From the sequence record SRR31156797_2267: a stretch of 58,330 bases of DNA. The stretch is one strand, 5' to 3'. The notes under the pieces were generated by a model that saw only the letters and a program-made list of their open reading frames with translations, made no database searches and was not told the DNA's origin. This document shows, piece by piece, positions 1-58,330 of the stretch. Made by a program: the position numbers and the translations under genes. Numbering within the stretch: position 1 is the first letter of the stretch; each line of letters starts with the position of its first letter.

Positions 1-29
1 GCTTGGGGGTTCGAGTCCCTCATCCTCCG
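1..29 (+). tRNA. 3' end of a tRNA, probably tRNA-Ser (truncated by window start)
   Basis: T-arm GGGGG-TTCGAGT-CCCTC (5-21), acceptor 3' strand ATCCTCC (22-28), discriminator G29; CCA not encoded. G73 and a GGAGGAT acceptor fit Ser, but the anticodon is not visible. Confidence 0.8.
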
Positions 30-32
30 CAG

Positions 33-63
33 AAAACTTTCCATGAAAATGGAAAGTTTTTTT
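33..63 (+). terminator. Intrinsic terminator after the tRNA
   Basis: Perfect stem AAAACTTTCCAT-GAAA-ATGGAAAGTTTT running into a T-tract. Confidence 0.75.
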
Positions 64-72
64 ATTGTAAAC

Positions 73-95
73 AAAAAACCCGGTAAAACCGGGTT
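73..95 (-). terminator. Intrinsic terminator of the polysaccharide operon
   Basis: Stem AACCCGGT-AAA-ACCGGGTT (77-95), with an A-run on + giving a U-tract on -, about 20 nt past the stop at 116. Confidence 0.7.
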
Positions 96-115
96 AAAAA
101 AAATACTATAATATT

Positions 116-1192
116 TTACTTCAAGAATTTCTTTATTTCATTGGTGATAAACTCAGCACAGTAACCATCGCCATACAACTCATCGTCTTTGAATACAGGA
201 TCACACTTCTTAATGCTTTCAGCAATCAGCTTTGTGTCAGCTCCAACAATAGTATTATATCCGGCTTCAACAGTCTCCACCCACTCGGATTCATCTCTGA
301 TGGTAATACATGGGCGTTTAACAAAATAAGCTTCTTTTTGCATTCCACCGGAATCTGTGATCAATTTATCGGCATGTTTTTCCAACTGGATCATATCTAG
401 ATAACCTACCGGGTCGATTAATTTTAATTTTGGAATATTTTTGAGATAAGCAGCCATCATAGGGCTTTTTAAAACAGATCTCATTCTTGGATGCACCGGA
501 TATACAATCGTCTTTTCTGATGCCTCTAAACCTTTAAATATTGACTTTATCCTTTCCGGATGATCTGTATTTTCGGGCCTGTGCATAGTAAATAAATGAT
601 ATTCTTTTTTTTGGAGCTGAAGCTTATTTAAAATATCTGATTTTTCATCTGATATTGGTAGAAAATGAAGCATTGCATCATACATAATATCACCGCATTT
701 ATACACCTCATTCGTAATTCCTTCATTTTTCAATAAAACAACTGCATTATCAGTAGGACAAAATAATTGCGAAGATAGCACGTCAGTTCCTATGCGATTT
801 ATTTCCTCCGGCATTCTTCTGTTAAAAGATCTTAGACCGGCTTCTATATGCCCAATCGGTATATGTAATTTTGCAGCAACTAATGCACCGGCAATTGTCG
901 AATTCGTATCACCAAAAACGACAATGTAGTCCGGTTTTTCATTAAGTACTATTTCTTCAAGACGGATCATCATTTCACCGGTTTGTTTTCCATGGTTCCC
1001 TGATCCCACTTCAAGATTATAGTCCGGTTCAGGAATACCCATTTCATCAAAGAATATTTTTGACATATTCTCATCGTAATGTTGTCCGGTATGAACAATC
1101 ACTTCATTGAAATGTTTTCTTATTGCTTTTGAAAATGGTGCCGCTTTAATGAACTGAGGACGTGCACCAATGATGGTAAGGATATTTTTCAT
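116..1192 (-). CDS. wecB: Non-hydrolysing UDP-N-acetylhexosamine 2-epimerase, WbpI-like (UDP-Glc2NAc3NAcA 2-epimerase candidate)
   Basis: IIGARPQFIK, HTGQHYD, GDTNST, HIEAGLRSF, MPEEINR and TDSGG motifs; the N-terminus resembles my recollection of P. aeruginosa WbpI. Confidence 0.88.
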   Translation of the reverse strand: MKNILTIIGARPQFIKAAPFSKAIRKHFNEVIVHTGQHYDENMSKIFFDEMGIPEPDYNLEVGSGNHGKQTGEMMIRLEEIVLNEKPDYIVVFGDTNSTIAGALVAAKLHIPIGHIEAGLRSFNRRMPEEINRIGTDVLSSQLFCPTDNAVVLLKNEGITNEVYKCGDIMYDAMLHFLPISDEKSDILNKLQLQKKEYHLFTMHRPENTDHPERIKSIFKGLEASEKTIVYPVHPRMRSVLKSPMMAAYLKNIPKLKLIDPVGYLDMIQLEKHADKLITDSGGMQKEAYFVKRPCITIRDESEWVETVEAGYNTIVGADTKLIAESIKKCDPVFKDDELYGDGYCAEFITNEIKKFLK

Positions 1193-1198
1193 AATATT

Positions 1199-2638
1199 TT
1201 AAAGATTTATATAAAAGCCTCCGGCAACATTAAAGTTACTTGATAGCATTCCTTTCTTAATCCAGTAACTTGCCTTAAGGTTTAAACCAAGATAATCAAG
1301 GATTTTATAATAATTATCGATTTTAAATCCCCAAAATACCTCCGGATCACTGCCATCAGAGACATATGGAAAGGGTTCATTCCAAACTGTACCCGGTTCT
1401 ATAAGGTCATTCCATTCATGGCCTTGATAATGATCGGTATTATATGGACTGTATAATACATCATCTCCGGCAACTCGATAGCAAAACTGTAATTCTCCTT
1501 GATACTTCGGGCGGATATAGGTAAGACTGCTTTTAATCTCGTATAAATTGCTCCCCATATAAAATCCAATAGGAAGATCTTTTTGGATAAATCTCTCAAC
1601 TTCGATCCGGGAATTCATTGTGCTGTATACTCTATTGGCAATTCTTGTGTGATTGATATTCCAATGCAATCCCGGAATAATGTTCTTTACTCCCAGAGTA
1701 ATATTTAAACCATATTTTGTAGGTTCGAGATCTGAATAGACCTCCCTTTCTGTCATAATATCATCCAAAATCAATTCACTGTGAAAAAATATTTTTCCAA
1801 AATCATAAAATAAATCCAATGAAATCATTGTATTAGTTGATTCAATATTCTCATTTCTTTGATACAAATAATAGATCAACAAGGGATTAAATAAAGCAGG
1901 ATTAACCGGACGCTGGATTCCAGTATATAGTATTATTTCATTCAGAGCAACATAACCTTTATCAAAAAGATTTAGGGATACACGGTGACCGTTAATATGT
2001 CGGGCATACCAATCTCCCGCATCAGGCATATCATTCAGACGTAAATAGTAAGAAGATACTTCCAATATTTTATTTCTATAAGATGCATACAATTGGTCAT
2101 ATGCATATTGATGTCTTGAGAACAGCATGCTTTCATAAAAATACATTCCAGGTAAAAAGTAATCTCTTCCCAGCTTCACATAAAAGTGTTCTGTTTCATA
2201 TTGAATTTTTGCTATCTCAAAATCTCCCCAGTGCCCAATTTGACTTTCACCTAAATAAGCTTTTCTATCATCTACTATATCTGTTTTGGCGTTCTGCGCT
2301 ATGAAACTCACATAAAAAGTCAACTCTTTTGAACCTCTCCCATAGATCACAGGTACAAGAGTATAATTCAATTTATCATTATAATTCCAGGAATAATCAA
2401 TAGCATTATTCTGAGCAGAAAGAGAAGCTTGGAAATCAAATTTTATGAAATTACATGTATCATTGTAAAGATCTTCAGTAAGCTTATCACCGATATTGGA
2501 GATATAATTCTTTTCAAAATTAAATTTATTTACTAAAAATTCTTTTTCAAGTAAGATATTCCTTTCAATTTGAGCAGATATGCTTAAAGGGAGTAATAGT
2601 AAAACAGTAATAAGGGATATTCTTAAAAATCTTAACAT
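1199..2638 (-). CDS. Secreted/outer-membrane beta-barrel protein, possibly capsule-assembly Wzi family
   Basis: Signal peptide (..LSISA/Q), alternating aromatic strands, KLGRD motif, C-terminal GFYINL; sits at the end of the glycan locus. Confidence 0.55.
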   Translation of the reverse strand: MLRFLRISLITVLLLLPLSISAQIERNILLEKEFLVNKFNFEKNYISNIGDKLTEDLYNDTCNFIKFDFQASLSAQNNAIDYSWNYNDKLNYTLVPVIYGRGSKELTFYVSFIAQNAKTDIVDDRKAYLGESQIGHWGDFEIAKIQYETEHFYVKLGRDYFLPGMYFYESMLFSRHQYAYDQLYASYRNKILEVSSYYLRLNDMPDAGDWYARHINGHRVSLNLFDKGYVALNEIILYTGIQRPVNPALFNPLLIYYLYQRNENIESTNTMISLDLFYDFGKIFFHSELILDDIMTEREVYSDLEPTKYGLNITLGVKNIIPGLHWNINHTRIANRVYSTMNSRIEVERFIQKDLPIGFYMGSNLYEIKSSLTYIRPKYQGELQFCYRVAGDDVLYSPYNTDHYQGHEWNDLIEPGTVWNEPFPYVSDGSDPEVFWGFKIDNYYKILDYLGLNLKASYWIKKGMLSSNFNVAGGFYINL

Positions 2639-2669
2639 TATGAAGTCTTTACTTTATTGTGTAGAACAT

Positions 2670-4628
2670 TTACGCGCTGCGTTTGCCTCTGAAAATTATG
2701 TTAAAAAGAATTATGGTGGCATATTTAATATCAATTAAAAACTTATACTTTGAATATGCTTGGAGATATTTTTTTTCCGATGCAACGATCTCATTCATAG
2801 TTTCAGGCATATCCACATAGAATGGTGGTAAAATACCTGGTTTGAACATTATCCGGTAGTCTTGAAAATCCTTTGGATACAGACTTAAATAATGAGGACT
2901 TAAAGCCCTTACACCAACAAGTTTGATGTCTCCCCGGATAAAATTTATAAACTGAGGCACTTCATCCAACCAAAGCTTTCTGAGAATCCTACCCCAACCG
3001 GTAACTCTGAAATCATTTTTCATTTTACCGCCTTTTGCCAAATTATTTTGCTCAAAAACAAACTCTTGAATGTATTCGGCATAAGGATGCATCGTCCTGA
3101 ATTTATAGATCTTTATCAATTCACCTCTTTTACCAACTCTTTTCAATGATATGAATGGACCGTATGAAGGACTTTCACCTTCACGAGGTAAATTTACTTT
3201 ACCGGCTATAAAATATAAAACGCCATCAATTTCAGTGACATCAACGATCTTATACCCGGAATAAACAATGCGGCCTAAAATCTCAGTTTTCGACATTGTC
3301 CTGTTTTGACCACCTGTTAAAATATAGTTGATCTCTTTTGCAATTGGCAGTTTTGGTAGAACCCGTCTAAATAGAAAGTGAAAAAAATAAAAGGTTTCAG
3401 CAATAAGTCGTGGATAGTTATTTTTCAATCTTTGGTGTACACCCTTAATTGTCTCACCACAACCTACAATATATCCACCCATTTCAATTTTATCATTTAA
3501 AACATTCAAATACTCATTCATTCTTTTAAAATCATTCACTTTATGCCTGTTGATGAATAGACTTTGTGAATTGTCAGCGAGTGTATCTACATTAAAGATA
3601 GTCTGAGTGTCCAGAATGGTTGTCCTGTTTTTATATATGCCCTTTAAATTAATATTTCTTTCAATAAAATCACAAAGATCCGGACAACAGGAAGTCAAGT
3701 GAGTTGTTAATTTCGCTTTAATGGATGTTTCATTATCGGGTAAATTTTCATACTGTTTTAATGGCAGATCATCTGCTCTTGCTTTTCTCAATTCAAGAGG
3801 TGTAACACCGATTATTTTTTCACTTTGCTCTGTATTTCTTCGGATCTTTGTATTGATACCGATATATACAACAAAAAGTATCTCAAAAAAGGTCGATAAT
3901 ACGATCGTCCCGAACACGATCAATCGCGATAAGGAGAACAATTGGAATAAGTAGACAAAAATTGCCAAAACTATCATAGTAAAGGCATTGGCCCTGAGTA
4001 TTGGCACTAAATAATCTCTATATCTTTGTTTCCCGTCGAGTTGATGCTTTTGAGTAATTAAATTTAGAATAAACTCCCATACCAAAAAACCAATCAAGAA
4101 TTTATAGTATGCCGGAATATAGATTCTAATTGTCGCGGGTTTGATCCATACCATTATCATAAATGCGATAAATACCGATAACAAGTCTACCAGCATCAAT
4201 CTCCATTTCTTATTTTTTATGCTGATATACGACGAAAATCTAATTTTATCATGAGTATACTTTTTACGATTAAACAGGAAATATATTAAGCGAAAAGCTA
4301 CCTCTATTGCAAAAACGATAAGAATCTGCCTATACAACAGCCCATAATCTTTATTGTATCTTTCAAGTGAGATAACAAAAAGACTAAGTAATCCCCAAAC
4401 TGTGATAGCATTGATAAATATTGCCATCAATTCATTTAATACGCGAGTATTTTCATACCTGTATTTTCCCGATGAGATCGAAATAACTATCCAAGCAATG
4501 TAGAATACAATATAATATGTATTCAAAGGAATCATTTGTCCTTGAGAATAAATTGGGATATTAACAACGAAGAGGAGAAGTAAAAAATCTCCAATACCAG
4601 TAAATATTGATAATGTTCTTTTCATCAT
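2670..4628 (-). CDS. Initiating phosphoglycosyltransferase (bacterial sugar transferase) with extended N-terminus
   Basis: C-terminal YKFRTM, DFRVT, LRKLWLDEVPQF and KPGI motifs; about 8 N-terminal TM segments. Confidence 0.85.
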   Translation of the reverse strand: MMKRTLSIFTGIGDFLLLLFVVNIPIYSQGQMIPLNTYYIVFYIAWIVISISSGKYRYENTRVLNELMAIFINAITVWGLLSLFVISLERYNKDYGLLYRQILIVFAIEVAFRLIYFLFNRKKYTHDKIRFSSYISIKNKKWRLMLVDLLSVFIAFMIMVWIKPATIRIYIPAYYKFLIGFLVWEFILNLITQKHQLDGKQRYRDYLVPILRANAFTMIVLAIFVYLFQLFSLSRLIVFGTIVLSTFFEILFVVYIGINTKIRRNTEQSEKIIGVTPLELRKARADDLPLKQYENLPDNETSIKAKLTTHLTSCCPDLCDFIERNINLKGIYKNRTTILDTQTIFNVDTLADNSQSLFINRHKVNDFKRMNEYLNVLNDKIEMGGYIVGCGETIKGVHQRLKNNYPRLIAETFYFFHFLFRRVLPKLPIAKEINYILTGGQNRTMSKTEILGRIVYSGYKIVDVTEIDGVLYFIAGKVNLPREGESPSYGPFISLKRVGKRGELIKIYKFRTMHPYAEYIQEFVFEQNNLAKGGKMKNDFRVTGWGRILRKLWLDEVPQFINFIRGDIKLVGVRALSPHYLSLYPKDFQDYRIMFKPGILPPFYVDMPETMNEIVASEKKYLQAYSKYKFLIDIKYATIILFNIIFRGKRSA

Positions 4629-4649
4629 AGGTAGAATTTTACTTTATGA

Positions 4650-5798
4650 TCAGCTATTCTCAATAATTGCATTTAAACATCTGCCAGCCGTTTCTCCATC
4701 CCATAATTCGGGTTCAACGGGTACATATGTTTCATTTATTATCTCATTGTATGCATCTTCTATTGATTTGATATCATTACCTACTATACGATTGACGCCA
4801 CCATGTTTAACTAATGTGATCGGTCTTTCGGTATTCCACCTTAAAGTTAAGCATGGCGTGCCTAGAACAGTACATTCTTCTTGTAAACCGCCACTATCAG
4901 TTAACATAAGTTTTGAGTCAATATTCAGCCTTAACATATCATGATAATTGATCGGATGCAATAAAATAAGATTTTTAGAAGCATTTACCTTTTCCCAAAG
5001 CTGGAACGTCTTTAACATTTTTTCAGTTCTGGGATGAATAGGCCAGATCAGTAAATATTTTTTGCATATTTCATCAATAATAAAATCTAAAATACTATTG
5101 AGGATTTCCTTGTCATCTACATTTGATGGACGATGTAAGGTCATTAAAGCAAATTCTTTACTCGCCAGATCAGGTAATTGTGTATTTTTATCAATGATAT
5201 TTCTATTTATGATCTCTTCGATCTTTATTGCCTGTGCTTTATCTTTTTGCTTATAAAGAGTATCTATCATGATATTACCAACAAATCGAATTTTGTCTTT
5301 ACTTACACCCTCTTTTAATAGATTCTCAACACTGAGGTGATCGGGAGTCAATAATAGATCTGCTAATTTATCCGTAACCAATCTATTGATCTCTTCAGGC
5401 ATTCTTTGATCTCCACTTCTAAGTCCGGCTTCTATATGGCAAACTTTTATATGTTCTTTTTTAGCTGTAACGGAACATGCCAAAGTTGCATTTACATCAC
5501 CCACAACAACAACCCAATCCGGTTTTTCTTTTTTCAATACTTTCTCAAAAGCGATCATGGTTTGACCAACTTGCTCGGCATGTGTCCCTGATCCGATATT
5601 CAGATTTATATCGGCTTGAGGTATATTTAATGCTTTAAAAAATGCCTCATTCATTCTTTCATCATAATGCTGTCCGGTATGTACAAGAATATGGTCTATC
5701 TTATCAATCCGTTTCAAATTATGATCTTTAATGGCCTGTATAAAGGGGGCGATTTTAATAAAATTTGGTCTTGCACCAACAACTGAAATGATTTTCAT
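4650..5798 (-). CDS. wecB: Non-hydrolysing UDP-GlcNAc 2-epimerase
   Basis: VVGARPNFIK, HTGQHYD, GDVNAT, HIEAGLRS, MPEEINR, TDSGGLQEE. Confidence 0.9.
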   Translation of the reverse strand: MKIISVVGARPNFIKIAPFIQAIKDHNLKRIDKIDHILVHTGQHYDERMNEAFFKALNIPQADINLNIGSGTHAEQVGQTMIAFEKVLKKEKPDWVVVVGDVNATLACSVTAKKEHIKVCHIEAGLRSGDQRMPEEINRLVTDKLADLLLTPDHLSVENLLKEGVSKDKIRFVGNIMIDTLYKQKDKAQAIKIEEIINRNIIDKNTQLPDLASKEFALMTLHRPSNVDDKEILNSILDFIIDEICKKYLLIWPIHPRTEKMLKTFQLWEKVNASKNLILLHPINYHDMLRLNIDSKLMLTDSGGLQEECTVLGTPCLTLRWNTERPITLVKHGGVNRIVGNDIKSIEDAYNEIINETYVPVEPELWDGETAGRCLNAIIENS

Positions 5799-5820
5799 AC
5801 TTTTTTATCCAATCATATTA

Positions 5821-6903
5821 TTAATGATTTGCCTTGTTCTCTTTTATACTTTCAGGGTATGTTTCAAAAAAATTAGTCATAAATTTTGCAACATTTATGT
5901 TCTCCGAAAGCATTACTCCCAAACGATCTTTCCATTCGCTTTCTATATTATTCTTATTAAGTAATTCGTCAATCTTACTTAACATTTCCTCAGATTGCCC
6001 GGTTTTAAATCCATATCCTATTTCATATTTGTTTTCCAATTCATCAAGATATGATATTTTTCCTACAAAATCATTATAACGAATAAAAGGTGTACCAAGT
6101 ACACCCGCCTCGGCAGCCATGGTTTGACTATCGCCGATATAAATCTTTGCATAGGCGAGAATATGATGAATATCTAATGGATTTACAGCTAACCTATATG
6201 GTTCAAATTCAGGATCAAGTTCCTTTTCAGACGTAATATATACTTTTCCCGATTTCAGGAGTTTGTTTAAAATTGTTCTTTGCAGTTCAATGCTAAAGCC
6301 ATCTTTTCCTGTATCGTGGCTCGCACTTAGCTGGACAAAACGTAAGATATAATAAGAATCCGGTTTTAGTCCATACTGTTCTACAATTTCTGGATTTGGT
6401 TTAAAATGGTCCGGGTGAAGGTAAGCCAGCTCATGATAGCCTGAGTATGAAACTCTCTTATCTTCCCATAATCCGACATCACAACATTTAGGTAATAATA
6501 GTGTGGACGCCAAAGGGTAAAAATATTTATTTTCAGGTGTTGCTATAGTATCATCTTCATTGACAATTACCGAAGGTATCCTTAATAGTTTTCCCACATG
6601 TACAATAGCCCACTCAGTACCGATCAAGATATCCGGTTTATATTTTCTGCAAAAACCAAATAAAAATATATCTCTTTTTAATAAACCAAATATTGATTTA
6701 AGTAATATTTGGATCTTTCCATTTGCATTTTTTTTCTTCTTTTGTGCATTATGATATTTCCAGCCTTCATTTTCCAATAATTCGGCTAGAATATCTTTTG
6801 ACTTTATCACAATTTCTACATCATTGGTATTCTTTAAATAATTAATTGTATTTTTAAACAAGTGAAAATGGGCCGGATGTGATAAAAAGAATAAATATTT
6901 CAT
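5821..6903 (-). CDS. DUF354-family GT-B-like protein (putative glycosyltransferase)
   Basis: HPAHFHLFK, GYHELAYLHP, IGDSQTMAAEAGVLGTP. Confidence 0.8.
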   Translation of the reverse strand: MKYLFFLSHPAHFHLFKNTINYLKNTNDVEIVIKSKDILAELLENEGWKYHNAQKKKKNANGKIQILLKSIFGLLKRDIFLFGFCRKYKPDILIGTEWAIVHVGKLLRIPSVIVNEDDTIATPENKYFYPLASTLLLPKCCDVGLWEDKRVSYSGYHELAYLHPDHFKPNPEIVEQYGLKPDSYYILRFVQLSASHDTGKDGFSIELQRTILNKLLKSGKVYITSEKELDPEFEPYRLAVNPLDIHHILAYAKIYIGDSQTMAAEAGVLGTPFIRYNDFVGKISYLDELENKYEIGYGFKTGQSEEMLSKIDELLNKNNIESEWKDRLGVMLSENINVAKFMTNFFETYPESIKENKANH

Positions 6904-7664
6904 TACTTAAAAAATTCCATTATCTCAGTTCTATCTGGATAGTTAATTAATACTGCTCTGCGTGCACCCTGATATACAAACAAACTACCTGCTGCAAGAG
7001 CCGTTGCGTGACCCTTGGAATGTGCAAGTTTAAGGTCTTCAATACAGCCTGCGCCTCCTGATGCGATCACAGGTATTTCAACGCTATCTGAGACTTCACG
7101 AATAAGATCAATATCATAACCTTGCATTGTTCCATCCATGTCGATCGAATTGATCATGATCTCTCCAGCACCCATTTTTTCAGCTAATCGTGCAAAAACT
7201 ACGGGATCATACTTCGTGGAATCTTTTCCGGCATTAATAAATACTTTATATTTGTTAAAAAGAGTTTTTTTAACGTCAATTGAAACTACTATTGTTGAGC
7301 TTCCAAATATGTTTGCCGATTTTCGGATTAGTTCAGGATCTTTAACAGCTTCCGTATTTATAATTACTTTTTCGGCACCGGCTTTTAATATTGATCTCAT
7401 TTGTTCGGTAGAACATATTCCCCCACCTACCGCAAAAGGCATAAATGCTTCTTCACCAATTTTTTTTACTAATGCATTTGAAATGTTACGTTTCTCTCTC
7501 GAAGCATGAATATCAAGAAAGATCAACTCGTCAGCTTCTCTTGCATTGAAAATTCTCACCGCATTCATCGGATCACCGATATAATTATAATTTTTAAATT
7601 TTACGGATTTTACTAAGCCGTTATCTTTGATAAGTAAACAGGGAATGATCCTTGGTCTGAACAA
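6903..7664 (-). CDS. HisF-like cyclase paralog (WbuZ/HisF2 type, ammonia channel for sugar amidination)
   Basis: RIIPCLLI, GDPMNAVRIFN, ADELIFLDI, SIDMDGTMQGYD, ASGGAG; TTG start; adjacent to hisH-like and amidotransferase genes. Confidence 0.85.
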   Translation of the reverse strand: MFRPRIIPCLLIKDNGLVKSVKFKNYNYIGDPMNAVRIFNAREADELIFLDIHASREKRNISNALVKKIGEEAFMPFAVGGGICSTEQMRSILKAGAEKVIINTEAVKDPELIRKSANIFGSSTIVVSIDVKKTLFNKYKVFINAGKDSTKYDPVVFARLAEKMGAGEIMINSIDMDGTMQGYDIDLIREVSDSVEIPVIASGGAGCIEDLKLAHSKGHATALAAGSLFVYQGARRAVLINYPDRTEIMEFFK

Positions 7665-7665
7665 G

Positions 7666-8280
7666 TTACACCTTTAAAGCGAAGTTTTGGAGTATTTTCA
7701 AGCCTTTTTTATGACTTTTTTCCGGGTGAAATTGTGTTCCCATAATATTGGAATGCTCTACAGCAGATGTGAAATTATTTTCGTAATCAGTTGCTGCTAA
7801 AATATCTTCTTCATTATTACAATTCATATAATAACTGTGAACAAAATAAAAACTGTCATTATTATTCAGTTCATTAAAAAGTTTTGATGATTTCTTTATA
7901 TCAATCGTATTCCATCCCATATGGGGTATTCTGAATTTGCCTTTATCATTTATTGAAAATCTTACTACTTCAGAATCGATCCAACCTAAGCCCTTAATAT
8001 TCCCCTCTTCACTGCTTTGTGCGAAAAGTTGCATGCCAAGGCAAATACCCAGCACGGGAGTTTTTTCTTCCAATACTTTATGATTTAAAATATCGATCAG
8101 ATCATATTCTTTTAGTTTGGCCATCCCATTCTCAAAATGCCCTACTCCCGGTAGGATCAATTTATCCGATGTTTCGATCTCTTTGCTATCATTTGAGATA
8201 ACTGAATCTATATTTAGTCTTTTTAGGGCTTTATAAACAGAATATAAATTACCCATACCATAATCAATAATCGTGATCAT
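7666..8280 (-). CDS. HisH-like glutamine amidotransferase (WbuY/HisH2 type)
   Basis: IDYGMGN, LPGVG, GICLGMQ catalytic Cys, FVHSY, QFHPEKS. Confidence 0.9.
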   Translation of the reverse strand: MITIIDYGMGNLYSVYKALKRLNIDSVISNDSKEIETSDKLILPGVGHFENGMAKLKEYDLIDILNHKVLEEKTPVLGICLGMQLFAQSSEEGNIKGLGWIDSEVVRFSINDKGKFRIPHMGWNTIDIKKSSKLFNELNNNDSFYFVHSYYMNCNNEEDILAATDYENNFTSAVEHSNIMGTQFHPEKSHKKGLKILQNFALKV

Positions 8281-8286
8281 CTTAAA

Positions 8287-9417
8287 CTACTTTGCATATT
8301 TTTCATATAATATTTTGGGAACGAGTTTCATTCTTGCTGCAATTTTAATTGGAAGCTTCATCAGTTTGATCAATTTATAATATGTTTTGTAATCTTCATG
8401 TGTTTTGATCGGAGCTTTCATTATATCGTCAAATTCTTTTTTTGAGAATTCAAATTTATTCATTACATATTCTACAAGTTCATTTTTGTATGGATATGAT
8501 TCCTTAAGCTCTTCAAGAGCCTCCTCTCTGCTGATATGAGCACTTCTAACCATAGCTGATAATTCAACTTTTCGTTTATCGATATTGAATTTTACCGGCA
8601 AATAATATGATTGAAAAAAATGCGTAAAATAAGATTCGTGGTGATGACCGCCGTAATACTGCCATTTCACTTCTTTTTCCAGGATGGGATCCACCTCTTT
8701 TTTAACATAATTCACGTATTCAAGAATTCGAACTTCTCGTATTTGTTTAAATACTGAGAAAAACACAAATTGCATCAATGACATGATTGGAAAACTCTTA
8801 GACCTACGTTTTCCAAATTTCTTTTGGACACTTCTCAAATATCTGCCATCCATATATGTCCATGATTTTGGAACAGAGCCTTCAGTTCTGAATGAATGTC
8901 CATTTAGTATGTATTTTATTCCTTCTTTATTTGCCGTGTGAAACAAAGTAGAATATATCGCATAATCTTGAGGTGCATCCGCATCCGATACAGATGCCTT
9001 TAGAAATGATCTTTGCAGGTCCTTGAATTCTTCCCAATTTGCAACAATAGTATGCAGATCGACTTTTAGAATGTCACAGGCATTTTTAATATTCTGAACA
9101 GCTATATCGGAATTCCATCCGCCATCAAAATGTACAACTAAAGGTCTTAAACCCAATTTTACTGCTGTAAGCAATGTGTAAATGCTGTCTCGACCACCAC
9201 TGACACCGACAATACAATCATATTTCTTATTTTTACCCTTTTTCTTGATCTTTTCTACTATACCATTAAGCAGCTCATCATCTAAAGGATGTGTTCTCTC
9301 GAATTCATCATGCAACTTACAAAAACCGCAAATGCCATTTTCATCAAATTCAATATCTTGCATTGAGGTATCTGAAACACAACGAGTACATACTTTATCG
9401 ATCATATTTTTATTCAT
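8287..9417 (-). CDS. N-acetyl sugar amidotransferase (WbpG/WbuX/PseA family)
   Basis: CTRC..CGFC zinc motif, PP-loop SGGRDS, GWNS, YGGHHHES, DKRK. Confidence 0.88.
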   Translation of the reverse strand: MNKNMIDKVCTRCVSDTSMQDIEFDENGICGFCKLHDEFERTHPLDDELLNGIVEKIKKKGKNKKYDCIVGVSGGRDSIYTLLTAVKLGLRPLVVHFDGGWNSDIAVQNIKNACDILKVDLHTIVANWEEFKDLQRSFLKASVSDADAPQDYAIYSTLFHTANKEGIKYILNGHSFRTEGSVPKSWTYMDGRYLRSVQKKFGKRRSKSFPIMSLMQFVFFSVFKQIREVRILEYVNYVKKEVDPILEKEVKWQYYGGHHHESYFTHFFQSYYLPVKFNIDKRKVELSAMVRSAHISREEALEELKESYPYKNELVEYVMNKFEFSKKEFDDIMKAPIKTHEDYKTYYKLIKLMKLPIKIAARMKLVPKILYEKYAK

Positions 9418-9422
9418 AAAAA

Positions 9423-10256
9423 TTATTCCAATCCCCTATCAATATTAATTTTTGGTATCCAATTCAATTCTTTTTTAATAAGCGATATATCGGCTATCGT
9501 ATCCAATACTTCATTTTTCCTATGTATTCCCGAATAAGTTACAGGAATTTTCTTACCTGTTTTTTTAATTATTTTGTTCACTATCTCCTCGACCGAATAG
9601 CTGAAACCGGAGCCCAAGTTCATAATACTAACACCTTTATGTTCATATTCGACTGCCAAACAAAAAGCGTTGACTACATCATCTAGGTGTATAAAATCCC
9701 TTTTGGGCCTGGGATCACGCAATGTGATCTCTTTATTTTCACGTATTTGCTTATAGATCAAAGGAATAATAAAATTGGGATTTTGACCCGGTCCATAGAT
9801 ATTAAATGGGCGAAAAATCGTAACGGGCGTATTGAAATCCTTATTATAGCCAAGACAAAGAGCTTCACCGATAAGTTTTGAATTGCAATAAGGATTAAAT
9901 GCGTCAGTTGGATGTTTCTCATCAATGGGAAGATACTTCGGATTACCATAAACATAAGAACTGGTAAAAATAAATCTGGCATTATTTATCCTACTTAATT
10001 CCAACATGTTCATAGTACCCGTGATATTTACATGATACATCTCGCGAGGATTCTTATATGAATCCGGTACAAAACTCTTTGAAGCAAGATGAATGATTAT
10101 ATCAATATCTCTAAAATGCTTTATGTTATCCCAATTCGCGATATCAGAACCATCTTGAATATCAATACCTAAAACATCATGACCATTATGCTTTAAAGCC
10201 GGAATTAACTTACTTCCAATAAATCCGCTGCTTCCAGTAACTAGTATTTTCATCAT
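9423..10256 (-). CDS. NAD-dependent nucleotide-sugar epimerase/4-reductase (extended SDR)
   Basis: GSSGFIG, TSSYVYG, YCNSK (YxxxK), FNIYGPGQ, RDFIH. Confidence 0.85.
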   Translation of the reverse strand: MMKILVTGSSGFIGSKLIPALKHNGHDVLGIDIQDGSDIANWDNIKHFRDIDIIIHLASKSFVPDSYKNPREMYHVNITGTMNMLELSRINNARFIFTSSYVYGNPKYLPIDEKHPTDAFNPYCNSKLIGEALCLGYNKDFNTPVTIFRPFNIYGPGQNPNFIIPLIYKQIRENKEITLRDPRPKRDFIHLDDVVNAFCLAVEYEHKGVSIMNLGSGFSYSVEEIVNKIIKKTGKKIPVTYSGIHRKNEVLDTIADISLIKKELNWIPKINIDRGLE

Positions 10257-10957
10257 GTTTTTTTAAACACCTGATCGAAAGTTTCACATGCTTTAATATA
10301 ATCCTCAGGACGGCCTATATCCATCCAATATCCATCATGCGGTAAGATCTTTGCAGGGTTGGAGTCAGCTATCATATCCAACATTAAATGATCAAAACCA
10401 TAGGCTTGGTCTTGAGGTATATATTTTAAAATAGCTTTGTTTGCCATATATATTCCCATACTGACGTTATAGCTATTTTCGGGTTTTTCCTTAAAATCTA
10501 TCAGCTGATCATTATCATCTGCGATAAGTACACCATAGTCTATCTTCTGAATTCTCTTGAAAGATGATATCGTAAATAAACTATTGCTATCAATATGCTT
10601 TTCGTAAAAAGATGCATAATCTATATCTGACAAAACATCGCCATTCATAACAAGAAAATTATCAGGCAAGTCTTTAATTAAACTTAGTGGCCCCATAGTT
10701 GAAAGTGGTTTTTTTTCCAGAGAGTAGTCAATTTTCACGCCCCACTTACTACCATTCCCAAAGAAATCAATAATAAGATCCGCCATATGGTTCACTGTCA
10801 TTGTAATGTGATCAAAACCACTGTCGATCAATTGTTTGATTATGATCTCCAAGATGGGTTTATCCCCAATTGGCACCAATGGTTTTGGCATTGTTACAGT
10901 ATATGGCCTTAAACGTGTTCCCTTTCCCCCCGCTAGGATGATCGCTCTTTTAGACAT
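10253..10957 (-). CDS. Sugar-1-phosphate nucleotidyltransferase
   Basis: LAGGKGTRLRP..PKPL, MNGDVL, EKP, WMDIGRPEDY. Confidence 0.85.
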   Translation of the reverse strand: MSKRAIILAGGKGTRLRPYTVTMPKPLVPIGDKPILEIIIKQLIDSGFDHITMTVNHMADLIIDFFGNGSKWGVKIDYSLEKKPLSTMGPLSLIKDLPDNFLVMNGDVLSDIDYASFYEKHIDSNSLFTISSFKRIQKIDYGVLIADDNDQLIDFKEKPENSYNVSMGIYMANKAILKYIPQDQAYGFDHLMLDMIADSNPAKILPHDGYWMDIGRPEDYIKACETFDQVFKKT

Positions 10958-11939
10958 TATAAATTCCAGCCTTGTATTTGTTTAAGTTTTCTTTTTTTGA
11001 AAACCATTCTATTGTTTCTTGCAGGCCCATATCCAATGTATATTTTTGTTCCCAATTTGTAAGTTCAATTAGTTTTTTATTTGATCCATACAGTCGGTTG
11101 ACCTCACTTTTTTCGGGACGGATACGTTCTTCATCACAAATGATCTTTGCGTCTGGCTTTATCATATTAATTAGTTTACCGGCAAGATCACCAATGGATA
11201 TTTCGCTTTGAGTAGCTATATTGATCTCATGTCCGATCGTTGAATTTGATCGCGCAATCTCAATAAATCCCGCAACGGTATCTTTCACATATAAGAAATC
11301 TCTCGTCGGAGAAACAGCTCCCAGCTTAATTTCAGAATAACCAGATTGAAGTTGAGTAATGATCGTCGGAATAACTGCTCTGGCAGACTGTCTTGGTCCA
11401 AAGGTATTAAATGGCCTAACAATTGTCATCGGTAGATCAAAAGAACGATAGAAAGATTCCGCCAGACGGTCAGCTCCTATTTTAGTCGCACTATAAGGTG
11501 ACTGTCCTTGATATGGATGCTCTTCTGTAATGGGAATGAATTTAGCCGTACCATATACCTCTGATGTCGATGTTATCAATACTCTTTCGGTTCCCAGATC
11601 CCTGGCGGCGCTCAATACATTCAAAGTACCTTTAATGTTTGTATCGACATAGCTGTCCGGTGAATGGTAACTAAAAGGGATCGCGATCAATGCAGCAAGA
11701 TGATAAACAATATCGCAACCCGTTATTGCCGTTCTAACACCATTGGGGTCACGGACGTCACCGGCAAAAATCTCTATCTTTTCTTTAATTTCTGATGGTA
11801 AAGTATCTATCCAACCCCACGAGTTAAATGAATTATAGTAAATAAATGCTCTAACATCGTATCCAAGTCGAACAAGTTCTTCTACTAAATGACTGCCTAT
11901 AAAACCGTCAGCACCTGTGACCAGCACTTTCTTTTTCAT
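10950..11939 (-). CDS. NDP-GlcNAc 4,6-dehydratase, LegB-like
   Basis: GADGFIGSHL, YYNSFNSWGW, ALIAIPFSY, STSEVYG, YSATK, RPFNTFGPRQSARA; ATG at 11939 overlaps the upstream TGA. Confidence 0.85.
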   Translation of the reverse strand: MKKKVLVTGADGFIGSHLVEELVRLGYDVRAFIYYNSFNSWGWIDTLPSEIKEKIEIFAGDVRDPNGVRTAITGCDIVYHLAALIAIPFSYHSPDSYVDTNIKGTLNVLSAARDLGTERVLITSTSEVYGTAKFIPITEEHPYQGQSPYSATKIGADRLAESFYRSFDLPMTIVRPFNTFGPRQSARAVIPTIITQLQSGYSEIKLGAVSPTRDFLYVKDTVAGFIEIARSNSTIGHEINIATQSEISIGDLAGKLINMIKPDAKIICDEERIRPEKSEVNRLYGSNKKLIELTNWEQKYTLDMGLQETIEWFSKKENLNKYKAGIYNV

Positions 11940-13000
11940 CAATTTTTCTCCAAACTATTAATGATTTTATTCCATGTTTCCGAAGCGGAAGCATATGAAT
12001 AATCCTCTATAATTTTAAATCTCGCCTTTTTTGATAAAGTATCATAGAGATTTTTATCTTCAAGCAATATTTTTACTTTATTAGTATAATCTTCAATATC
12101 CATAGCATCTTCGACAAGAAAACCATTATTTTTATTTTCAATTATGTCCTCCATGTCTCCTACCTTGGATGCCACACAGGGAATTTCACATGCCATTGCC
12201 TCAAGTATGGTCCTTGGAAGGCCTTCTGTATGAGATGTCAAAAGAAATACTCTTGAGCTATTATAAAATTCCTCAATGTTATCGACAAAACCTAACATAC
12301 TGACGTTATTTTCTAAATTGAGATCCTGGATCATGGTCTTAAGGGATTTTTCCTCAGGACCTTTACCGGCTATCGCAGCTTTGATATTTGGAATATCTTT
12401 TTTAATCCCTGCGATTACTTTTAGAAAATTGCCCAGCTCTTTTTCTTCACTGATCCTGCCCAGGCTTACAATATCGTACTTTTTTTCGATCTGCATCGGT
12501 TTGAAAGTTTCAATATCTATCGAATTCGGCAATATGTATATTTTTTCTTTGTCAATACCATTTTCAATTAAAATATTTTTAGAATTGCTACCGGTGACTG
12601 TAACGGCAAACGCTCTTTTATACATGTAATTTGATATTAACTGCCTAAGACCTCTTCTTAATTGAGTATAACCGGGATTACCGATTATTGAAATAACACT
12701 TGGTACATTTCTTAGTTTCCCGGCAATATAGGCAAGCATTCCATGGGGTATTTCATAGATCCCGATAGCTAGGGTATAATCTTCAGTCATAAGCTTTATC
12801 ATCTTATAAAGCTTATGTATTTGTGCAAAGATACTCAGCTTGTGCTTGCTGGTATGGTATTCAACTTTCTTACATTTCAAGGCATCTTGATCTCGGAAAA
12901 CATCAATTCTGGATACTGAAGAAATATCCGAAATAGGTTTAATAAAACCGTAAGCTCCATATGGATCCAGTTTACATGCTAAAGCTATTTTTTTCAACAA
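11939..13000 (-). CDS. Glycosyltransferase family 4
   Basis: GRISEEK, EGLPRTILEAMA (EX7E), NGFLV; TTG start. Confidence 0.85.
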   Translation of the reverse strand: MLKKIALACKLDPYGAYGFIKPISDISSVSRIDVFRDQDALKCKKVEYHTSKHKLSIFAQIHKLYKMIKLMTEDYTLAIGIYEIPHGMLAYIAGKLRNVPSVISIIGNPGYTQLRRGLRQLISNYMYKRAFAVTVTGSNSKNILIENGIDKEKIYILPNSIDIETFKPMQIEKKYDIVSLGRISEEKELGNFLKVIAGIKKDIPNIKAAIAGKGPEEKSLKTMIQDLNLENNVSMLGFVDNIEEFYNSSRVFLLTSHTEGLPRTILEAMACEIPCVASKVGDMEDIIENKNNGFLVEDAMDIEDYTNKVKILLEDKNLYDTLSKKARFKIIEDYSYASASETWNKIINSLEKN

Positions 13001-13137
13001 AATTGTACTTTCATGAAATTTGATTTTATTTTTTATGCTTGTGATTTTATTGCATCGTCATACACATTTAGATGTACTTTTGACATTATAGCTGCTATAT
13101 CTTTCATTGTATTTTTTAATCTATTGGATCGTATTCA

Positions 13138-14478
13138 TTACTTAACATTATTAATTACAAATCTTCTTTTACCATTTCTTGGATTTGTCGGAATATCATT
13201 AATAATTTCAATACTGAAATTGACATCCTTGCCAATATAATCAACCATATCCTTATAGATCATATTCTCTTCATTTTGATCGTATTTCTCGTTTACAACA
13301 AGCTTTAGTATAATTTCATCTATTTTGTTTTGCACCACCTGAAACTGAGAAACCGAATCTATCCATTCAAAATATACCGTAAAGAAATGGACGATTATAC
13401 TTTTCCCACTTGGTGTTAATAGAATATCAACATCTCTACCCTCAATGCGTTCAAGGACGGGAAGTTTTCTTTGACAAGAGCAAGGTTCTTTAGAAATAAT
13501 GCCGACATCTTTTGAATTATACCGTATGAAAGGTACTGCGTAATTCCAAAGATCCGTTGATATTATCTCTCCCTTTTCATCACCGTGACCGAATTTTTGA
13601 TTTGGAATGATTTCGGTAATGGCATATTCAGATGAAATATGGTATTTATCATGTGTTTCGCATTCAAAGACCGTTGCACCACCATCACCTGTATATGAGT
13701 CAAATATCTTACAATCAAAAACTTGCTCTATCTTCTTTCTCATATGTGGAAATAATATTTCACCGGTCGTGTTGATTGCTTTCAGCTTAATATTATTTGA
13801 CTTTGATTTTTCAATATGTTCAGCAAGTAAATATATTGTTGATGGATACCCTCTTATGATCTTGACACCGGATGATTCAATTGATTGTGTAATATTCTCA
13901 ATTTCCTCTACCGACAAGCTTTGAGTTAGCATGTATTGACAATTATTGATCTTATCCTGGAGCTTTTTCTTAAAACTGTCTCTTGGATTCTGACTGAGTT
14001 TTACATAAAAATCTCCTAAACGATAGCCCATCCAATACCAGCCGCGCAAATTAGCGGCAACATTAAAGCTGTATGCGTCATTTGAAACATAAAATTGTAC
14101 GGGTTCACCCGTTGAACCGCTTGAACCCAATAAGAACATATCTTTTTTTCTGATATTCCGTGCAACGATCTTTCCGGTTTTCATATTTTCACGAACGATC
14201 TCTTTTGTTAAAACCGGTAATTTATTCAAATCTTCTTTCGTTCTGATATCTTCAGGTTTCAGTCCCAATCGATCGAATAATTCCTTATAGTATTCAACAT
14301 TATTATAAGCATGATGGACCAGGTCACATAATTTTTTGTTTTGAAATCTGGTAAGCTCCTCTTCAGACCACCATTGACTTTTTTGAAGAAAATTCAAATG
14401 CTTGTGCACTGATTGGTTCATAATAATATCGCCGGCAGGCAGTAGGATTTTCTCAGATATGATATTTCTTAAACTCAA
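13138..14478 (-). CDS. Phenylacetate-CoA-ligase-like adenylating enzyme (CapK family)
   Basis: AYNNVEYY, LPVLTK, SSGSTGEP, GYPS, PFIRY..D, IEGR, GKRRF. Confidence 0.85.
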   Translation of the reverse strand: MSLRNIISEKILLPAGDIIMNQSVHKHLNFLQKSQWWSEEELTRFQNKKLCDLVHHAYNNVEYYKELFDRLGLKPEDIRTKEDLNKLPVLTKEIVRENMKTGKIVARNIRKKDMFLLGSSGSTGEPVQFYVSNDAYSFNVAANLRGWYWMGYRLGDFYVKLSQNPRDSFKKKLQDKINNCQYMLTQSLSVEEIENITQSIESSGVKIIRGYPSTIYLLAEHIEKSKSNNIKLKAINTTGEILFPHMRKKIEQVFDCKIFDSYTGDGGATVFECETHDKYHISSEYAITEIIPNQKFGHGDEKGEIISTDLWNYAVPFIRYNSKDVGIISKEPCSCQRKLPVLERIEGRDVDILLTPSGKSIIVHFFTVYFEWIDSVSQFQVVQNKIDEIILKLVVNEKYDQNEENMIYKDMVDYIGKDVNFSIEIINDIPTNPRNGKRRFVINNVK

Positions 14479-15566
14479 TTAACCACCCTTATATATAAAT
14501 CGATAAAAGATTGTGACATTTTATCCAGATTGAAATACTCACATATTCTTTTTTTGCCCAAAATACCCATTTTAATTCTTTTTTCAGGATCATTGATCAG
14601 AAATAATATTTTCTCTCTCAGATCATTAGTATCTTCATTCCTAATGACAAAACCTGTTTCATTGTTTTCTATGATCTCTGATGTACCACCGCTATCGGAG
14701 GCTATCACGGGTTTCCCGATAACCATATATTCCAATATTGAATTTGATATCCCTTCACCATGCATTTGTCCATTTGTCATTAATACGCATAAATCAGAAG
14801 CATTCACAAGAGATTCAATATTCTCCCTTCTTCCAGGCAATTTAATATTGTCATATGTCCTGGAATCATCTCTATACTTCTCAAGATCCTTCCCTTCTCC
14901 AATACCCATAAATGTAATATCATTCCTTTTATCGCATATCTCTTTTGCAACAGCAATATAACTATCATAATCTTTTCTATCCGAAAAAGCCCCAACCATT
15001 GTAACAAGATATTTTGTTTTTATACCATAGCTTTCTCTTGTAATTTCTTTTGTTTCCAGGTTTTTAACCCTATTCATGTCAAAACCGTTATATATGCATT
15101 CAGATTTACCTATCGGGGCATTATAAGACAATAGTCCTGCTTTAGAATTTGCCAGTATTTTGTCCGAATTTCTAAAATTCAATTTTGTCTGCAATCCAAA
15201 TATTGATATCCAATTAATATGTTGAGGGGCATCCGTTATTTGTGAATTTATCAGTTTAAATTTTAATTTCTTCTTTGCGTGGATGGCATACGTAGCATTC
15301 ATGCTTGACCAGCAATGTACAATGTCGGGGTTGATCTCTTTACAGAGCTTATAGAACTTGACAAATATCGAGAGATCACCTTTTCTTTTTTTAATTAAAT
15401 GATATGGATAATCAAGCGTATGAAATTCTGGATAAACAATTTCCTCCCTTAAAGAAACAATATGTATATCAAATCTATGATCATTTTTAAGAGCTTTAAG
15501 AAGCTCTATACAGCGTCTTTCTTTTCCACCGGATCGAAAGCCATCGACAAAAAATACTATTTTCAT
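14475..15566 (-). CDS. Glycosyltransferase family 4
   Basis: SGGKERR, PDIVH, IYNG, RKDY, EGISNSILEYM..GKPV. Confidence 0.88.
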   Translation of the reverse strand: MKIVFFVDGFRSGGKERRCIELLKALKNDHRFDIHIVSLREEIVYPEFHTLDYPYHLIKKRKGDLSIFVKFYKLCKEINPDIVHCWSSMNATYAIHAKKKLKFKLINSQITDAPQHINWISIFGLQTKLNFRNSDKILANSKAGLLSYNAPIGKSECIYNGFDMNRVKNLETKEITRESYGIKTKYLVTMVGAFSDRKDYDSYIAVAKEICDKRNDITFMGIGEGKDLEKYRDDSRTYDNIKLPGRRENIESLVNASDLCVLMTNGQMHGEGISNSILEYMVIGKPVIASDSGGTSEIIENNETGFVIRNEDTNDLREKILFLINDPEKRIKMGILGKKRICEYFNLDKMSQSFIDLYIRVVN

Positions 15567-16885
15567 TCATCACTCGTTGTTAATTGGCTTTCCATAATGG
15601 GTAGCATAAATAATAAGTATTGATTTGCTCCACTGGAATTTACCATGAAGATCGTTATGATATATGGAATGATAGTATAAAATGCGTTCATGGATTTACG
15701 ATTTCTGAAAGCATAAGAAATTAGTCTGATGTGTAAATAAAGAGTAATGAGCAAGAATACAAGCCCCCCTCTATATAAAATATTTACAAAATAATTATGC
15801 GCAGCTCTATAAAAATTAATGATCGTGGGATTACCGAAAATAAAACTCTTGGGATTTGCAAACATATATTGCAAATAAATATTCCATTTCCATATTCTAG
15901 TTCCCTGGTTTTCAACATTCGTGTGAGTAGAAATGGCAAAGTCATCAAAACGACTCATAAACATTATGAACTGATCAAAAAACAACAATATCACAAGGAG
16001 AAAAATAACGATAAGTGCAAAACTTCTATTTTGTCTAATATTCCTGACAAAGTATAAAAATGCTATCACCGCCAAGGCACCCAGTGCAGTTCGAGAAGCC
16101 GCGATCAAAATAGCCATGAGTGAGATCGCCAGAACAATATAATATTTTCTACTGAAATCCTTTCTCTCGATCATGGTCAAAATGTAACCAACATAAATAA
16201 CAATAAATCCTGCAAAGGTATTTACATCTCCTCCCGTAAACAGTCCTTTTGCGCGAATATTACTTGCAAAATCTTCCATAACACCTGTTTCACTCGTCTC
16301 AACATTCAATCCGATAGCATGTAACTGCCATGTAAAGATCGAGCTTAATGCAAGAAAAAGAATACCGAAAAATATACCCATATTTACATAATTTATTAAT
16401 TTTTTATCATATATCAGCGATAGGATCCTCAATAAGATCACGAATTTTAAACAAATCTTAAAATACATCTTAACAAAGGAGAAGAGGCCTTGACTCTCTA
16501 TACCGAATGCGGAATCCTTTAACCAAACATATAGTATATAGACAAGAGAGAAAAATATCATAGATCTGAGAATCTTGATGTACCCTTTTTTCCTTCCTTT
16601 GGATACCGGGATAGAAAATACAATGAAAAATGCAAATATCTGAACCAATTCCTCTATACCGATCACACCCATAAGATTAAATTCCGATGAAATAATTTCA
16701 CCCATGGGTATCAACATCACAAAAAGGGAAATAATAATATATTTATTTAGGAAATATATGACCAAAAGTATAAAGATGATCGTGAAGATCAGTGCAGTAA
16801 AGGCATTTAATGCGGATAAGAGAAGTATTGATGCGGTAAGTACCGAAAATATAAATATAGTTGTTCTATCGAGTTTAAAATCCAT
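15563..16885 (-). CDS. Wzy polymerase / O-antigen ligase family membrane protein
   Basis: About 11-12 TM segments, R..G.F...N motif, ASRTA, periplasmic R..W and AHNYF motif. Confidence 0.7.
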   Translation of the reverse strand: MDFKLDRTTIFIFSVLTASILLLSALNAFTALIFTIIFILLVIYFLNKYIIISLFVMLIPMGEIISSEFNLMGVIGIEELVQIFAFFIVFSIPVSKGRKKGYIKILRSMIFFSLVYILYVWLKDSAFGIESQGLFSFVKMYFKICLKFVILLRILSLIYDKKLINYVNMGIFFGILFLALSSIFTWQLHAIGLNVETSETGVMEDFASNIRAKGLFTGGDVNTFAGFIVIYVGYILTMIERKDFSRKYYIVLAISLMAILIAASRTALGALAVIAFLYFVRNIRQNRSFALIVIFLLVILLFFDQFIMFMSRFDDFAISTHTNVENQGTRIWKWNIYLQYMFANPKSFIFGNPTIINFYRAAHNYFVNILYRGGLVFLLITLYLHIRLISYAFRNRKSMNAFYTIIPYIITIFMVNSSGANQYLLFMLPIMESQLTTSDE

Positions 16886-16914
16886 TCATAATCCTTTAGA
16901 ATTTATTGTTAATT

Positions 16915-18129
16915 CTAATTATTTACATTGTCTTCTACTTCATCACAAATTCTTATCAATTGTTCATACTTTGCTTCATAGAATTTCAACATATGTTCAT
17001 TCTTCTCATTGTTCATCATATCGTTCAGCATATCAATATAATAAATATCCATCCCATCTTTTGTTGTAGATAGTATGGCAAATGTGAGAATTTTTTTCTC
17101 AAGGCTATCTAAACCGTAAGAGGAAATGAACGGTAGTTTAATATCAGTCTTTTTCATGAAACGAGCTATCTTATCTTGACCAACAATTTGGCTACCAATA
17201 ATATTAGCTAAACGCGTATATCCTTTTTCCACCAAATAATTGCTTGCAAAGATCTCTTCATATTCGGAAATATCAGTTAATAATAGACCTATCCTTGATA
17301 GTAGTCCCACTAATTTCATTTCATCGGGATTGATCATGGCTCTACCTCGACGGCTGATTTCCTTACTGATATTATAAGCTTTTGTAGAAACCGCTTTAAT
17401 GTATTTCAAATAATCATCTTTGTTCTCAATGTACTCACAACTGTCAAGCAATGTGTGTAATATATCAATTGCCGTTTCTTCTGAAATTGTTAAATAATTT
17501 TTAAGTTCGCCATCAACTTCATTTATTGATTTTGAAATTTCCAAATAACTATAATCATGATTAATGGATTTATATCTGTCATGATGTATTCTTTCATTCA
17601 ACGGTCTTTTTTGAGGTGCAAAAGGTTCATTCTTCCGCTTCCCTAAAGGAATGATAACCAGGGGAATATAGGTTTCCGGAAGATCCAATATCTTAGAAAT
17701 TTCTTTTTCGTCAAAGCTACTGATCCATAGCGTATCAATGTCCATAGAATTAGCTGCCAGCATGATATTTTGCGTTGCAGCAGCCGCATCCATATGGATG
17801 AAGATACTGCTACCTTTCTCAGCGGTGGTGTTCGAATGTGAACTAAGTGATCCAACTTTTCTTGCTAGGAACAGATCACCTATCACAACAATAGTCGCAT
17901 CCACTTTAGATGTTTGATTTTGTTGGCAAGGCTTTGTAAGTGCATTTAAAACTTCTTTATCACGTATGACAATAAACTCGAGAGGTTGAATATTCCTGGC
18001 TGAAGGAATAAATTTCGCTGCCTCAAGTAATTTCATCACCGTATCATCATCAATCTTATAATCCTCAATAAACGATCTTACACTACGTCGGCTTTTTATA
18101 ATGTCAAAAACAGTCTCGTATTTACTCAT
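16915..18129 (-). CDS. Nitroreductase-family flavoprotein fused to a degenerate HD domain
   Basis: N-terminal IKSRRSVRSF, PSARNIQP, DAAAATQNIMLAA, LGK; C-terminal half follows the HDIG pattern (GLLSRIG in place of GLLHDIG, LEKKIL). Confidence 0.75.
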   Translation of the reverse strand: MSKYETVFDIIKSRRSVRSFIEDYKIDDDTVMKLLEAAKFIPSARNIQPLEFIVIRDKEVLNALTKPCQQNQTSKVDATIVVIGDLFLARKVGSLSSHSNTTAEKGSSIFIHMDAAAATQNIMLAANSMDIDTLWISSFDEKEISKILDLPETYIPLVIIPLGKRKNEPFAPQKRPLNERIHHDRYKSINHDYSYLEISKSINEVDGELKNYLTISEETAIDILHTLLDSCEYIENKDDYLKYIKAVSTKAYNISKEISRRGRAMINPDEMKLVGLLSRIGLLLTDISEYEEIFASNYLVEKGYTRLANIIGSQIVGQDKIARFMKKTDIKLPFISSYGLDSLEKKILTFAILSTTKDGMDIYYIDMLNDMMNNEKNEHMLKFYEAKYEQLIRICDEVEDNVNN

Positions 18130-18877
18130 TATAAAACTCCTTTGCTATTTCAAGATCATGAAGGTCATCCACTTCACACCATTTATAACCATTCATATCC
18201 ATTGCATACTGAATATAATCTGAATTTTTTACTAGATTATCAATAGCACTATGATGGAAAGAATTGATACCGGCCTGCAGTTGTTCATAAATTTTATCGA
18301 AAAATTGCGTCGAGCCCTTTGCTGAAAATTTATGGATCCCAACCGTACAGCCGTAACCTTCATAAAATGTTTTACTAAATGCTCTAATTTTATTTGATCC
18401 ATTATCAACCAAAACTTTCATTCCGTCTTCCGGCAAGGGGCGTGTACTGTCAATTACTGAGAGATTTTCGAATTCCGAATTAAATACATCGATCAACACT
18501 TGCTTATCATAGAGAATATCACCATTGATAAGAACAAACTGTTTTCCTTTCAAGTACATACTTGATAGCCAAACAGAAAAATTGTTATTAAGTATTGAAT
18601 ACAATGGATTTTCGATCATTTTTATATTCAAAGCATCCAAGTCAAGAGAAGATACGTACTCAATGATCTTTTCCTTCCTGAATCCAATACATATATTTAC
18701 ATCCTTGATCTTGATATCATTGGTTTTGACAATTTCATTCAAATACAACAAGGATTGTCCCAGCATGGTTCTTCCATTAATATCAATGATAGATTTTGGT
18801 GTATCTACCGTCAGGGAGCCTAATCTGCTTCCCATTCCTGCTGCTAAGATCAATATTGAATAATCTGTCTTGCTCAT
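18122..18877 (-). CDS. LicC-like phosphocholine/phosphoalcohol cytidylyltransferase
   Basis: LILAAGMGSRL..PKS, ENPLY, INGDILY, MKV, WCEVDDLHDL. Confidence 0.78.
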   Translation of the reverse strand: MSKTDYSILILAAGMGSRLGSLTVDTPKSIIDINGRTMLGQSLLYLNEIVKTNDIKIKDVNICIGFRKEKIIEYVSSLDLDALNIKMIENPLYSILNNNFSVWLSSMYLKGKQFVLINGDILYDKQVLIDVFNSEFENLSVIDSTRPLPEDGMKVLVDNGSNKIRAFSKTFYEGYGCTVGIHKFSAKGSTQFFDKIYEQLQAGINSFHHSAIDNLVKNSDYIQYAMDMNGYKWCEVDDLHDLEIAKEFYNE

Positions 18878-19842
18878 TTAACCTTCTCCAGAATTTTTGA
18901 ACACTTTGTTAATGAAATTGCTTCATATTCAGAACGAGAAATTTGCCTGAATACTCTTTCTAATATATCCCATATTTTATGATGATCTTCGATCGTTTGA
19001 GTATAAGGACTTTGACCCAATGCCAATTCAGACGAATGAAGCATCATGTTTATTACAGGCATCTCAAGCTTTGCTAATTTATTAATAAATTTATCGTAAT
19101 ATTTCATATCATATTTCGGATTTGGTCTTAACATACTGTATGTATTTAATTTTTTCAGTATTTTTCGTCCCAATCTGCTCATTTTCATTATATTTTTATT
19201 TTTTAAATACTTGCGTAATATTTTGCTAGGCATATTGACTGAAACTGGGATTTCAAACATCCCTGACATATCATCCTTAACCGGGTATAAGCTTTTTTGA
19301 GAAAAATCCGGACCCTTTTGCGATCTACCGATATTATTGCTCCAATTCACTCCGGGAACTACCGATGTATCAACTGAATACTTTTTTTCTTTTAACCACT
19401 TATATGTACGTTCGTCTACTCCCCACCTGCCGGCTCTATGTGATGTTGGAGCTTTCCCAAAATTGCTTTTAATAGTTTCGTGTAAACTATTGGTTTTATC
19501 CCTAAATAGATCATCAGGAAGTTCAAATTGATATGCGTGGATCCAATCCATATCTACACCATTCTTATCATTTGAAAAAGGTGGTGTTGTCCATACATGC
19601 AGATGATGACCAATTTCGCATTTATCCAAATCTGATTTTTGTTTTAGATAATCAACAGCCGGTTTGTAACTGGCATACTCATAAGAAAGCAAGTAAGTAG
19701 GAATGATACCATATTTCTCACATAATTCTTGAAATTTGGGTATTTCCTTGAAATTTTCTAATTTAATCTCAGCCTTTGAGTCCCATGCATTATCAGCCTC
19801 GGTATCTATAGTAATACAAAAATATTTACTGATCTGTTTCAT
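18874..19842 (-). CDS. Polysaccharide deacetylase (CE4, WalW-like)
   Basis: ITIDTEAD, EIGHHLHVWTTPP, HRAGRWG, VDTSV, MLHSSEL. Confidence 0.82.
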   Translation of the reverse strand: MKQISKYFCITIDTEADNAWDSKAEIKLENFKEIPKFQELCEKYGIIPTYLLSYEYASYKPAVDYLKQKSDLDKCEIGHHLHVWTTPPFSNDKNGVDMDWIHAYQFELPDDLFRDKTNSLHETIKSNFGKAPTSHRAGRWGVDERTYKWLKEKKYSVDTSVVPGVNWSNNIGRSQKGPDFSQKSLYPVKDDMSGMFEIPVSVNMPSKILRKYLKNKNIMKMSRLGRKILKKLNTYSMLRPNPKYDMKYYDKFINKLAKLEMPVINMMLHSSELALGQSPYTQTIEDHHKIWDILERVFRQISRSEYEAISLTKCSKILEKVK

Positions 19843-20417
19843 TTTACGACCCGATTAAACCTGAAACCCAGAATAAATCCACTTTTCAATTTACCTATAT
19901 ATTTAAAGCCTACGCGTTCATGAAGTTTTACAGAACCAATTCTATCCGAATAAATCCTACTCAATACAATGGTTTTTTTAAGCTTGAACATTTCATTGAT
20001 AGCATTATAAAGTAAAATACTTCCCAATCTTTTTCCACGAGCTTTATCATTTATGTAGATATTTGATATTTCAAATGATCTTTTCAATTCATTTTGAGGA
20101 GCAGGAGCAGAATAACGCCATTTTCTGCACCATACAGCTCCCATCAGCTCGCTATCTGTGAATATTCCATATGCTGGTATACTTTTTTCAAAACGATCGA
20201 TCAGGAGTGCATTCAGATCATTATAAGAATAATCACCAAGCTCTTTGACCCAACTCTTGATGATCTCTGGAATATCGTTCTTATCAAGTTTCCTGAATTC
20301 AAATTCGATATCGGAATCTATCATTATAAGTTCATTTTTATTTAGACGGTAAAGGGGCATTGCTTTCATTGAATACAAACGTTTTTTTACCCTTCTAAAA
20401 AGCCCTGTAATATTCAT
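19839..20417 (-). CDS. GNAT-family N-acyltransferase
   Basis: IYINDKARGKRLGS acetyl-CoA motif A, SVKLHERVGF motif B; ATG at 20417 lies just after the mutase stop. Confidence 0.75.
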   Translation of the reverse strand: MNITGLFRRVKKRLYSMKAMPLYRLNKNELIMIDSDIEFEFRKLDKNDIPEIIKSWVKELGDYSYNDLNALLIDRFEKSIPAYGIFTDSELMGAVWCRKWRYSAPAPQNELKRSFEISNIYINDKARGKRLGSILLYNAINEMFKLKKTIVLSRIYSDRIGSVKLHERVGFKYIGKLKSGFILGFRFNRVVK

Positions 20418-20418
20418 A

Positions 20419-22341
20419 TTAAAATATATAATTCCCATCTAAAGGCCACATGATGAAATCATTCATAGCTATTCGCTGAAGATCATTTTCTATCATTTGG
20501 AAGAGACTGTTTTTCCGTTCTTTCTTCTTCCTTTCTTCGACCTTTTCCAAGTGAAAATCTTTTATTTGATCGTTAAAGGGTAAATTACCAAATTTAGCGT
20601 ACCTGACTGCACCATTGATATCACGAATACATACAACCTCTCCCCGATTATATCTACTGGGTGAAAATGGGATGTCAATAACACCTTTGGCAAATGCTCT
20701 GATCGCACCTTTAGCCAGATCTCCGGCACCAAGTTTCAAGACAGCTGACATAATAGAATCGACCTCTTTATGAATGATCTTTCTTTCCCGATCAACGATC
20801 TTATGATCAATATCCATATCTTTGGCAAGCATGAACCCACGTTTACTGATCTTTACTCCAAGTTGATTTTCTTTTGTGGATGGAATTTTATGTGCTTCAA
20901 CCGGTGATTTCATCATCATTCTGTCCGCCTTGGAAAGTTGAGCACTTACAGCTGAATTAAAGATGAGCATCTCGGATTTTTCAAAATCACTGGGGAAGGC
21001 TGCCATATATTGGTGGAAAACCGTTGAGATGGTTACATCATTAATTCCAAAATAATGCAAATATTTATTATTCAATTCTCGATTTGCTTGCATTGCGGCA
21101 ATATCCTGTGAACGATTGCCTTGCTCCGCATATCCCACCGATATGCTTTTAACCCCTTGTTTGGCACTTAAGATCGTCTGAATAACATTGACGGCAATTG
21201 CCAATGAAGGAGGTATCAAATTTGCGGTTAAAACCCCGAACCATTCCCTGTTGATAATGATATTATCTTTTTCATTATACATTCCTACCAATCTATCCAC
21301 ATATTGCCAGTATTTCAGGCTTTCGCTTGGAGATGTCTCTTTATCATACGGGAACAGATAGCATAAGAATCCACCCTCAACGGCACTGGCTCCTCCCGAA
21401 ATAGCAATTTCATATGTTAAGCGATGATCCGGAGCTCCCCCACGGATCTGAAAAGGTATCTTTAAACTTTCTACAATATCAATTATTCCCTTTTGTCCAT
21501 ATATGGGAACGGGGAAACCATTAAGAAATGATTTCTTTTTGGCATTGCTGATCTCGACACCTTCTTTTGCCTTTTTATAATTCTTAACTCTGGTAGAGGC
21601 ATCAAGTTGTACAGACCCCACGTCAATATTGATCTTTTCAAGTTCCTGTAGCTTTTTTATTTGAGCTTGCAAGTTCGCTACACCTGTACGAGGCTGAAGT
21701 AAGGGCGTATCATTTTTATTTACTTGAACAAAATTTAGATTTTTATTTGGAAATGAATGCAGTTTTTTTACAATGGACCAATCGATATTTAGCCCGGTCT
21801 CCCAGGTTCTTAGTACTTTAACACGTTCATCTTCTAGTTTTTTCAGATCCCATTTTTGATCCGATATTTCATCAAGATCCGTATCAACTAATTTTGAGTT
21901 ATTATCTTCATGTACTTCATAGGGCCTTAATTTATCCCTTTTAATATCATTTTCAAGAAATTCAATAATATTATTCATAGGGATAAAATTAGGGAAAACC
22001 CTGTCAAATCCCATTTTCATATATTTACGTATCACTTCATTATTTTTCTCAGTGATCGAAAGATGCCCGCCAATATACCAAAGTTGATTTTCATTTTCAT
22101 TGGTATGATGAATGATCTCTTTGGCATATTCATTTAAATAAAGGCCGCTATGTCCATTCTTGCTTGATATCAGGACTATATGATAATCTTTTTCTGAAAC
22201 AAAGAAATCTTGCACGGAATTTTGAATACCGATATTATTAACTGAAAAACCTGCTTCTTTCAATCCCAAGGCGATCAAATTAATGCCTACAGAATGTGCA
22301 TCATCACCTATACCACCCATTAAAACTTTATAACCGTTCAT
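20419..22341 (-). CDS. Single-chain cobalamin-dependent glutamate (methylaspartate) mutase, GlmS+GlmE fusion
   Basis: N-terminal B12-binding DAHSVG (DxHxxG), SSKNGH, YIGG; then GlmE motifs QPRTG, DASTR, LNGFP, QIRGGAPD, EGG..CY..PY, WQYVDRLVG, INREWFG, TVFHQYM, DIPFSPS, RDINGAVRY. Confidence 0.9.
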   Translation of the reverse strand: MNGYKVLMGGIGDDAHSVGINLIALGLKEAGFSVNNIGIQNSVQDFFVSEKDYHIVLISSKNGHSGLYLNEYAKEIIHHTNENENQLWYIGGHLSITEKNNEVIRKYMKMGFDRVFPNFIPMNNIIEFLENDIKRDKLRPYEVHEDNNSKLVDTDLDEISDQKWDLKKLEDERVKVLRTWETGLNIDWSIVKKLHSFPNKNLNFVQVNKNDTPLLQPRTGVANLQAQIKKLQELEKINIDVGSVQLDASTRVKNYKKAKEGVEISNAKKKSFLNGFPVPIYGQKGIIDIVESLKIPFQIRGGAPDHRLTYEIAISGGASAVEGGFLCYLFPYDKETSPSESLKYWQYVDRLVGMYNEKDNIIINREWFGVLTANLIPPSLAIAVNVIQTILSAKQGVKSISVGYAEQGNRSQDIAAMQANRELNNKYLHYFGINDVTISTVFHQYMAAFPSDFEKSEMLIFNSAVSAQLSKADRMMMKSPVEAHKIPSTKENQLGVKISKRGFMLAKDMDIDHKIVDRERKIIHKEVDSIMSAVLKLGAGDLAKGAIRAFAKGVIDIPFSPSRYNRGEVVCIRDINGAVRYAKFGNLPFNDQIKDFHLEKVEERKKKERKNSLFQMIENDLQRIAMNDFIMWPLDGNYIF

Positions 22342-22342
22342 A

Positions 22343-23536
22343 CTACTTCTTTATCTTTATGACCTTTAAGAATTTTTCATATAACCGTTTTCTAATGAAA
22401 GACATATTCCTTCTCCCGGGTTTTCTATCTCTGGGATCATATATCTGCCATTCTTTGTTTTTTGCAAAATAGGCTTTTAGAGTTCTCCCTAGTCCATATA
22501 TCCTTTTTTCTGTAATAAATGAGTCTAGAATATACCTGAAATTGATCCAATATGCTTCTTTGGGATATTTAACAGACATTTTGTTTTTTATATCTATACC
22601 TGTTTTGTCATGATATGCCAATTCGGGAAGATTAATATCACATAAGGAAGTTAAATTATGAAATCCCTCTGTTCTGGGACTTACCTCAATAAAATAGAAG
22701 TCATCATCCTCAAGCGAATACTTAAATTCAATTCCCAATATCCCTCTATAATCAGTCGATTCCATAAATTTCTTTGTAAGTTCTTCAATTCTATCGGATT
22801 TGACCGGTTTCCCGATCGCCATGACTCCCCCTGTCTTAGGGTACATGGTATATTTTATTGCTGTAACTATTGAACATAGGTTAGAGTTGAATGATCGATA
22901 TGCCAAAGCTACCCAAATATCAGCTTTATCCCCTTCCTCTTCATAACCGGTGATCAATTCCTGAATAATTATATCTTTTGGTGAATCTACAAATTTTGAT
23001 AATGTGGCTTTGATTTTATCTTTGTTTTCAATAATAAGAGTTTTAAATGGTTTTTTTCCGGCTCCCTGGGAAGGTTTCGCGATCAATTTTCTATTTGGGT
23101 TTATATCTTCATTATCAATGGCTTCCCAAGTTGGAAATTTCCATGTCCGGGGATACGGAATACCTGCTTTTTTAGCTTCTTCCAGCTGACTTTCCTTGAA
23201 AGTAAGCTTATGAAGCTCCTGAGTTGTTAAGAATTCTTTTTCCAAAAGATCGGCATGATCTGTCAACATAGATACCATGTAATCATTGTCAAAATAGAGC
23301 ACATACTTTTCGGATGATTTTTTTGCCAGATCAAGAAGTTTATTCAACAATAAATCTTCATTAAGCTCATCAATTAATACTCTATGATGACAATACTTGC
23401 TGTAATAACCATAATTTAAATTATCCTTAATACCAAGAACAGTTATTTCAACATCTAGTTCATGTAAAGATCTTATTATCTGAAGACCATTCTCACCATG
23501 ACCGAGTATACAAACCAGAACAGGGGCTTTTGACAC
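22343..23536 (-). CDS. ATP-grasp carboxylate-amine ligase (D-aspartate-ligase-like)
   Basis: NGLQIIRSL, AGIPYPRT, IAKP, IIQELI, GILGIEFK, FIEVSPR; GTG start at 23536 after RBS GAGGAG, overlapping the licD stop. Confidence 0.78.
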   Translation of the reverse strand: MSKAPVLVCILGHGENGLQIIRSLHELDVEITVLGIKDNLNYGYYSKYCHHRVLIDELNEDLLLNKLLDLAKKSSEKYVLYFDNDYMVSMLTDHADLLEKEFLTTQELHKLTFKESQLEEAKKAGIPYPRTWKFPTWEAIDNEDINPNRKLIAKPSQGAGKKPFKTLIIENKDKIKATLSKFVDSPKDIIIQELITGYEEEGDKADIWVALAYRSFNSNLCSIVTAIKYTMYPKTGGVMAIGKPVKSDRIEELTKKFMESTDYRGILGIEFKYSLEDDDFYFIEVSPRTEGFHNLTSLCDINLPELAYHDKTGIDIKNKMSVKYPKEAYWINFRYILDSFITEKRIYGLGRTLKAYFAKNKEWQIYDPRDRKPGRRNMSFIRKRLYEKFLKVIKIKK

Positions 23537-24438
23537 TACTTTCTCCTCATCGGAGAGTTTTGTGATATCTCCCATTTTGATCTCGGTGTTTTCCAACTTT
23601 CTCCATAGATTTTTTCCAGTAAATATTCCGGATCACTTGGTACGTTCATTTCCATTTCACAAAATTTTACAACTTTTAATTCTTTAAAGTACTTTTTGTC
23701 ATGAGCCACGGTCATTTTGGGCAGTGTTTTTCTTTTCTTCAAATAATTATCGATCAATTTAAATAGTCTTTTTCTGCTTGATAAAGATAATCTCATTATG
23801 AAAGCAAATCTATTTTTTGATTTTTTTGAAGCTTTATCCATTGGATGAATTTTAATGACCTTATCATCATATTCAATTGTACAGTGATGATGAGTGTTTA
23901 ACTCACCCTGTTCGATCAATAACTCTTTATCTGAATATAGTTCTCCAGGTAAAATACCGGAGTTTAACAGAGCTCTACAGGTAATTCCATATGTTGAATA
24001 AACATTTTCTTCGCGAGGTAATGAGATATTGAGTAACGATCTTATGCCATTTAATATATTAAAAATCTTTGTTGTGAATTTTGTGCCATACTCATAGGCT
24101 ATATTATTTCCTCTACTTTTGTACCTGTGTAGATCAATTCTATATTGCCCATAAGTCCAACCTTTTTGCAGGATTTTAATATTGTTATCAAGAATATTAA
24201 TATGATAACCCTTTTCATCTAGCTCTTTCCATAGGTCTTTGTACTCGGCAATATTCTCATCATCTGTACTCAGGTCAAAGTCTCCATCCCATGGAATTGC
24301 TTCTCCATTTCTAACAGCCCCAAGTAATGTTCCAAAATCAATCCAATATTTCACACGATACTTATCCAATACCTCCTTAATATCTTGAAGCATTAGTATT
24401 GATTTTTCTCTTAATTGTATAATATTTATTTTTTCCAT
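23536..24438 (-). CDS. LicD-family phosphotransferase
   Basis: YWIDFGTLLGAVR..IPWDGDFDL, IDL, C-terminal P..PEYLLEKIYGESWKTP. Confidence 0.85.
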   Translation of the reverse strand: MEKINIIQLREKSILMLQDIKEVLDKYRVKYWIDFGTLLGAVRNGEAIPWDGDFDLSTDDENIAEYKDLWKELDEKGYHINILDNNIKILQKGWTYGQYRIDLHRYKSRGNNIAYEYGTKFTTKIFNILNGIRSLLNISLPREENVYSTYGITCRALLNSGILPGELYSDKELLIEQGELNTHHHCTIEYDDKVIKIHPMDKASKKSKNRFAFIMRLSLSSRKRLFKLIDNYLKKRKTLPKMTVAHDKKYFKELKVVKFCEMEMNVPSDPEYLLEKIYGESWKTPRSKWEISQNSPMRRK

Positions 24439-24445
24439 TCTACCA

Positions 24446-24994
24446 TCATTTCTTAATCGTTAATACATTTTTTTTAACAAACTTTTTTTCATCTAATTTC
24501 AATAAAATATCCTTTTTTTCTTCATTCATGAGACCTTTTGTGTGGACATTGAATTTTTTCATTCGCTCAACCATCTCATTAGTACTTGAGATATATTTAA
24601 TAGGATTTCCGGCAGCAAAGGTATTATCCGGAATGCTTTTATTTACTACTGACATTGCCCCAATAACACAATTCTCTCCAATTTCAACACCAGGCATAAT
24701 TATAGATCGTTGCCCTATATAAGAATTATCACCAATCTTTACTCTACCAAAATAATCAAAATCATCAAGCTCAGGATAAAGATTCCTCACCGATACAAAT
24801 CCTCCATGCGTTAAGATCAATACCTCTGGAGCAATTCTTACATTATTCCCAATTTCAATTAAGTAGGGTTCTGATGAAAAAAATTTAGTAGCAATTTTAC
24901 ACCCATTACCGATTTTAACACCAATGTGTTTAGCATATTTTTCACCAGAAACAAGTTTCTTATAAATCATTTCATAATAGGATTTCAAATTCAT
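24446..24994 (-). CDS. Hexapeptide-repeat O-acyltransferase
   Basis: SEPYLIEIGNNV, THGG, VKIGDNSYIG, IGAMSVVNK, AGNP. Confidence 0.85.
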   Translation of the reverse strand: MNLKSYYEMIYKKLVSGEKYAKHIGVKIGNGCKIATKFFSSEPYLIEIGNNVRIAPEVLILTHGGFVSVRNLYPELDDFDYFGRVKIGDNSYIGQRSIIMPGVEIGENCVIGAMSVVNKSIPDNTFAAGNPIKYISSTNEMVERMKKFNVHTKGLMNEEKKDILLKLDEKKFVKKNVLTIKK

Positions 24995-24999
24995 ACCGC

Positions 25000-26037
25000 T
25001 TACTCCTTGTTTCCTTCGAGAAGTTTATTATATAACTTAAAGTACATATTACTTACTTCATCTAGAGAAAATTTCTCTATAGTTTTTTTCATTTCATTAT
25101 TATTTAATTCATTTCGATTATTTTTTATTATACTGATTATGTCATCAATATTATTTAAATCACAAATATAACCGTTCTTTGTATTTTCTATATATTCTAT
25201 AAAACCGTGTTTTGAAGATATAACAATACACCCTGATGCCATTGCTTCCAAGCCAACCAAAGGCAGATTTTCATGTCTACTTGGAAATAAAGCAAATTGG
25301 GAAGAATTATAATATTCAGCAACTTCAATTGGTTTTAAACTTCCTAAAAACTTAATATTATTTTCGCTTGATTTATTATATAATGACCCTTTACCAATAA
25401 GTATAAATTCGTATTTCGGTAGCCTTTTTGCAATTGAAAGGATAACATCTACTCCTTTATCGACTGTTAATCTACCAACATATATAATTCTATTTTTTCG
25501 CCTAATAACATTATCTCTCATCTTATAGATATTATTATTTACTCCGTTGGGAATAAACGTTACCCTAATATTGCATTTATTCTCAATATATTTTTTCATG
25601 TGATTGGATACTGTCGTAAACAAATCATATTTTCTTAATATCATTTTCCTAAATAATTTAAATCTTAACCTATACGAGAATTTCCAATTATATTTTTCTT
25701 CTTCGCTATGATGGAATGTCATTATTTTTTTTGTATCATAATTTCTTAGAGCAATGGCAATAGTCGTATTTCCATGAGCATGAATAATATCAGGTTGAAT
25801 TTCGTTAACTAAGCTAATTATTTTTTTTCTACCAGTACCAAGATAATACAACCAATTCTTTTTTTGAATTTTTAAAGTAATAATATTTATTTTATTATGA
25901 TAATACCGGCTATGTTCTTTCCCAAAAACAATCAAATATACTTCATTTTTACTCTCTAATTCGTTTGCTATATCCCATGCAACTTTTTCAGATCCTCCCG
26001 CTGGAGGTAATGAATTTGCGATATATAGTATCTTCAT
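25000..26037 (-). CDS. Glycosyltransferase family 4
   Basis: MKILY..GGSE, PDIIHAH, IPNGV, GRL..DKG, ENLPLVGLEAMASG; start moved to ATG 26037. Confidence 0.85.
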   Translation of the reverse strand: MKILYIANSLPPAGGSEKVAWDIANELESKNEVYLIVFGKEHSRYYHNKINIITLKIQKKNWLYYLGTGRKKIISLVNEIQPDIIHAHGNTTIAIALRNYDTKKIMTFHHSEEEKYNWKFSYRLRFKLFRKMILRKYDLFTTVSNHMKKYIENKCNIRVTFIPNGVNNNIYKMRDNVIRRKNRIIYVGRLTVDKGVDVILSIAKRLPKYEFILIGKGSLYNKSSENNIKFLGSLKPIEVAEYYNSSQFALFPSRHENLPLVGLEAMASGCIVISSKHGFIEYIENTKNGYICDLNNIDDIISIIKNNRNELNNNEMKKTIEKFSLDEVSNMYFKLYNKLLEGNKE

Positions 26038-26050
26038 ATTATCACCGATA

Positions 26051-27517
26051 TTAAATTTTAATAAATGCACTCAACTGTTTCAAATCCAGTAGTTTTCTAT
26101 TTACGTAGATAAATAATATCGTGCTGAAATAGATGACTGCACTTAAGCAAAGAAACAATATCATATTAAGGTTAAGTAATTGCAAAACAAGAATTGGAAC
26201 TATGGGAATCAGCGAAATAATAAATATTTTTACTAAATATTTCCAAGGTATAAATTCTTTCCATTTCACATTCAATAGTTTTTTACTTCTTGCCAACTGT
26301 AAAATACCATTAATACTGAACGATGCCGTAAAGGTGATCGCAGCACCTATAATGCCAAAGAATTTTATTAACGGGAAAGCAATTGCAAGTGATATCGCAA
26401 ATCTTGTAAGATTAGCATAAAGTACATTTGAGGTTTTTGCATAAGCTCGTAAAATATACCCATAGCCTAGCATCTGAATAAAAAATACAAGAATAGTGAT
26501 CCTAAAGACATTAGCTGACATAGAATAATCTTCAGTAAATAGAAGTGTAATGAATTCATTTGCGACAATAAAAAAGAAAATAACTACCGGTATTGTGATC
26601 AGTGCATTTTTATTGACCATTTTTTTCCATAAGCTTAAAGTACCTTCAATATTACCTGTCTTGGAATAGTTGCTGAGACGTTGAATGACAACATTTCCGA
26701 TAGACGTATAAAGTATTGCGATCATTGGGATCCTGAAATTACCCACCGCATATAGTGCAAATTCATCAGAACTAAGAAGGATCATCAATACAAGTTTATC
26801 TAAATGATTGCCTATCTTTCCTATTACTGAACTCAGATACATTGGTAATGAATATTTAAATTGCTTAGCTATGGATCCTTTGTCCATTTTGAAAGGATTG
26901 ATCTTATATTTGATCTTCAAATAAAGATATAATACTAAAAACCTAATAAATGAAAACATGAAAAGAGCCAATAAAGCCGATTCAAGGGTTTTAAATATCA
27001 GAACAAATGTTAATAAAAGAATCAAACGTACAAGTTTTTCTACAGCAAAATAGATCATTGCAAGTTTTGATTTTTTCTCAACTACGAAAATTATCTCGAT
27101 AAGGCGTGATGAGCTCAAAAAGAATATAAAAAGGACAATTAAATAGAGTAATATGCCCTCTTGGGTATTGATCACTTCAACTTTTTTTAATAGAGTATCT
27201 CTGAAAATAAAAGCAATTGTCAATATAATAAAACTATATGCCGCCGGAATATAAAATGATTGCGACATCAGACTCTTTTTCTCTTTTACTTCAGTAGAAT
27301 TTGGATAAAAATAATATAAACTATTCGGAAGAGACAATGATAGCAAAGGAACCGCAAGTGTAGATATTGTAAGAATCTGCTGATAAACTCCATATTGAGT
27401 CTGATTGAAGATTCTTACTAAAATGATCGGAGTAATCAACTGTATAAAAAATGCTATTAATTTACCTATTGATAAATATCCCGCTTGTTGCTTTAATGAG
27501 TATTCGTTTTTAGCCAT
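26051..27517 (-). CDS. wzx: Wzx-type polysaccharide flippase (MATE-like)
   Basis: 12-14 TM segments, ILVRIF..QYGVY, FKYSLP, DKLVL, FGIIGAA. Confidence 0.75.
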   Translation of the reverse strand: MAKNEYSLKQQAGYLSIGKLIAFFIQLITPIILVRIFNQTQYGVYQQILTISTLAVPLLSLSLPNSLYYFYPNSTEVKEKKSLMSQSFYIPAAYSFIILTIAFIFRDTLLKKVEVINTQEGILLYLIVLFIFFLSSSRLIEIIFVVEKKSKLAMIYFAVEKLVRLILLLTFVLIFKTLESALLALFMFSFIRFLVLYLYLKIKYKINPFKMDKGSIAKQFKYSLPMYLSSVIGKIGNHLDKLVLMILLSSDEFALYAVGNFRIPMIAILYTSIGNVVIQRLSNYSKTGNIEGTLSLWKKMVNKNALITIPVVIFFFIVANEFITLLFTEDYSMSANVFRITILVFFIQMLGYGYILRAYAKTSNVLYANLTRFAISLAIAFPLIKFFGIIGAAITFTASFSINGILQLARSKKLLNVKWKEFIPWKYLVKIFIISLIPIVPILVLQLLNLNMILFLCLSAVIYFSTILFIYVNRKLLDLKQLSAFIKI

Positions 27518-27525
27518 TATTTAAT

Positions 27526-28977
27526 CTATTTCTCATCAATTGTATTAATTTCTAGTTCTTTAACAGCGCCCAAATATCTGTCCTTTTGAACAACTGCTAC
27601 ATGATAAGCTTGTGACAACCAAATAATAATCAATAAAACCACCATGAGTGATCTTGCGATCAGGATCGGTTTGGATTGTATAAAATTCTTCCAAGAATAT
27701 TTATAGATCGACCAAGATAAGTATGGAATGATCATACACACCATTATAGGTATGCGATATCTTTCCTGATATTGCCCAAAAAAGACAGACGCAAAAATAT
27801 AATATCCCAGGATAAGCAGTAATATCTGATATTTCGGCTTTTTAATGGCCCTGAAGAGTGCTTTATGGTCTAACAGTACAATGACACCCAAAAGTATTAA
27901 TGCAACCGGTAAAACCAAAAATACTGCTGTTACAAGTAGCTTATCCTTGAACATTCCCGTGATAAGGATCTTTGAAGCAGTCCCTTCCGGTACAACCCCG
28001 AAAAATCTAAAAAACTTATATCCCTGGAGCTTAAGCCACCGGAATGGATGCTCTTTGACAAATTTTATTATTTCGGCTTTCTGAAATTCATTTCTAACAT
28101 CAATGCTTTTTTTCAAGCTATCGGGAATATTATTTTCCAAGCAATACTTGTCCAATTCCACATAATATCTATCTTCATTCTCTTTGTAGACAAATGATCC
28201 ATCTCCACCATCTCCACCATACATCGTATGGCCATAAAAAATAAAGTCATTAACTTCAGTTCCTGATTTGTCGGAGGGTAAAATATTGACGCTAAACAAA
28301 ATTGAGGTTGTAATAAATAGAACAATTCCCAAGCTTAGGAATTTCAGTAATATATCTTTCTTCTTAAAATTTATTAAAGCCAGAATTATAAATAGAAGAT
28401 AAAAATATTTCATCTCTCCTTTGAAATAAAATGAGAAATTGATAATTAATATGATCAAAACAGAATAGAGAATGGTTTTTAAAAGGTCCTTGCTCTGCAG
28501 CAGCAAAACGATCAACAACAAAACCAGACTCAACAAAAATATACCAATTATCGGAGTATAGAATACCGAACTCCAAACGATGAACTCAGTATAAAAAAGT
28601 TGGATCAAGATGCTTATCAAGGCAATTTTCCTATTACCACATAACAATATCACCGTTCTGTATATTATATAAGATGAAGCTGTCCCCAAAAAACAAATGA
28701 ATATGAAATAGAGATCTATATTTCCAAGGACGTATTTGAAAAAATGACCCAAATATGAATTAAGGAATAAAAAATTGCCTGATATCAAAGGAACATTCTT
28801 GCCTTGAGCAATGGCATCAACCGCATTCAGGTATGTTTTAAAATCATGGAAAGAAAATAAGGTTGTATTATAAAACACGATCAATCTGAAAATAAATGAA
28901 AGAATAAGAATAAGTGCAACCCATGCTTCGAATGGGATTCTACCAAGTTGGTTTTTCAGTTTATGCTGCTCGATCAT
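27526..28977 (-). CDS. GT-C-fold membrane glycosyltransferase (ArnT/PMT-like)
   Basis: TM1 followed by FRL..HDFKTY..A acidic loop, many TM segments, large periplasmic loop, ERYRIP motif; follows ArnC/E/F-like genes. Confidence 0.6.
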   Translation of the reverse strand: MIEQHKLKNQLGRIPFEAWVALILILSFIFRLIVFYNTTLFSFHDFKTYLNAVDAIAQGKNVPLISGNFLFLNSYLGHFFKYVLGNIDLYFIFICFLGTASSYIIYRTVILLCGNRKIALISILIQLFYTEFIVWSSVFYTPIIGIFLLSLVLLLIVLLLQSKDLLKTILYSVLIILIINFSFYFKGEMKYFYLLFIILALINFKKKDILLKFLSLGIVLFITTSILFSVNILPSDKSGTEVNDFIFYGHTMYGGDGGDGSFVYKENEDRYYVELDKYCLENNIPDSLKKSIDVRNEFQKAEIIKFVKEHPFRWLKLQGYKFFRFFGVVPEGTASKILITGMFKDKLLVTAVFLVLPVALILLGVIVLLDHKALFRAIKKPKYQILLLILGYYIFASVFFGQYQERYRIPIMVCMIIPYLSWSIYKYSWKNFIQSKPILIARSLMVVLLIIIWLSQAYHVAVVQKDRYLGAVKELEINTIDEK

Positions 28978-28979
28978 TT

Positions 28980-30119
28980 TTAGTTAAAATACTCCCGAAT
29001 GGATTCACAAATAAACTCAACTTCCTCTTCAATAATATTGTAGAATAAAGGTAATCTGAGTATAGTGTTGCTGATCTCATCAGTTATCTTTAGGTCCAGA
29101 TCACTATAGGCTCCATTCCAAAAGGGCGCTTTGTGTAATGGTACATAGTGAAATATTGCATTAATACCTTTTTCTTTCAAATACCCAATCAGATCCTCTC
29201 TTTCTCTTAGAGAATCACATAAAATATAGTACATATGAGCATTATGTTCACATCCATCCGGTATTGTTGGCAGCTTATCCCGGGGAATGAATGTCGATAA
29301 ATATTTATCGTAAAGATCCCATATTTGAAGCCTTTTTTCATTTATCTTCAATGATTCTTTTAACTGGGGCAATAAAAAGGCTGCCTGTAGCTCAGACATT
29401 AAAAAACTGGATCCTAATTCAACCCAGGTGTATTTATCAACAATACCCTTATTAAAATGTGTTCTATTAGTACCTTTGTCCCTAATAAATTCGGCTTTTT
29501 CGACCATATCAGGATTATTTACAAGAAGAGCGCCCCCTTCTCCACATTGAATATTCTTTGTTTCATGAAAGCTAATAGCAGCAAGATCGCCAAAGCTTCC
29601 CAATGCTTTACCTTTGTATGAACAATCTATCGCTTGAGCGGCATCTTCTATTAAATGAATATTGTATTTTTTGCAAATATCCATGATCTTATCCATTTCA
29701 CAGGCCACTCCCGCATAATGAACAATCACGATCGCTTTAGTTCGGGGTGTGATCAAAGCTTCAATTCTATTCTCATCGATATTTTTTGTATCTTTACGTA
29801 TATCACACCAAACTATCTTAGCTTTTCTTAAAACAAAAGCGCTTGCACTGGATACGAACGTAAATGAAGGCATAATGACTTCGTCATCAGTATCCAGATC
29901 TATTAATAATCCGGACATTTCTAAAGCGTCTGTACAAGAAGACGTCATAATTGCTTTTTTACACCCGGTTTTTTCTTCAAGTATAAGATTGCATTCTTTG
30001 GTTTTTTCACCATTGCCGGAAAAACGGTCATTTTTAAACACATTTTCCAATTCATGCTTTTCTTTACCTGTGATAAGGGGCTTATTAAATGGAATACTCA
30101 TTTTATCAGGCATAAACAT
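28980..30119 (-). CDS. wecE: dTDP-4-amino-4,6-dideoxygalactose transaminase
   Basis: IPFNKP, SCTDALEM, SFHETKNIQCGEGG (PLP Lys), DKGTNR, DKYTWVELGSS, HNAHMYY; true start may be 30113 or 30101. Confidence 0.88.
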   Translation of the reverse strand: MFMPDKMSIPFNKPLITGKEKHELENVFKNDRFSGNGEKTKECNLILEEKTGCKKAIMTSSCTDALEMSGLLIDLDTDDEVIMPSFTFVSSASAFVLRKAKIVWCDIRKDTKNIDENRIEALITPRTKAIVIVHYAGVACEMDKIMDICKKYNIHLIEDAAQAIDCSYKGKALGSFGDLAAISFHETKNIQCGEGGALLVNNPDMVEKAEFIRDKGTNRTHFNKGIVDKYTWVELGSSFLMSELQAAFLLPQLKESLKINEKRLQIWDLYDKYLSTFIPRDKLPTIPDGCEHNAHMYYILCDSLREREDLIGYLKEKGINAIFHYVPLHKAPFWNGAYSDLDLKITDEISNTILRLPLFYNIIEEEVEFICESIREYFN

Positions 30120-30459
30120 TCCCCAATGTAAATATTACAACACCAAATATGATAATTATTGATCCAATGATCTGATTTTTAGTCATTTTTTCTTTCAACA
30201 CAGTTATTGATAAAACTGCAACAATAATATAAATAAATGGATTAAATATAATGCCGGTGATCAAGGGTAATTTTGTTAAAGCATATGTATTCAATATAAC
30301 CACTGTAAAGATCAACACATAGCCAATGATCGTCCAGATGTTTAGATAGAATTTTATTAATTTCTTGTCACCATGTCTGTTTGCACCAATTTTCAGCAAT
30401 AGTTGCGCTATTGAAGTTATGATCACACCTAAAGCGAAAGCTAAGTAATATTTAAGCAA
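30106..30459 (-). CDS. SMR/EamA small membrane protein (ArnE/F-like Und-P-sugar flippase subunit)
   Basis: 4 TM segments, AQLLLK, LKEKMT..IIG. Confidence 0.72.
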   Translation of the reverse strand: MLKYYLAFALGVIITSIAQLLLKIGANRHGDKKLIKFYLNIWTIIGYVLIFTVVILNTYALTKLPLITGIIFNPFIYIIVAVLSITVLKEKMTKNQIIGSIIIIFGVVIFTLGNVYA

Positions 30460-30796
30460 TATTTCTTTCCTGTTTTACAAAGACCATAATTCCAGAGATT
30501 ATAACAAGTAACCCCGTTAAATGGATAAGATTTACTGTTTCCGAGAACACAAAATAACCAAATGCAATTGTAAACACATATCGGAGACTGGTAAAATAGT
30601 ACGCATAAGACAAGTTGTGTTTTTTAAGCGCCAACTGCCAAAAAACGGCCTGCAATCCAAAACAAAAGATAGCGGCTATGATATAAGGGTTTAAAATAAA
30701 TGCTATTAAATTGAATTCCTGTAATTGCAGAGCCGCAAGTTTCATAAATAGTGCGGCAACAGATTGCATTAATACAGATAATAAGATCAGGATCAT
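30452..30796 (-). CDS. SMR/EamA small membrane protein (ArnE/F-like flippase subunit)
   Basis: 4 TM segments, WQLALKKHNLSYAY, FSETV. Confidence 0.75.
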   Translation of the reverse strand: MILILLSVLMQSVAALFMKLAALQLQEFNLIAFILNPYIIAAIFCFGLQAVFWQLALKKHNLSYAYYFTSLRYVFTIAFGYFVFSETVNLIHLTGLLVIISGIMVFVKQERNIA

Positions 30797-31728
30797 TTAA
30801 TAATTCTACCTATTGTATATGCACCATTATGTGAGATCTCTTTTAATATTCTTGATAAATACTCACCAATAAAGAACAGCAAAAGCATTAATATTGAATT
30901 TGAGAATGAAATTAAAACAATAATACTTGTCCAACCTGCAGGAGCTTGCCCAAGGAACAATTGTTTAATAAAAAAGAACATTCCGACAATAAAAGACAAT
31001 ATGGAAACTACAAGTCCAAAATAGCTTACGATCTTTAATGGAATGGACGAATAATTTACTAAGAGGTTATATGAGATATTTAAAAGTTTGGACAAATTGT
31101 AATTTGTTTTACCGTATTTTCTTGCTTCATGCTTTATAAACACATTGCCAATATTATGTGTTAAAGTAAATATCATACCGGAAATATAGGGATAAACCGT
31201 GTTATTCATCTTGATCTCATCTACAATATTTTTCTTTATCATCATGTAGCTTGTAAATTCGATTTTCTTATCTATATTAAATATTTTATTGTTCAATCTT
31301 CTAAATAGGCGACTACCGGCTTTCTTATAAGATCTGTCTTTTTTCTTTTCATAGCAGCCGTATACAACGTCGTAACCTTCTTGAATCTTCTCAAAGAGCT
31401 TAGGGATTTCTTCAGGAGGAGTTTGCAGATCGTCATCCAATGTGATCACATACTCACCTTTACAATATTGTAATCCACACATAAGAGCATTCTGTTGACC
31501 GAAGTTTTTAGAAAGATCTATCAAAATAATATCTTCACTTGAAGTTTTTTTGATCGACTGCAATGTTAAAAAGCTATCATCATGACTACCATCATTAACA
31601 AAAATAAGCTCGTAAGCGGCATTCATTTTTGAAAATGTAGCACCAATTCTTTCAAATAACTCTTTAAGTGAGTGTTGACTATTATACACTGGAATGATAA
31701 CTGAAAATTTTTTGTTTTCATTGTTCAT
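30793..31728 (-). CDS. GT2 polyprenol-phosphate glycosyltransferase (ArnC/GtrB-like)
   Basis: VIIPVYN, VNDGSHD, NFGQQNA, LDDDLQTPPEEI, two C-terminal TM segments, GEYLSRI. Confidence 0.88.
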   Translation of the reverse strand: MNNENKKFSVIIPVYNSQHSLKELFERIGATFSKMNAAYELIFVNDGSHDDSFLTLQSIKKTSSEDIILIDLSKNFGQQNALMCGLQYCKGEYVITLDDDLQTPPEEIPKLFEKIQEGYDVVYGCYEKKKDRSYKKAGSRLFRRLNNKIFNIDKKIEFTSYMMIKKNIVDEIKMNNTVYPYISGMIFTLTHNIGNVFIKHEARKYGKTNYNLSKLLNISYNLLVNYSSIPLKIVSYFGLVVSILSFIVGMFFFIKQLFLGQAPAGWTSIIVLISFSNSILMLLLFFIGEYLSRILKEISHNGAYTIGRIIK

Positions 31729-31750
31729 AAAAATAACCCTGATTTGTGAT

Positions 31751-32323
31751 CTAAATAATGGTTTTAATTTTTGTTTTAAAGTTTATAAAACCTTCTTTAT
31801 GTAAATCCATTCCCAATACTTCAAGTTCTTCATTATCTATTGTTACAGTGTGTCGTTCATATTCCTTGTAACCTAGGAATTTATTAAACCTTAATGCCCT
31901 ATTATTGTTCGAGAGTACCTTTATTGTTACTCTTTTCAGCTTTAATTCCTCAAAAATATATGTTAATAAAATCAAGGCTGTCGTAAATGATATTAATGAA
32001 TTCTGAAACTCCGGTATAATGAATAAACCGGCATCACCTTCTTTTAATTCCCAATTAATTTTCTTGATCTCAGATAACCCGGCCAAGGTACCATTACTAT
32101 AAATGGAATAATAATAATCATTTTCTGATCTGTTTATCTTATTGAACCATTCTACTTGTTGTTCTTTGCTTATCTTTTCTCTAAAAATAAAATTTGAACT
32201 GATTTCTTCAGAATTTCTCCAAATTCTTATTTGTTCTATCTCTTCTTCACTAAGTAATTGAAGATATACATTGCTACCGGGTAAGGTTAATTTCTTTTTT
32301 TTTGATTTTGTACTATTTGTCAT
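31751..32323 (-). CDS. GNAT acyltransferase, PseH/RimL-like (NDP-amino-sugar N-acyltransferase)
   Basis: IRIWRN, ISKEQQVEWF, VLSNNNRALRFNKFLGY. Confidence 0.78.
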   Translation of the reverse strand: MTNSTKSKKKKLTLPGSNVYLQLLSEEEIEQIRIWRNSEEISSNFIFREKISKEQQVEWFNKINRSENDYYYSIYSNGTLAGLSEIKKINWELKEGDAGLFIIPEFQNSLISFTTALILLTYIFEELKLKRVTIKVLSNNNRALRFNKFLGYKEYERHTVTIDNEELEVLGMDLHKEGFINFKTKIKTII

Positions 32324-32340
32324 GCGCCTTATTACCTACA

Positions 32341-33396
32341 TCATACTTCAATTAGATCTGATATATGAACATGCTTAAGATCCATGAGCACAGTTCCCCA
32401 GGATAAACCACCGCCATAACCGCACATAACAACCTTTTGTTGCTCTCTTAATGAACTTTTCATTTCAGATACGATCGTCAACGGTATTGAAGCGGCACTG
32501 GTATTCCCAAATTTTTGTAAAGAATACGGTACTTTCTCAATTGGATATCTTAGTTTTTTTGCAAAAAAATCAGTCATGAATTTATTTGCTTGATGAAAAA
32601 TAATACTATCAATTTTTTCTATATCCAGTTCAGCGAATTTAAGAACACGTTTTATATCTTTGGGTACTTCACGCATCGTAAAATTAAACACTTCAATTCC
32701 ATCCATGAACAGGTGCTCATCACTTCTCAAACTGCCGTCTTCACGTTCACTCACTTCAGAGGTATCTTTATTGCTCGGTTTTCTATATCCTCCAGCTGGA
32801 ATAACCAGAACATTTGCTCCGGAGCCATCGGAATTCAATGAAAAGTGTGTCGTTACAGCTTCATCTGATTTTTCGACAAGCGTTGCCGTTCCACCATCAC
32901 CAAATAACAGACTTGTAGCCTTATCCTCTTTGGAAATAATTTTTGATAAGGTTTCTCCCACTAAAAGAAGCACCCTGTCAATACCCTTTTGAGAGGCATA
33001 TGAGAATGCTGTTGATAATGCATAAACATAACCGGAACAGGCAAGATTCATATCAAACGCAGCACAGGATTTTGGAAGGCCTAATCTATGTTGTAGGATC
33101 GGAGCAGTTGCCGGTTGATGATAATCGGGTGTTTGACTCAGAAATATTAGCATATCAATCGAATCTCTTTCGATCTTCATTTCATCCAATAGTTTTTCAG
33201 CTGCCGAAAAGCACAGATCAGAGCTGCATACATCTTCGGGGGCAAATCTTCGTTGAGCGATCCCTGTTGTTTTTATAGTATTCTCAATCTCTTTAGCCGT
33301 AAAAACGTCGGTATAACTTTTATTATCAATTATTGTTTTAGGAACTGCAGCAGCCATTCCCTTGATCTCAACGTTATTAAAAGTAACTATACTCAT
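32341..33396 (-). CDS. 3-oxoacyl-ACP synthase III-like (FabH paralog)
   Basis: Cys-His-Asn triad: NLACSGY, FHQAN, GNTSAASIP; also FGDG and GGGLSWG. Confidence 0.9.
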   Translation of the reverse strand: MSIVTFNNVEIKGMAAAVPKTIIDNKSYTDVFTAKEIENTIKTTGIAQRRFAPEDVCSSDLCFSAAEKLLDEMKIERDSIDMLIFLSQTPDYHQPATAPILQHRLGLPKSCAAFDMNLACSGYVYALSTAFSYASQKGIDRVLLLVGETLSKIISKEDKATSLLFGDGGTATLVEKSDEAVTTHFSLNSDGSGANVLVIPAGGYRKPSNKDTSEVSEREDGSLRSDEHLFMDGIEVFNFTMREVPKDIKRVLKFAELDIEKIDSIIFHQANKFMTDFFAKKLRYPIEKVPYSLQKFGNTSAASIPLTIVSEMKSSLREQQKVVMCGYGGGLSWGTVLMDLKHVHISDLIEV

Positions 33397-34728
33397 TTAC
33401 CTAACCTTTTTAAATCTGTCGCTCACCATCTCGTTGTCTGAAATCTCAATGGATACAGGTATTTTATATGATTCCATTTTATCTTTGCAATAAGTTCTGA
33501 TCTTGTTCTTTAAAACAGATAACTTTTCTTCATCATGCAATTCCAACCTTGCGCCAACCACTTTGCCCATGATGGGGTTATCAACAGCAAATACTGAAGC
33601 TTCCTTAATATTTTCTATCTCCAGAAGAACAGATTCCACCTCTGCAGGATATACTTTTTGTCCACCAACATTGATAATATCTGTAGTTCTACCTAATATT
33701 CTTATCCACTCACCATCGACTTCAACTTTATCTTGTGTATTAAACCAACCGTCTTCATCAAATGGTGAATCCGCATTTAAATATCCAATCATAGCTGTTT
33801 TGGCTTTTATGAATAGAACATCGTCGACAATCTTTGTCTGATAGTCTTCACCGCCAATTTTCACCCAAAGTGAATCATTTGATCTTGATTTTGATCTCAT
33901 GATACCGATTTCTGACAACCCATACGTTTGTTTTAGTGTTACCTTAGGAAAAAGAGCATTAAATGCTTTTAAAGTTTGTTCCGGCATAACTTCCGTACCG
34001 TAAGTAACTATTTTAAGACTGGATAGGTCATATTTGCTATAAGCTCGACTCATTAATATCATGTTAATAAAAGTAGGCGAAGTTGGTAGTAACTCTACAC
34101 CATATTTCTCGATCATTTTGCAAATGTTTATGGGGCTTCTGTCTTCTACAGTTATGATCGTGCCGGCATTGGACAAAATATAAAACAGCGTATTTATACC
34201 ACCAATATGATCAAATAATAAAAATGTAATTGTTTTCATCAATTTTCTTGGAGATTTAAACTTTTCCAGTAGCGGTACAAAATCATGAACTGCAGCTTTG
34301 CTTTTTCCTGTAGATCCGGATGAGAATAGCACAAGACCCGGATGCTTTTCCTTTGAAAGTTGAACTAAGATAGGGTGCTGAGGCGTATTTTTTTTATCAA
34401 TTACTTTAATTTCATTGTTCTCAACCTCGACTACTTTCTGAACTTCTGAAATATCGTAATATTCATCTTTGTTCTTTACGGCAAAGCTGATCGGGACAAC
34501 AATATTATTATTATCAATTATTGCTATCAACAATGCAATAGACACGGGGTTGAAATCCGAACGCAAAGCAACAACTTCACCCGCGTTAATATTATTCTCT
34601 TTCAACATGTTTTTTGCTTTGTTGACTTCTGTCAGCAACCAATTATAAGAATAAGATCTATTGCGCCAGATAATTGCATCTTTTGTCTTATTGTTACGGA
34701 ATATTTCGCTTAAAAACTCTAGGTACAT
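33397..34728 (-). CDS. AMP-dependent acyl-CoA/acyl-ACP ligase
   Basis: FSSGSTGKSK, FDHIGG, TYGLSE, WFNTQD, GR..DIINVGGQKVYP.EVE. Confidence 0.88.
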   Translation of the reverse strand: MYLEFLSEIFRNNKTKDAIIWRNRSYSYNWLLTEVNKAKNMLKENNINAGEVVALRSDFNPVSIALLIAIIDNNNIVVPISFAVKNKDEYYDISEVQKVVEVENNEIKVIDKKNTPQHPILVQLSKEKHPGLVLFSSGSTGKSKAAVHDFVPLLEKFKSPRKLMKTITFLLFDHIGGINTLFYILSNAGTIITVEDRSPINICKMIEKYGVELLPTSPTFINMILMSRAYSKYDLSSLKIVTYGTEVMPEQTLKAFNALFPKVTLKQTYGLSEIGIMRSKSRSNDSLWVKIGGEDYQTKIVDDVLFIKAKTAMIGYLNADSPFDEDGWFNTQDKVEVDGEWIRILGRTTDIINVGGQKVYPAEVESVLLEIENIKEASVFAVDNPIMGKVVGARLELHDEEKLSVLKNKIRTYCKDKMESYKIPVSIEISDNEMVSDRFKKVR

Positions 34729-35426
34729 TAAAATACACCTCCAAGGTATAATATTTGACCTGTTATCATCTGTGACCTGTCATTTATGAAAAAATCACAG
34801 ATATTTGCTACATCTTCAAAAACGGCAAAATCTTTTATTGCTTGTCTCTCCAAAAGCTTATTTAGCTTATTTTCACCAACGTTTTTGATAAGATCAGTTT
34901 TTATGGGTGATGGACCAATTGCATTTACTGTAATGGAATTACTCCCGAATTCTTTAGATAATATGGTTGTCAATTTTTCAACTGCAGCCTTTGATGAAGC
35001 ATAAGCGGCTTCCCCCTCCAAATCAAGAGGAGAAGCAACAGTGGTAAAATTAACTATTCGACCAAACTTATTCTTGGCCATTATTTTGCCGACTTCCCGA
35101 CTGAAAATGAAGGTACCAAATACATTTGTTCTATAAATTTTTTCCATAATGGAAAGAGGTGTAAAGAAACTGTGATTCATTGATGCTATTCCGGCATTAT
35201 TCAGTAAATAATCGATTTTCCCGAATTGCTTTACTACAGAATTCACCATTTTCTTTACTTCTTTTTCATCAGCAACATCCAGAGTGTAATGTGAATAATT
35301 TGGATCTTGTAGATCGCTTTCCGATCTTGAACAACCAGCAACAATCATACCTTTATTTAGATAATACTCAGCTAAGTATCTTCCAATTCCCTTACGGGAG
35401 CCTGTAATAATCATTACTTTATTCAT
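34728..35426 (-). CDS. SDR ketoreductase (FabG-like)
   Basis: TGSRKGIG, LNNAG, YASSK; ATG at 35426. Confidence 0.85.
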   Translation of the reverse strand: MNKVMIITGSRKGIGRYLAEYYLNKGMIVAGCSRSESDLQDPNYSHYTLDVADEKEVKKMVNSVVKQFGKIDYLLNNAGIASMNHSFFTPLSIMEKIYRTNVFGTFIFSREVGKIMAKNKFGRIVNFTTVASPLDLEGEAAYASSKAAVEKLTTILSKEFGSNSITVNAIGPSPIKTDLIKNVGENKLNKLLERQAIKDFAVFEDVANICDFFINDRSQMITGQILYLGGVF

Positions 35427-35427
35427 T

Positions 35428-35712
35428 TTATTCCCCAACTTGTTCTAAAATAAAATCAGCCAATGTTTCAATTGTGCGAAATGGGCTATTTCTGCGTGAC
35501 ATGGCTTCTTCAGATGTTAATGATATTTCAATGTCCTCTTCTAAGAAACGGGATTCTGTATCAATGATAACATTTACTAAACCCATTGAATCCAAATTTG
35601 AATTCTTTCCTAAAAGAGCTGTATCTATCTTTACTTCCTCATCTATATTCTGAGTCATAAAGTAGTTTTTTACAAGATCGATAAGTATTTCGATAATTTT
35701 ATCTTTTTTCAT
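35428..35712 (-). CDS. Acyl carrier protein
   Basis: LDSMG phosphopantetheine motif, acidic, SPFRTIETL; RBS GAGGA before ATG 35712. Confidence 0.75.
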   Translation of the reverse strand: MKKDKIIEILIDLVKNYFMTQNIDEEVKIDTALLGKNSNLDSMGLVNVIIDTESRFLEEDIEISLTSEEAMSRRNSPFRTIETLADFILEQVGE

Positions 35713-35720
35713 TATTATCC

Positions 35721-35942
35721 TCATTTCTTACTTTTAATTAATTTCCATAGATCTTCAAGCGTTTCAACTTTATCAAATTCTTCTCTTGGGATCGTAATAT
35801 CATATTCATTATTTATCATTGCCAGGGTCGTTAATACGGCCAAAGAATCCCAAATATGTAAATCCCTGAATTTATCCTCAGGTTTTATAATTTCTTCTTC
35901 GATCCCAAGGTCTTCCTTAAATAATTCAATAAATTTTTCCAT
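35721..35942 (-). CDS. Acyl carrier protein
   Basis: WDSLA motif, acidic 73 aa, TLEDL. Confidence 0.85.
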   Translation of the reverse strand: MEKFIELFKEDLGIEEEIIKPEDKFRDLHIWDSLAVLTTLAMINNEYDITIPREEFDKVETLEDLWKLIKSKK

Positions 35943-35943
35943 T

Positions 35944-36906
35944 TTATATTCCTTTCAAATTATTAACATACCAATCATAAAATTCGCTTAAGCCCTTTTT
36001 CATGGGCGTTTGAGCTGAAAAAGAAATTAATTCTGCAGCTTTACTTATGTCTGCCCAGGTTCTATTAACATCTCCGGGAGGAAGATCTTTATATTCTTTT
36101 ATTGCCTTTTTATCCATGGTTACTTCAATTTGTTCGATCAGATCATTCAATTTTACCGGAGAATTATTTCCAAGATTCAATATATCAAACTTATAATCAA
36201 GATCAGATATCTTGACGATCGCATCTACAATATCTTTAATAAATGTGTAATCTCTCGAGCTGCTTCCATCTCCATAGATATCAATTGCTTTATTATGGTA
36301 TATCAGATTTGCAAATTTATGAATCGCAAGGTCCGGCCGTTGACGAGGACCATAAACCGTAAAGAATCTTAAGCACATGACGGGAAGATCATAGAGATGA
36401 TGAAAAGTGTAACATAGCATCTCTGCAGCTTTTTTTGTACTTGCATAGGGAGATATTGGTTGATCAACTGAGTCATTCTCAGAAAATGGGATCTTTTTAT
36501 TGTTCCCGTAAATGCTTGAGGATGAAGCAAATATAAACTTAGGTAATTTCTTTTGATTACATGCAAATTCTAAAAGATTGTTAGTCCCCAGAACATTTGT
36601 TTGTACATAGGCTTCAGGATCCTCAATTGATGGTCTTACTCCGGCTTTTGCAGCCAGATGAATAATAACATCAACTTCACCGATCTTTTCAAGTTCTTTT
36701 AAAAGCTTCACCTTGTCTCTAATATCTTCTTCTATTAAATAATAATTCTCATTTTCTTGTGCATAGCGGATATTATTTTCTTTTATTTTTCGATCATAAA
36801 ACGGATCAAAGTTATCAACATTATAGACAATATGTCCCATTTCCAAAAAGCTTTCACATACGTGAGAACCAATAAATCCGGCGCCGCCTGTTACCAATAT
36901 TTTCAT
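35944..36906 (-). CDS. UDP-glucuronate 4-epimerase-like SDR
   Basis: GGAGFIG, HLAAKAGVRPS, SSSSIYG, YASTKK, RFFTVYGPRQRPDLA, GDV..TWAD. Confidence 0.85.
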   Translation of the reverse strand: MKILVTGGAGFIGSHVCESFLEMGHIVYNVDNFDPFYDRKIKENNIRYAQENENYYLIEEDIRDKVKLLKELEKIGEVDVIIHLAAKAGVRPSIEDPEAYVQTNVLGTNNLLEFACNQKKLPKFIFASSSSIYGNNKKIPFSENDSVDQPISPYASTKKAAEMLCYTFHHLYDLPVMCLRFFTVYGPRQRPDLAIHKFANLIYHNKAIDIYGDGSSSRDYTFIKDIVDAIVKISDLDYKFDILNLGNNSPVKLNDLIEQIEVTMDKKAIKEYKDLPPGDVNRTWADISKAAELISFSAQTPMKKGLSEFYDWYVNNLKGI

Positions 36907-36934
36907 TTTGTTGCTTTACTTATAGTTTTAATAT

Positions 36935-37801
36935 TTATAGTCCCAAAAGGTATTTGCCGTAATCATTCTTGCCCATTTTCTTACCTTCTTCTTTCATTTT
37001 CTCTTTGCTGATAAATCCTTTTCTCCACGCGATCTCTTCCAGACATGATATTTTCAAACCTTGTCTCTTCTCAATCGCCTGAATGTACATGTTGGCGTCT
37101 GCCATCGCTTCATGGGTTCCGGTATCCAACCAGGCATACCCTCTTCCCATAAATTCCATCTTAAGTTCCCCGGATTCAAGGTAAGCTTGGTTAACAGAGG
37201 TTATTTCCAGTTCACCTCTTTCAGAGGGCTTTACATTTTTAGCGATCTCAACTACAGAATTCGGGTAGATATATAAACCCACCACAGCATAATTGCTTTT
37301 AGGATCTTTCGGTTTTTCAACTACTGAAAGCACATTGCCGTTTTCATCAGTTTCTGCAACTCCATATCTTTCCGGATCTTTTACATAATATCCAAAGATC
37401 GTTGCAAGTTGTTCTTCCTCAGTTTTCTTTACTGCCTGCTTAAGCATTTGCGGCAAGCCGCTTCCATAAAATATATTATCACCTAAAATGAGAGTTACTT
37501 CATCATCACCGATAAAATCCTCACCAAGAATAAATGCCTGAGCCAATCCATCAGGTGATGGTTGAACAATATAAGATAATGATATACCCCATTGACTACC
37601 GTCTCCCAATAGCCTTTTAAAGGCAGCTTGATCTTCGGGTGTTGTAATGATCAAGATATCTTTGATTCCGGCAAGCATCAGCGTGGAAAGAGGATAATAG
37701 ATCATTGGCTTGTCATAAACCGGCAGAAGCTGCTTGCTAACAGCGATCGTGATCGGATATAAACGTGTACCTGATCCTCCAGCTAGAATAATACCCTTCA
37801 T
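36935..37801 (-). CDS. rfbA: Glucose-1-phosphate thymidylyltransferase
   Basis: [54 protein letters not shown]. Confidence 0.96.
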
Positions 37802-37817
37802 TTTATTCTCCTATAAC

Positions 37818-38132
37818 TTAACTTTCTATGTCTTCTTTTATTTTTTTCAATTCTTTTTGCAGCTGATAATATTCGGTTTTTTTGCGTTTTATAAATCTTT
37901 CGGTAAGCATGATCTTTTCTTTAATACCTTCTTGGGTCAACAAATACTTGTAGTTCTTTTTACACTGAGAACTTGCAAAATTTTCAACCTTTATCAAGCC
38001 CTTTTCAATTAGAGCATTCAATACGTAGTTGATCTTTCCTACACTATAGCCCATTTCATCCGCTAAAACTCGCTGATTTTCTATCTCTTCCGCTTTTCTG
38101 AGTATATTAAATTCTAATTCTTCGTTATTCAT
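37818..38132 (-). CDS. MarR-family EPS-associated transcriptional regulator
   Basis: NQRVLA..GYSVGKINYVLNALIEKG, YKYLLT..GI.EK, F..RK..EY..L. Confidence 0.88.
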   Translation of the reverse strand: MNNEELEFNILRKAEEIENQRVLADEMGYSVGKINYVLNALIEKGLIKVENFASSQCKKNYKYLLTQEGIKEKIMLTERFIKRKKTEYYQLQKELKKIKEDIES

Positions 38133-38163
38133 TTTGTTTTGATATTAAATTTTCAATTGTATG

Positions 38164-38211
38164 TGGCTTCGCCCCAAACAGTCACATAGACATATTAGCA
38201 TATATTGAGCA
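38164..38211 (-). promoter_or_regulatory. ops/JUMPStart-like leader element, copy 2
   Basis: TGCTCAATATA-N14-TGTGACTGTTTGGGGCGAAGCCA on the minus strand, ending 31 nt before the ATG; matches copy 1. Confidence 0.65.
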
Positions 38212-38307
38212 ATGCTTTATCATGTTCATTTTTTGAATTTAAGATAATATAAGAGATATTTTCTACTTTTGTACAGTTTTTTAACATAATGTAAAACATA
38301 AACCTTC

Positions 38308-39360
38308 TTAGGTATTATACATCTTAAGGTAATACTCCATATAGGAGTTGTCGATCACATTATTCATCCATTCTTCATTTTCAAGATACCAATCGATCGT
38401 TTTTGAGAACCCATCTTCAAATTCATACGTAGGTTCCCAACCTAATTCATCTGATATCTTTGATGCATCAATTGCATAACGCAGATCATGCCCGGCACGA
38501 TCTTTGACATAGGTGATCAATTTTTCTGATTCCCCAATTTCTCTATCAAGTTTTTCATCGATCAAGCGACAAAGAGCACGAACAAGGTCAATATTCTTCC
38601 ATTCATTGTTACCACCGATATTATAAGTCTCTCCAATCTTCCCTTTGTGAAATATTAAATCAATCGCAATTGCATGATCTTCAACATGCAACCAATCACG
38701 AATATTCAATCCTTCACCATATACCGGCAATGGTTTTTTATTTTTTATATTATTGATCATCAATGGAATAAGTTTTTCGGGAAATTGATTGGGACCATAA
38801 TTATTCGAGCAATTGCTAATTACCACCGGTAATTTATATGTATTGTGATAAGCTCTGACGAAATGATCAGATGAGGCCTTTGCAGCCGAATATGGAGATT
38901 TTGGGTCATATGCAGTATCTTCTGTGAATAATCCTTCATCTCCCAATGCACCGTATACTTCATCAGTGGAAATATGATAGAACAACTTACCTTCTGTATT
39001 ATCTTTCCAGGCGTGCTTTGCAGCGTTTAAAAGTGTGACTGTGCCGAATACGTTCGTTTCAATAAACGTCATGGGATCTTCTATTGAACGATCGACATGG
39101 GATTCTGCAGCAAGATGAATAACACCATTTATGCAATACTTACTAAAGAGTTCCTGCACAAATTCAGCATCACAAATATCACCTTTAACAAACTTATAAT
39201 TTGGAGATGATTCAATATCCTTCAAATTTTCAAGATTGCCCGCATATGTTAATTTGTCAAGATTTATGATCAGGTATTCAGGATATTTTTTCACAAATAG
39301 TCTTATAACATGAGATCCAATAAATCCTGCACCCCCCGTAATTAAAATAGTTTCTTTCAT
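38308..39360 (-). CDS. rfbB: dTDP-glucose 4,6-dehydratase
   Basis: GGAGFIG, DKLTYAGN, HLAAESHVDRS, STDEVYG, YSAAK, NNYGP.QFPEKLIP, DRAGHD.RY; ATG at 39360 with RBS GGAG. Confidence 0.95.
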   Translation of the reverse strand: MKETILITGGAGFIGSHVIRLFVKKYPEYLIINLDKLTYAGNLENLKDIESSPNYKFVKGDICDAEFVQELFSKYCINGVIHLAAESHVDRSIEDPMTFIETNVFGTVTLLNAAKHAWKDNTEGKLFYHISTDEVYGALGDEGLFTEDTAYDPKSPYSAAKASSDHFVRAYHNTYKLPVVISNCSNNYGPNQFPEKLIPLMINNIKNKKPLPVYGEGLNIRDWLHVEDHAIAIDLIFHKGKIGETYNIGGNNEWKNIDLVRALCRLIDEKLDREIGESEKLITYVKDRAGHDLRYAIDASKISDELGWEPTYEFEDGFSKTIDWYLENEEWMNNVIDNSYMEYYLKMYNT

Positions 39361-39385
39361 TTTAACATACTCCAATTCATTATTA

Positions 39386-40384
39386 CTAAATCAAACTTCT
39401 CTCAGTTAGGAATTTCTTTAATATTACATTCATGATCTTATATTTAGATCCAAAATACTTCAGTTTGTCATTTAAACTATTCCGGCCACAGTGTTTTTTG
39501 ATCTCATTCAAAACTGTCACAGAAGTTTTATCATCCATCACATAAAATGAATAGAATAGTTTTTTTCTCAAAAAACTTATCATAATTCTTTTTTGAATAT
39601 TTTTATCAACTCCCTTGATCTCACAGAATTTCTCTTTAATCTGAAAGACATTCTCAATGTAGCGGTATTTTTTTTCAATATTATCAGGTCTACTTGCAGT
39701 ATTATCCTGTAAACGATAAACCGCTGTAATATCTTGGATAAAATCAATCTTGTCATGAGATGCAATTTCCAGCCATAATGGATAATCCATAATCTTATGT
39801 GTGACTATTTCCTTATTCAATATTTCTATTGCACTAGATATTGCATCATTTTTTACCATAACTGTTGGAGTAGTAATCACATTCCCTATCAGTAAAGTGA
39901 AAAAATAATCATTATCTTTTATTTCGCTTACTTTTCCTCTGCTTAATAATTTACTTTTTTTCTCATGATAAATAAGATTCGAAGTATGAACGAGAGCTAT
40001 GTCTTTATTATTATCTAAATGATCAACTTGTTTTTTTAACTTATGAGGATCGCTCCAATAATCATCTCCATCTAATAAGGCTATATATTCACCCTTACAG
40101 TTTTCAACAATATTTTCAAAATTATAAAGCCTTCCTCTTTCCTGTCTTTTTACCCAATATTCATCACCCTTTTTTCTTGCTAATATCGTGATGGTAATAT
40201 ATTTGGTGTTTTGATATGACTTAATTATCTCTAACGTGCTATCTGTCGAAAAATCATCCCCCACAACAACTTCAACCGGAAAGTCAATTTCCTGCATCAT
40301 GATACTATCCATAGCCTGACGGATATATGCCTCATGATTATACGTCATTAAACGAACACTTACTTTAGGTAAGTTCATAGTCAA
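39386..40384 (-). CDS. Glycosyltransferase family 2
   Basis: TYNHEAYI, DDFSTD, YIALLDGDDYW..KL..Q, DYPLWL. Confidence 0.9.
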   Translation of the reverse strand: MTMNLPKVSVRLMTYNHEAYIRQAMDSIMMQEIDFPVEVVVGDDFSTDSTLEIIKSYQNTKYITITILARKKGDEYWVKRQERGRLYNFENIVENCKGEYIALLDGDDYWSDPHKLKKQVDHLDNNKDIALVHTSNLIYHEKKSKLLSRGKVSEIKDNDYFFTLLIGNVITTPTVMVKNDAISSAIEILNKEIVTHKIMDYPLWLEIASHDKIDFIQDITAVYRLQDNTASRPDNIEKKYRYIENVFQIKEKFCEIKGVDKNIQKRIMISFLRKKLFYSFYVMDDKTSVTVLNEIKKHCGRNSLNDKLKYFGSKYKIMNVILKKFLTERSLI

Positions 40385-41246
40385 ACTTCACAAGCATTTT
40401 TTCAGCAATTTCATTAAATACATTTATGTCTGTTTTGGTGAGAAGATCTTTGTATTTACCGACATTATCCGGCATTACATTTTTTAAAGTATTCTTTTTC
40501 CAGTCCATAGTAGAACTTGGTTCATCATTATACTTGTAATACTCAAGCATTTTTGAATCAAAGGGGATATTTAAAAATTCTACAATAATTTTTATGGTGT
40601 TTTCAGGTGCAGATATAAGGTCTTCATATCTTAAGCATAAGTAATTGTTTGTATGCTTATTTTCAAGAAACTCACTTATCATCGTATTATTTCCCGACCA
40701 TTCTTCCGCAATCTCATTTATTGATACCGGGAGATCAGGCTGGTATTTTGACTGACTAAGTAATTTTTTCATAGCTAAATACGAGCAAGCCACATCGCGC
40801 CCGTCACGGATCAGGAAAATATATTTAGCATCCGGCCATATTTTTTCAATTGTATTTAAGTGATGAATATAATAATTATTTTTATCGACAATAAGCTTTG
40901 CATTTTTACTTTGACTTTTGGCTCTCAAAAGATATGGCAAAATACATAATTCACCGTAATTATCCGGCTTATATTCATTGATCATATTTCTTAGATCAAC
41001 AGCATCTATATTCCATGTTTCAATTTTCTTACTTGATAAAATATCTCGAACAACTTCCATGACAGTTTGCTCATTTATAAGATCTACATTACTCCAATTC
41101 TTATATTTTTCATACCACCATTGCATAAATCCGCTTTCAGGAGCTGCCATTATTTCAGAATGCGCGTTGAGCATGATCCTCAACAAGGATGTACCGGATC
41201 TTGGATTACCTAAAATAAATATTTTAGCAGGATTTGTATAATTCAA
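40365..41246 (-). CDS. PAPS-dependent sulfotransferase
   Basis: 5'-PSB FILGNPRSGTSLL, DKN, 3'-PB IRDGRDVACS, RYEDL; TTG start. Confidence 0.85.
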   Translation of the reverse strand: MNYTNPAKIFILGNPRSGTSLLRIMLNAHSEIMAAPESGFMQWWYEKYKNWSNVDLINEQTVMEVVRDILSSKKIETWNIDAVDLRNMINEYKPDNYGELCILPYLLRAKSQSKNAKLIVDKNNYYIHHLNTIEKIWPDAKYIFLIRDGRDVACSYLAMKKLLSQSKYQPDLPVSINEIAEEWSGNNTMISEFLENKHTNNYLCLRYEDLISAPENTIKIIVEFLNIPFDSKMLEYYKYNDEPSSTMDWKKNTLKNVMPDNVGKYKDLLTKTDINVFNEIAEKMLVKFDYELT

Positions 41247-41259
41247 TCATTACTCGATT

Positions 41260-42711
41260 TTATTTTGAGCGCTTTAAAAGCATATCTTTCAATTTTATGC
41301 TTTCCATTAAAACAGGCTTGTTTATCAAATATTGCAACAATATATAACTTCCGGGTACTAGCAATATTCCGCTTATGAGCAGTATCCATAAATTTGATAT
41401 CGTCAATACTAAGACATATCCGATAGCAAGGGAAACAGCAATTGAAAAATAGAACTTCCAAATATCTCTTAATTGTTGCATGAAACCATAATTGATATAC
41501 TTCTTAATAATTGTTGTATTGATAATAACAGAGATAGCCGTAATGATGATCTCACCAAGGATGATATATGTTACACCAAAATTTGATGTTACAAAAATAT
41601 TGATTATTCGAAGACTGTTCTTGATCAAACTGACATTAAAATTAAGACGACTCTTCCCTATTGCAAGTAAAGCCCTTGTATTCACTACATTAATTGGATA
41701 TAACATACCTACAACACACAATAGCCTGAGATATGGAATCATTGGTTCCCATTTATCTGTCAACAATATTAAAACGAAAGGTTTGGCGATAACAATAAAT
41801 GTCGCCAGCAAAGGAATAATAAAGATCAAAGTTTGTTGCAGAAATTTCTTTATTTGATTTTGTAATCTGGGAATATTTGATTTTGATTTGGCAAAAATCG
41901 GAAAAGTAACCGTACCAATAGCTCCAACTATCTGATTTGTTGACAATCTTTGAAATTTTTTCGCTTGTGAATAGTATCCTAATTGGGCAAGCGGGAATAG
42001 TTTACCGATGACAAGAACATAAATATTCTCAAACAATTGGTTCAATAGTCCTGAAAAAAGTATCCATGAACCAAATTTAAACATATCTCTAAATGATGAG
42101 CGGGAAAACGTAAGGGCCGGATGCCATTTTGAAGTGATCCACAAACCGAGGGTTATCAATAACCTTTCACTAAGATTTTGGATAACCAGACTCCAGACTC
42201 CCATGCCCTGCCAAGCGGCAATAACACCTAATGTACCGGAAACAATAACCGATATTAGAGTTACAAGGGATTTTCTTTTAAAATTAACCGCCCTTGTGAT
42301 CTGCGCTATTTGTATGACACTAAAAGCGTTAATTATCATGACAAATCCCATTACTCTAAACAGGGTCTGCAGGATCTGTTCTTCATAAAAGTTGGCCAAA
42401 AGCGGCGCAGTAAACCAAACAATAACATAAATGAGCGCGCTAATGATCAAGTTCGAATAAAATACGGTATTTGCATCAGCTTCACTTACTTCCTTTTTCT
42501 GAACATATGCTTGCCCGAAGCCACTATCGATAAATACTTGAGCAACAATAAAGAATACCGTTATAATACCCATGATCCCGAATTCTTCGGGAGATAGCAA
42601 ACGAGCAAGAACGATCCCAAGGATCAATCTTATCCCTTGAATGCCGAATCTCTCTATTAGATTCCAGGCAACTCCTCTTACGGCTTTATCTTTGGCCAGT
42701 GTATCTGACAC
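41260..42711 (-). CDS. wzx: Wzx flippase (WzxC-like)
   Basis: LARLLSPEEFG, DSGF, GVWSLV, LGYY, LLTDKW; GTG start. Confidence 0.88.
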   Translation of the reverse strand: MSDTLAKDKAVRGVAWNLIERFGIQGIRLILGIVLARLLSPEEFGIMGIITVFFIVAQVFIDSGFGQAYVQKKEVSEADANTVFYSNLIISALIYVIVWFTAPLLANFYEEQILQTLFRVMGFVMIINAFSVIQIAQITRAVNFKRKSLVTLISVIVSGTLGVIAAWQGMGVWSLVIQNLSERLLITLGLWITSKWHPALTFSRSSFRDMFKFGSWILFSGLLNQLFENIYVLVIGKLFPLAQLGYYSQAKKFQRLSTNQIVGAIGTVTFPIFAKSKSNIPRLQNQIKKFLQQTLIFIIPLLATFIVIAKPFVLILLTDKWEPMIPYLRLLCVVGMLYPINVVNTRALLAIGKSRLNFNVSLIKNSLRIINIFVTSNFGVTYIILGEIIITAISVIINTTIIKKYINYGFMQQLRDIWKFYFSIAVSLAIGYVLVLTISNLWILLISGILLVPGSYILLQYLINKPVLMESIKLKDMLLKRSK

Positions 42712-42715
42712 GACT

Positions 42716-43645
42716 TTAATGCTCCAACGTTAGTAGATTAAGTTGATCGGAAAGTATGTTCGCACCCTCTTGATTTAAATGATCAGCATCTCCAAAACAG
42801 CTATTATTGAATCCTTTATCATTTATAAAGTTTTTGTAGACCGTGTTCTGATATACCTGAGATAATGAATCACAGGTATCCCCTATTAGTTTCCATTTTT
42901 CTGAATTTAGTTCATCAACATAATATGATGTACCCGGTGGTGTAAATAGAATCACCTTGCATTTCGAATTCTGACACATTTCAATAATTTCAATCAAAGT
43001 ATTAAGCTGTGACGATAGATCCAGGGAGTTATCTTCATGTCTTTTCGCAGCTGTTATTGCCGTTTCTTTCAGGTCTTTTTCTAAATCAACGGGCCACATA
43101 GCCCACCCGTTTTCATCACAGATCCTATTATCATTACCCTTCAAATAATATCCGGCCATTTTTTTTGAGATATTCTTGCCATTTGTAGTGGTGAGAGCAA
43201 TATGATGTTTTAAGGATCTCTTTTCAGATTTATCAATCATTTCCAGATCAGTATAGATCGAGTAATGATATTTTCTCCAATATTCAACGCTATTCTCCAG
43301 ATCCCTTCTTAAAGTAAAGTACGATACAGGAAGAACAACATACTCCAAATCAGGTAAATATTTAATATAACTTTTTAAAACAGCTTTATCATATTCAAGG
43401 GTTTGACTCACCATGGCAAAATTAAAACATGCTTTGTCAAACTTCTTCGGATTTACTCCCCTGTACGCATGAGATGAACCAAGAACCAGGATCTCAATTT
43501 TATCACCATTTTCTTTCACATAAGATGATTTGTAAGAATAATCATTGGGTATGTTTCTGTATAATGCTTCAGTAACTACTAAAACAACAATAACCGGGAT
43601 AATGAAAATTAGGACCTTAAGGACCAGTTTATTAATATTATTCAT
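42716..43645 (-). CDS. SGNH/DltD-like periplasmic acyltransferase partner
   Basis: N-terminal TM anchor, LGSSH nucleophile motif, C-terminal DADHLN..GA (DxxH); directly downstream of the MBOAT gene. Confidence 0.68.
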   Translation of the reverse strand: MNNINKLVLKVLIFIIPVIVVLVVTEALYRNIPNDYSYKSSYVKENGDKIEILVLGSSHAYRGVNPKKFDKACFNFAMVSQTLEYDKAVLKSYIKYLPDLEYVVLPVSYFTLRRDLENSVEYWRKYHYSIYTDLEMIDKSEKRSLKHHIALTTTNGKNISKKMAGYYLKGNDNRICDENGWAMWPVDLEKDLKETAITAAKRHEDNSLDLSSQLNTLIEIIEMCQNSKCKVILFTPPGTSYYVDELNSEKWKLIGDTCDSLSQVYQNTVYKNFINDKGFNNSCFGDADHLNQEGANILSDQLNLLTLEH

Positions 43646-43647
43646 CT

Positions 43648-45084
43648 CTAAAATTGGAAATAAATGAACTCCTGTTTTTCACCAATATGGATCAATATTG
43701 TTAATACGATCAAATAATAGCTCGAGTATCTAAACCATTTGGGCAACTTATCACTATTAAGCGCCAAAGCATGCTCTTTATCTCGCTGAAGCCATTCGAT
43801 AATAATGAATAAACCAAGTATCAACAGTAACGAAATGGGTAAAACTTCCGGAATGCTAAATAAACTTAGACTGAACATTCTCCCCAAATATGAAAAAGCC
43901 ATCGCCATATTCTCAGATCTAAAGAACACCCATGCAATGACGGTCAGTAAGAAAGTCAATAGTATTTGAAAAAACTCTTTTGCATTCGGAATAATTCTAC
44001 CTTTTGAAACTATCTCGAGGTTACTTCGATTCTTTTTAGAAAGCATCAAAGGAATAAAATATAAAGCATTGATTACCCCCCAGGCGACAAAAGTCCATCT
44101 TGCCCCATGCCAGAATCCACTAACAATAAAAATGATCAGTGTATTTCGAATTCTCTTCATTGTACTGACACGACTTCCGCCAAGTGGGATATAAACATAA
44201 TCTCTAAACCACGATGAAAGTGAGATATGCCAACGTCGCCAAAATTCTGCGATATCCCTTGAAAAATACGGGAATGCAAAATTCTTCATTAAGTTAAAAC
44301 CAAACAATCTTGCAGTTCCGATAGCAATATCCGAATACCCCGAGAAATCGCCATATATCTGAAATGCAAAAAATATTCCACCAAGTAATAATGTTGCCCC
44401 ACTCATATCCTGATAATTATTAAAGATCTGATTCACATAAACAGCGCAGGAATCCGCAATCACGATCTTTTTGAACAAACCCCATAATATCTGCCTTAAT
44501 CCATCAACAGCCTTTTCGTTGTCGAATTTTCTTTTATTCAAAAACTGGGGTAATAAATTTGTTGCTCTTTCAATAGGTCCTGCAACCAACTGCGGGAAAA
44601 AACTAACATATGCAAAAAATGAAACAATATCTTTGGTAGGTTTTAATTTCTTTCTGTAAACATCAATGGTATAACTAAGCGTTTGAAATGTATAGAAACT
44701 AATACCAACGGGAAGTATGATGTTCAAAGACTTAACATTGGGAGTATACCCGAGAAATGTAAAAGCATTAACAAAATTATCTGCAAAGAAATTATAATAT
44801 TTGAAAAACATTAAAAGGCCGATATTAACACAAACACTGACCAGTAATAGAACGATCCTGATATTCTTTTTTTCATGACGTTCCAATAATAGCCCGACAC
44901 TGTAATCGACAATAGAACTGAAAAAGATCAGCGTAAGAAATCGATAATCCCACCATCCATAGAATACATAACTGGCTATCAAGAGCACAATATTCTGATA
45001 CTTAATATTATTCTTGAAAATGTACCAGTAAAGAATAAATACTATTGGTAGGAATATTGCAAATTCGAGCGAATGGAAAAGCAT
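43648..45084 (-). CDS. MBOAT O-acyltransferase (AlgI/DltB family)
   Basis: LPVGISFYTFQ, FFPQLVAGPIER, YGDFSGYSD, FWRRWHISL, SGFWHGA, FIYFQF. Confidence 0.93.
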   Translation of the reverse strand: MLFHSLEFAIFLPIVFILYWYIFKNNIKYQNIVLLIASYVFYGWWDYRFLTLIFFSSIVDYSVGLLLERHEKKNIRIVLLLVSVCVNIGLLMFFKYYNFFADNFVNAFTFLGYTPNVKSLNIILPVGISFYTFQTLSYTIDVYRKKLKPTKDIVSFFAYVSFFPQLVAGPIERATNLLPQFLNKRKFDNEKAVDGLRQILWGLFKKIVIADSCAVYVNQIFNNYQDMSGATLLLGGIFFAFQIYGDFSGYSDIAIGTARLFGFNLMKNFAFPYFSRDIAEFWRRWHISLSSWFRDYVYIPLGGSRVSTMKRIRNTLIIFIVSGFWHGARWTFVAWGVINALYFIPLMLSKKNRSNLEIVSKGRIIPNAKEFFQILLTFLLTVIAWVFFRSENMAMAFSYLGRMFSLSLFSIPEVLPISLLLILGLFIIIEWLQRDKEHALALNSDKLPKWFRYSSYYLIVLTILIHIGEKQEFIYFQF

Positions 45085-45087
45085 TGC

Positions 45088-45789
45088 TTACTTAGATTTC
45101 CCCAAATGAATATTATAATTATCAGCTACGTTCTTTTTCAGAAATCCACCAAGTTTCTGCCATTTTCTATCATCTGTAAGTTCACAATAGAACAATTGTC
45201 CAGGTGCATGTTTTTTAAAATATTCAATCACTTCTCTGTTGTAATTATCATATATCCTGGTATAATGATCTTTCATTCCGGACATATCCATTAAATTGTC
45301 AACTTCCTTTTCATTCGGATTAAAATCAGAATCTTTATCCAATTTTTCATAATATTCATCAAGGCGATCATAAACCTTGCAATGCCTGTAAGTATTGCCC
45401 AATACTTTTCCACCTGAATGCTTTAGCATTGATTTATACCAATCCTCACTATTTCTGTAGAAAAGTATAAATTTAGCTTTGGGGAAACGATGATAAATAT
45501 ATTTATAGAAGTCCGGCATCCACCAAGGATTATCCTCAAAGGCTTGATGAGATTTAAAAGTAATTGATCTAAATATTTTTTCGTAATCACCATTTAGCCA
45601 ATAATATGACCAATCTACCGAATGATTACCATAACCAGCAACCCGATATCCGTGATCTTTCAAGAATTTTCCACAAGAAGTCGTGCCATTTCTTTGCACT
45701 GAAAGACAAAATACTTTTTTTCTGTGCCTTATAAACAAAGAGTATATAAAATTGACCAAAGGTTTTAATACTTTTTTATTTCTACTCAT
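45088..45789 (-). CDS. Sulfotransferase-family protein
   Basis: KVFCLSVQRNGTTS (5'-PSB), FEDNPW, KFILFYRNSEDWYKS (3'-PB), WQKLGGFL. Confidence 0.75.
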   Translation of the reverse strand: MSRNKKVLKPLVNFIYSLFIRHRKKVFCLSVQRNGTTSCGKFLKDHGYRVAGYGNHSVDWSYYWLNGDYEKIFRSITFKSHQAFEDNPWWMPDFYKYIYHRFPKAKFILFYRNSEDWYKSMLKHSGGKVLGNTYRHCKVYDRLDEYYEKLDKDSDFNPNEKEVDNLMDMSGMKDHYTRIYDNYNREVIEYFKKHAPGQLFYCELTDDRKWQKLGGFLKKNVADNYNIHLGKSK

Positions 45790-45793
45790 GCTA

Positions 45794-46951
45794 TTAACAT
45801 TCCTTATTGCAGATTTTTATTAACTCAACAATTTTTATAACATCATTTTTCCTAAGATCGGGATAGATTGGTAAACACAGTATTTCCTCAGCCATTCTAT
45901 TTGCAACAGGTAAATTATTGTTTGAAGCTGATTCTAAGCAATTATACATGGGGAAAGAAGAGATCAATGGATAGAAATATCTCCTTGAACGCACATTGTA
46001 TTTTTTCAACTCCTCATAAAGCTCATCTCTGGATATCCCAAAATCTTCCTCATTGACCAAAACAGGAAAATATGAATAATTATGCTGAATTTCGGGTTCC
46101 CTGACAATACATTCAATTCCAGCAATATCCTTTAAAGCATTTTCATAACAGAGGGCCAATTCTTTTCTTTTGTCAATATTGCTTTCAACTAATTTCAATT
46201 GCTCAAGTCCCATTGCTGCCTGGACTTCGTTCATTTTGGCATTTATACCAATATCAACCACAGACGTTTCCCCGTGAAAACCAAAATTCTTTAAATCATC
46301 TATCTTTTGTTTCATTTCTTGAGTATGGCATACAATAGCACCGCCTTCGAAGGTATTGAACACTTTCGTTGCATGAAAACTAAGCACAGAAAGATCACCC
46401 CAATTAAGAATACTTTGACCCTTGGAACTCACTTTAAACGCATGGGCAGCATCATATATCACTTTTAGGTCATGTTTTTCGGCTATCTCCATGATCTTAT
46501 CATGATCACATGGATTTCCATAAACGTGAACCGGCATTATAGCTGTTGTTTTATCTGTTATTAATTCCTCAATCTTCTTTGGATCAATATTCATAGTATC
46601 AGGACAAATATCTGCGAATACGGGCGTGCATGAGCACCAGCTGATCGCATGGGAAGTCGCCACAAAGGAAAACGGTGTTGTTATTACCTCACCTTCAATA
46701 TCCAGTGCTTTTAATGCAAGGATCAAAGCCAGGGTACCATTTGAGCATAGAGCAATATTATCCACACCAAGAAATTCATTTAATTCTTTTTCAAGACTTT
46801 GGTGAAAGACCCCATTGTTCGTCAACCACTTATTAGCCCAAATCTTTTCGAGATACGGTACAAAATCCTTTAGGTCCGGAAGTGAAGGTTTTGTTACCGT
46901 AATGGGATCATCAAATTTCAAATGCTTATTGACTTTGTTTTTGATCTTCAT
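45794..46951 (-). CDS. vioA: dTDP-4-amino-4,6-dideoxyglucose transaminase (VioA-like, DegT family)
   Basis: VTKPSLP, WLTNNG, NGTLAL, YDAAHAF, SFHATKVFNTFEGG, GINAKMNE, RRYFYP; ATG at 46951. Confidence 0.8.
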   Translation of the reverse strand: MKIKNKVNKHLKFDDPITVTKPSLPDLKDFVPYLEKIWANKWLTNNGVFHQSLEKELNEFLGVDNIALCSNGTLALILALKALDIEGEVITTPFSFVATSHAISWCSCTPVFADICPDTMNIDPKKIEELITDKTTAIMPVHVYGNPCDHDKIMEIAEKHDLKVIYDAAHAFKVSSKGQSILNWGDLSVLSFHATKVFNTFEGGAIVCHTQEMKQKIDDLKNFGFHGETSVVDIGINAKMNEVQAAMGLEQLKLVESNIDKRKELALCYENALKDIAGIECIVREPEIQHNYSYFPVLVNEEDFGISRDELYEELKKYNVRSRRYFYPLISSFPMYNCLESASNNNLPVANRMAEEILCLPIYPDLRKNDVIKIVELIKICNKEC

Positions 46952-46967
46952 AATTTTTATCGCGAAA

Positions 46968-47016
46968 TGCCTACGGCGCAATCAGTCACACAAACCGATT
47001 AATCCTATATTGAACA
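46968..47016 (-). promoter_or_regulatory. ops/JUMPStart-like leader element, copy 1
   Basis: TGTTCAATATA-N15-TGTGACTGATTGCGCCGTAGGCA on the minus strand, directly downstream of the upxY-like gene and ending 16 nt before the ATG. Confidence 0.65.
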
Positions 47017-47070
47017 GACCTTTTACCGTTATTTCGCGATCCTTATCATTTCGTTAATACAAATCTTATT

Positions 47071-47099
47071 AATATAGGTAATACTATTAAAAAAATGAA
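47071..47099 (-). promoter_or_regulatory. Possible sigma70-type promoter for the glycan operon
   Basis: TTCATT-N17-TATATT on the minus strand just upstream of the leader; weak evidence given the AT-richness. Confidence 0.3.
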
Positions 47100-47192
47100 G
47101 CTAATAAAGCAATTTTTAAGAAGCCTAAACCTTATTAAAAGCTTTATTTAACGAGGATATTTAATGTTTATATTTTTTTACGAAGATCGGAA

Positions 47193-47711
47193 TCAACATG
47201 ATATTGAATTAATGCTTTCCAAGGTGTCCTTTTCTATCTCTATGGAAACAACCTTGCCCAGCTGCTCAATTAACACATAAAGTCTTAGATGATTTTTAAT
47301 TTTCTTTACTCGTCCCCTTACCCCTGCAAAAATACCACGATTAATTTTAACCTCCTCACCTTCTTCAAATTGATAACCATTGTCAATTTGAAGTGATTCG
47401 GTATTATTCATCATAATTGCGATCGAATCAATCTCTTCATCTCTGATAACTGCCGGTTTTTTCCCGAATTCCACAAAGGCACTGACACCCTTTTCATTCA
47501 AAACATAATACTTTTTGTCAAGGTTGATCTTAATAAACAGGTACCCGGGAAACATAGGTACATTCAATGTTTTAACCCGATCGGACCATTGGCTTTTCTT
47601 CTTGAGCTCCGGTAAGAATACTTGATGTTTATCTGATAATTTCTCAAAAACGGCTTTTTCATGCCTTGGACGCACCTTAAGGGCATACCATTTTTCATCA
47701 TTTTTTATCAT
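47193..47711 (-). CDS. UpxY/RfaH-type NusG-paralog transcription antiterminator
   Basis: NGN: WYALKVRPRHEK, QWSDRVK...PMFPGYLF; KOW: GEEVKINRGIFAGVRG. Confidence 0.9.
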   Translation of the reverse strand: MIKNDEKWYALKVRPRHEKAVFEKLSDKHQVFLPELKKKSQWSDRVKTLNVPMFPGYLFIKINLDKKYYVLNEKGVSAFVEFGKKPAVIRDEEIDSIAIMMNNTESLQIDNGYQFEEGEEVKINRGIFAGVRGRVKKIKNHLRLYVLIEQLGKVVSIEIEKDTLESINSISC

Positions 47712-47713
47712 GA

Positions 47714-48502
47714 TCAATGATTGGGATGTTCAATACTTGCGGTTAGTATGCTTTTATGCATTGTCACAACAAATGCACCAGCTTTATTTGAATAAATAGG
47801 TTCGGGGTTTCCGTTTTCCAGGCAAGCATCATTCATTCGTTTAAAACCGGTTCCCCAGTTATCAACAATACCGAGACTTTGGAAAATCATGGCTAAGTTG
47901 CTGTTTTTAAGAATTGTTCTATCCTCATACAGTATCTTATCCAGATCAAGTTCTTCGGGAAGTCCACCCGGGCTCCAAATTTCCAGCCAATCTTCAAAAA
48001 CCCTTACCTGAATATTCCCGGTATCATTATAATCTCTATGCAATACGGCATTTATAATAGCTTCTTTTAATGCATCTAAGGGATAATCCCACTTCATTTC
48101 TTCTTTTCCGCTACGATGGTGAATAATGCCTTGATCGATATGTTTTTTAATAAAATCTATGATCTCATCTACTGCAATGATCATATTTGTATCAATATTT
48201 TTTCTATCGATGAATTTTGTTACAGTATTTCCATCAAATCTGGCAATTTTTATCACTGCATTTGAATAAAGCTCATTTTTCTTTGCAAAACACAGATAAC
48301 CTGCCTTTGTTACCTTTCCTTCACGAATTTGGCGTATTTGTTGCAAAAAATCATTTACACTTTCAAAGTTTCCTTCTGCTGTGAATTTTTTGATCAGTTC
48401 TTCGTCAAATTCAATCTCGTTGATAGGAATATCAACAAAGGAAGCAGCCATATCAGTTAAAGAATTGTATGATTTTGTTTCTTTTTTCTCTGCTTTACTC
48501 AT
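47714..48502 (-). CDS. GHKL-like ATP-binding protein (RecG-C/HATPase_c_4 type) lacking the usual AlbA_2 and HTH domains
   Basis: YPLDALKEAIINAVLHRDY, LEIWSPGGL, N..LA.IF, WGTGF. Confidence 0.75.
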   Translation of the reverse strand: MSKAEKKETKSYNSLTDMAASFVDIPINEIEFDEELIKKFTAEGNFESVNDFLQQIRQIREGKVTKAGYLCFAKKNELYSNAVIKIARFDGNTVTKFIDRKNIDTNMIIAVDEIIDFIKKHIDQGIIHHRSGKEEMKWDYPLDALKEAIINAVLHRDYNDTGNIQVRVFEDWLEIWSPGGLPEELDLDKILYEDRTILKNSNLAMIFQSLGIVDNWGTGFKRMNDACLENGNPEPIYSNKAGAFVVTMHKSILTASIEHPNH

Positions 48503-48687
48503 CGTATACCACCGATTGTTTTTGTTATATTTTATAAGTAAAAATATTATTTATTTTGCCATAAAACAATAAAATTGTTAAAAGCCTATTATCAATGCGT
48601 TTTGATTTTTATTAATTATCCTGGGAACAATTAGGTGTTGAATTCATATATGGATTACAACAACAAATTACTTCCCTCCTTATCCTT

Positions 48688-48722
48688 CGCCATAACATCC
48701 ACCCCAAAAGGGTGTTATGGCG
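48688..48722. repeat. GC-rich intergenic palindrome (REP-like or terminator-like hairpin)
   Basis: CGCCATAACATCC-N9-GGGTGTTATGGCG, 13-bp stem with one mismatch/GU, 17 nt past the stop at 48740; no clear U-tract. Confidence 0.55.
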
Positions 48723-48739
48723 CTTGAGTCAAGTTATTA

Positions 48740-49300
48740 TCAGATAATATCTAGTTTGCCATCAATATCTTGATATCTTTCCCCGGTTCTAGGACAGACA
48801 AGATCATCACCTAGTATCTCACCCTCTCTACTAACCCAGCCCTTCTGCTTTGCGGGCACACCCACCATTAAGGCATATGCCGGCACATCTTTCGTTACAA
48901 CCGCACCAGCAGCAATTAAGCAATACTCACCAAGAGTAATACCGCAAATAACCGTTGCATTGGCTCCGATAGAAGCTCCCTTTTTGATACGGGTAGGTTT
49001 ATATTCAGTTTTTCTTTCAACAAAGGCACGGGGATTCATAACGTTTGTAAAAACGCAACTGGGACCACAAAATACATCATCTTCAATGATCACAGAATCA
49101 TAGATCGATACGTTATTTTGAACTTTCACACCATTGCCGACAATAGCTTTGGAACCAATATTGACATTTTGTCCGATTGAACATCTTTCTCCAACTTTGG
49201 CTCCAGGCATGATATGAGAAAAATGCCAAACCTTTGTTCCTTTCCCGATCAAAGCACCTTCATCAACTCTAGCTGTTTCGTGTACAAAATATTCAGACAT
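48740..49300 (-). CDS. wbpD: Hexapeptide N-acetyltransferase, WbpD/WlbB-like
   Basis: [47 protein letters not shown]. Confidence 0.85.
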
Positions 49301-50384
49301 TTGCTACTTCCTTGATCTTTTCCGCTATCAATTCTATTTCTTCATTTGTTAAAAAAGGATGCATAGGCAGGGACATAACAGTTTCTGATAATCTATTTGA
49401 TATCGGAAAATCAATCCCTTGTCCAAGATAAGAAAAGGCCTCCTGCTTAGGTAAAGGCATAGGATAGTGAACTGCAGTAGGAATATCATTATCGGATAGA
49501 AATTCTCTTACTTTATCACGATTACTAACTCGAATAGTATACTGAGCCCAAACGCTGACATTTTCTTCAAGTACAACCGGTGTTTCAACAACACCCTCAA
49601 GGGCTCTGGTATAAGCTTCAGCTACTCGATTTCTTTCTTTGATCTCAGCATTAAAATGTTTCAGCTTAACTCTTAATATTGCAGCCTGTATTGTATCCAT
49701 CCGGCCATTAACACCGATCATTTTATGATGATATCTTTTTTCCTGTCCATGATTTCTGATCATGCGAAGTTTTTCCGCAATATCTTCATCAGATGTAAAC
49801 AGCGCACCGCCATCACCATAACAACCCAAGGGTTTTGCGGGAAAAAAACTGGTTGTGGCAATTTTTGTCAATGAACAAGAACGCTTGCCTTTATACTCGG
49901 CCCCAAAGGATTGGGCCCCATCTTCAAGCACCCATAGATCATTATTATCGGCTATTTCGTTTATCTTGTCAAAATCTGCACATTGTCCATATAAAGAAAC
50001 GACAATAATGCCTTTTGTTTTATCAGTTATCTTTTCTTCAATTTTTTCAGGATCCAGATTGAATGTTATCGGATCGACATCCACAAATACCGGTTTAGCT
50101 CCCAATACCGAGATCATTGTACCTGTAGCAATAAAGGTAAAAGCCGGACAGATCACTTCATCACCGGGTTTAATATCCATAGCGAATAATGCAAGAGAAA
50201 TTGCATCGGAACCGGAACTACAGGCAACGGCATGCGCCGCACCCGAGAAATCAGCCAGTTCTTCTTCCAGTGCCTTGATATCGGGTCCATTAATAAATGC
50301 CGTTTTATCAATAACACCTGCAATGGCACTATCAATTTCCTGCCGATATTCCAAATATTGACGGTGAAGATCACAAAATTTCAT
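49293..50384 (-). CDS. wbpE: DegT-family 3-aminotransferase, WbpE/WlbC-like
   Basis: [50 protein letters not shown]. Confidence 0.82.
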
Positions 50385-50395
50385 ATAATATCCGT

Positions 50396-51346
50396 TTAAT
50401 AACTTAGTTTTTCCATTAAATGTATGCCTGATAGAACATCTTCTCTAGAAGGGAACTTATCCCACATTTCTTTTGCGATATACTCATACATTGTATTATG
50501 TCCCTTCCCATAAACATGGTCAAGGGTAAAATCCATATCGGGTTTATCAATACCTTCAACATTCCAGTGACGGATGGTATTCAAATTTGTTCCTGCAAGA
50601 CGAATGATCCCTTTTTCAGCAACAAGGGTAAATTCCGTTTCGTAATTCTTTTCATAAGCACTTACTGTAGCATTTAAAGAGCCGACAATACCTGACTTAA
50701 ATCTCATGACTGCCGAAACCGAATCATATACTTCCAAGCCCCGAAGGAGTCCTCCCTGCCCTTTCCCGCTGACAAGTTCACCAAAAAAGAAATGGACCAT
50801 ATCAACATAATGGCTGGCCTGTGTATACAAGACACCTCCATCAAGCGATCGCGTCCCATGCCAATCAATTTCAAAATATGCATCATTTCTATTCCAGATA
50901 ACATTACAAATAAATTGATGTATTTTGCCCAGTTTACCGCTATCGATCAGATCTTTTAACATAACAACAAGAGGATTATATCTATTCTGATATACGGCCA
51001 ACAAAGTCTTTCCTGCCTTATCTACCCGGGAAAATACTTCATGAGATTCCCTTACTGTCAAACTCAAGGGTTTTTCACAAAGAATATAAGGAGCATCTGT
51101 TGATTCAGCGATCTCAGCAACATGTTCAGGATGATTACCCGACGGAGTTAAAACGCTTATAACATCAACATTCTTAATATCCCTATAATCAGTTACATAT
51201 GGAATATTCAATGCTTTTGCAGTTTCTTTTGCTCTTTTTTCAACTATATCACAAACTAGAGAAATTTCAACACCATCAGTATCTTTAATAGCTTCAATAT
51301 GCCGCTTTGATATTCTTCCACAACCAACAAGTGCAATTTTTTTCAT
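50396..51346 (-). CDS. wbpB: Gfo/Idh/MocA 3-dehydrogenase, WbpB/WlbA-like
   Basis: GCGRIS, TPSGNH, CEKP, QNRYN, DGGVL..QASHYVD; ATG at 51346 with RBS GAAGGA. Confidence 0.78.
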   Translation of the reverse strand: MKKIALVGCGRISKRHIEAIKDTDGVEISLVCDIVEKRAKETAKALNIPYVTDYRDIKNVDVISVLTPSGNHPEHVAEIAESTDAPYILCEKPLSLTVRESHEVFSRVDKAGKTLLAVYQNRYNPLVVMLKDLIDSGKLGKIHQFICNVIWNRNDAYFEIDWHGTRSLDGGVLYTQASHYVDMVHFFFGELVSGKGQGGLLRGLEVYDSVSAVMRFKSGIVGSLNATVSAYEKNYETEFTLVAEKGIIRLAGTNLNTIRHWNVEGIDKPDMDFTLDHVYGKGHNTMYEYIAKEMWDKFPSREDVLSGIHLMEKLSY

Positions 51347-51440
51347 TCTATATCCTTCAATTGATTTAATTTGAAATATAAGAAAATAAGATATAATTAT
51401 CAATCAATAACATTTAAAGAAATTCTGCTTTTTTCAATGT

Positions 51441-51479
51441 AAAAAAAATAGAGACACACATTTATGCATCTCTATTTTT
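51441..51479 (-). terminator. Intrinsic terminator after the SSS gene
   Basis: Minus strand ATAGAGATGCAT-AAAT-GTGTGTCTCTAT (with GU pairs) followed by a T-tract. Confidence 0.7.
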
Positions 51480-51494
51480 GAAAAATATTTTTCC

Positions 51495-52937
51495 CTATTC
51501 TACAGGTTTCTTGATCAATACAAGTAATCTATTCATTAGAATTGATGAGGTCACACCGATCAGTGTATACCATGTCCAATTGATCTTGAACAAGCCTTGC
51601 CAACCCGCAACAATAATAAATGTCATGACGGCAATTGAGAAAAAGAAAGGAACAATATATTGCCACCTGTCACATTTTTTAAAGAACCTGACAGCAATGA
51701 ACACACCAAGCGTTCCACCATAAGTAAATGATGCGATCGATAATCCGATCTCTACAAGAGGGCTATTCTGGTTAGTGAATATCATGGCTCCAAATACCAT
51801 AACTACTCCCCATGCAAGGGTCGTTATACGACTGATCTTCAACCATTTATCTTCATCAGTAATTCGTTTGAATATTGGCCTGAAAATATCAACCGTAATA
51901 GAACTTGACATGGCACTTAGAGAACCGCTGAGTGTCGTCATAGAAGCAGCGAAAATTCCTGCAACTGTTATACCTTTCACTACAGGAGGCAAATTATCAA
52001 TGATAAATTTTGTAAATAATTCATCCGGTTTAGTTATGCCCAAAGCTTCAAAGCTAGCGCCATTCCAAACCATATAAAGCATCGCTCCAATACAAAGAAA
52101 GATCACAAACTGGACAAATACAACAAGACCGCTGCCGACCATAGCTTTTTTTGAATCTGAGGTACTCTTACAACTTAAAATTCGTTGCACGATCAACTGG
52201 TCCGTACCATGACTTGCCATAGAAAGCATCGCTCCGCCAATTATTCCTCCCCAAAGCGTATATCCCGAACCCGGTTTAAAGTTTACCAGAAGTGTTTTTC
52301 CCTTTTCTACCAGATCAGCAACAGACGCTCCGGCATCCGGCAACATATTCATACCAATGACCAAGGCGGCCACCGCTGCACCCATGTAGATGATCCATTG
52401 CGCGAAATCCATCCAAACCACACCTTTGATACCCCCCATCAAAGTATAAGCTACTGTAACGATCCCAAGGATCAATAATGAGTAGAAGTAAGGTAAACCG
52501 GTGATCATCGAAAGTGGAATTGCTACAGCAAAGAGCCTAACTCCGTCTGCGAGTAAGCGTGTGATCATAAATGTGATAGACATAATACGCTGCATGGTCA
52601 CGCCACCCTTATCTGTGATAGCCTGATATACTGATATATAATTTCCTTTTGCATACATTGGAATAAATATTAAAGAAACTAAAATACGACCCACAATGTA
52701 TCCAATACAAACTTGGAGAAACGTAAAATTACCCAAATATGCCACACCGGGGATCGAGAGAAATGTGAGTACAGAGGTTTCAGCTGCAACGATAGAGACC
52801 ATAACGGCCCACCATGGCAACTTATTCCCTGCCGAAAAATAGTCTTTCATGTTTTTTACACTTCGTCCCAATAAAGAACCGGCTGCAAATACACCGATCA
52901 TGAATGCTGCGATTATGGCAATATCAACCCAATGCAT
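51495..52937 (-). CDS. Sodium:solute symporter (SSS family)
   Basis: DYFSAG..LPWW, SIVAAETS..TF...PG, YTLMGGIKGVVWMD, GTDQLIVQR, AASMTTLS. Confidence 0.92.
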   Translation of the reverse strand: MHWVDIAIIAAFMIGVFAAGSLLGRSVKNMKDYFSAGNKLPWWAVMVSIVAAETSVLTFLSIPGVAYLGNFTFLQVCIGYIVGRILVSLIFIPMYAKGNYISVYQAITDKGGVTMQRIMSITFMITRLLADGVRLFAVAIPLSMITGLPYFYSLLILGIVTVAYTLMGGIKGVVWMDFAQWIIYMGAAVAALVIGMNMLPDAGASVADLVEKGKTLLVNFKPGSGYTLWGGIIGGAMLSMASHGTDQLIVQRILSCKSTSDSKKAMVGSGLVVFVQFVIFLCIGAMLYMVWNGASFEALGITKPDELFTKFIIDNLPPVVKGITVAGIFAASMTTLSGSLSAMSSSITVDIFRPIFKRITDEDKWLKISRITTLAWGVVMVFGAMIFTNQNSPLVEIGLSIASFTYGGTLGVFIAVRFFKKCDRWQYIVPFFFSIAVMTFIIVAGWQGLFKINWTWYTLIGVTSSILMNRLLVLIKKPVE

Positions 52938-52967
52938 GTTAATCCCTTTTCTGTTTAGTCAATTAAT

Positions 52968-52996
52968 AAAAACCCGTCCATCAGATGATGGACGGG
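52968..52996 (-). terminator. Intrinsic terminator after the outer-membrane protein gene
   Basis: CCCGTCCATC-AGAT-GATGGACGGG perfect stem with an A-run on + (U-tract on -). Confidence 0.75.
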
Positions 52997-53027
52997 CAAA
53001 TATACAACAAAGATTTGTTTTTAAAAA

Positions 53028-54659
53028 TTAAAAGTTGAATCCAGTTTCAACATTCATGATGGTAACATTTTCATTCTTGGGATCAATGACACTATCACCG
53101 TTCATATCGCGGTAAGTCAGCATATAATTATATACTATGCTTACACCGCCACCAAGATCCATTCCCAATCTAGCTCCCATAACAGTTCGCTCTGAAGGAT
53201 TCTTAAAATCCCATGGGTTCGGATCATTATTTCTGTGATAATATGCGGTTATTTCAGATACTAAAGGAATAGCTTCTTTAGGAACTTGCGCCTCAGCCTG
53301 GAAAGTCTGTAAAACATCGCCTGTTTCAGATACCATATTCATATAATTGCAATCCAGAGTAAAGAAATTCAATATATTGATGCCAACCGAACCATAAAAA
53401 CCCTGCAATTCCGGCAAGTTCATAGCTAACAATTGGTCATATTTGGTTTTGGCAACAAAGTTTTGATCTTCATCCTGAACGAAATAAACACGGTTCAAGT
53501 CATAATTTCTGTCAAAGAATCCATACTGAAAGTTCTCTTGAGCCCATCTGTATTCAACTTTGGCTGTCAGGAAATTACTGACTGTAATTCCAATACCTAC
53601 CGGTGACGTTCCAAGGAATAGATCATCTTGAGTTAGTTCCATAAGTTCTTTACTACCATCCAGATAACCCATTACAGCACCTACTGAATATAATTCAAGT
53701 GAGAATCCGCTGCTTCTGATGATCGGGATCGTAATATCTGCACTTGCAGAAAATACGGTAGGATGCTCTGTCATTAAAGTATCCACAGTTGGAATATAGA
53801 TCGTGCTTATGCTATCAATACTTTCATAACCGTCATATGTTGGGAACATTGGATTAATATATTCATCAATGATTTCCGTTGTAAGCCCGGGTACAGGTGT
53901 ATATTCCCAAAGATTATCACCATCATCATCAACATCGGCAGCATCTGCTACTCCATCCCCATCCGTATCAACATGGAATAAGGGATTTAATGGAAATTGG
54001 TCCATAAGGTCCGCATATCCATCGCCATCCATATCTTCTTCAAAGGCATTGTAAGGATTCAAATCCGCTACCGCACTTAAGCCGATCTCAAGAAAGCCAC
54101 CGACTGAGAAACGTCCACCCACAAGTCCGGGATAAGCGCTTACTCCACCCAATTCTGTCCAGTCAGCCATAAATCCATAAAAACTCAATGCAATGCCGCG
54201 TTCTTCCTTGAACTTATTGGTTAGTGCGATCTCCGTACCGAAACGCTTTTTAACAGGATATTCGAGCATATTGGTGTATCTGTCGATCAAAATCCCGTTC
54301 ACCAGGGTAACATCATCCAAACCGCCGATCCTTAAATAGAAAGGATCGTATTTGCTTGCCCAAGAAAAGAAGTACAGCATATTGAGATAATCTTCAAATT
54401 CATCCCAGTTATGCGCACTGATCTTTCCTTCGCCATTGATATACACAGCAAGATCCAAGCCCATGCTTAATTTACCAATGGTAAAGGTCGGACGAAATGC
54501 GATTTGATTGTAGAGTTCCCCGTCAATTGTGACAGCCCCGATACCCAATCCCGTTTCAAACATCGAAGATAGGCCTGTATCCTCGCCATCCTCAGCTTGA
54601 AGCGCTAAAGGCATCATAATAATCATTAACATGACTACTAACAAACATGTCTTCTTCAT
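53028..54659 (-). CDS. Hypothetical outer-membrane beta-barrel protein with TSP3-like Ca-binding repeats
   Basis: Signal peptide (..ALQA/E), amphipathic strands, DMDGDG/DTDGDG/DDDGD cluster, C-terminal GFNF. Confidence 0.6.
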   Translation of the reverse strand: MKKTCLLVVMLMIIMMPLALQAEDGEDTGLSSMFETGLGIGAVTIDGELYNQIAFRPTFTIGKLSMGLDLAVYINGEGKISAHNWDEFEDYLNMLYFFSWASKYDPFYLRIGGLDDVTLVNGILIDRYTNMLEYPVKKRFGTEIALTNKFKEERGIALSFYGFMADWTELGGVSAYPGLVGGRFSVGGFLEIGLSAVADLNPYNAFEEDMDGDGYADLMDQFPLNPLFHVDTDGDGVADAADVDDDGDNLWEYTPVPGLTTEIIDEYINPMFPTYDGYESIDSISTIYIPTVDTLMTEHPTVFSASADITIPIIRSSGFSLELYSVGAVMGYLDGSKELMELTQDDLFLGTSPVGIGITVSNFLTAKVEYRWAQENFQYGFFDRNYDLNRVYFVQDEDQNFVAKTKYDQLLAMNLPELQGFYGSVGINILNFFTLDCNYMNMVSETGDVLQTFQAEAQVPKEAIPLVSEITAYYHRNNDPNPWDFKNPSERTVMGARLGMDLGGGVSIVYNYMLTYRDMNGDSVIDPKNENVTIMNVETGFNF

Positions 54660-54732
54660 AATGGTTACTCCTCGATTTATTATTATATCTCAAATAATAT
54701 AATTCACTTTTTTCGAAAATGACATAATTTTC

Positions 54733-55479
54733 TTAATCAAGAGACACTTTAACTTTGCCCCCTATTGCAAATGACCTATCCTTAAAAATACTGATATGCT
54801 TTAAGTTGACCACTTCTATCGCTTTATCTACAACTTCCTCAATATCATCTACTTTTACGACTTGATTGGCAAAAGCAGTTGCATATTGATCTGCCAGGAC
54901 CGCATCACAACAAGCTACAGAAACAAGATCGGCATTTCCCAAACTTTTTGAATGCCCGAATTTTCCTGAGGATGCACAAAGTCCCATAGGGCACATATCC
55001 GGTTCAATATCCAATTTGATCTTGTTCGAAAGCGGATGATCACCTGCAAAAAGCGATACTTTGATCTTTTTTACAACATCAATGAACAGATCACCGCCAT
55101 TTTCAACAATGATCTCATTAAAACCAAATTCAGTTTTACAGGCTATTCCAATCTCTTCTGCATAAAGACCCGCTATTCCTGCCATGGGTCCAACTTCAGT
55201 TATCACCGAGCCCAAGGCAAGCCTTTTAACAAGTGACGGAGCATCATCCGGGACATCATATGGACCAAAAGTATTCTTGTAAACGGGGTCGTTCTTAAAA
55301 TATTCTTCAAATACATCCCATAATGAACGACATTTTTGATCTATAAAAGATAAGATATTTTCTTTTGGTACATTGTTTTTTTCATCATATGCCAGCCAAA
55401 TATCGGTGTCCCGATATTTGTAGACCAATGAATTGAAACGCCCGCCCATATCTTTGCGATAGAACCTGGGTTCAAACAT
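54733..55479 (-). CDS. UPF0280 / COG2122 ApbE-like protein
   Basis: VGPMAGIAG, IVENGGDLF, GLCASSG..GHS.SLG.AD, ADQYATAFAN. Confidence 0.85.
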   Translation of the reverse strand: MFEPRFYRKDMGGRFNSLVYKYRDTDIWLAYDEKNNVPKENILSFIDQKCRSLWDVFEEYFKNDPVYKNTFGPYDVPDDAPSLVKRLALGSVITEVGPMAGIAGLYAEEIGIACKTEFGFNEIIVENGGDLFIDVVKKIKVSLFAGDHPLSNKIKLDIEPDMCPMGLCASSGKFGHSKSLGNADLVSVACCDAVLADQYATAFANQVVKVDDIEEVVDKAIEVVNLKHISIFKDRSFAIGGKVKVSLD

Positions 55480-55483
55480 ATTA

Positions 55484-56626
55484 TTATTCCGTTTTTAGGG
55501 TCTTTAAAGATGTATTTTCAGGAAATAATTGAACAGCTTCTGCAATGGTAAATTCACCATTTATTATTTGTTCTTTTAAAATATCAGCAATTTTGCGAGC
55601 CTTTTTTAATGAAGACATGGGAACAGTTGGAACTTTTTTACCGTCAATTTCGATTGAACCGCTTCTTAATTGTTCATAGTTGACAGTCTTTAACACCGGC
55701 ATTCCGGGAGAACCATAATCCTTGACATATGTATCGATCTCACGGTTCTTGATCGATACATATTTTGCTATTTCTTCATTCAATACCGGAATGGGAATTC
55801 CAATGCCGATGAACATACTTACACCATACTTTTCATAGTAGGCTGCCCGGATAAATTCTGTGTCCATTTCTTTCATGTTCCCTGTCACGGTCAAGGTCGC
55901 AGAATTGGGGATCGGGACTCCATTTTCGTTTCGTTCAGAATCAGTCCTATACTGAGTTCCATTCCAGGTTACAAAGCCTTGTGCACCTGCCAGGAATATC
56001 CTGGTTCCAATACCAATTGTTTTCAAATAAGGGTCATTAAGTAATGGGCTTAATTCACCTGATGTTGAGTAAGTTACATTAGTACACCTAGGTTTAAGAA
56101 TACCCATATATGTAAATTTTTTCTCATCGGTCGTATTCGTTGCAGCTGGGTAATTCTGGTAAGCGTTCCGAGGATTATGAAGGATCATTTCATTGATCGA
56201 ATCACGGTTGATTTTTGTTTTCAATTCCTTTCTCGGATAACAGTCAGTTCCTTTAGCTTTTGCTTCCAGTTCCACGTCTTCTCCGGCGATCAAAGATTGA
56301 ATAACGTGCGCTCCACCATAAGTTGGATCATCAGGCGATTCTTGCGTTACTCCGATATAGGTATCTGCAGCCGCAATGCCACCATAAGCCTCTACTCCAT
56401 TCAGGGTCAATTTTTCCATTCGCATAGGAGGTGATGGATGTCCAAAATTTATAAATGCTCCCGACGAACACATCGGACCGAAAGTTGCAGTTGTTACCAC
56501 ATCTACTTTTTCGGCTATTTCCGCCGGGGTCAGTTCCTCGGCCAATTTTGAGACTTCCTCGGCCGTCAGGACTACTGCTTCTCCCCTTGCGATCTTTTCA
56601 TTGATTTCCTGATAGGTTTTCGCCAT
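55484..56626 (-). CDS. DUF39 homocysteine-biosynthesis protein (aspartate-semialdehyde sulfurtransferase)
   Basis: KTYQEINEKI..GEAVVLTAEE, VDVVTTATFGPMCSSGA, GTDCYP, NPRNAYQNY, SPLLNDP, GIGTRIFL. Confidence 0.88.
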   Translation of the reverse strand: MAKTYQEINEKIARGEAVVLTAEEVSKLAEELTPAEIAEKVDVVTTATFGPMCSSGAFINFGHPSPPMRMEKLTLNGVEAYGGIAAADTYIGVTQESPDDPTYGGAHVIQSLIAGEDVELEAKAKGTDCYPRKELKTKINRDSINEMILHNPRNAYQNYPAATNTTDEKKFTYMGILKPRCTNVTYSTSGELSPLLNDPYLKTIGIGTRIFLAGAQGFVTWNGTQYRTDSERNENGVPIPNSATLTVTGNMKEMDTEFIRAAYYEKYGVSMFIGIGIPIPVLNEEIAKYVSIKNREIDTYVKDYGSPGMPVLKTVNYEQLRSGSIEIDGKKVPTVPMSSLKKARKIADILKEQIINGEFTIAEAVQLFPENTSLKTLKTE

Positions 56627-56824
56627 TAAATTCCTTTCTTTCCTGAAATATAATAATTTTTATATACAAAGTATAAACGAATATTCAGTAAATACTACAA
56701 AATGCCGAACCCACAGGGCAAAACTGTTTCCAATTACCACATTCATGCTTTTATATTGTTTAACAAAATCTAAAAACTTACATTTAGCCTGAAAATGAAT
56801 AATTACTGAACTTACAGGAGTAAA

Positions 56825-57862
56825 ATGAAAGTTAAAGTACACGAATATGACTTGCCTTTAAAGTATAAATTCGGCATATCAAGAGAAACCAGAACGGTTC
56901 AAAAGACTGCGATCGTCGAAGTTATAGATGGAGATCTCTCCGGATTCGGCGAATGTGTAGCCAACCATAAATACTATAAATTTACCATCGAAATGATCAG
57001 AGATGATATCGATGCTGTTTCAAATTTTCTTGAAACACTTGATCTGCTTAAGACATCTCCGGAAATGGTCTGGAGCACTCTCAATGATCAATTAAAGCAC
57101 AATCCTTTCGCACAATGTGCTTTGGATATGGCTTTATGGGATCTTTGGGGTAAAAAGCAGGGTAAAAGTACTTATAAATTGTGGAACCTTGATCCCAAAA
57201 CAAGTCCTGTAACCGATTATACTATCGGTATAGATGAAACTGATATCATGATCAAAAAAATGAAAGAATTTGATGGTTGGCCGGTATTCAAGGTCAAACT
57301 TGGAACAGACCACGACATGGAGATCATGAGTAAACTACGGGAAAACACCTCTGCCATATTACGCATTGATGCAAATTGCGCATGGTCCGCTGATCAAACC
57401 ATTGACTATTCGCGTAAATTAAAAGAACTCAATGTTGAGTTCATCGAGCAACCCATGCCGGCTGAGGCAAGTATTGAGGATATGAAAAAAGTATATGATC
57501 ACTCTGTTTTACCCGTTATTGCTGATGAAAGTTGTATTTCTGAAGAGGACGTGGATAAATGTGCCGGACTTTTTCATGGCGTAAATATCAAAGTTGTTAA
57601 ATGTGGTGGATTGACTCCCGCTTTAAGAATGATCAAACGTGCTCGTGAACTTGATATGAATGTTATGGTCGGATGCATGACAGAATCTACCGTGGGGATA
57701 TCCGGAATCGCGCAATTACTGCCATTATTGGATTATGTAGATATGGACGGCCCTCTCCTTTTAGCTAAAGATATAGCACAGGGTGTTAAAATTAATAAGG
57801 GTGAAGTATCTTATCCGGATACACCAGGCAATGGCGTTACTTTGACGGGCTTTACCGAATAA
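56825..57862 (+). CDS. L-Ala-D/L-Glu dipeptide epimerase (enolase superfamily)
   Basis: KVKLG, DAN, EQP, ADES, NIKVVKCGG, GCMTES, DMDGP. Confidence 0.88.
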   Translation: MKVKVHEYDLPLKYKFGISRETRTVQKTAIVEVIDGDLSGFGECVANHKYYKFTIEMIRDDIDAVSNFLETLDLLKTSPEMVWSTLNDQLKHNPFAQCALDMALWDLWGKKQGKSTYKLWNLDPKTSPVTDYTIGIDETDIMIKKMKEFDGWPVFKVKLGTDHDMEIMSKLRENTSAILRIDANCAWSADQTIDYSRKLKELNVEFIEQPMPAEASIEDMKKVYDHSVLPVIADESCISEEDVDKCAGLFHGVNIKVVKCGGLTPALRMIKRARELDMNVMVGCMTESTVGISGIAQLLPLLDYVDMDGPLLLAKDIAQGVKINKGEVSYPDTPGNGVTLTGFTE

Positions 57863-57874
57863 AAGGATTTCAGC

Positions 57875-58306
57875 ATGGACAATAAAACAACAGCAAAAGA
57901 ATTGAAAAGTTGGAAGATCCACATGGCCAAACGTAATCCAACACGTGCAGTATCTGTATTGATACTCATATTGGTCTGCGCTTATTTTATTCAATTCACA
58001 ATGGAAGATCTTTTCTTTACAGTTATAGCGACCTTTGTTCTACTTATTATGGTCCTTCCCTATTATTTACCTACAACATTCATCCTAACAGATGAAGGTA
58101 TTGAAAAAAACATGCTTTTCTCTAAGCAAAAAAGAGCATGGAGTGAATTCAATCGTTATGCAGTGGAAAAAAATCTGATAAAACTTTTCACAATGAAGAA
58201 AAAATCCAGATTGGATAATTATCGCTCTTTATTGATCATCTGTAACAAGAATAAAGATGAGGTACTGAAAATTATTCAGGAAAGAATAAGTAGTGACAAA
58301 GCTTAG
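57875..58306 (+). CDS. Hypothetical membrane protein (2 TM + PH-like soluble domain)
   Basis: Two hydrophobic segments followed by PTTFILTDEGIE..W.EF; RBS AAGGA; 12 nt after the epimerase gene. Confidence 0.65.
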   Translation: MDNKTTAKELKSWKIHMAKRNPTRAVSVLILILVCAYFIQFTMEDLFFTVIATFVLLIMVLPYYLPTTFILTDEGIEKNMLFSKQKRAWSEFNRYAVEKNLIKLFTMKKKSRLDNYRSLLIICNKNKDEVLKIIQERISSDKA

Positions 58307-58330
58307 GGCTTAGATGCTTAGGGCTTAGAT
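58301..58330. repeat. Tandem repeat (GCTTAGGGCTTAGAT)x2, cut by the window end
   Basis: Two exact 15-mers built from GCTTAG units, overlapping the TAG stop. Confidence 0.75.

Follow-up and report, generated by a model that had tools for sequence, protein, structure and literature searches.

A four-gene module with a fused glutamate mutase and an ATP-grasp ligase, proposed to place methylaspartate on a bacterial surface polysaccharide

A group of four genes, encoding an ATP-grasp ligase, a glutamate mutase fused into a single chain, an N-acyltransferase and a protein with the CE4/ArnD fold, was found conserved inside polysaccharide assembly loci. Its most likely role is the attachment of methylaspartate to the sugar coat of an uncultured bacterium, a decoration not yet described; in the literature, we found neither a polysaccharide bearing methylaspartate nor a paper linking a fused glutamate mutase to glycans. 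In the reading that we prefer, with a probability of around 0.55, the mutase makes 3-methylaspartate, the ATP-grasp enzyme links it as an amide to a glycan amine, and one N-acylation and one CE4-type deacylation take place at an amine.

Gene content and conservation of the locus

The window, that is, the whole stretch of DNA analyzed, has 58,330 nt (record SRR31156797_2267), and the block examined spans positions 13138-24438. The ORF listing of the window gives exactly ten ORFs in this block, all on the minus strand, which are listed below in the direction of transcription, preceded by the genes at the upstream edge.

24446-27517 (-), hexapeptide acyltransferase, GT4 and Wzx flippase (Pfam); upstream edge of the shared block
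23536-24438 (-), LicD-family phosphotransferase (PF04991, 52 bits); frequent accessory, 3/4 loci
22343-23596 (-), ATP-grasp ligase of a small subfamily (PF02655, 28 bits); core gene
20419-22341 (-), fused MutS-MutE glutamate (methylaspartate) mutase, 640 aa (PF06368, 462 bits); core gene
19839-20438 (-), GNAT N-acyltransferase (PF00583, 33 bits); core slot right after the mutase
18874-19842 (-), CE4/ArnD-fold protein of an unnamed family, 322 aa (AlphaFold model and Foldseek); core gene
18122-18877 (-), LicC-like nucleotidyltransferase (PF00483, 22.0 bits); accessory, 2/4 loci
16915-18129 (-), nitroreductase with an extra C-terminal domain, 404 aa (PF00881, 97 bits); accessory, 2/4 loci
15563-16885 (-), Wzy-like repeat-unit polymerase (Wzy_C, 30.0 bits, below the cut-off of 31.7)
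14475-15566 (-), GT4 glycosyltransferase (PF00534, 94 bits)
13138-14478 (-), PaaK/CapK-like adenylate-forming ligase (NF045666, PDB PaaK); loosely linked

As described in the first-pass annotation, the ten genes are contiguous and nearly all overlap or abut, in such a way that seven of the nine junctions are overlaps (61, 20, 4, 4, 8, 4 and 4 nt) and the other two are gaps of 1 and 29 nt. Its ten family calls were also borne out at family or fold level by Pfam, NCBIfam, PDB and predicted structures.

Four independent loci were compared: the window, L001 from genome G001, and the metagenomic L083 and L084. L001 is the only locus of this mutase clade among 80 genome loci, L083 and L084 come from 80 metagenome loci, and L082, being the same DNA as L001, was left out of the count. 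The order ATP-grasp, mutase, N-acyltransferase, CE4-fold protein recurs in all four, with the ATP-grasp gene directly upstream of the mutase in each of them, and the core is always flanked by Wzx/GT4 and Wzy/GT4 genes. Pairwise identities across the four loci are 64-73% for the mutase, 39-45% for the ATP-grasp and 49-52% for the CE4-fold protein, and the gene order varies, the CE4-fold gene of L001 coming after the nitroreductase. Among the 232 genomes of the phylum of G001, the mutase, an ATP-grasp of the same subfamily (290 bits) and the two-domain nitroreductase (482 bits) were each detected in a single genome, which is G001 in the three cases. A Tara record also carries the ATP-grasp (11368-12549), the mutase (12539-14464) and the CE4-fold gene (15275-16219), and further metagenome contigs (35668 and 19171 bases) are common to the ATP-grasp and the mutase/CE4-fold matches. 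The co-occurrence across genomes that had been suggested as a check of the whole cassette was found for the four-gene core, but not for the rest, with LicD in 3/4 loci, the LicC-like and nitroreductase genes in 2/4 and the CapK-like gene only loosely linked.

Two other types of glycan locus contain fused mutases, each with different ligases. In the Planctomycetota locus L044 the order is GT4, GT4, CE4-fold homologue, GNAT-like, mutase and AsnB-like, and Ignavibacteria-type loci show Wzx, CapK-like ligase, Asp-type racemase, mutase and AsnB-like genes, with a DUF2334/CE4 deacetylase nearby. Both repeat the same logic with non-homologous parts.

The four core proteins

The mutase scores 446 bits against TIGR01503, above the curated equivalog cut-off of 390, and aligns at 355 bits with residues 2-474 of GlmE (1cb7_B). 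Its residues R218, R251, R300, E322 and Y332 align with R66, R100, R149, E171 and Y181 of GlmE, which we take to be the substrate-site residues, and the D-x-H-x-x-G motif lies at residues 14-19; all these positions are invariant across 26 fused homologues. The N-terminal part matches GlmS with 35-38 bits. From these sequence comparisons, the protein looks like a true glutamate mutase. Against the main reading, its B12-binding domain stays below curated cut-offs (PF02310, 29.7 bits versus 32.1), the mutase of L001 contains an in-frame TAA and, as regards the supply of cobalamin, a PduO-type adenosyltransferase was not found in the incomplete genome of L001. Fused mutases form a large family (909 matches), which AsnB-like genes accompany in 35 of the 80 genome loci; very large ORFs, probably NRPS genes as judged without Pfam, lie near them in 47.

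The model of the ATP-grasp protein (AF2, pLDDT 87) has a fold matching those of biotin carboxylase, PurK and PylC. These matches are generic and the protein has no characterised close relative, which weakens the main reading. The label "D-Asp-ligase-type" given to it earlier is not supported as it stands, its only basis being how a source names a relative with 28% identity. We propose the protein as a methylaspartate:amine ligase. Only 10 representatives among 1.84 billion reach at least 200 bits against it. Also against the main reading, in an exhaustive search the number of representatives rose gradually, from 25 at E ≤ 1e-30 to 578 at 1e-10 and 2496 at 1e-3. The relatives therefore make up a graded family and not an isolated group, and a word-index search, in which a gap had appeared, overstates the isolation of the subfamily. 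The listed TTG start probably lies upstream of the real one, given that homologues start only around residue 17-25.

Unrelated N-acyltransferases occupy the slot that follows the mutase, with a GNAT in three of the four loci and a formyltransferase in one. The L083 GNAT is 37% identical to that of the window, the L001 GNAT cannot be aligned with it, and the L084 enzyme is a formyltransferase (PF00551, 44 bits) with a weak match to the ArnA model (45 bits). The best PDB and NCBIfam matches of the window GNAT are phosphinothricin/arsinothricin N-acetyltransferases, and the weakness of this likeness to amino-acid N-acetyltransferases (25-27 bits) speaks against the preferred reading.

The CE4-fold protein has no sequence match in Pfam, NCBIfam or PDB. 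Its AlphaFold model (pLDDT 93.8) has as top Foldseek matches the CE4-type deacetylases 3qbu (E 1e-9), 3rxz, ArnD 8t0j and PdaC, with GH57 enzymes next in the ranking, and the residues D13, E15, H80, H82, D97, H135, R136, R139, E197 and H269 are invariant. We propose it as a candidate N-deacylase. Some features count against this part of the reading: its motif is H-x-H and not the usual His motif of CE4 enzymes, GH57 enzymes are also among the structural matches, and the family (603 homologues, with all the source names "hypothetical" among the 120 matches listed) is far broader than the mutase clade.

The constant association of the mutase with the ATP-grasp, N-acyltransferase and CE4-fold genes fits an amide-linked methylaspartate, a freed amine and a cap. 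All the substrates, which way the amide bond runs and the sequence of the steps are inferred, as follows. The module would decorate a surface polysaccharide built by Wzx and Wzy with 3-methylaspartate. L-glutamate would be converted into 3-methylaspartate by the single-chain adenosylcobalamin glutamate mutase, and the ATP-grasp would then activate a carboxyl and join the amino acid to an amine of the repeat unit as an amide, a ligation that would also draw the mutase reaction forward. Transfer of an N-acyl group (acetyl by the GNAT, formyl in the related locus) and deacylation by the CE4/ArnD-fold protein would act on an amine, either that of the sugar or that of the amino acid. In this step an N-acetyl group could be taken off the sugar so that the acceptor becomes free, the amino acid being capped afterwards; methylaspartate could instead be N-acylated first and deprotected once ligated, or an amino sugar could be protected and deprotected in an Arn-like manner. 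From the glycan-tailoring pathway originally outlined, the type of mutase and its tie to these three partners are retained, but not LicC, LicD, CapK and the nitroreductase as constant partners.

Accessory genes and alternative readings

L001 and L084 have LicD homologues (40-44% identity) immediately upstream of their ATP-grasp genes. In the 21.9 kb available for L083, no homologue of LicD, of the LicC-like protein or of the nitroreductase was found, and in L084 LicD is present and no LicC-like or nitroreductase homologue was found. The LicC-like protein scores 22.0 bits against a PF00483 cut-off of 21.2, is 62% identical to the L001 copy, and has LicC 1jyk (33 bits) as best PDB match, followed by HddC, 4jd0 and the PntC-type 6pd1. 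Both in the window and in L001 it is paired with the two-domain nitroreductase (56% identity between both loci). In the latter the PF00881 match spans residues 11-164 of 404 within a domain of residues 1-190; the C-terminal domain (195-404) gives only a weak HD/HDOD lead (0.87), and the PDB matches are generic small nitroreductases, with no FbiB at E < 0.01. The CapK-like ligase has no Pfam match at E ≤ 0.01 and scores 137 bits against NF045666 (below the cut-off of 300), 101 bits against TIGR02155 and 86 bits against PaaK in the PDB. A cut copy is located at the end of L084, and G001 has a copy on the contig of the mutase, 17 kb further downstream; CapK-like genes are also found beside fused mutases in 7/80 genome loci, which are loci of a different kind. 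LicD, the LicC-like and nitroreductase pair and the CapK-like ligase are variable extras, which probably add a separate phospho-linked or acyl substituent. Wzy (homologues in L001 and L083) and the GT4 at 14475-15566 (271-287 bits in L083 and L084), previously counted among the tailoring genes, are generic assembly genes, and at the upstream edge the GT4 has homologues in L001 and L083 (249-268 bits) and Wzx in L001 and L084 (363-409 bits).

The amide bond could have the opposite direction, as in the formation of amino-acid amides of uronic acids: the ATP-grasp would activate a glycan uronic acid at its C6 carboxylate and couple it to the amino group of 3-methylaspartate. A TupA-like domain of Cj1438 uses the C6 carboxylate of GlcA to form an amide (PMC11800379), and distant paralogues of the window ATP-grasp are found among GT4, DegT-like or hexapeptide-transferase genes in six of eight sampled loci. 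However, the window enzyme has no match to PF14305 (TupA-like) at E ≤ 0.01, and no UDP-sugar 6-dehydrogenase was identified in the block common to the four loci, a result obtained without a family-targeted search. This direction would also leave the invariant CE4-fold gene and the N-acyltransferase slot without a role, and we consider it unlikely. In the full model of the first-pass annotation, methylaspartate would form an amide with an amino-alcohol phosphate, be activated as a CDP derivative by the LicC-like protein and be installed by LicD as a phosphodiester to give a methylaspartyl-phospho substituent. This model agrees with the overlap or abutment of LicD and ATP-grasp in the window, L001 and L084, and with the closest solved relatives of the LicC-like protein (1jyk and 6pd1), which act on small phospho-alcohols or phosphonates. 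Nevertheless, L083 retains the core without LicD, LicC-like and nitroreductase, and L084 lacks the latter two, which argues that the CDP/phospho route is not an obligate part of the module but at most an optional extra. In the block we identified neither a kinase nor an enzyme that forms amino alcohols, the invariant CE4-fold protein is left unexplained, and the full model appears improbable.

Equally improbable in our view is that methylaspartate is a mere intermediate, with the methylaspartate or its amide turned into another branched acid in the window and L001 by the nitroreductase (a flavin ene-reductase or dehydrogenase type) or other enzymes, or that the mutase substrate is not free glutamate but another glutamate-like compound. 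The nitroreductase and the LicC-like protein are the best conserved after the mutase between window and L001, and solved relatives with the nitroreductase fold include an enone reductase and the cyclodipeptide oxidase albonoursin synthase, but the pair is absent from L083 and L084, the presumed GlmE substrate-site residues are all conserved, and neither methylaspartate ammonia-lyase nor any other follow-up enzyme of a known pathway was seen among the Pfam and NCBIfam calls of the block. Finally, the genes could be chance neighbours with no common pathway: glycan loci have a mosaic make-up, an IS element (rve integrase) is present in L083 and the accessory genes vary between loci. This explanation was already disfavoured and is very improbable, as the core is kept despite identities of 39-73% and a rearranged gene order, and as the mutase and the ATP-grasp subfamily coincide in the same single genome of the phylum.

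Comparison with known glycan and ligase systems

The window mutase keeps the presumed substrate-site residues and the DxHxxG motif of glutamate mutase GlmS/GlmE (MutS/MutE) from Clostridium cochlearium and C. tetanomorphum (EC 5.4.99.1; PDB 1cb7, 1ccw, 1i9c, 6h9e). However, GlmS/GlmE has two subunits and belongs to a glutamate-fermentation operon, whereas the window enzyme is one fused chain in a glycan-assembly locus, with no methylaspartate ammonia-lyase or GlmL adjoining it among the Pfam/NCBIfam calls in the block and its flanks. In pyrrolysine biosynthesis, a radical mutase (PylB) also yields a methyl-branched amino acid, whose carboxyl is coupled to an amine by an ATP-grasp ligase (PylC). 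PylB is a radical-SAM enzyme and not a B12 enzyme, and the acceptor of PylC is lysine, whereas a glycan is proposed for the window. The PylC structures 4ffl and 4ffr rank 37-39 among the ATP-grasp fold matches, no better than PurK or biotin carboxylase.

In the Arn pathway, the ArnA formyltransferase and the ArnD deformylase act on aminoarabinose: the former attaches a transient N-acyl group to an amine and the latter, which has the CE4 fold, takes it off again; the acyl slot of L084 is likewise a formyltransferase. Among the fold matches of the CE4-fold protein, ArnD 8t0j ranks fifth, with no relation found between them at the sequence level, and the Arn pathway is devoid of the amino-acid ligation proposed here.

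The C-terminal TupA-like ATP-grasp domain of Cj1438, from the HS:2 capsule of Campylobacter jejuni, resembles the window enzyme in being an ATP-grasp and in the amide bond, proposed in our case, on a surface sugar (PMC11800379). As described there, Cj1438 activates the carboxyl of a sugar uronate and belongs to the TupA-like family, whereas the window ATP-grasp is tied to an amino-acid-forming mutase. The Wbp/Vim pathway of Porphyromonas gingivalis and Tannerella forsythia comprises the CE4 deacetylase VimE, the aminoacyl transferase VimA and the AsnB-like amidotransferase WbpS; in Porphyromonas, VimE deacetylates the sugar and VimA then adds Ser or Gly to its amine (PMC7468200). The transferase there is GNAT/FemAB-like, whereas the ligase of the window is an ATP-grasp, its amino acid is predicted to come from a dedicated B12 mutase, and its deacetylase-like protein, unlike VimE, matches no CE4 sequence model. 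As in Wbp/Vim, the version proposed for the window would remove the N-acetyl group of a sugar and place an amino acid on the freed amine within a surface-glycan pathway.

Genes of the cassette and of its glycan setting

The ten consecutive open reading frames that the first-pass annotation had placed on the minus strand were all found at 13138-24438, and their nine junctions comprise seven overlaps of 4-61 nt, one gap of 1 nt and one gap of 29 nt. The labels it gave to the ten genes were also borne out at family or fold level by Pfam, NCBIfam, PDB and Foldseek comparisons, as follows from the sequence models together with the CE4-type Foldseek ranking of the 322-aa protein called a deacetylase. 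The window is coded almost wholly on the minus strand, with a G+C content of around 29-40%, and the ten genes are set in a very long glycan region, whose features are listed below.

Features of the cassette and of the glycan region around it
13138-24438, minus strand: cassette of ten genes (LicD, ATP-grasp, fused mutase, GNAT, CE4-fold, LicC-like, nitroreductase, Wzy, GT4, CapK-like)
22343-23596, minus strand: ATP-grasp protein, weak Pfam match (28 bits)
18874-19842, minus strand: 322-aa CE4-fold protein
Within the cassette, minus strand: GNAT, family confirmed by Pfam and NCBIfam
Within the cassette, minus strand: Wzy, with a Wzy_C match below threshold
Within the cassette, minus strand: GT4, family confirmed by Pfam and NCBIfam
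Upstream of the cassette: hexapeptide acyltransferase, GT4 and Wzx flippase
27526-31728, just upstream of Wzx: Arn-like set of a 483-aa protein, a DegT aminotransferase, two small EamA proteins (117 and 114 aa) and a GT2
Upstream, beyond the Arn-like set: FabH, AMP-binding enzyme and SDR
Downstream of the cassette: GT4, sugar-nucleotide enzymes, a QueC-like/HisH/HisF trio, two UDP-GlcNAc 2-epimerases and a Bac_transf initiating transferase
6903-9417: the trio, a weak QueC-like PP-loop protein, a HisH-like glutaminase and a HisF-like cyclase
39386-47717: second glycan locus upstream, with its own Wzx (41260-42711) and a DegT gene
40365-41246 and 45088-45789: sulfotransferases of the second glycan locus
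43648-45084: MBOAT of the second glycan locus
47193-47717: NusG-like gene heading the second glycan locus

The Arn-like set suggests a lipid-phosphate-linked amino-sugar side-branch system; its 483-aa protein has no Pfam match, and no part of the set is common to the related loci L001, L083 or L084 described below. The trio matches the make-up of sugar acetamidino (WbuX/Y/Z-type) amidotransferases, and the second glycan locus points to a sulfated, O-acylated polysaccharide.

A core of four genes in four loci

The co-occurrence of the cassette genes, proposed as a check in the first-pass annotation, was studied in 80 species-genome loci of fused mutases, gathered by a scan with an alignment of such proteins (A1), and in 80 more loci from a scan of metagenomes. 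Of the 80 genome loci, L001 alone carries the cassette; it comes from the single-cell genome of a Cloacimonetes bacterium, and its mutase is 70% identical to that of the window. Two independent loci, L083 and L084, were obtained from the metagenomes; a further one, L082, is the same DNA as L001 and was left uncounted.

Gene order in the related loci
L001: Wzx, GT4, LicD, ATP-grasp, mutase, GNAT, LicC-like, nitroreductase, CE4-fold, Wzy
L083 (21.9 kb of a 30.6-kb contig): Wzx, GT4, ATP-grasp, mutase, GNAT, CE4-fold, Wzy, hexapeptide transferase, IS element, GT4s
L084 (21.9 kb of a 37.1-kb contig): Wzx, LicD, ATP-grasp, mutase, formyltransferase (PF00551, 44 bits), CE4-fold, glycosyltransferases, then a part with a sugar-type NTP transferase, two dehydratase/epimerases, a GT4 and a CapK-like gene cut by the locus end

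Across the four loci the identities are 64-73% for the mutase, 39-45% for the ATP-grasp, 49-52% for the CE4-fold protein and 40-44% for LicD. The slot after the mutase is taken by a GNAT in the window and in L083 (37% identical to each other), by a GNAT that cannot be aligned to these two in L001, and by the formyltransferase in L084. LicD is found in three of the four loci and the LicC-like/nitroreductase pair in two, in such a way that homologues of all three genes are absent from the stretch of L083 analyzed, and those of the pair from that of L084; the window has the CapK-like gene, L084 has it at its edge, and the genome of L001 has it 17 kb downstream of the mutase. The comparison therefore separates a constant core, composed of the ATP-grasp, the mutase, an N-acyltransferase and the CE4-fold protein, from LicC-like, nitroreductase, LicD and CapK-like genes that are not constant. 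Genes for the ATP-grasp, the mutase and the CE4-fold protein also lie side by side in further records (one Tara coordinate set; contigs of equal size).

Among 232 genomes of the phylum of L001, the mutase was found in only one, and this same genome is the only one with an ATP-grasp of the same subfamily (290 bits) and with a two-domain nitroreductase (482 bits); paralogues of the ATP-grasp at 68 bits or less occur in 32 further genomes, and in 166 other genomes the only nitroreductases are short and generic.

Some particular features of these loci were also recorded. The L001 mutase gene has one in-frame TAA at L001:10868-10870 (the same in L082), at the position of a serine codon in the window; this may mean a pseudogene, or an error of amplification or sequencing in the single-cell genome. 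Two GlmL/MutL-family genes lie in that genome far from the cassette (C34:17765-19234 and C22:4962-6401, with 416 and 343 bits), and a PduO-type adenosyltransferase was not found in this incomplete assembly. In L083, positions 16613-17593 encode an IS-type transposase (rve integrase core, 87 bits), with the hexapeptide transferase on one side and the GT4 genes on the other.

Enzymes of the core and their variable partners

The MutE domain of the mutase scores above curated thresholds, with 462 bits for PF06368 (cut-off 26.6) and 446 bits for TIGR01503 (cut-off 390), and the E part can be aligned to residues 2-474 of Clostridium GlmE (355 bits). Residues R218, R251, R300, E322 and Y332, invariant in 26 fused homologues of alignment A1, correspond to R66, R100, R149, E171 and Y181 of GlmE (1cb7_B), the glutamate-binding residues of the substrate site. 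The MutS part scores under the cut-offs of its models (PF02310, 29.7 versus 32.1 bits; NF002612, 87.7 versus 110), and it has the cobalamin motif D-x-H-x-x-G as D-A-H-S-V-G at residues 14-19, with D14, H16 and G19 invariant or nearly so in the 26 homologues. Whereas the known glutamate mutase is made of two separate subunits (E2S2), the window enzyme is one chain of 640 aa; the homologues listed are likewise single-chain, of about 640-650 aa, and these proteins of around 645 aa form a large family with 909 matches. Very large open reading frames, probably NRPS as judged by size, lie near the fused mutase in 47 of the 80 genome loci, an AsnB-like gene in 35 and an Asp/Glu-type racemase in 26, and on these counts most fused mutases look like methylaspartate suppliers for peptide natural products.

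The predicted model of the ATP-grasp protein (pLDDT 87) has the fold of this superfamily, matching biotin carboxylase, PurK and PylC with a Foldseek E of 1e-15. It is linked to D-aspartate ligase solely through a protein of 28% identity (71 bits) to which one source gives that name, and no NCBIfam model or solved structure of D-aspartate ligase was matched. A word-index search returned 11 close clusters and then an apparent gap from 255 down to 71 bits, which an exhaustive search filled at 100-155 bits, giving 10 representatives of at least 200 bits, 25 at E ≤ 1e-30 and then a continuum. The subfamily is small, without being isolated. Of eight paralogue loci sampled, six have GT4, DegT-like or hexapeptide-transferase genes around them, and the wider clade is therefore also glycan-associated. 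At columns ~340-350 of the ATP-grasp alignment (A3), the close subfamily reads I-E-(M/V)-S-P-R-T-E-G and distant relatives E-x-N, whose Asn is a usual Mg-ligand position of ATP-grasp enzymes.

No match to PF01522 or to any other Pfam or NCBIfam model was found for the 322-aa protein at E ≤ 0.01, nor any PDB sequence match at E ≤ 10. Forty homologues were aligned and the structure was predicted with a pLDDT of 93.8. The predicted fold is that of a deacetylase (distorted beta/alpha-barrel): Foldseek ranks CE4-type deacetylases first (TM 0.45-0.66), the top matches including HP0310 (3qbu), 3rxz, ArnD (8t0j), PdaC (6h8n) and chitin deacetylases, and GH57 enzymes, which share the superfold, come after them. 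CE4 enzymes use an Asp/His/His metal triad plus a catalytic Asp and His; the candidate metal or catalytic residues here are the invariant D13, E15, H80, H82, R136, R139 and H269, with the His pair as H-x-H.

Regarding the variable genes, LicD matches PF04991 over positions 3-227 of 227 (52.2 bits versus a gathering score of 22.6), and its only NCBIfam equivalog match is far under the cut-off (65.9 versus 225). The NTP transferase match of the LicC-like gene is borderline (22.0 versus 21.2 bits), and its best PDB match, LicC 1jyk, reaches just 33 bits over residues 7-137, with HddC and other transferases scoring nearly equal. The CapK-like gene, detected by NCBIfam and PDB only, matches PaaK structures 9s3l and 4r1l with 82-86 bits, and NF045666 (137 bits) and TIGR02155 (101 bits) under their equivalog cut-offs. 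In the nitroreductase, the domain of that name takes the first 190 of 404 residues. Residues 195-404 (window 16915-17545) form a C-terminal domain of ~210 aa that belongs to no family and is kept in L001; its sole lead is a weak HD/HDOD assignment from Atlas (0.87), and the HD motif was not seen in it. LicC-like and LicD could add a phospho-linked group, on which the nitroreductase may act, and because the core persists without them these three genes are regarded as a separate optional decoration. An analogy with the F420 tail, in which LicC-like, nitroreductase, LicD and ATP-grasp would act as CofC/FbiD, the FbiB C-terminal reductase, the phosphotransferase and CofF, was dropped for want of support: the nucleotidyltransferase has no CofC match, the FbiB-type matches of the nitroreductase (36 bits) are weaker than those to generic NfsA/BluB, with no FbiB structure at E < 0.01, and the pair is missing from the 21.9-kb stretches of L083 and L084.

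Fused mutases were also detected in glycan loci of other types. A CapK-like ligase lies beside the mutase in seven of the 80 genome loci (L010, L016, L019, L020, L024, L027 and L052) and in three metagenome loci (L116-L118). The seven genome loci are Ignavibacteria-type, Zixibacteria, Desulfobacterales and, in one record, Thermodesulfobacteriota; a Wzx-like gene is also present in six of the seven. An aspartate-type racemase and an AsnB-like gene accompany the CapK-like/mutase pair (by Pfam in L019 and L027, by cluster membership elsewhere), and a homologous DUF2334/CE4-type deacetylase gene is present in L016, L019 and L020 (checked with Pfam in L019). The order in L019 is Wzx, CapK-like ligase, aspartate-type racemase (TIGR00035, 151 bits), mutase, AsnB-like and heparinase II/III-like. 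These loci hint at D-methylaspartate or methylasparagine on glycans. In a Planctomycetota locus (L044:6350-13926), two GT4 genes are followed by a CE4-fold homologue (87 bits), a 352-aa GNAT-like protein, a fused mutase and an AsnB-like gene, in a layout that resembles VimE/VimA/WbpS. Thus, the combination of a mutase, a carboxylate-activating ligase and a deacetylase-type enzyme recurs with non-homologous parts.

Proposed mechanism and its relation to known systems

We propose, with a probability of around 0.55, that the mutase would produce 3-methylaspartate, that the ATP-grasp would tie it by an amide bond onto an amine of the repeat unit, and that an amine would undergo one N-acyl transfer and one CE4-type deacylation. 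This retains the core of the first-pass interpretation. Installation of the amino acid through a CDP-linked phospho intermediate did not find support, as in the 21.9-kb stretches of L083 and L084 the core is kept without the LicC-like/nitroreductase pair, and in that of L083 without LicD as well. The equilibrium of glutamate mutase favours glutamate, so an irreversible step after it makes sense.

Three orders of the acylation and deacylation fit the data equally well. The sugar could be de-N-acetylated before ligation and the amino acid capped afterwards, as in the first-pass annotation; free methylaspartate could be N-acylated, ligated and then deprotected, which would explain the interchange of acetyl and formyl transferases in the slot after the mutase; or an amino sugar could be protected and deprotected in an Arn-like manner before ligation, ArnD being the fifth-best fold match of the CE4-fold protein. 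The weak best matches of the GNAT (25-27 bits) are enzymes acetylating glutamate analogues, which is only a hint that it may act on a substrate of this kind. The rival of all three is an amide in the opposite direction, with a uronate carboxyl joined to the amine of the amino acid, and for this a real precedent exists in Cj1438C (PMC11800379). Such a direction leaves two other core genes without a role, and the window ATP-grasp is not TupA-like, with no match to PF14305 in Pfam at E ≤ 0.01.

Beyond amide formation onto a repeat-unit amine, a broader and rather unlikely reading is that AdoCbl radical chemistry decorates cell-surface glycans, with fused mutases marking, in uncultured bacteria of several phyla, three or more convergent types of methylaspartyl-glycan locus that differ in their ligase (ATP-grasp, CapK-like or AsnB-like), and that in the present cassette the acetyl or formyl would serve as temporary protection and be taken off by the CE4-fold enzyme, leaving a free amine beside carboxylates and hence a zwitterionic polysaccharide.

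Amino-acid decorations of bacterial surface glycans shape charge, antigenicity and phage recognition, and in those known to us the amino acid is always proteinogenic or a simple derivative of one. A B12-dependent mutase in a glycan locus would bring a non-proteinogenic, branched, acidic amino acid into this chemistry and would tie capsule structure to cobalamin availability. It would also give testable functions to the ATP-grasp subfamily, to ~600 unnamed CE4-fold proteins and to the widespread single-chain glutamate mutases outside peptide natural-product clusters. No paper joining a methylaspartate mutase with a glycosyltransferase and a flippase was found in a search with subscription journals and supplements outside its scope, and none of the papers retrieved on methylaspartate, glutamate mutase and polysaccharides deals with the synthesis of glycans, as read from titles or the start of abstracts. 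The papers listed by looser searches lacked the mutase and methylaspartyl terms.

A precedent for deacetylation followed by amino-acid addition is the Wbp/Vim pathway of Porphyromonas, in which VimE, a CE4 enzyme, strips off the 2-N-acetyl group before VimA attaches serine or glycine (PMC7468200). The decoration of a surface glycan with an amino-acid amide by a deacetylase and a ligase is of an already known kind, and what is new here is the dedicated glutamate mutase, the ATP-grasp subfamily and the unnamed CE4-fold family.

What the first reader, a model, noticed from the sequence alone, without database searches (positions are those of the whole stretch)
20419..22341. Single-chain B12 glutamate mutase (GlmS-GlmE fusion) embedded in a surface-polysaccharide operon
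Seen: one 640-aa ORF with a DxHxxG cobalamin domain fused to a full GlmE-like barrel, 1 nt from each neighbour, so it belongs to the operon. Against the clostridial GlmE sequence as I recall it, the substrate residues look retained (R66 in QPR, R100 in STR, R149 in QIR, E171 in EGG, Y177/Y181), but RHG reads RGG. Known: glutamate mutase is normally two subunits, acting in glutamate fermentation with methylaspartase and GlmL, or supplying 3-methylaspartate to natural-product clusters such as friulimicin and vicenistatin. Neither methylaspartase nor GlmL is in this window. Inference: a radical B12 enzyme supplies a branched amino acid for glycan tailoring, a context I do not know to be described.
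Basis: partly seen in the sequence, partly recalled or inferred. Interest (0 to 1): 0.9.

Follow-up and report, generated by a model that had tools for sequence, protein, structure and literature searches.

The report
Single-chain B12 glutamate mutase in glycan locus
A fused, single-chain version of the vitamin-B12 enzyme glutamate mutase sits in a conserved four-gene cassette inside a surface-polysaccharide gene cluster, which suggests that these uncultured bacteria decorate a sugar with the branched amino acid 3-methylaspartate.

Summary
Window 20419-22341, minus strand, encodes a 640-aa protein. An N-terminal GlmS-like cobalamin domain (DxHxxG at D14/H16/G19) is fused to a complete GlmE barrel (Pfam Met_asp_mut_E E 1.9e-138; TIGR01503 446 bits, cutoff 390).

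All eight substrate and coenzyme residues checked are conserved in 132 of 132 sequences.

The fusion is not special to this locus. It defines a large family (909 hits) separated by one branch from 25 split clostridial-type GlmE. Of 113 loci examined, 68 lie beside NRPS genes, usually with an Asp racemase and an AsnB-like enzyme. Thirteen lie in glycan loci, and none was seen in a catabolic operon.

The window belongs to a four-member clade (100* support). In all four, the mutase sits in one cassette between Wzx/GT and Wzy/GT genes:
- an ATP-grasp ligase
- the mutase
- an N-acyltransferase (GNAT in three loci, formyltransferase in one)
- a CE4-fold deacetylase

My best reading (about 0.55) follows mycothiol-like logic. 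The cassette makes 3-methylaspartate, ligates it to a de-N-acetylated amino sugar, and caps its amine.

This rests on genomic context only. I found no paper describing it.

The parts
20419..22341 (-). Fused GlmS-GlmE glutamate mutase-like protein, 640 aa (P0001)
   Evidence: ORF. Pfam Met_asp_mut_E 462 bits plus B12-binding 29.7 bits. TIGR01503 446 bits, above the 390 cutoff. PDB 1cb7_B 355 bits.
21931..22341 (-). GlmS-like cobalamin-binding domain (about aa 1-137), DxHxxG = D14/H16/G19
   Evidence: NF002612 matches aa 3-137 at 87.7 bits. PDB GlmS chains match aa 5-132. D14, H16 and G19 are conserved in 106, 106 and 105 of 107 fused homologs.
20422..21870 (-). GlmE-like TIM-barrel domain (about aa 158-640) with R218, R251, R300, E322, Y328, Y332, K478 and E482
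   Evidence: TIGR01503 matches aa 159-627. The alignment to 1cb7_B covers aa 158-625. All eight residues are conserved in 132 of 132 sequences.
22343..23596 (-). ATP-grasp ligase (P0124), 1 nt upstream of the mutase
   Evidence: Pfam ATP-grasp_3. AF2 pLDDT 87 and Foldseek place it in the ATP-grasp carboxylate-amine ligase fold. The family is small: 11 homologs at 39-81% identity. It lies immediately upstream of the mutase in 4 of 4 clade members.
19839..20438 (-). GNAT N-acetyltransferase (probable start at 20417, 1 nt after the mutase stop)
   Evidence: Pfam Acetyltransf_1 33 bits. Weak NCBIfam hits to ArsN1 and phosphinothricin N-acetyltransferases fall below their cutoffs. The same position holds a GNAT in L001 and L082 and a Formyl_trans_N protein in L083.
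18874..19842 (-). CE4/NodB-fold deacetylase-like protein (P0123)
   Evidence: No Pfam or NCBIfam hit. AF2 pLDDT 93. Foldseek top hits are HP0310 PgdA 3qbu (E 1.4e-9), 3rxz and ArnD 8t0j. Invariant residues are D13, E15, H80, H82, H135, R136 and H269. Present at 50-52% identity in 4 of 4 clade members.
23536..24438 (-). LicD-family phosphotransferase
   Evidence: Pfam LicD 52 bits. Present in 3 of 4 clade loci.
18122..18877 (-). Nucleotidyltransferase (divergent)
   Evidence: Pfam NTP_transferase 22 bits. Present only in the window and L001.
16915..18129 (-). Nitroreductase-domain protein with about 200 aa of unassigned C-terminal sequence
   Evidence: Pfam Nitroreductase 97 bits over aa 11-164. 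Present only in the window and L001.
26051..27517 (-). Wzx-type flippase
   Evidence: Pfam Polysacc_synt 72 bits. 41-43% identical in L001 and L083.
25000..26070 (-). GT4 glycosyltransferase
   Evidence: Pfam Glycos_transf_1 and Glyco_transf_4.
24446..24994 (-). Hexapeptide-repeat acetyltransferase
   Evidence: Pfam Hexapep.
15563..16885 (-). Wzy-like polymerase
   Evidence: Pfam Wzy_C 30 bits, just under the 31.7 cutoff.
13138..14478 (-). PaaK-like adenylate-forming ligase (P0122), a possible second amide ligase
   Evidence: NCBIfam DVU_1553-family AMP ligase 137 bits, below its cutoff. PDB phenylacetate-CoA ligases E 1.8e-23. Homologs lie within one gene of the mutase in type B glycan loci.
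28980..30119 (-). WecE-like dTDP-4-amino-4,6-dideoxyhexose aminotransferase, a candidate source of an acceptor amine
   Evidence: NF008687 530 bits, above the 375 cutoff.
2670..4628 (-). Initiating sugar-phosphate transferase (Bac_transf)
   Evidence: Pfam Bac_transf 88 bits.

Best explanation
The gene encodes a natural single-chain adenosylcobalamin glutamate mutase. A base-off/His-on B12 domain is joined by a linker of about 20 residues to the GlmE barrel. The enzyme converts free L-glutamate to 3-methylaspartate.

It is the supply step of a four-gene cassette inside a Wzx/Wzy polysaccharide operon. The proposed order follows the logic of mycothiol synthesis (MshB, MshC, MshD):
1. The CE4-fold enzyme removes an N-acetyl or N-formyl group from an amino sugar of the repeat unit or its precursor.
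2. The ATP-grasp enzyme activates a carboxylate of 3-methylaspartate as an acyl phosphate and joins it to that amine.
3. The GNAT (a formyltransferase in one relative) caps the amino acid's own amine.

The predicted product is a sugar bearing N-acetyl-3-methylaspartate, a methyl-branched version of the N-acetyl-aspartyl amino sugars already known in O-antigens.

Shown here: the domain architecture, the residue conservation, the cassette synteny and the folds. Inferred: the enzyme activity, the order of steps, the acceptor sugar and which carboxylate is used.
For: **Architecture and site**
- R66, R100, R149, E171, Y177, Y181, K326 and E330 (C. cochlearium numbering) are conserved in 132 of 132 sequences: 107 fused and 25 split.
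- Three arginines plus E171 argue for a free amino-dicarboxylate substrate. The residue roles are recalled from the GlmE structure papers and come from no call.

**Family context fits an aspartate-type product**
- Of 113 non-duplicate loci, 60 have an Asp/Glu-racemase homolog, 46 an AsnB-like enzyme and 68 NRPS genes. One racemase scores TIGR00035 169 bits.

**Cassette**
- In 4 of 4 independent loci of the window's clade (window, L001, L082, L083; clade support 100*) the order is ATP-grasp, mutase, N-acyltransferase, with the CE4-like gene next to it or two genes further on (L001).
- These are flanked by Wzx and GT4 (4 of 4; L082's Wzx by Pfam) and, in 3 of 4, a Wzy-like gene (L083 has only an unassigned 444-aa ORF there).
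- The swap of GNAT for a formyltransferase at the same position suggests that the step is the capping of an amine.
- The ATP-grasp family is as rare as the mutase clade: 11 close homologs in 5.8 billion proteins. A distant relative, 28% identical over 319 aa, carries an automatic 'D-aspartate ligase' label.
- P0123 has a CE4 deacetylase fold, with ArnD and PgdA among the top hits.

**Operon**
- Gaps are 1 nt on both sides. Promoter and terminator matches do not exceed chance. GC content is uniform.

**Not catabolic**
- The ORFs scanned in the window gave no methylaspartase or GlmL family hit.
- In G001-G003 the fused gene is the only Met_asp_mut_E match.
- There is no clear MAAL_C match in 6 relatives' genomes.
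- A CobA/BtuR-type adenosyltransferase is present in 3 of 3.

**Precedent**
- D-aspartyl-Fuc4N and N-acetyl-D/L-aspartyl-Qui4N occur in known glycans (PMC10609480, passages read).
- The window encodes a WecE-like 4-aminotransferase.
Against: - No activity has been measured for any member of the fused family. I found no characterised member in the papers searched.
- Three positions near the site differ from all 25 split GlmE: Y98 is S, H150 is G and H329 is V. A shifted substrate or stereochemistry is therefore possible.
- The B12-binding Pfam score is just under its cutoff.
- The type A loci have no racemase, unlike most other contexts.
- The ATP-grasp fold match is generic: biotin carboxylase, PurK and PylC. 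The 'D-aspartate ligase' label is automatic and distant.
- The acceptor is unknown. The WecE-like gene is not conserved with the cassette: the window's WecE-like aminotransferase has a tblastn relative only in L001 among the three other type A loci.
- The copy in L001/L081 carries an in-frame TAA.
- The organism's own genome is not held, so its B12 supply is inferred from relatives only.
- PduO-type adenosyltransferase was found in 0 of 3 relatives.
Confidence: 0.55

Rival explanations
1. The supply step is the same, but the linkage is the opposite one. The ATP-grasp enzyme activates a uronic-acid carboxylate of the glycan and amidates it with the alpha-amine of 3-methylaspartate. This would resemble the Cj1438 amidoligase of Campylobacter (recalled) and the Glu, Ser, Lys and Thr uronamides known in glycans. 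The GNAT and the CE4 enzyme would then act on a different sugar.
For: - Amino acids amide-linked to uronic acids are common in O-antigens and capsules (PMC10609480, passages read).
- The window has WbpB/E/D-like genes at 48740-51403 (GFO_IDH_MocA, DegT, Hexapep). These often belong to diamino-uronic acid pathways (recalled).
- The ATP-grasp fold cannot tell the two directions apart.
Against: - No UDP-sugar 6-dehydrogenase was found among the window's ORFs.
- This reading leaves unexplained why an N-acyltransferase (GNAT or formyltransferase) and a deacetylase travel with the mutase and the ligase in 4 of 4 loci.
Confidence: 0.2
2. The fused enzyme is not a glutamate mutase in the strict sense. 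The changes at Y98, H150 and H329 retune it to another amino-dicarboxylate, to D-glutamate or to a different stereochemical outcome. The cassette would then install a different branched acid.
For: - Y98 and H329 differ from all 25 split GlmE in 104 of 107 and 107 of 107 fused proteins.
- H150 is G or A throughout the window's half of the tree.
- Fused proteins score 380-460 bits on PF06368, against 700-786 bits for split GlmE.
Against: - The three arginines, E171, both tyrosines, K326 and E330 are invariant.
- TIGR01503, an equivalog model, is passed at 446 bits against a 390 cutoff.
- The commonest partners in the family (Asp racemase, AsnB-like, TauD) are those expected for an aspartate-like product.
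Confidence: 0.12
3. The cassette modifies peptidoglycan or makes a soluble metabolite, not the polysaccharide. By analogy with D-aspartate ligase, which adds D-Asp to the peptidoglycan precursor, its position in the glycan locus would be incidental.
For: - The distant ATP-grasp relative is labelled D-aspartate ligase.
- Some fused mutases stand alone among unrelated genes. L015, L075, L025 and L014 have HD, PurH or restriction-modification neighbours.
Against: - In 4 of 4 loci the cassette lies between the Wzx/GT genes and the Wzy/GT genes, with 1-nt gaps in the window.
- A second mutase clade is again beside Wzx and GT genes.
Confidence: 0.08
4. The enzyme is a catabolic glutamate mutase of the methylaspartate fermentation pathway that happens to lie in this locus.
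For: - Cloacimonadota-like organisms ferment amino acids (recalled).
- GlmL/MutL-family genes exist elsewhere in the three relatives' genomes.
Against: - The window has no methylaspartase.
- Six relatives' genomes have no clear MAAL_C match; the best is 27.3 bits and is borderline.
- None of the neighbour gene families I identified in the 113 loci examined is catabolic.
- The gene is translationally packed into a glycan operon.
Confidence: 0.03

Closest known systems
Clostridial AdoCbl glutamate mutase GlmS/GlmE (MutS/MutE), C. cochlearium and C. tetanomorphum; PDB 1CB7, 1CCW, 1I9C, 6H9E
   Same: - Both domains are present: GlmE at 355 bits and GlmS at 38 bits.
- The DxHxxG motif is present.
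- R66, R100, R149, E171, Y177, Y181, K326 and E330 are retained.
   Different: - It is one chain, with sigma N-terminal to epsilon, instead of an epsilon2-sigma2 heterotetramer.
- Y98 is S, H150 is G and H329 is V.
- There are no methylaspartase or GlmL neighbours.
- The context is biosynthetic (glycan), not fermentative.
- The fused family is separated from 25 split GlmE by one branch with 100* support.
Engineered GlmES fusion protein of the Marsh laboratory (recalled; not retrieved in any call)
   Same: It showed that a single-chain glutamate mutase can be active.
   Different: It was man-made, with the order epsilon then sigma as I recall. The protein here is natural, with the order sigma then epsilon, and belongs to a family of at least 909 proteins.
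Glutamate mutases of secondary metabolism: friulimicin GlmA/GlmB and vicenistatin VinH/VinI with homologs SceL/SceM
   Same: They supply 3-methylaspartate as a biosynthetic building block. Passages were read in PMC9113097 and PMC5785472.
   Different: Those enzymes have two subunits and feed NRPS or PKS assembly lines. Here the enzyme is fused and the consumer is predicted to be a polysaccharide pathway.
The fused sigma-epsilon family in NRPS clusters of Chitinophaga, Acidobacteriota and Actinomycetota (loci L002-L114)
   Same: The architecture and conserved site are the same, at 35-51% identity.
   Different: Their neighbours are NRPS, Asp racemase, AsnB-like and TauD genes. The window's clade has ATP-grasp, GNAT, CE4, Wzx and Wzy genes instead. 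I found no paper on these enzymes.
N-acetyl-D/L-aspartyl-Qui4N (Providencia O33, O4) and D-aspartyl-Fuc4N (Treponema medium) glycans
   Same: An acidic amino acid is amide-linked to an amino sugar, and its own amine is often acetylated (PMC10609480). This is the predicted product class.
   Different: Those carry plain aspartate. No 3-methylaspartate-bearing glycan turned up in my searches.
Mycothiol pathway MshB, MshC, MshD (recalled)
   Same: The logic matches: deacetylase, then ATP-dependent amino-acid ligase, then GNAT capping on an amino sugar.
   Different: The enzyme families are unrelated (MshC is a Cys-tRNA-synthetase-like ligase). Mycothiol is a small-molecule thiol, not a polymer. 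The resemblance is in logic only.

Membership tests
AdoCbl-dependent glutamate mutase (EC 5.4.99.1), GlmS+GlmE | GlmE (epsilon) TIM-barrel domain matching the family model above its curated cutoff | tested here: met
   PF06368 462 bits against a 26.6 cutoff. TIGR01503 equivalog 446 bits against a 390 cutoff.
AdoCbl-dependent glutamate mutase (EC 5.4.99.1), GlmS+GlmE | Cobalamin-binding sigma domain with the base-off/His-on motif DxHxxG | tested here: met
   D14, H16 and G19 are present and conserved in 105-106 of 107 fused homologs. Model scores fall below the curated cutoffs: PF02310 29.7 against 32.1, and NF002612 87.7 against 110. PDB GlmS E 5.6e-9.
AdoCbl-dependent glutamate mutase (EC 5.4.99.1), GlmS+GlmE | Substrate 'arginine claw' R66/R100/R149 plus E171, Y177 and Y181 (roles recalled from the structure papers) | tested here: met
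   All are conserved in the window protein and in 132 of 132 aligned sequences.
AdoCbl-dependent glutamate mutase (EC 5.4.99.1), GlmS+GlmE | Adenosyl-ribose contacts K326 and E330 (roles recalled) | tested here: met
   K478 and E482 are conserved in 132 of 132 sequences.
AdoCbl-dependent glutamate mutase (EC 5.4.99.1), GlmS+GlmE | Second-shell residues Y98, H150 and H329, invariant in split GlmE | tested here: not met
   The window has S, G and V. All 25 split GlmE have Y, H and H.
AdoCbl-dependent glutamate mutase (EC 5.4.99.1), GlmS+GlmE | Two separate subunits encoded by separate genes | tested here: not met
   One 640-aa chain. 118 of the 120 best homologs are 626-668 aa long.
AdoCbl-dependent glutamate mutase (EC 5.4.99.1), GlmS+GlmE | Catalysis of L-glutamate to (2S,3S)-3-methylaspartate | not testable with these tools
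   Needs an enzyme assay.
Methylaspartate fermentation operon | Linked methylaspartase and GlmL | tested here: not met
   None among the window ORFs scanned. There is no clear MAAL_C match in 6 relatives' genomes. MutL-family genes exist in G001-G003 but are not linked.
Wzx/Wzy-dependent polysaccharide locus | Wzx flippase, Wzy polymerase, initiating transferase and glycosyltransferases on one strand | tested here: met
   Polysacc_synt at 26051-27517 and 41260-42711, three GT4 genes, GT2 and Bac_transf. Wzy_C scores only 30 bits against a 31.7 cutoff.
ATP-grasp carboxylate-amine ligases (for P0124) | ATP-grasp fold and family match | tested here: met
   PF02655 28 bits against a 23.2 cutoff. 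AF2 pLDDT 87. Foldseek E 1e-15 to biotin carboxylase, PurK and PylC.
D-aspartate ligase (Aslfm type) (for P0124) | Close similarity to a characterised D-aspartate ligase | tested here: inconclusive
   The only link is 28% identity over 319 aa to a metagenome protein that a source labels 'D-aspartate ligase'. No characterised sequence was at hand.
CE4/NodB metal-dependent deacetylases (for P0123) | NodB fold with an Asp-His-His metal site | tested here: inconclusive
   The fold matches, with TM-scores of 0.56-0.64 to 3qbu and 3rxz. D13, H80 and H82 are invariant in 41 sequences. I did not verify that they superpose on the metal ligands. There is no PF01522 hit.

The most novel reading that the evidence does not exclude
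These bacteria make a cobalamin-conditional surface antigen. The product is a Wzx/Wzy polysaccharide whose amino sugar carries N-acyl-3-methylaspartate, a residue I could not find reported in any glycan. It would be produced by a radical B12 enzyme, so the structure of the cell surface would depend on B12 supply.

The same unrecognised single-chain mutase family (at least 909 proteins) would also be the general source of beta-methyl-aspartate or beta-methyl-asparagine in uncharacterised NRPS products of Bacteroidota, Acidobacteriota and Actinomycetota.
Probability: 0.4. Interest if true: 0.72.

Novelty: new variant of a known kind. Interest (0 to 1): 0.62.

Why it matters
- **A new use for the chemistry.** Glutamate mutase is a textbook radical B12 enzyme, known from fermentation and from a few antibiotic pathways, always as two subunits. 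Here a natural single-chain form turns out to be a large, unstudied family. One clade of it is wired into polysaccharide assembly. If the prediction holds, it adds a new non-sugar building block, 3-methylaspartate, to bacterial glycans.
- **An ecological link.** It ties surface-antigen structure to cobalamin availability in uncultured anaerobes.
- **A practical tool.** A one-gene glutamate mutase would be convenient for enzymology and for making beta-methyl-aspartate.
- **Candidate new enzymes.** The accompanying ATP-grasp family (11 close homologs) and the CE4-fold family (603 homologs, all annotated hypothetical) become candidates for amino-acid-to-sugar ligation and for sugar de-N-acylation.

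Tried and rejected
- No whole genome is held for the window, so B12 metabolism could be checked only in relatives.
The contexts of the 89%-identical metagenome homologs (P0002, P0003) were therefore not seen.

**Searches that needed a second attempt**
- The search for related loci with the single protein found nothing in genome contigs. The alignment query worked.

**Literature searches that led nowhere**
- Glutamate mutase + polysaccharide + ATP-grasp: 0 papers.
- Methylaspartate + O-antigen: 10 papers, all irrelevant judging by title and abstract start.
- GlmE residue names: nothing relevant.
- ATP-grasp + O-antigen + amide-linked: 67 papers, 20 listed, none on this subject judging by title.
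- Chitinophaga + glutamate mutase: 0 papers.
- 'methylaspart' + repeating unit + polysaccharide: 1 irrelevant paper.
- Supplements were not consulted.

**Uninformative results**
- Foldseek of the ATP-grasp model gave only generic ATP-grasp folds. The ESM Atlas gave only 'hypothetical protein' clusters.
- Promoter and terminator scans were at chance level.
- Sequencing runs: one DNA holder and no RNA holder listed.

**Ideas rejected or set aside**
- The H150G change as a glycan-specific specificity switch. It also occurs in NRPS-linked members.
- LicD, the NTP-transferase and the nitroreductase as part of the mutase pathway. They are absent from L082, and two of them are absent from L083. I treat them as a separate module.
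- The catabolic reading (see rival explanations).

**Not run**
- Complex prediction and the search of protein representatives.


Full report
**1. The observation**

The ORF listed at 20419..22341 lies on the minus strand. The plus-strand reading is broken by many stops, and the minus-strand reading is a clean 640-aa protein, P0001.

Domain matches:
- Pfam gives Met_asp_mut_E over residues 205-628 (462 bits, E 1.9e-138). B12-binding over residues 5-99 scores 29.7 bits, just under the 32.1 gathering score.
- NCBIfam gives the GlmE equivalog TIGR01503 at 446 bits (cutoff 390). The GlmS model NF002612 scores 87.7 bits (E 5e-25, below its 110 cutoff) over residues 3-137.
- Against solved structures, the best matches are the C. 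cochlearium epsilon chain 1cb7_B (355 bits, query 158-625) and GlmS chains (34-38 bits, query 5-132).

The sequence GDDAHSVG supplies DxHxxG (D14, H16, G19).

I numbered the printed alignment to 1cb7_B by hand. R66, R100, R149, E171, Y177, Y181, K326 and E330 are retained. H150 is Gly, Y98 is Ser and H329 is Val. The roles of these residues are recalled from the GlmE structure and mutagenesis papers; my library search for them found nothing relevant.

The upstream gene ends TAG, one base before the mutase ATG. The mutase TAA is followed after one base by an ATG of the next gene.

**2. The family**

A search of 5.8 billion proteins returned 909 hits among 8000 scored candidates. Of the 120 best, 118 are 626-668 aa long, so they share the fused architecture. 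Named examples come from Chitinophaga, Mucilaginibacter and Cyclobacteriaceae.

Locus retrieval gave 80 genome loci (107 of 217 pattern matches encoded relatives) and 34 metagenome loci. L081 is identical to L001 over 18150 bases. Removing these two leaves 113 loci, counting the window.

For comparison I drew 25 split GlmE genes from a sample of 301 genomes of one Bacillota-type phylum. In that sample, 82 genomes have a match over the cutoff. The split genes are 482-504 aa long and score 759-786 bits on PF06368 (the wider set of split-form matches in that call runs down to about 440 bits), against 380-460 bits for fused proteins.

On an E-domain tree, the 25 split and the 107 fused proteins are separated by a single branch with 100* support. 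The method was FastTree, with a long-branch warning.

Residue comparison:

| Position (C. cochlearium numbering) | 25 split GlmE | 107 fused proteins |
|---|---|---|
| R66, R100, R149, E171, Y177, Y181, K326, E330 | conserved in all | conserved in all |
| Y98 | Y in 25 | Y in 3; otherwise S, A, L, M, H or F |
| H329 | H in 25 | V or A in 107 |
| H150 | H in 25 | H in 48; G or A in the rest |

For H150 within the fused family:
- The window's clade has G in 4 of 4.
- The second glycan clade has A in 8 of 8.
- The NRPS-linked proteins split as H 34, G 18 and A 15.

The RGG change is therefore a lineage trait and not a mark of the glycan context.

**3. Contexts of the family**

I clustered neighbouring ORFs, named the clusters with Pfam and NCBIfam and scored their presence by tblastn.

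| Neighbour within about 10 kb | Loci out of 113 |
|---|---|
| NRPS genes | 68 |
| Asp/Glu-racemase homolog | 60 |
| AsnB-like amidotransferase | 46 |
| TauD-type hydroxylase | 34 |
| L-amino-acid-ligase-type ATP-grasp genes (Streptomyces and relatives) | 9 |
| Glycan genes | 13 |

- The racemase usually sits directly upstream of the mutase. One example scores TIGR00035 169 bits.
- The NRPS label means a tblastn match of at least 180 aa to one Chitinophaga NRPS, so it may include stand-alone adenylating enzymes.
- Four loci that I inspected by Pfam have unrelated neighbours: an HD protein, PurH and restriction-modification genes.
- None of the neighbour gene families I identified is a catabolic partner.

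Equally, glycan loci are a minority context.

**4. The window's clade and its cassette**

On a tree of 107 full-length mutases, the window groups with L001 (a Cloacimonetes single-cell genome, 70% identical), L082 (70%) and L083 (64%) at 100* support.

In all four loci, tblastn and Pfam show the same core:
- A P0124-like ATP-grasp gene lies immediately upstream of the mutase (39-41% identity).
- An N-acyltransferase lies immediately downstream. It is a GNAT in the window, L001 and L082, and a Formyl_trans_N protein in L083.
- A P0123-like gene lies nearby (50-52% identity).
- On the upstream side are Wzx and GT4 genes (L082's Wzx seen by Pfam only). On the downstream side a Wzy-like gene is seen in the window, L001 and L082 (Pfam Wzy_C just under its cutoff in the window, over it in L082; L001 by tblastn only); L083 has a GT4 gene and an unassigned 444-aa ORF there.

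Other genes are less consistent:
- LicD is present in 3 of 4 loci.
- The nucleotidyltransferase and the nitroreductase-domain gene are present in only 2 of 4, so I treat them as a separate module.
- A PaaK-like adenylating enzyme (P0122) is present in the window. Partial tblastn matches to it lie at the cut ends of L082 (57 aa) and L083 (222 aa).

*P0124.*
- It has only 21 hits in the big protein search, 11 of them at 39-81% identity.
- A 28%-identical relative carries an automatic 'D-aspartate ligase' label.
- Its AF2 model (pLDDT 87) matches ATP-grasp carboxylate-amine ligases in general.

*P0123.*
- It has no Pfam or NCBIfam family.
- It has 603 homologs, of which every one of the 120 listed that carries a source's name is called hypothetical or has only an uninformative label.
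- Its AF2 model (pLDDT 93) matches CE4/NodB deacetylases. The top hits are H. pylori PgdA 3qbu (E 1.4e-9), 3rxz and the deformylase ArnD 8t0j.
- D13, E15, H80, H82, H135, R136 and H269 are invariant across 41 sequences.

**5. A second glycan clade**

Eight full-length loci fall inside another 100*-supported clade of 14. These are L010, L016, L017, L019, L020, L024, L027 and L107, from Ignavibacteriota, Zixibacteria and Thermodesulfobacteriota MAGs. The partial locus L043 has the same kind of context.

They carry Wzx, a PaaK-like ligase (27-32% identical to the window's P0122), an Asp racemase, the mutase and an AsnB-like gene.

L016, L019 and L020 are near-copies of one another, and L024 and L107 are close. 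The number of independent lineages is therefore about six.

The association of the fused mutase with glycan loci thus occurs with two different ligase solutions.

**6. The locus**

Nearly every gene from about 51.4 kb down to 0.1 kb is on the minus strand and is glycan-related:
- two Wzx genes
- a NusG-like gene at 47193-47717
- two sulfotransferases and an MBOAT protein
- RmlA-like and RmlB-like genes
- three DegT aminotransferases, one of them WecE-like at 530 bits against a 375 cutoff
- a GT2, EamA-pair and multi-pass membrane protein set
- a KASIII, AMP-ligase, SDR and GNAT acyl set
- WbuX with HisH-like and HisF-like genes
- two UDP-GlcNAc 2-epimerases
- a Bac_transf initiating transferase

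No UDP-sugar 6-dehydrogenase was seen. GC content is about 33% throughout. Promoter and terminator matches are at chance level.

**7. B12 and catabolism in relatives**

The window's own genome is not held. I searched the genomes containing L001, L016 and L024 (G001-G003) instead:
- The fused gene is the only Met_asp_mut_E match in each.
- MAAL_C gives no match in G001 and only 27-bit and 19-bit hits in the other two. The same model also 'rings' in 11 of 14 control genomes.
- Three further relatives' genomes gave no match over the cutoff.
- MutL/GlmL-family genes are present in all three, but elsewhere in the genome.
- PduO-type adenosyltransferase was found in 0 of 3. CobA/BtuR-type was found in 3 of 3.
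- These are incomplete genomes, so an absence is weak evidence.

**8. Mechanism**

The conserved arginine claw and E171 argue that the substrate is a free amino-dicarboxylate. The commonest partners across the family (Asp racemase, AsnB-like, TauD) fit an aspartate-like product. I therefore take the reaction to be L-glutamate to 3-methylaspartate, at about 0.75.

The cassette's make-up is a sugar-type deacetylase, an ATP-dependent carboxylate-amine ligase and an amine-capping acyltransferase that can be either an acetyl- or a formyl-transferase. This is the logic of mycothiol synthesis (recalled). It would yield an N-acyl-3-methylaspartyl amino sugar.

Plain N-acetyl-aspartyl-Qui4N and D-aspartyl-Fuc4N are known glycan residues (PMC10609480, passages read).

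The order of steps, the acceptor and the carboxylate used are all inferred. The opposite linkage, a uronic-acid amide, is the main rival.

**9. Novelty**

I found no paper linking glutamate mutase or 3-methylaspartate to a polysaccharide. I found none on the natural fused family either. These searches cover only the open-access library.

The enzyme is a new variant of a known kind. The predicted glycan residue and the B12-dependence of a surface polysaccharide would be new.

Noticed in passing
L001:9992-11917 and L081:6231-8156: The 70%-identical mutase of the Cloacimonetes single-cell genome has an in-frame TAA at codon 293, where the window has Ser292. The two records are identical over 18150 bases, so this may be one assembly filed twice. 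It could be a sequencing error or a real pseudogene.
   Followed up: partly
window 16915-18877 and 23536-24438: LicD, a divergent nucleotidyltransferase and a nitroreductase-domain protein with about 200 aa of unassigned C-terminal sequence travel together in the window and L001 only. The trio recalls the F420 tail pathway (nucleotidyl activation of a phospho-acid, transfer, then flavin-dependent reduction), so it may add a phospho-linked acid to the glycan. This is speculation.
   Followed up: partly
window 27526-35438: This stretch looks like an Arn-like set: SDR, AMP-ligase, KASIII, GNAT, GT2, two small EamA proteins, a WecE-like aminotransferase and a 483-aa multi-pass membrane protein with no family (P0125). 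It suggests an N-acylated 4-amino-6-deoxyhexose carried on undecaprenyl phosphate and attached outside the membrane.
   Followed up: no
window 38308-47717: A second, upstream polysaccharide unit starts with a NusG-like gene, as in Bacteroides capsule loci (recalled). It holds its own Wzx, two sulfotransferases and an MBOAT acyltransferase, which suggests a sulfated glycan.
   Followed up: no
window 6903-9417: WbuX (261 bits, above the 203 cutoff) sits with HisH-like and HisF-like genes. This is the set associated with acetamidino sugars.
   Followed up: no
L031-L035, L038, L044, L076 (Streptomyces, Kitasatospora, Trebonia): Here the fused mutase sits with several L-amino-acid-ligase-type ATP-grasp genes, TauD, PhyH, a cyclase, an HMGL-like enzyme and an MFS transporter. 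This looks like an uncharacterised ribosome-independent peptide cluster.
   Followed up: partly
L015, L075, L025, L014: In these MAGs the fused mutase stands alone among unrelated genes (HD protein, PurH, type I restriction-modification), with no obvious consumer of its product.
   Followed up: partly
G001:C34 and C22, G002:C1, G003:C33: GlmL/MutL-family genes (343-438 bits) are present in the three relatives' genomes but are unlinked to the fused mutase. They may serve other B12 mutases or act in trans.
   Followed up: no
window 56825-57862 (+): An enolase-superfamily gene (MR_MLE_C, 119 bits) lies just outside the glycan locus on the other strand. It matches the MR/MLE models and not the methylaspartase models.
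   Followed up: no
(protein tables): Mutase, ATP-grasp and CE4-like homologs share 'longest contig' values. P0006, P0128 and P0149 share 35668. P0133 and P0151 share 43341. P0051 and P0135 share 19171. This hints at three more loci with the same cassette that I could not fetch.
   Followed up: no

Follow-up and report, generated by a model that had tools for sequence, protein, structure and literature searches.

Two short elements on the minus strand of a glycan gene locus probably serve as ops-type sites at which a NusG paralog of the UpxY family, encoded in the same locus at 47193-47717, is recruited. The window, i.e. the whole stretch of DNA analysed here (58,330 nucleotides of sequence record SRR31156797_2267), carries gene blocks that look like those for the surface sugar coat of an uncultured Marinimicrobia-like bacterium. 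The core idea of the initial annotation was that the local UpxY paralog loads at these elements in an ops-like manner. Linkage, co-orientation, covariation and hairpin type now support it, at the level of sequence and analogy. The relevant features are as follows.

47714..48502, minus strand: HATPase_c_4 protein of 262 aa, whose stop overlaps the UpxY start by 4 nt
47193..47717, minus strand: UpxY-family NusG paralog of 174 aa (NF033644, 123 bits with a cut-off of 100; Pfam NusG and KOW)
47060..47099, minus strand: blocks rich in A/T and conserved (TTCATTT ... CCTATATTAATAAGATTTG), a candidate for the promoter of leader 1, from an alignment with L008, L010 and L002
47016..47006, minus strand: upstream box of site 1, TGTTCAATATA, 15 nt before the core
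46990..46968, minus strand: site 1, TGTGACTGATTGCGCCGTAGGCA (model R1 match 46960-46993, E 0.0005), consisting of the 8-mer TGTGACTG (46990..46983), the spacer ATTGC, the mini-hairpin GCC-GTA-GGC (46977..46969), an A and a conserved T (46967)
45794..46951, minus strand: DegT/DnrJ/EryC1 aminotransferase gene, the first past site 1 (ATG at 46951)
38308-39375: RfbB-like dehydratase gene, upstream of site 2
38224..38252, minus strand: leader 2 blocks TTATATTA and ATTCAAAAAATGAAC, candidate internal promoter and/or operator, with columns invariant in L002, L009 and L029
38211..38201, minus strand: upstream box of site 2, TGCTCAATATA, 14 nt before the core
38186..38164, minus strand: site 2, TGTGACTGTTTGGGGCGAAGCCA (model R1 match 38156-38189, E 0.00016), consisting of the 8-mer TGTGACTG (38186..38179), the spacer TTTGG, the mini-hairpin GGC-GAA-GCC (38173..38165), an A and a C
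37818..38132, minus strand: MarR family EPS-associated regulator gene (MarR_EPS), the first past site 2 (TIGR04176, 110.5 bits with a cut-off of 88)

The factor itself scores as UpxY and stays below the cut-off of the RfaH model (84 bits, cut-off 144.5); its relatives in the PDB are NusG and RfaH. The 262-aa HATPase_c_4 protein is a conserved neighbour of UpxY in related loci. Its identity in relatives is 72-87%, that of UpxY just 48-55%. Site 1 lies between the UpxY-family gene and the DegT gene, which is followed by two sulfotransferases, MBOAT, a 309-aa protein for which no Pfam match was found, a flippase-like Polysacc_synt_3 protein, GT2 and RfbB. Site 2 lies between the RfbB-like and MarR_EPS genes; after the latter come RfbA, an epimerase and, as far as position 116, about 36 kb of genes in the same orientation. 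Both sites are intergenic on the gene strand, 17 nt (site 1) and 32 nt (site 2) before the next ATG, in putative leaders.

Within the window, the two 23-nt copies are identical at 18 of 23 ungapped positions, exactly as annotated on the minus strand, and the middle stem pair is C-G in site 1 and G-C in site 2, a compensatory exchange. The TG(T/C)TCAATATA boxes are likewise present at the reported distances upstream of the cores, and TGYTCAATATA has no other exact match in the window; with one mismatch allowed, five matches compare with 6.2 expected. Sites 1 and 2 are the sole matches of model R1 below E 0.001 in the window. A pattern built from both sites finds only these two in the window and none in 100 shuffles, a test that is post hoc. 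Among the eight intergenic stretches of at least 40 nt (1,263 nt), one pair reaches at least 18/23 identity compared to a mean of 0.67 in shuffles. Such a pair occurs at least once in 13 of 30 shuffles of these stretches, so that the two copies, taken by themselves, are not significantly similar. Judged by sequence comparison, the reality of the element rests on related loci and not on the resemblance of the pair in the window.

The comparison was made with metagenome loci carrying UpxY relatives. In these loci, the element on the UpxY strand consists of TGTGACTG, 5 nt, a stem of 3-4 bp and a G-N-A loop, with a stem that varies in sequence and keeps its pairing. A search for the exact 8-mer, blind to the hairpin, returned nine matches in related loci, six of which have a 3-4 bp stem with a G-N-A loop at the fixed offset (estimated chance about 1 in 1000 per site). 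Model R1 gave 40 matches at E ≤ 10 in the window and 84 loci (497,806 nt), and 35 of the 37 matches in loci are on the UpxY strand. A looser, composite definition (box plus C-G-closed G..A hairpin) gave 61 matches on the UpxY strand versus 9 on the opposite strand (421,372 nt). On the UpxY strand, 38 composite matches fall into 15,454 nt of 250-nt upstream regions versus 12 in 307,383 nt elsewhere, absence away from UpxY being judged only inside UpxY loci because all loci scanned are of this kind. The hairpin of distant loci is often identical to the E. coli ops hairpin, GCGGTAGC (quoted in PMC11685472). Across all 80 metagenome loci, the 250 nt ahead of UpxY contain this octamer 11 times, the remainder of that strand 7 times and the opposite strand 6 times. 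The element is co-oriented with UpxY and tightly linked to it in many metagenome loci.

The position of the element differs between lineages. All ten strong close-lineage matches and both window sites are intergenic and lie about 20-550 nt before a co-oriented glycan or MarR_EPS gene. Orthologues of site 2 precede MarR_EPS in L002, L009, L029 and L007, and in close loci the element is found ahead of five of the six MarR_EPS genes. Elsewhere, with no MarR gene following, it stands ahead of genes for DegT, RfbB and flippase. No element lies within 250 nt upstream of UpxY in any of 12 close loci, and model R1 finds none there in the window; 37 of 67 evaluable distant loci have a composite match in this interval. 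In close locus L002/L003, the promoter-like block after UpxY is kept and the element there has decayed. The initial annotation had called the leader bipartite. This is supported only in part: the TG(T/C)TCAATATA box (as TTCAWTATA) occurs at 4 of 11 distinct close-lineage sites, and what is truly conserved is the 8-mer TGTGACTG. At the offset of the site 1 box, a related TTCAWTATA is present in L002 and L009.

Covariation of the mini-hairpin extends beyond the two window copies. For 11 close sites, RNAalifold predicts the mini-hairpin as the sole structure. Pair counts in 17 sequences are GC:15/AU:2, GC:13/CG:4 and CG:17, and their covariation score was reached by none of 500 shuffles, although the seeds were chosen to have three Watson-Crick pairs, a requirement that in part guarantees complete pairing at the inner positions. 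In the alignment of 38 distinct model matches, 89.9% of cells are paired versus 25-46% when the partners are slid. Of the 17 seeds, 15 have a T 2 nt beyond the stem, a possible sign that RNA polymerase pauses at the site.

The leaders contain further conserved sequence that may represent promoters. The blocks of leader 1 are situated about 70-110 nt upstream of site 1. In leader 2, ATTCAAAAAATGAAC contains the palindrome TTCA-N6-TGAA, and a block 40-70 nt upstream of site 2 is conserved in four orthologous MarR_EPS leaders. Of the two roles originally considered for site 2, reloading of the factor or service to an internal promoter, this upstream block favours the internal promoter, reloading being the less likely of the two. 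The missing Shine-Dalgarno sequence, previously taken as a hint at ribosome recruitment, has lost its weight: GGAG, GAGG or AGGA was not found at -18 to -5 before either downstream ATG, but only 15 of 55 window genes have such a sequence and 40 do not, so that its absence is uninformative.

Comparison with characterised systems places the element close to ops and opsX in form. A specialised NusG paralog is encoded in the locus, the site is on the coding strand before a long co-oriented operon, and the hairpin is short and GC-stemmed with a G...A loop. As proposed, the arrangement shares with RfaH-ops of E. coli a NusG paralog that acts in trans and has its gene outside the target operon, a short non-template DNA hairpin and the leaders of long surface-glycan operons, and elements upstream of distant UpxY relatives contain GCGGTAGC verbatim. 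It differs in a loop of three instead of four letters, in the additional upstream 8-mer and in a factor of the UpxY rather than the RfaH type. JUMPStart is a polysaccharide operon leader element containing ops. The label JUMPStart-like is not justified here because no Rfam family, JUMPstart included, matches the window at gathering score, positions 37700-48800 at E ≤ 10 or 20 related loci at E ≤ 1. Among other cis elements, the LoaP leader hairpin, phage nut sites and the EAR of Bacillus eps operons load or assemble complexes for processive antitermination. The EAR sits inside an exopolysaccharide operon, as site 2 may do. All three act as RNA, in contrast to the reading preferred here, and are larger or of other sequence, the search for similarity to them being that of the Rfam scans.

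In Bacteroides CPS loci, upxY comes first, in the order promoter - opsX - upxY - upxZ - glycan genes, and to our knowledge the element is upstream of upxY in every characterised case. A site before upxY is seen neither in the window nor in close loci, only in the distant loci mentioned above, and no UpxZ gene was found beside upxY, the Pfam scan of its neighbours, the HATPase_c_4 protein and the DegT aminotransferase, returning no UpxZ family match. According to Saba et al. (2024, PMC11685472), recruitment of UpxY in B. fragilis takes place at pause sites in the leader comprising a non-template hairpin, 5′-YGCGNAGCR, and upstream duplex DNA, about 40 bp in total. The upstream duplex DNA matters out to about -34, and an upstream RNA pause hairpin is required (PMC11685472). 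[quoted passage not shown] Measured against this account, the window shares a paralog of the UpxY family within a capsule or glycan locus, a leader site on the coding strand, a GC-stemmed mini-hairpin with a G-N-A loop (site 2 contains GCGAAGC) and the importance or conservation of sequence upstream of the hairpin, which in B. fragilis is duplex DNA. Neither site agrees with the published motif at every letter: in site 2, G and C stand where Y and R are expected, the core of site 1 is CCGTAGG, and the second pair of the stem may be C-G here. The layout differs as well, with two sites per locus, downstream of upxY and not between promoter and upxY as described for B. fragilis. The 8-mer TGTGACTG with its fixed 5-nt spacing was not found in the two B. 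fragilis sequences printed in the Methods of PMC11685472. As to a pause hairpin, none was predicted by RNAalifold upstream of the mini-hairpin in the 11 close sites, and at 49 sites 5.8 box nucleotides were paired versus 5.2 in shuffles (mean z -0.35); site 1 alone has a 9-bp candidate.

The covariation described above suits an RNA hairpin as well as a DNA hairpin. The element might thus act as RNA, its 8-mer and hairpin being bound by the KOW domain of UpxY or by another factor and remaining attached to the polymerase, a mode proposed for the leader hairpins of LoaP or for phage nut sites (boxA plus boxB). This would still be antitermination with another mode of recognition. G-U cells at the second (GU:10) and fourth pair (GU:4 plus UG:2) of the model-fitted alignment point in this direction, as do the order of box, spacer and hairpin, formally like that of nut sites, and the leader 1 fold, in which the 3′ half of the box pairs with upstream sequence (z -1.94). 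However, the leader 2 fold is no stronger than in shuffles (z 0.16), homologous distant elements carry the E. coli ops octamer, and RfaH and class-1 UpxY of B. fragilis read DNA. We consider recognition as RNA unlikely.

Less likely still is a double-stranded DNA site, which would belong to a promoter used by an alternative sigma factor or be the operator of a regulator such as MarR_EPS or the 262-aa HATPase_c_4 protein. The position of site 2 and its orthologues before MarR_EPS genes, the conservation of the 262-aa protein beside UpxY and a weak sigma-70-like match overlapping site 2 (GTGACT-18-TACAAT, 9/12) are consistent with such a site. Yet the sigma-70 scan is at background (56 matches versus 53.6 expected) with no matching second hexamer at site 1, the element does not form a palindrome, compensatory stem changes would be needless in a duplex site, and the element is also found before DegT, RfbB and flippase genes with no MarR gene following and, in distant loci, directly before UpxY. 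Finally, the resemblance could be due to chance, or the element could be left over from repeated or mobile DNA, in either case playing no part in expression. The pair in the window is no better than chance, and hairpins of REP-like form (GCTCC-loop-GGAGC) and three paralogous IS200-like Y1 transposases adjoin UpxY in L004-L006. Fixed architecture, strand and position in dozens of independent loci, stems far shorter than REP-like stems and the lack of a transposase near the sites in the window make this very improbable.

For recruitment of UpxY, we propose a mechanism by analogy with RfaH/ops and B. fragilis UpxY/opsX. RNA polymerase would transcribe the leader and reach the element on the non-template (coding) strand, where the C-G-closed G-N-A mini-hairpin would form in the open bubble. 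The polymerase would pause about 2 nt past the stem, at the conserved T, and the N-terminal domain of UpxY would bind the hairpin and the 8-mer TGTGACTG, which on the proposed register would be duplex DNA about 16-24 bp behind the pause. The modified polymerase would then read through the long glycan gene array. Site 1 would load polymerases starting at the promoter-like block after upxY, and site 2 would most likely load those from the second promoter-like block before MarR_EPS and could also catch read-through polymerases. As the sites differ in stem sequence and in the middle base of the loop, the factor would read hairpin shape plus invariant letters, presumably TG..A of the box and C, G, A and G of the loop region.

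To judge from the sequences compared, what is new is the site downstream and not upstream of upxY in the Marinimicrobia-like lineage, two sites per locus, the second of which follows a conserved promoter-like block of its own and precedes a MarR_EPS gene, and a widely conserved upstream 8-mer in the site. A broader scenario is tentative. The 8-mer box (TGKGACY) and the ops hairpin could be an old cross-phylum bipartite signal of the whole UpxY-like NusG branch, linking E. coli ops and Bacteroides opsX and uncoupled from upxY in the Marinimicrobia-like lineage. There, a fast-evolving UpxY allele linked to the locus might serve at least two promoter-ops units of a single glycan island in trans. 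One of these units would drive MarR_EPS, and UpxY might read hairpin shape and not stem or loop sequence.

As far as we know, E. coli RfaH and, since 2024, B. fragilis UpxY are the only specialised NusG paralogs whose recruitment sites have been described in detail. If our reading is true, the 8-mer lies, on the proposed register, approximately where B. fragilis UpxY touches upstream duplex DNA, so that the role of upstream DNA could be tested in a second, distant system. The 8-mer, fixed spacer, C-G-closed G-N-A or G-N-N-A hairpin and T would provide a searchable signature for targets of UpxY-like factors in metagenomes. In summary, a known kind of switch, a NusG-type factor boarding RNA polymerase, here looks to be in a new layout. 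The same hairpin logic would extend to many lineages of soil and freshwater as well as to uncultured Marinimicrobia. The gene of the factor would be separable from its site, and the site could be duplicated within one glycan island.

Every gene between 51403 and 116 is encoded on the minus strand, and two intergenic gaps among these genes contain the ops-like elements considered here.

Site 1: 46990..46968, minus strand, 23-mer with a 3-bp stem and three-letter loop, GCC-GTA-GGC, at its end.
Site 2: 38186..38164, minus strand, 23-mer with a 3-bp stem and three-letter loop, GGC-GAA-GCC, at its end; contains GCGAAGC.

A 241-nt gap that separates the gene of a 174-aa NusG paralog from that of a DegT aminotransferase contains site 1, and a 175-nt gap that separates an RfbB-like dehydratase gene from the gene of a MarR_EPS regulator (TIGR04176) contains site 2. 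The region from one site to the other encodes sulfotransferases, an MBOAT protein, a flippase-like protein and a GT2. The NusG paralog exceeds the cut-off of NCBI's UpxY model (123 versus 100 bits), and a PDB sequence search confirmed its NusG/RfaH kinship. The sites are equal at 18 of 23 positions, and both bases of the middle stem pair are among the five that differ. TGTTCAATATA precedes the core of site 1 by 15 nt and TGCTCAATATA that of site 2 by 14 nt; these TTCAATATA boxes are the only exact matches to TGYTCAATATA in the whole window. Coordinates, identity, swapped stem pair and box offsets are exactly as described in the initial annotation. Within the window, the 18/23 pair by itself is not beyond chance: its 8 intergenic stretches (1,263 nt) contain one pair with at least 18/23 identities versus a mean of 0.67 in shuffles. 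The missing Shine-Dalgarno sequence, previously taken as a clue, is uninformative, as 40 of 55 genes are without a Shine-Dalgarno word. A perfect 10-nt inverted repeat, ATCGCGAAAT and ATTTCGCGAT (47031-47040 and 46959-46968, minus strand), encloses site 1 including its upstream box; in the predicted RNA fold of the leader (z −1.94) it makes up the outer stem. It was not seen in the relatives inspected by eye.

The nearest UpxY proteins share 53-58% identity with the NusG paralog, and the best one is named Candidatus Marinimicrobia; the adjoining 262-aa protein has homologs of the same name at 67-86% identity. When metagenomes were scanned with an alignment of the close UpxY proteins, 80 loci were found, 12 of them at 48-55% identity (close loci) and the others at 30-38% (distant loci). 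All 12 close loci are syntenic with the window. Identity is about 90% for the symporter, 72-87% for the 262-aa protein, 54-78% for RfbB and 64-85% for MarR_EPS; UpxY is only near 50% identical while its neighbours are better kept and therefore belongs to the variable part of the island. Among genome contigs, a UpxY scan found a single distant relative (28% identity) in an Opitutae MAG, where one of two matches is the housekeeping nusG adjoining ribosomal protein genes and the other NusG paralog has no clear element.

Several features accompany upxY in this lineage. The 262-aa protein (47714-48502, minus strand; L005, L006, L008-L010, L012 and L029) has HATPase_c_4 as its only domain and always precedes UpxY, the two genes overlapping by 4 nt in the window. 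It is 72-87% identical among relatives, as opposed to 48-55% for UpxY, and longer homologs (about 420-460 aa) have AlbA_2 and HTH domains in addition. The protein may act with UpxY as its paired regulator or may simply form the conserved edge of the variable island. Short tandem repeats with (CCCTATA)n, (ATCAACT)n-like or CTCAGCG-like units are found directly upstream of UpxY in L004 and L005 (about 100 nt) and likewise in L002, L003, L008 and L010; they could be variable-length, possibly phase-variable, tracts. On the overlapping contigs L004 and L007, one island contains two UpxY genes 4.5 kb apart, both about 53-55% identical to that of the window and each followed by an ops-like site, i.e. 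a tandem of UpxY-headed glycan modules. In the window, a strong hairpin without a T run, GCCATAACACCC-TTTT-GGGGTGGATGTTATGGC (48690-48725, minus strand), lies right 3′ of a hexapeptide acetyltransferase gene, where the upstream three-gene unit for sugar modification may end. The glycan island is adjoined, in a bacterial context, by homologs of the 'methanogenesis marker 16' metalloprotein and of a PRK04334-type hypothetical protein (54733-56626, minus strand), each of which scores below cut-off.

Comparison of the loci revealed that both sites are real conserved elements. The bare 8-mer TGTGACTG occurs nine times in the loci, and in six of these cases a stem of 3-4 bp with a G-N-A loop comes after it at a constant distance, the stem letters varying among the six. 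Allowing up to two mismatches in the 8-mer, the close lineage has 11 distinct sites including both window sites, all of them between genes and on the gene strand. The stem is GCC/GGC, GGC/GCC or AGC/GCT, frequently extended by a fourth pair, and the loop is GTA, GAA or GGA. Of the bipartite architecture originally proposed, the conserved 8-mer holds; only four of the 11 sites have the TTCAWTATA box. Class 1 sites lie 178-383 nt past the UpxY stop codon, ahead of the first glycan gene (203 nt in the window; L008, L009, L010 and L029), and class 2 sites ahead of the MarR_EPS gene (window, L002, L007, L009 and L029), i.e. at five of the six MarR_EPS genes of close loci. In L002 and L003, where the RfbB gene directly follows UpxY, the promoter-like block after UpxY is kept, the element there has decayed and the MarR_EPS site is the only one left.

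In the distant loci, which include the near-identical copies L024 and L025, the element lies just ahead of UpxY: in 37 of the 67 evaluable loci it is at most 250 nt upstream. The 250-nt upstream regions contain 38 matches in 15,454 nt versus 12 in 307,383 nt elsewhere on the same strand. Here the box is mostly TGGGACTC or TGGGACCC and the hairpin often GGC-GGTA-GCC or GC-GAA-GC. In four distant loci (L035, L052, L064 and L076) the element is found 63-144 nt past UpxY, the same order as in the lineage of the window. No Rfam family matched the window leaders (up to E 10) or 20 related loci (up to E 1), and the label 'JUMPStart-like' was dropped on this ground.

A covariance model built from 17 sites with a three-letter loop gave 40 matches at E ≤ 10 in the window and 84 loci (497,806 nt); the UpxY strand has 35 of the 37 matches in loci. 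Sites 1 and 2 are the sole window matches below E 0.001, the third match there (E 1.2) being inside a gene. A looser composite definition, TG[GT][GA][AG]BBN followed after 7-9 nt by a C-G-closed G..A loop of 3-4 letters with one further Watson-Crick pair, matched 61 times on the UpxY strand and nine times on the other (421,372 nt), and 3.5% versus 0.76% of the box matches carry the hairpin. The mini-hairpin, the sole structure predicted by RNAalifold, changes its stem letters while pairing is kept, as had been proposed from the two window copies. In the 17 seeds, which were selected for three pairs, none of the three inner pairs departs from Watson-Crick pairing, and GC/AU and GC/CG exchanges occur. 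Their covariation is 0.449 versus 0.160 in shuffles (0 of 500 reach 0.449), and 91% of cells are paired versus 25-52% with partners slid. The 38 distinct model matches, in an alignment fitted to the model, are 89.9% paired with a covariation of 0.502. Owing to this selection and fitting, the unbiased figure is the six of nine 8-mer matches with a hairpin. Nearest-neighbour DNA folding of the 15-mers gave −1.2 to −2.6 kcal/mol (z −0.4 to −2.7), the hairpins being too small to inform.

E. coli RfaH was in 2020 described as the sole paralog with a known recruitment mode, and UpxY is encoded inside its own target operons (Wang et al. 2020, PMC7593976). In B. fragilis, each capsule leader has one site at which RNA polymerase pauses and to which the cognate UpxY is recruited through its N-terminal domain (Saba et al. 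2024, PMC11685472). UpxY reads a non-template DNA hairpin, 5′-YGCGNAGCR, together with duplex DNA upstream of it, where footprints lie at −21 to −24 and −31 to −34, and the site as a whole covers about 40 bp; the pause is prolonged by NusA and by a hairpin in the nascent RNA (PMC11685472). Two of these sites, CTGCGAAGCATA and CCGCGTAGCGCA, are printed in the Methods of that paper, which also quotes GCGGTAGC as the E. coli ops hairpin. In the 80 metagenome loci, this octamer occurs 11 times within 250 nt upstream of UpxY, seven times elsewhere on the same strand and six times on the other strand. The window hairpins are of the same kind as B. fragilis opsX as that text presents it (site 2: GCGAAGC). 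In 15 of 17 seeds the second letter after the stem is a T; if the pause falls at this conserved T (or C), the 8-mer would lie at about −16 to −24, where the upstream contacts are in B. fragilis. A pause hairpin in the upstream RNA was indistinguishable from shuffles, site 1 alone having a 9-bp candidate. No description of UpxY sites outside Bacteroides was found in the literature searched, where the papers that mention UpxY concern, by their titles, Bacteroidales or NusG in general.

The leaders contain further conserved signals. Four orthologous MarR_EPS leaders share the invariant blocks TTATATTA and ATTCAA(A/T)AA(A/T)TGAAC 40-70 nt upstream of the element. Inside the latter, the palindrome TTCA-N6-TGAA (window 38224-38238, minus strand; L002, L009 and L029 leaders), found ahead of all aligned MarR_EPS genes, is a candidate operator through which MarR_EPS could regulate its own gene. 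The leaders after UpxY have TTCATTT and CCTATATTAATAAGATTTG in common, 70-110 nt upstream of the element, and the CCTATATTAATAAGATTTG block may resemble the −7 box of Bacteroidota promoters. A sigma-70 promoter scan remained at background level (56 found, 53.6 expected). Repeated REP-like hairpins, GCTCC-3 nt-GGAGC, are present in L004 (750-1100), L005 (3095-3500) and L006 (5300-10500), where they surround three 157-aa IS200-like Y1 transposase paralogs just 3′ of UpxY (Pfam Y1_Tnp, one tested); this REP/RAYT-like system occupies the place of the first ops-like leader in other relatives.

Recruitment of the local UpxY-family factor at ops-type sites, as initially suggested, is probably the right reading of both sites and the best explanation, the element being linked to UpxY strand and position across loci. 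That the element is itself a MarR operator, a promoter or a REP sequence is considered unlikely. The second site had been ascribed either to reloading or to an internal promoter. A terminator scan found seven candidates versus 5.1 expected, and since none lies in either leader, this together with the conserved blocks would favour the internal promoter, i.e. two promoter-plus-site units; site 2 could also be used by read-through polymerases. What is new is an element that is separated from upxY and duplicated within the island, with a conserved 8-mer extending across many uncultured lineages.
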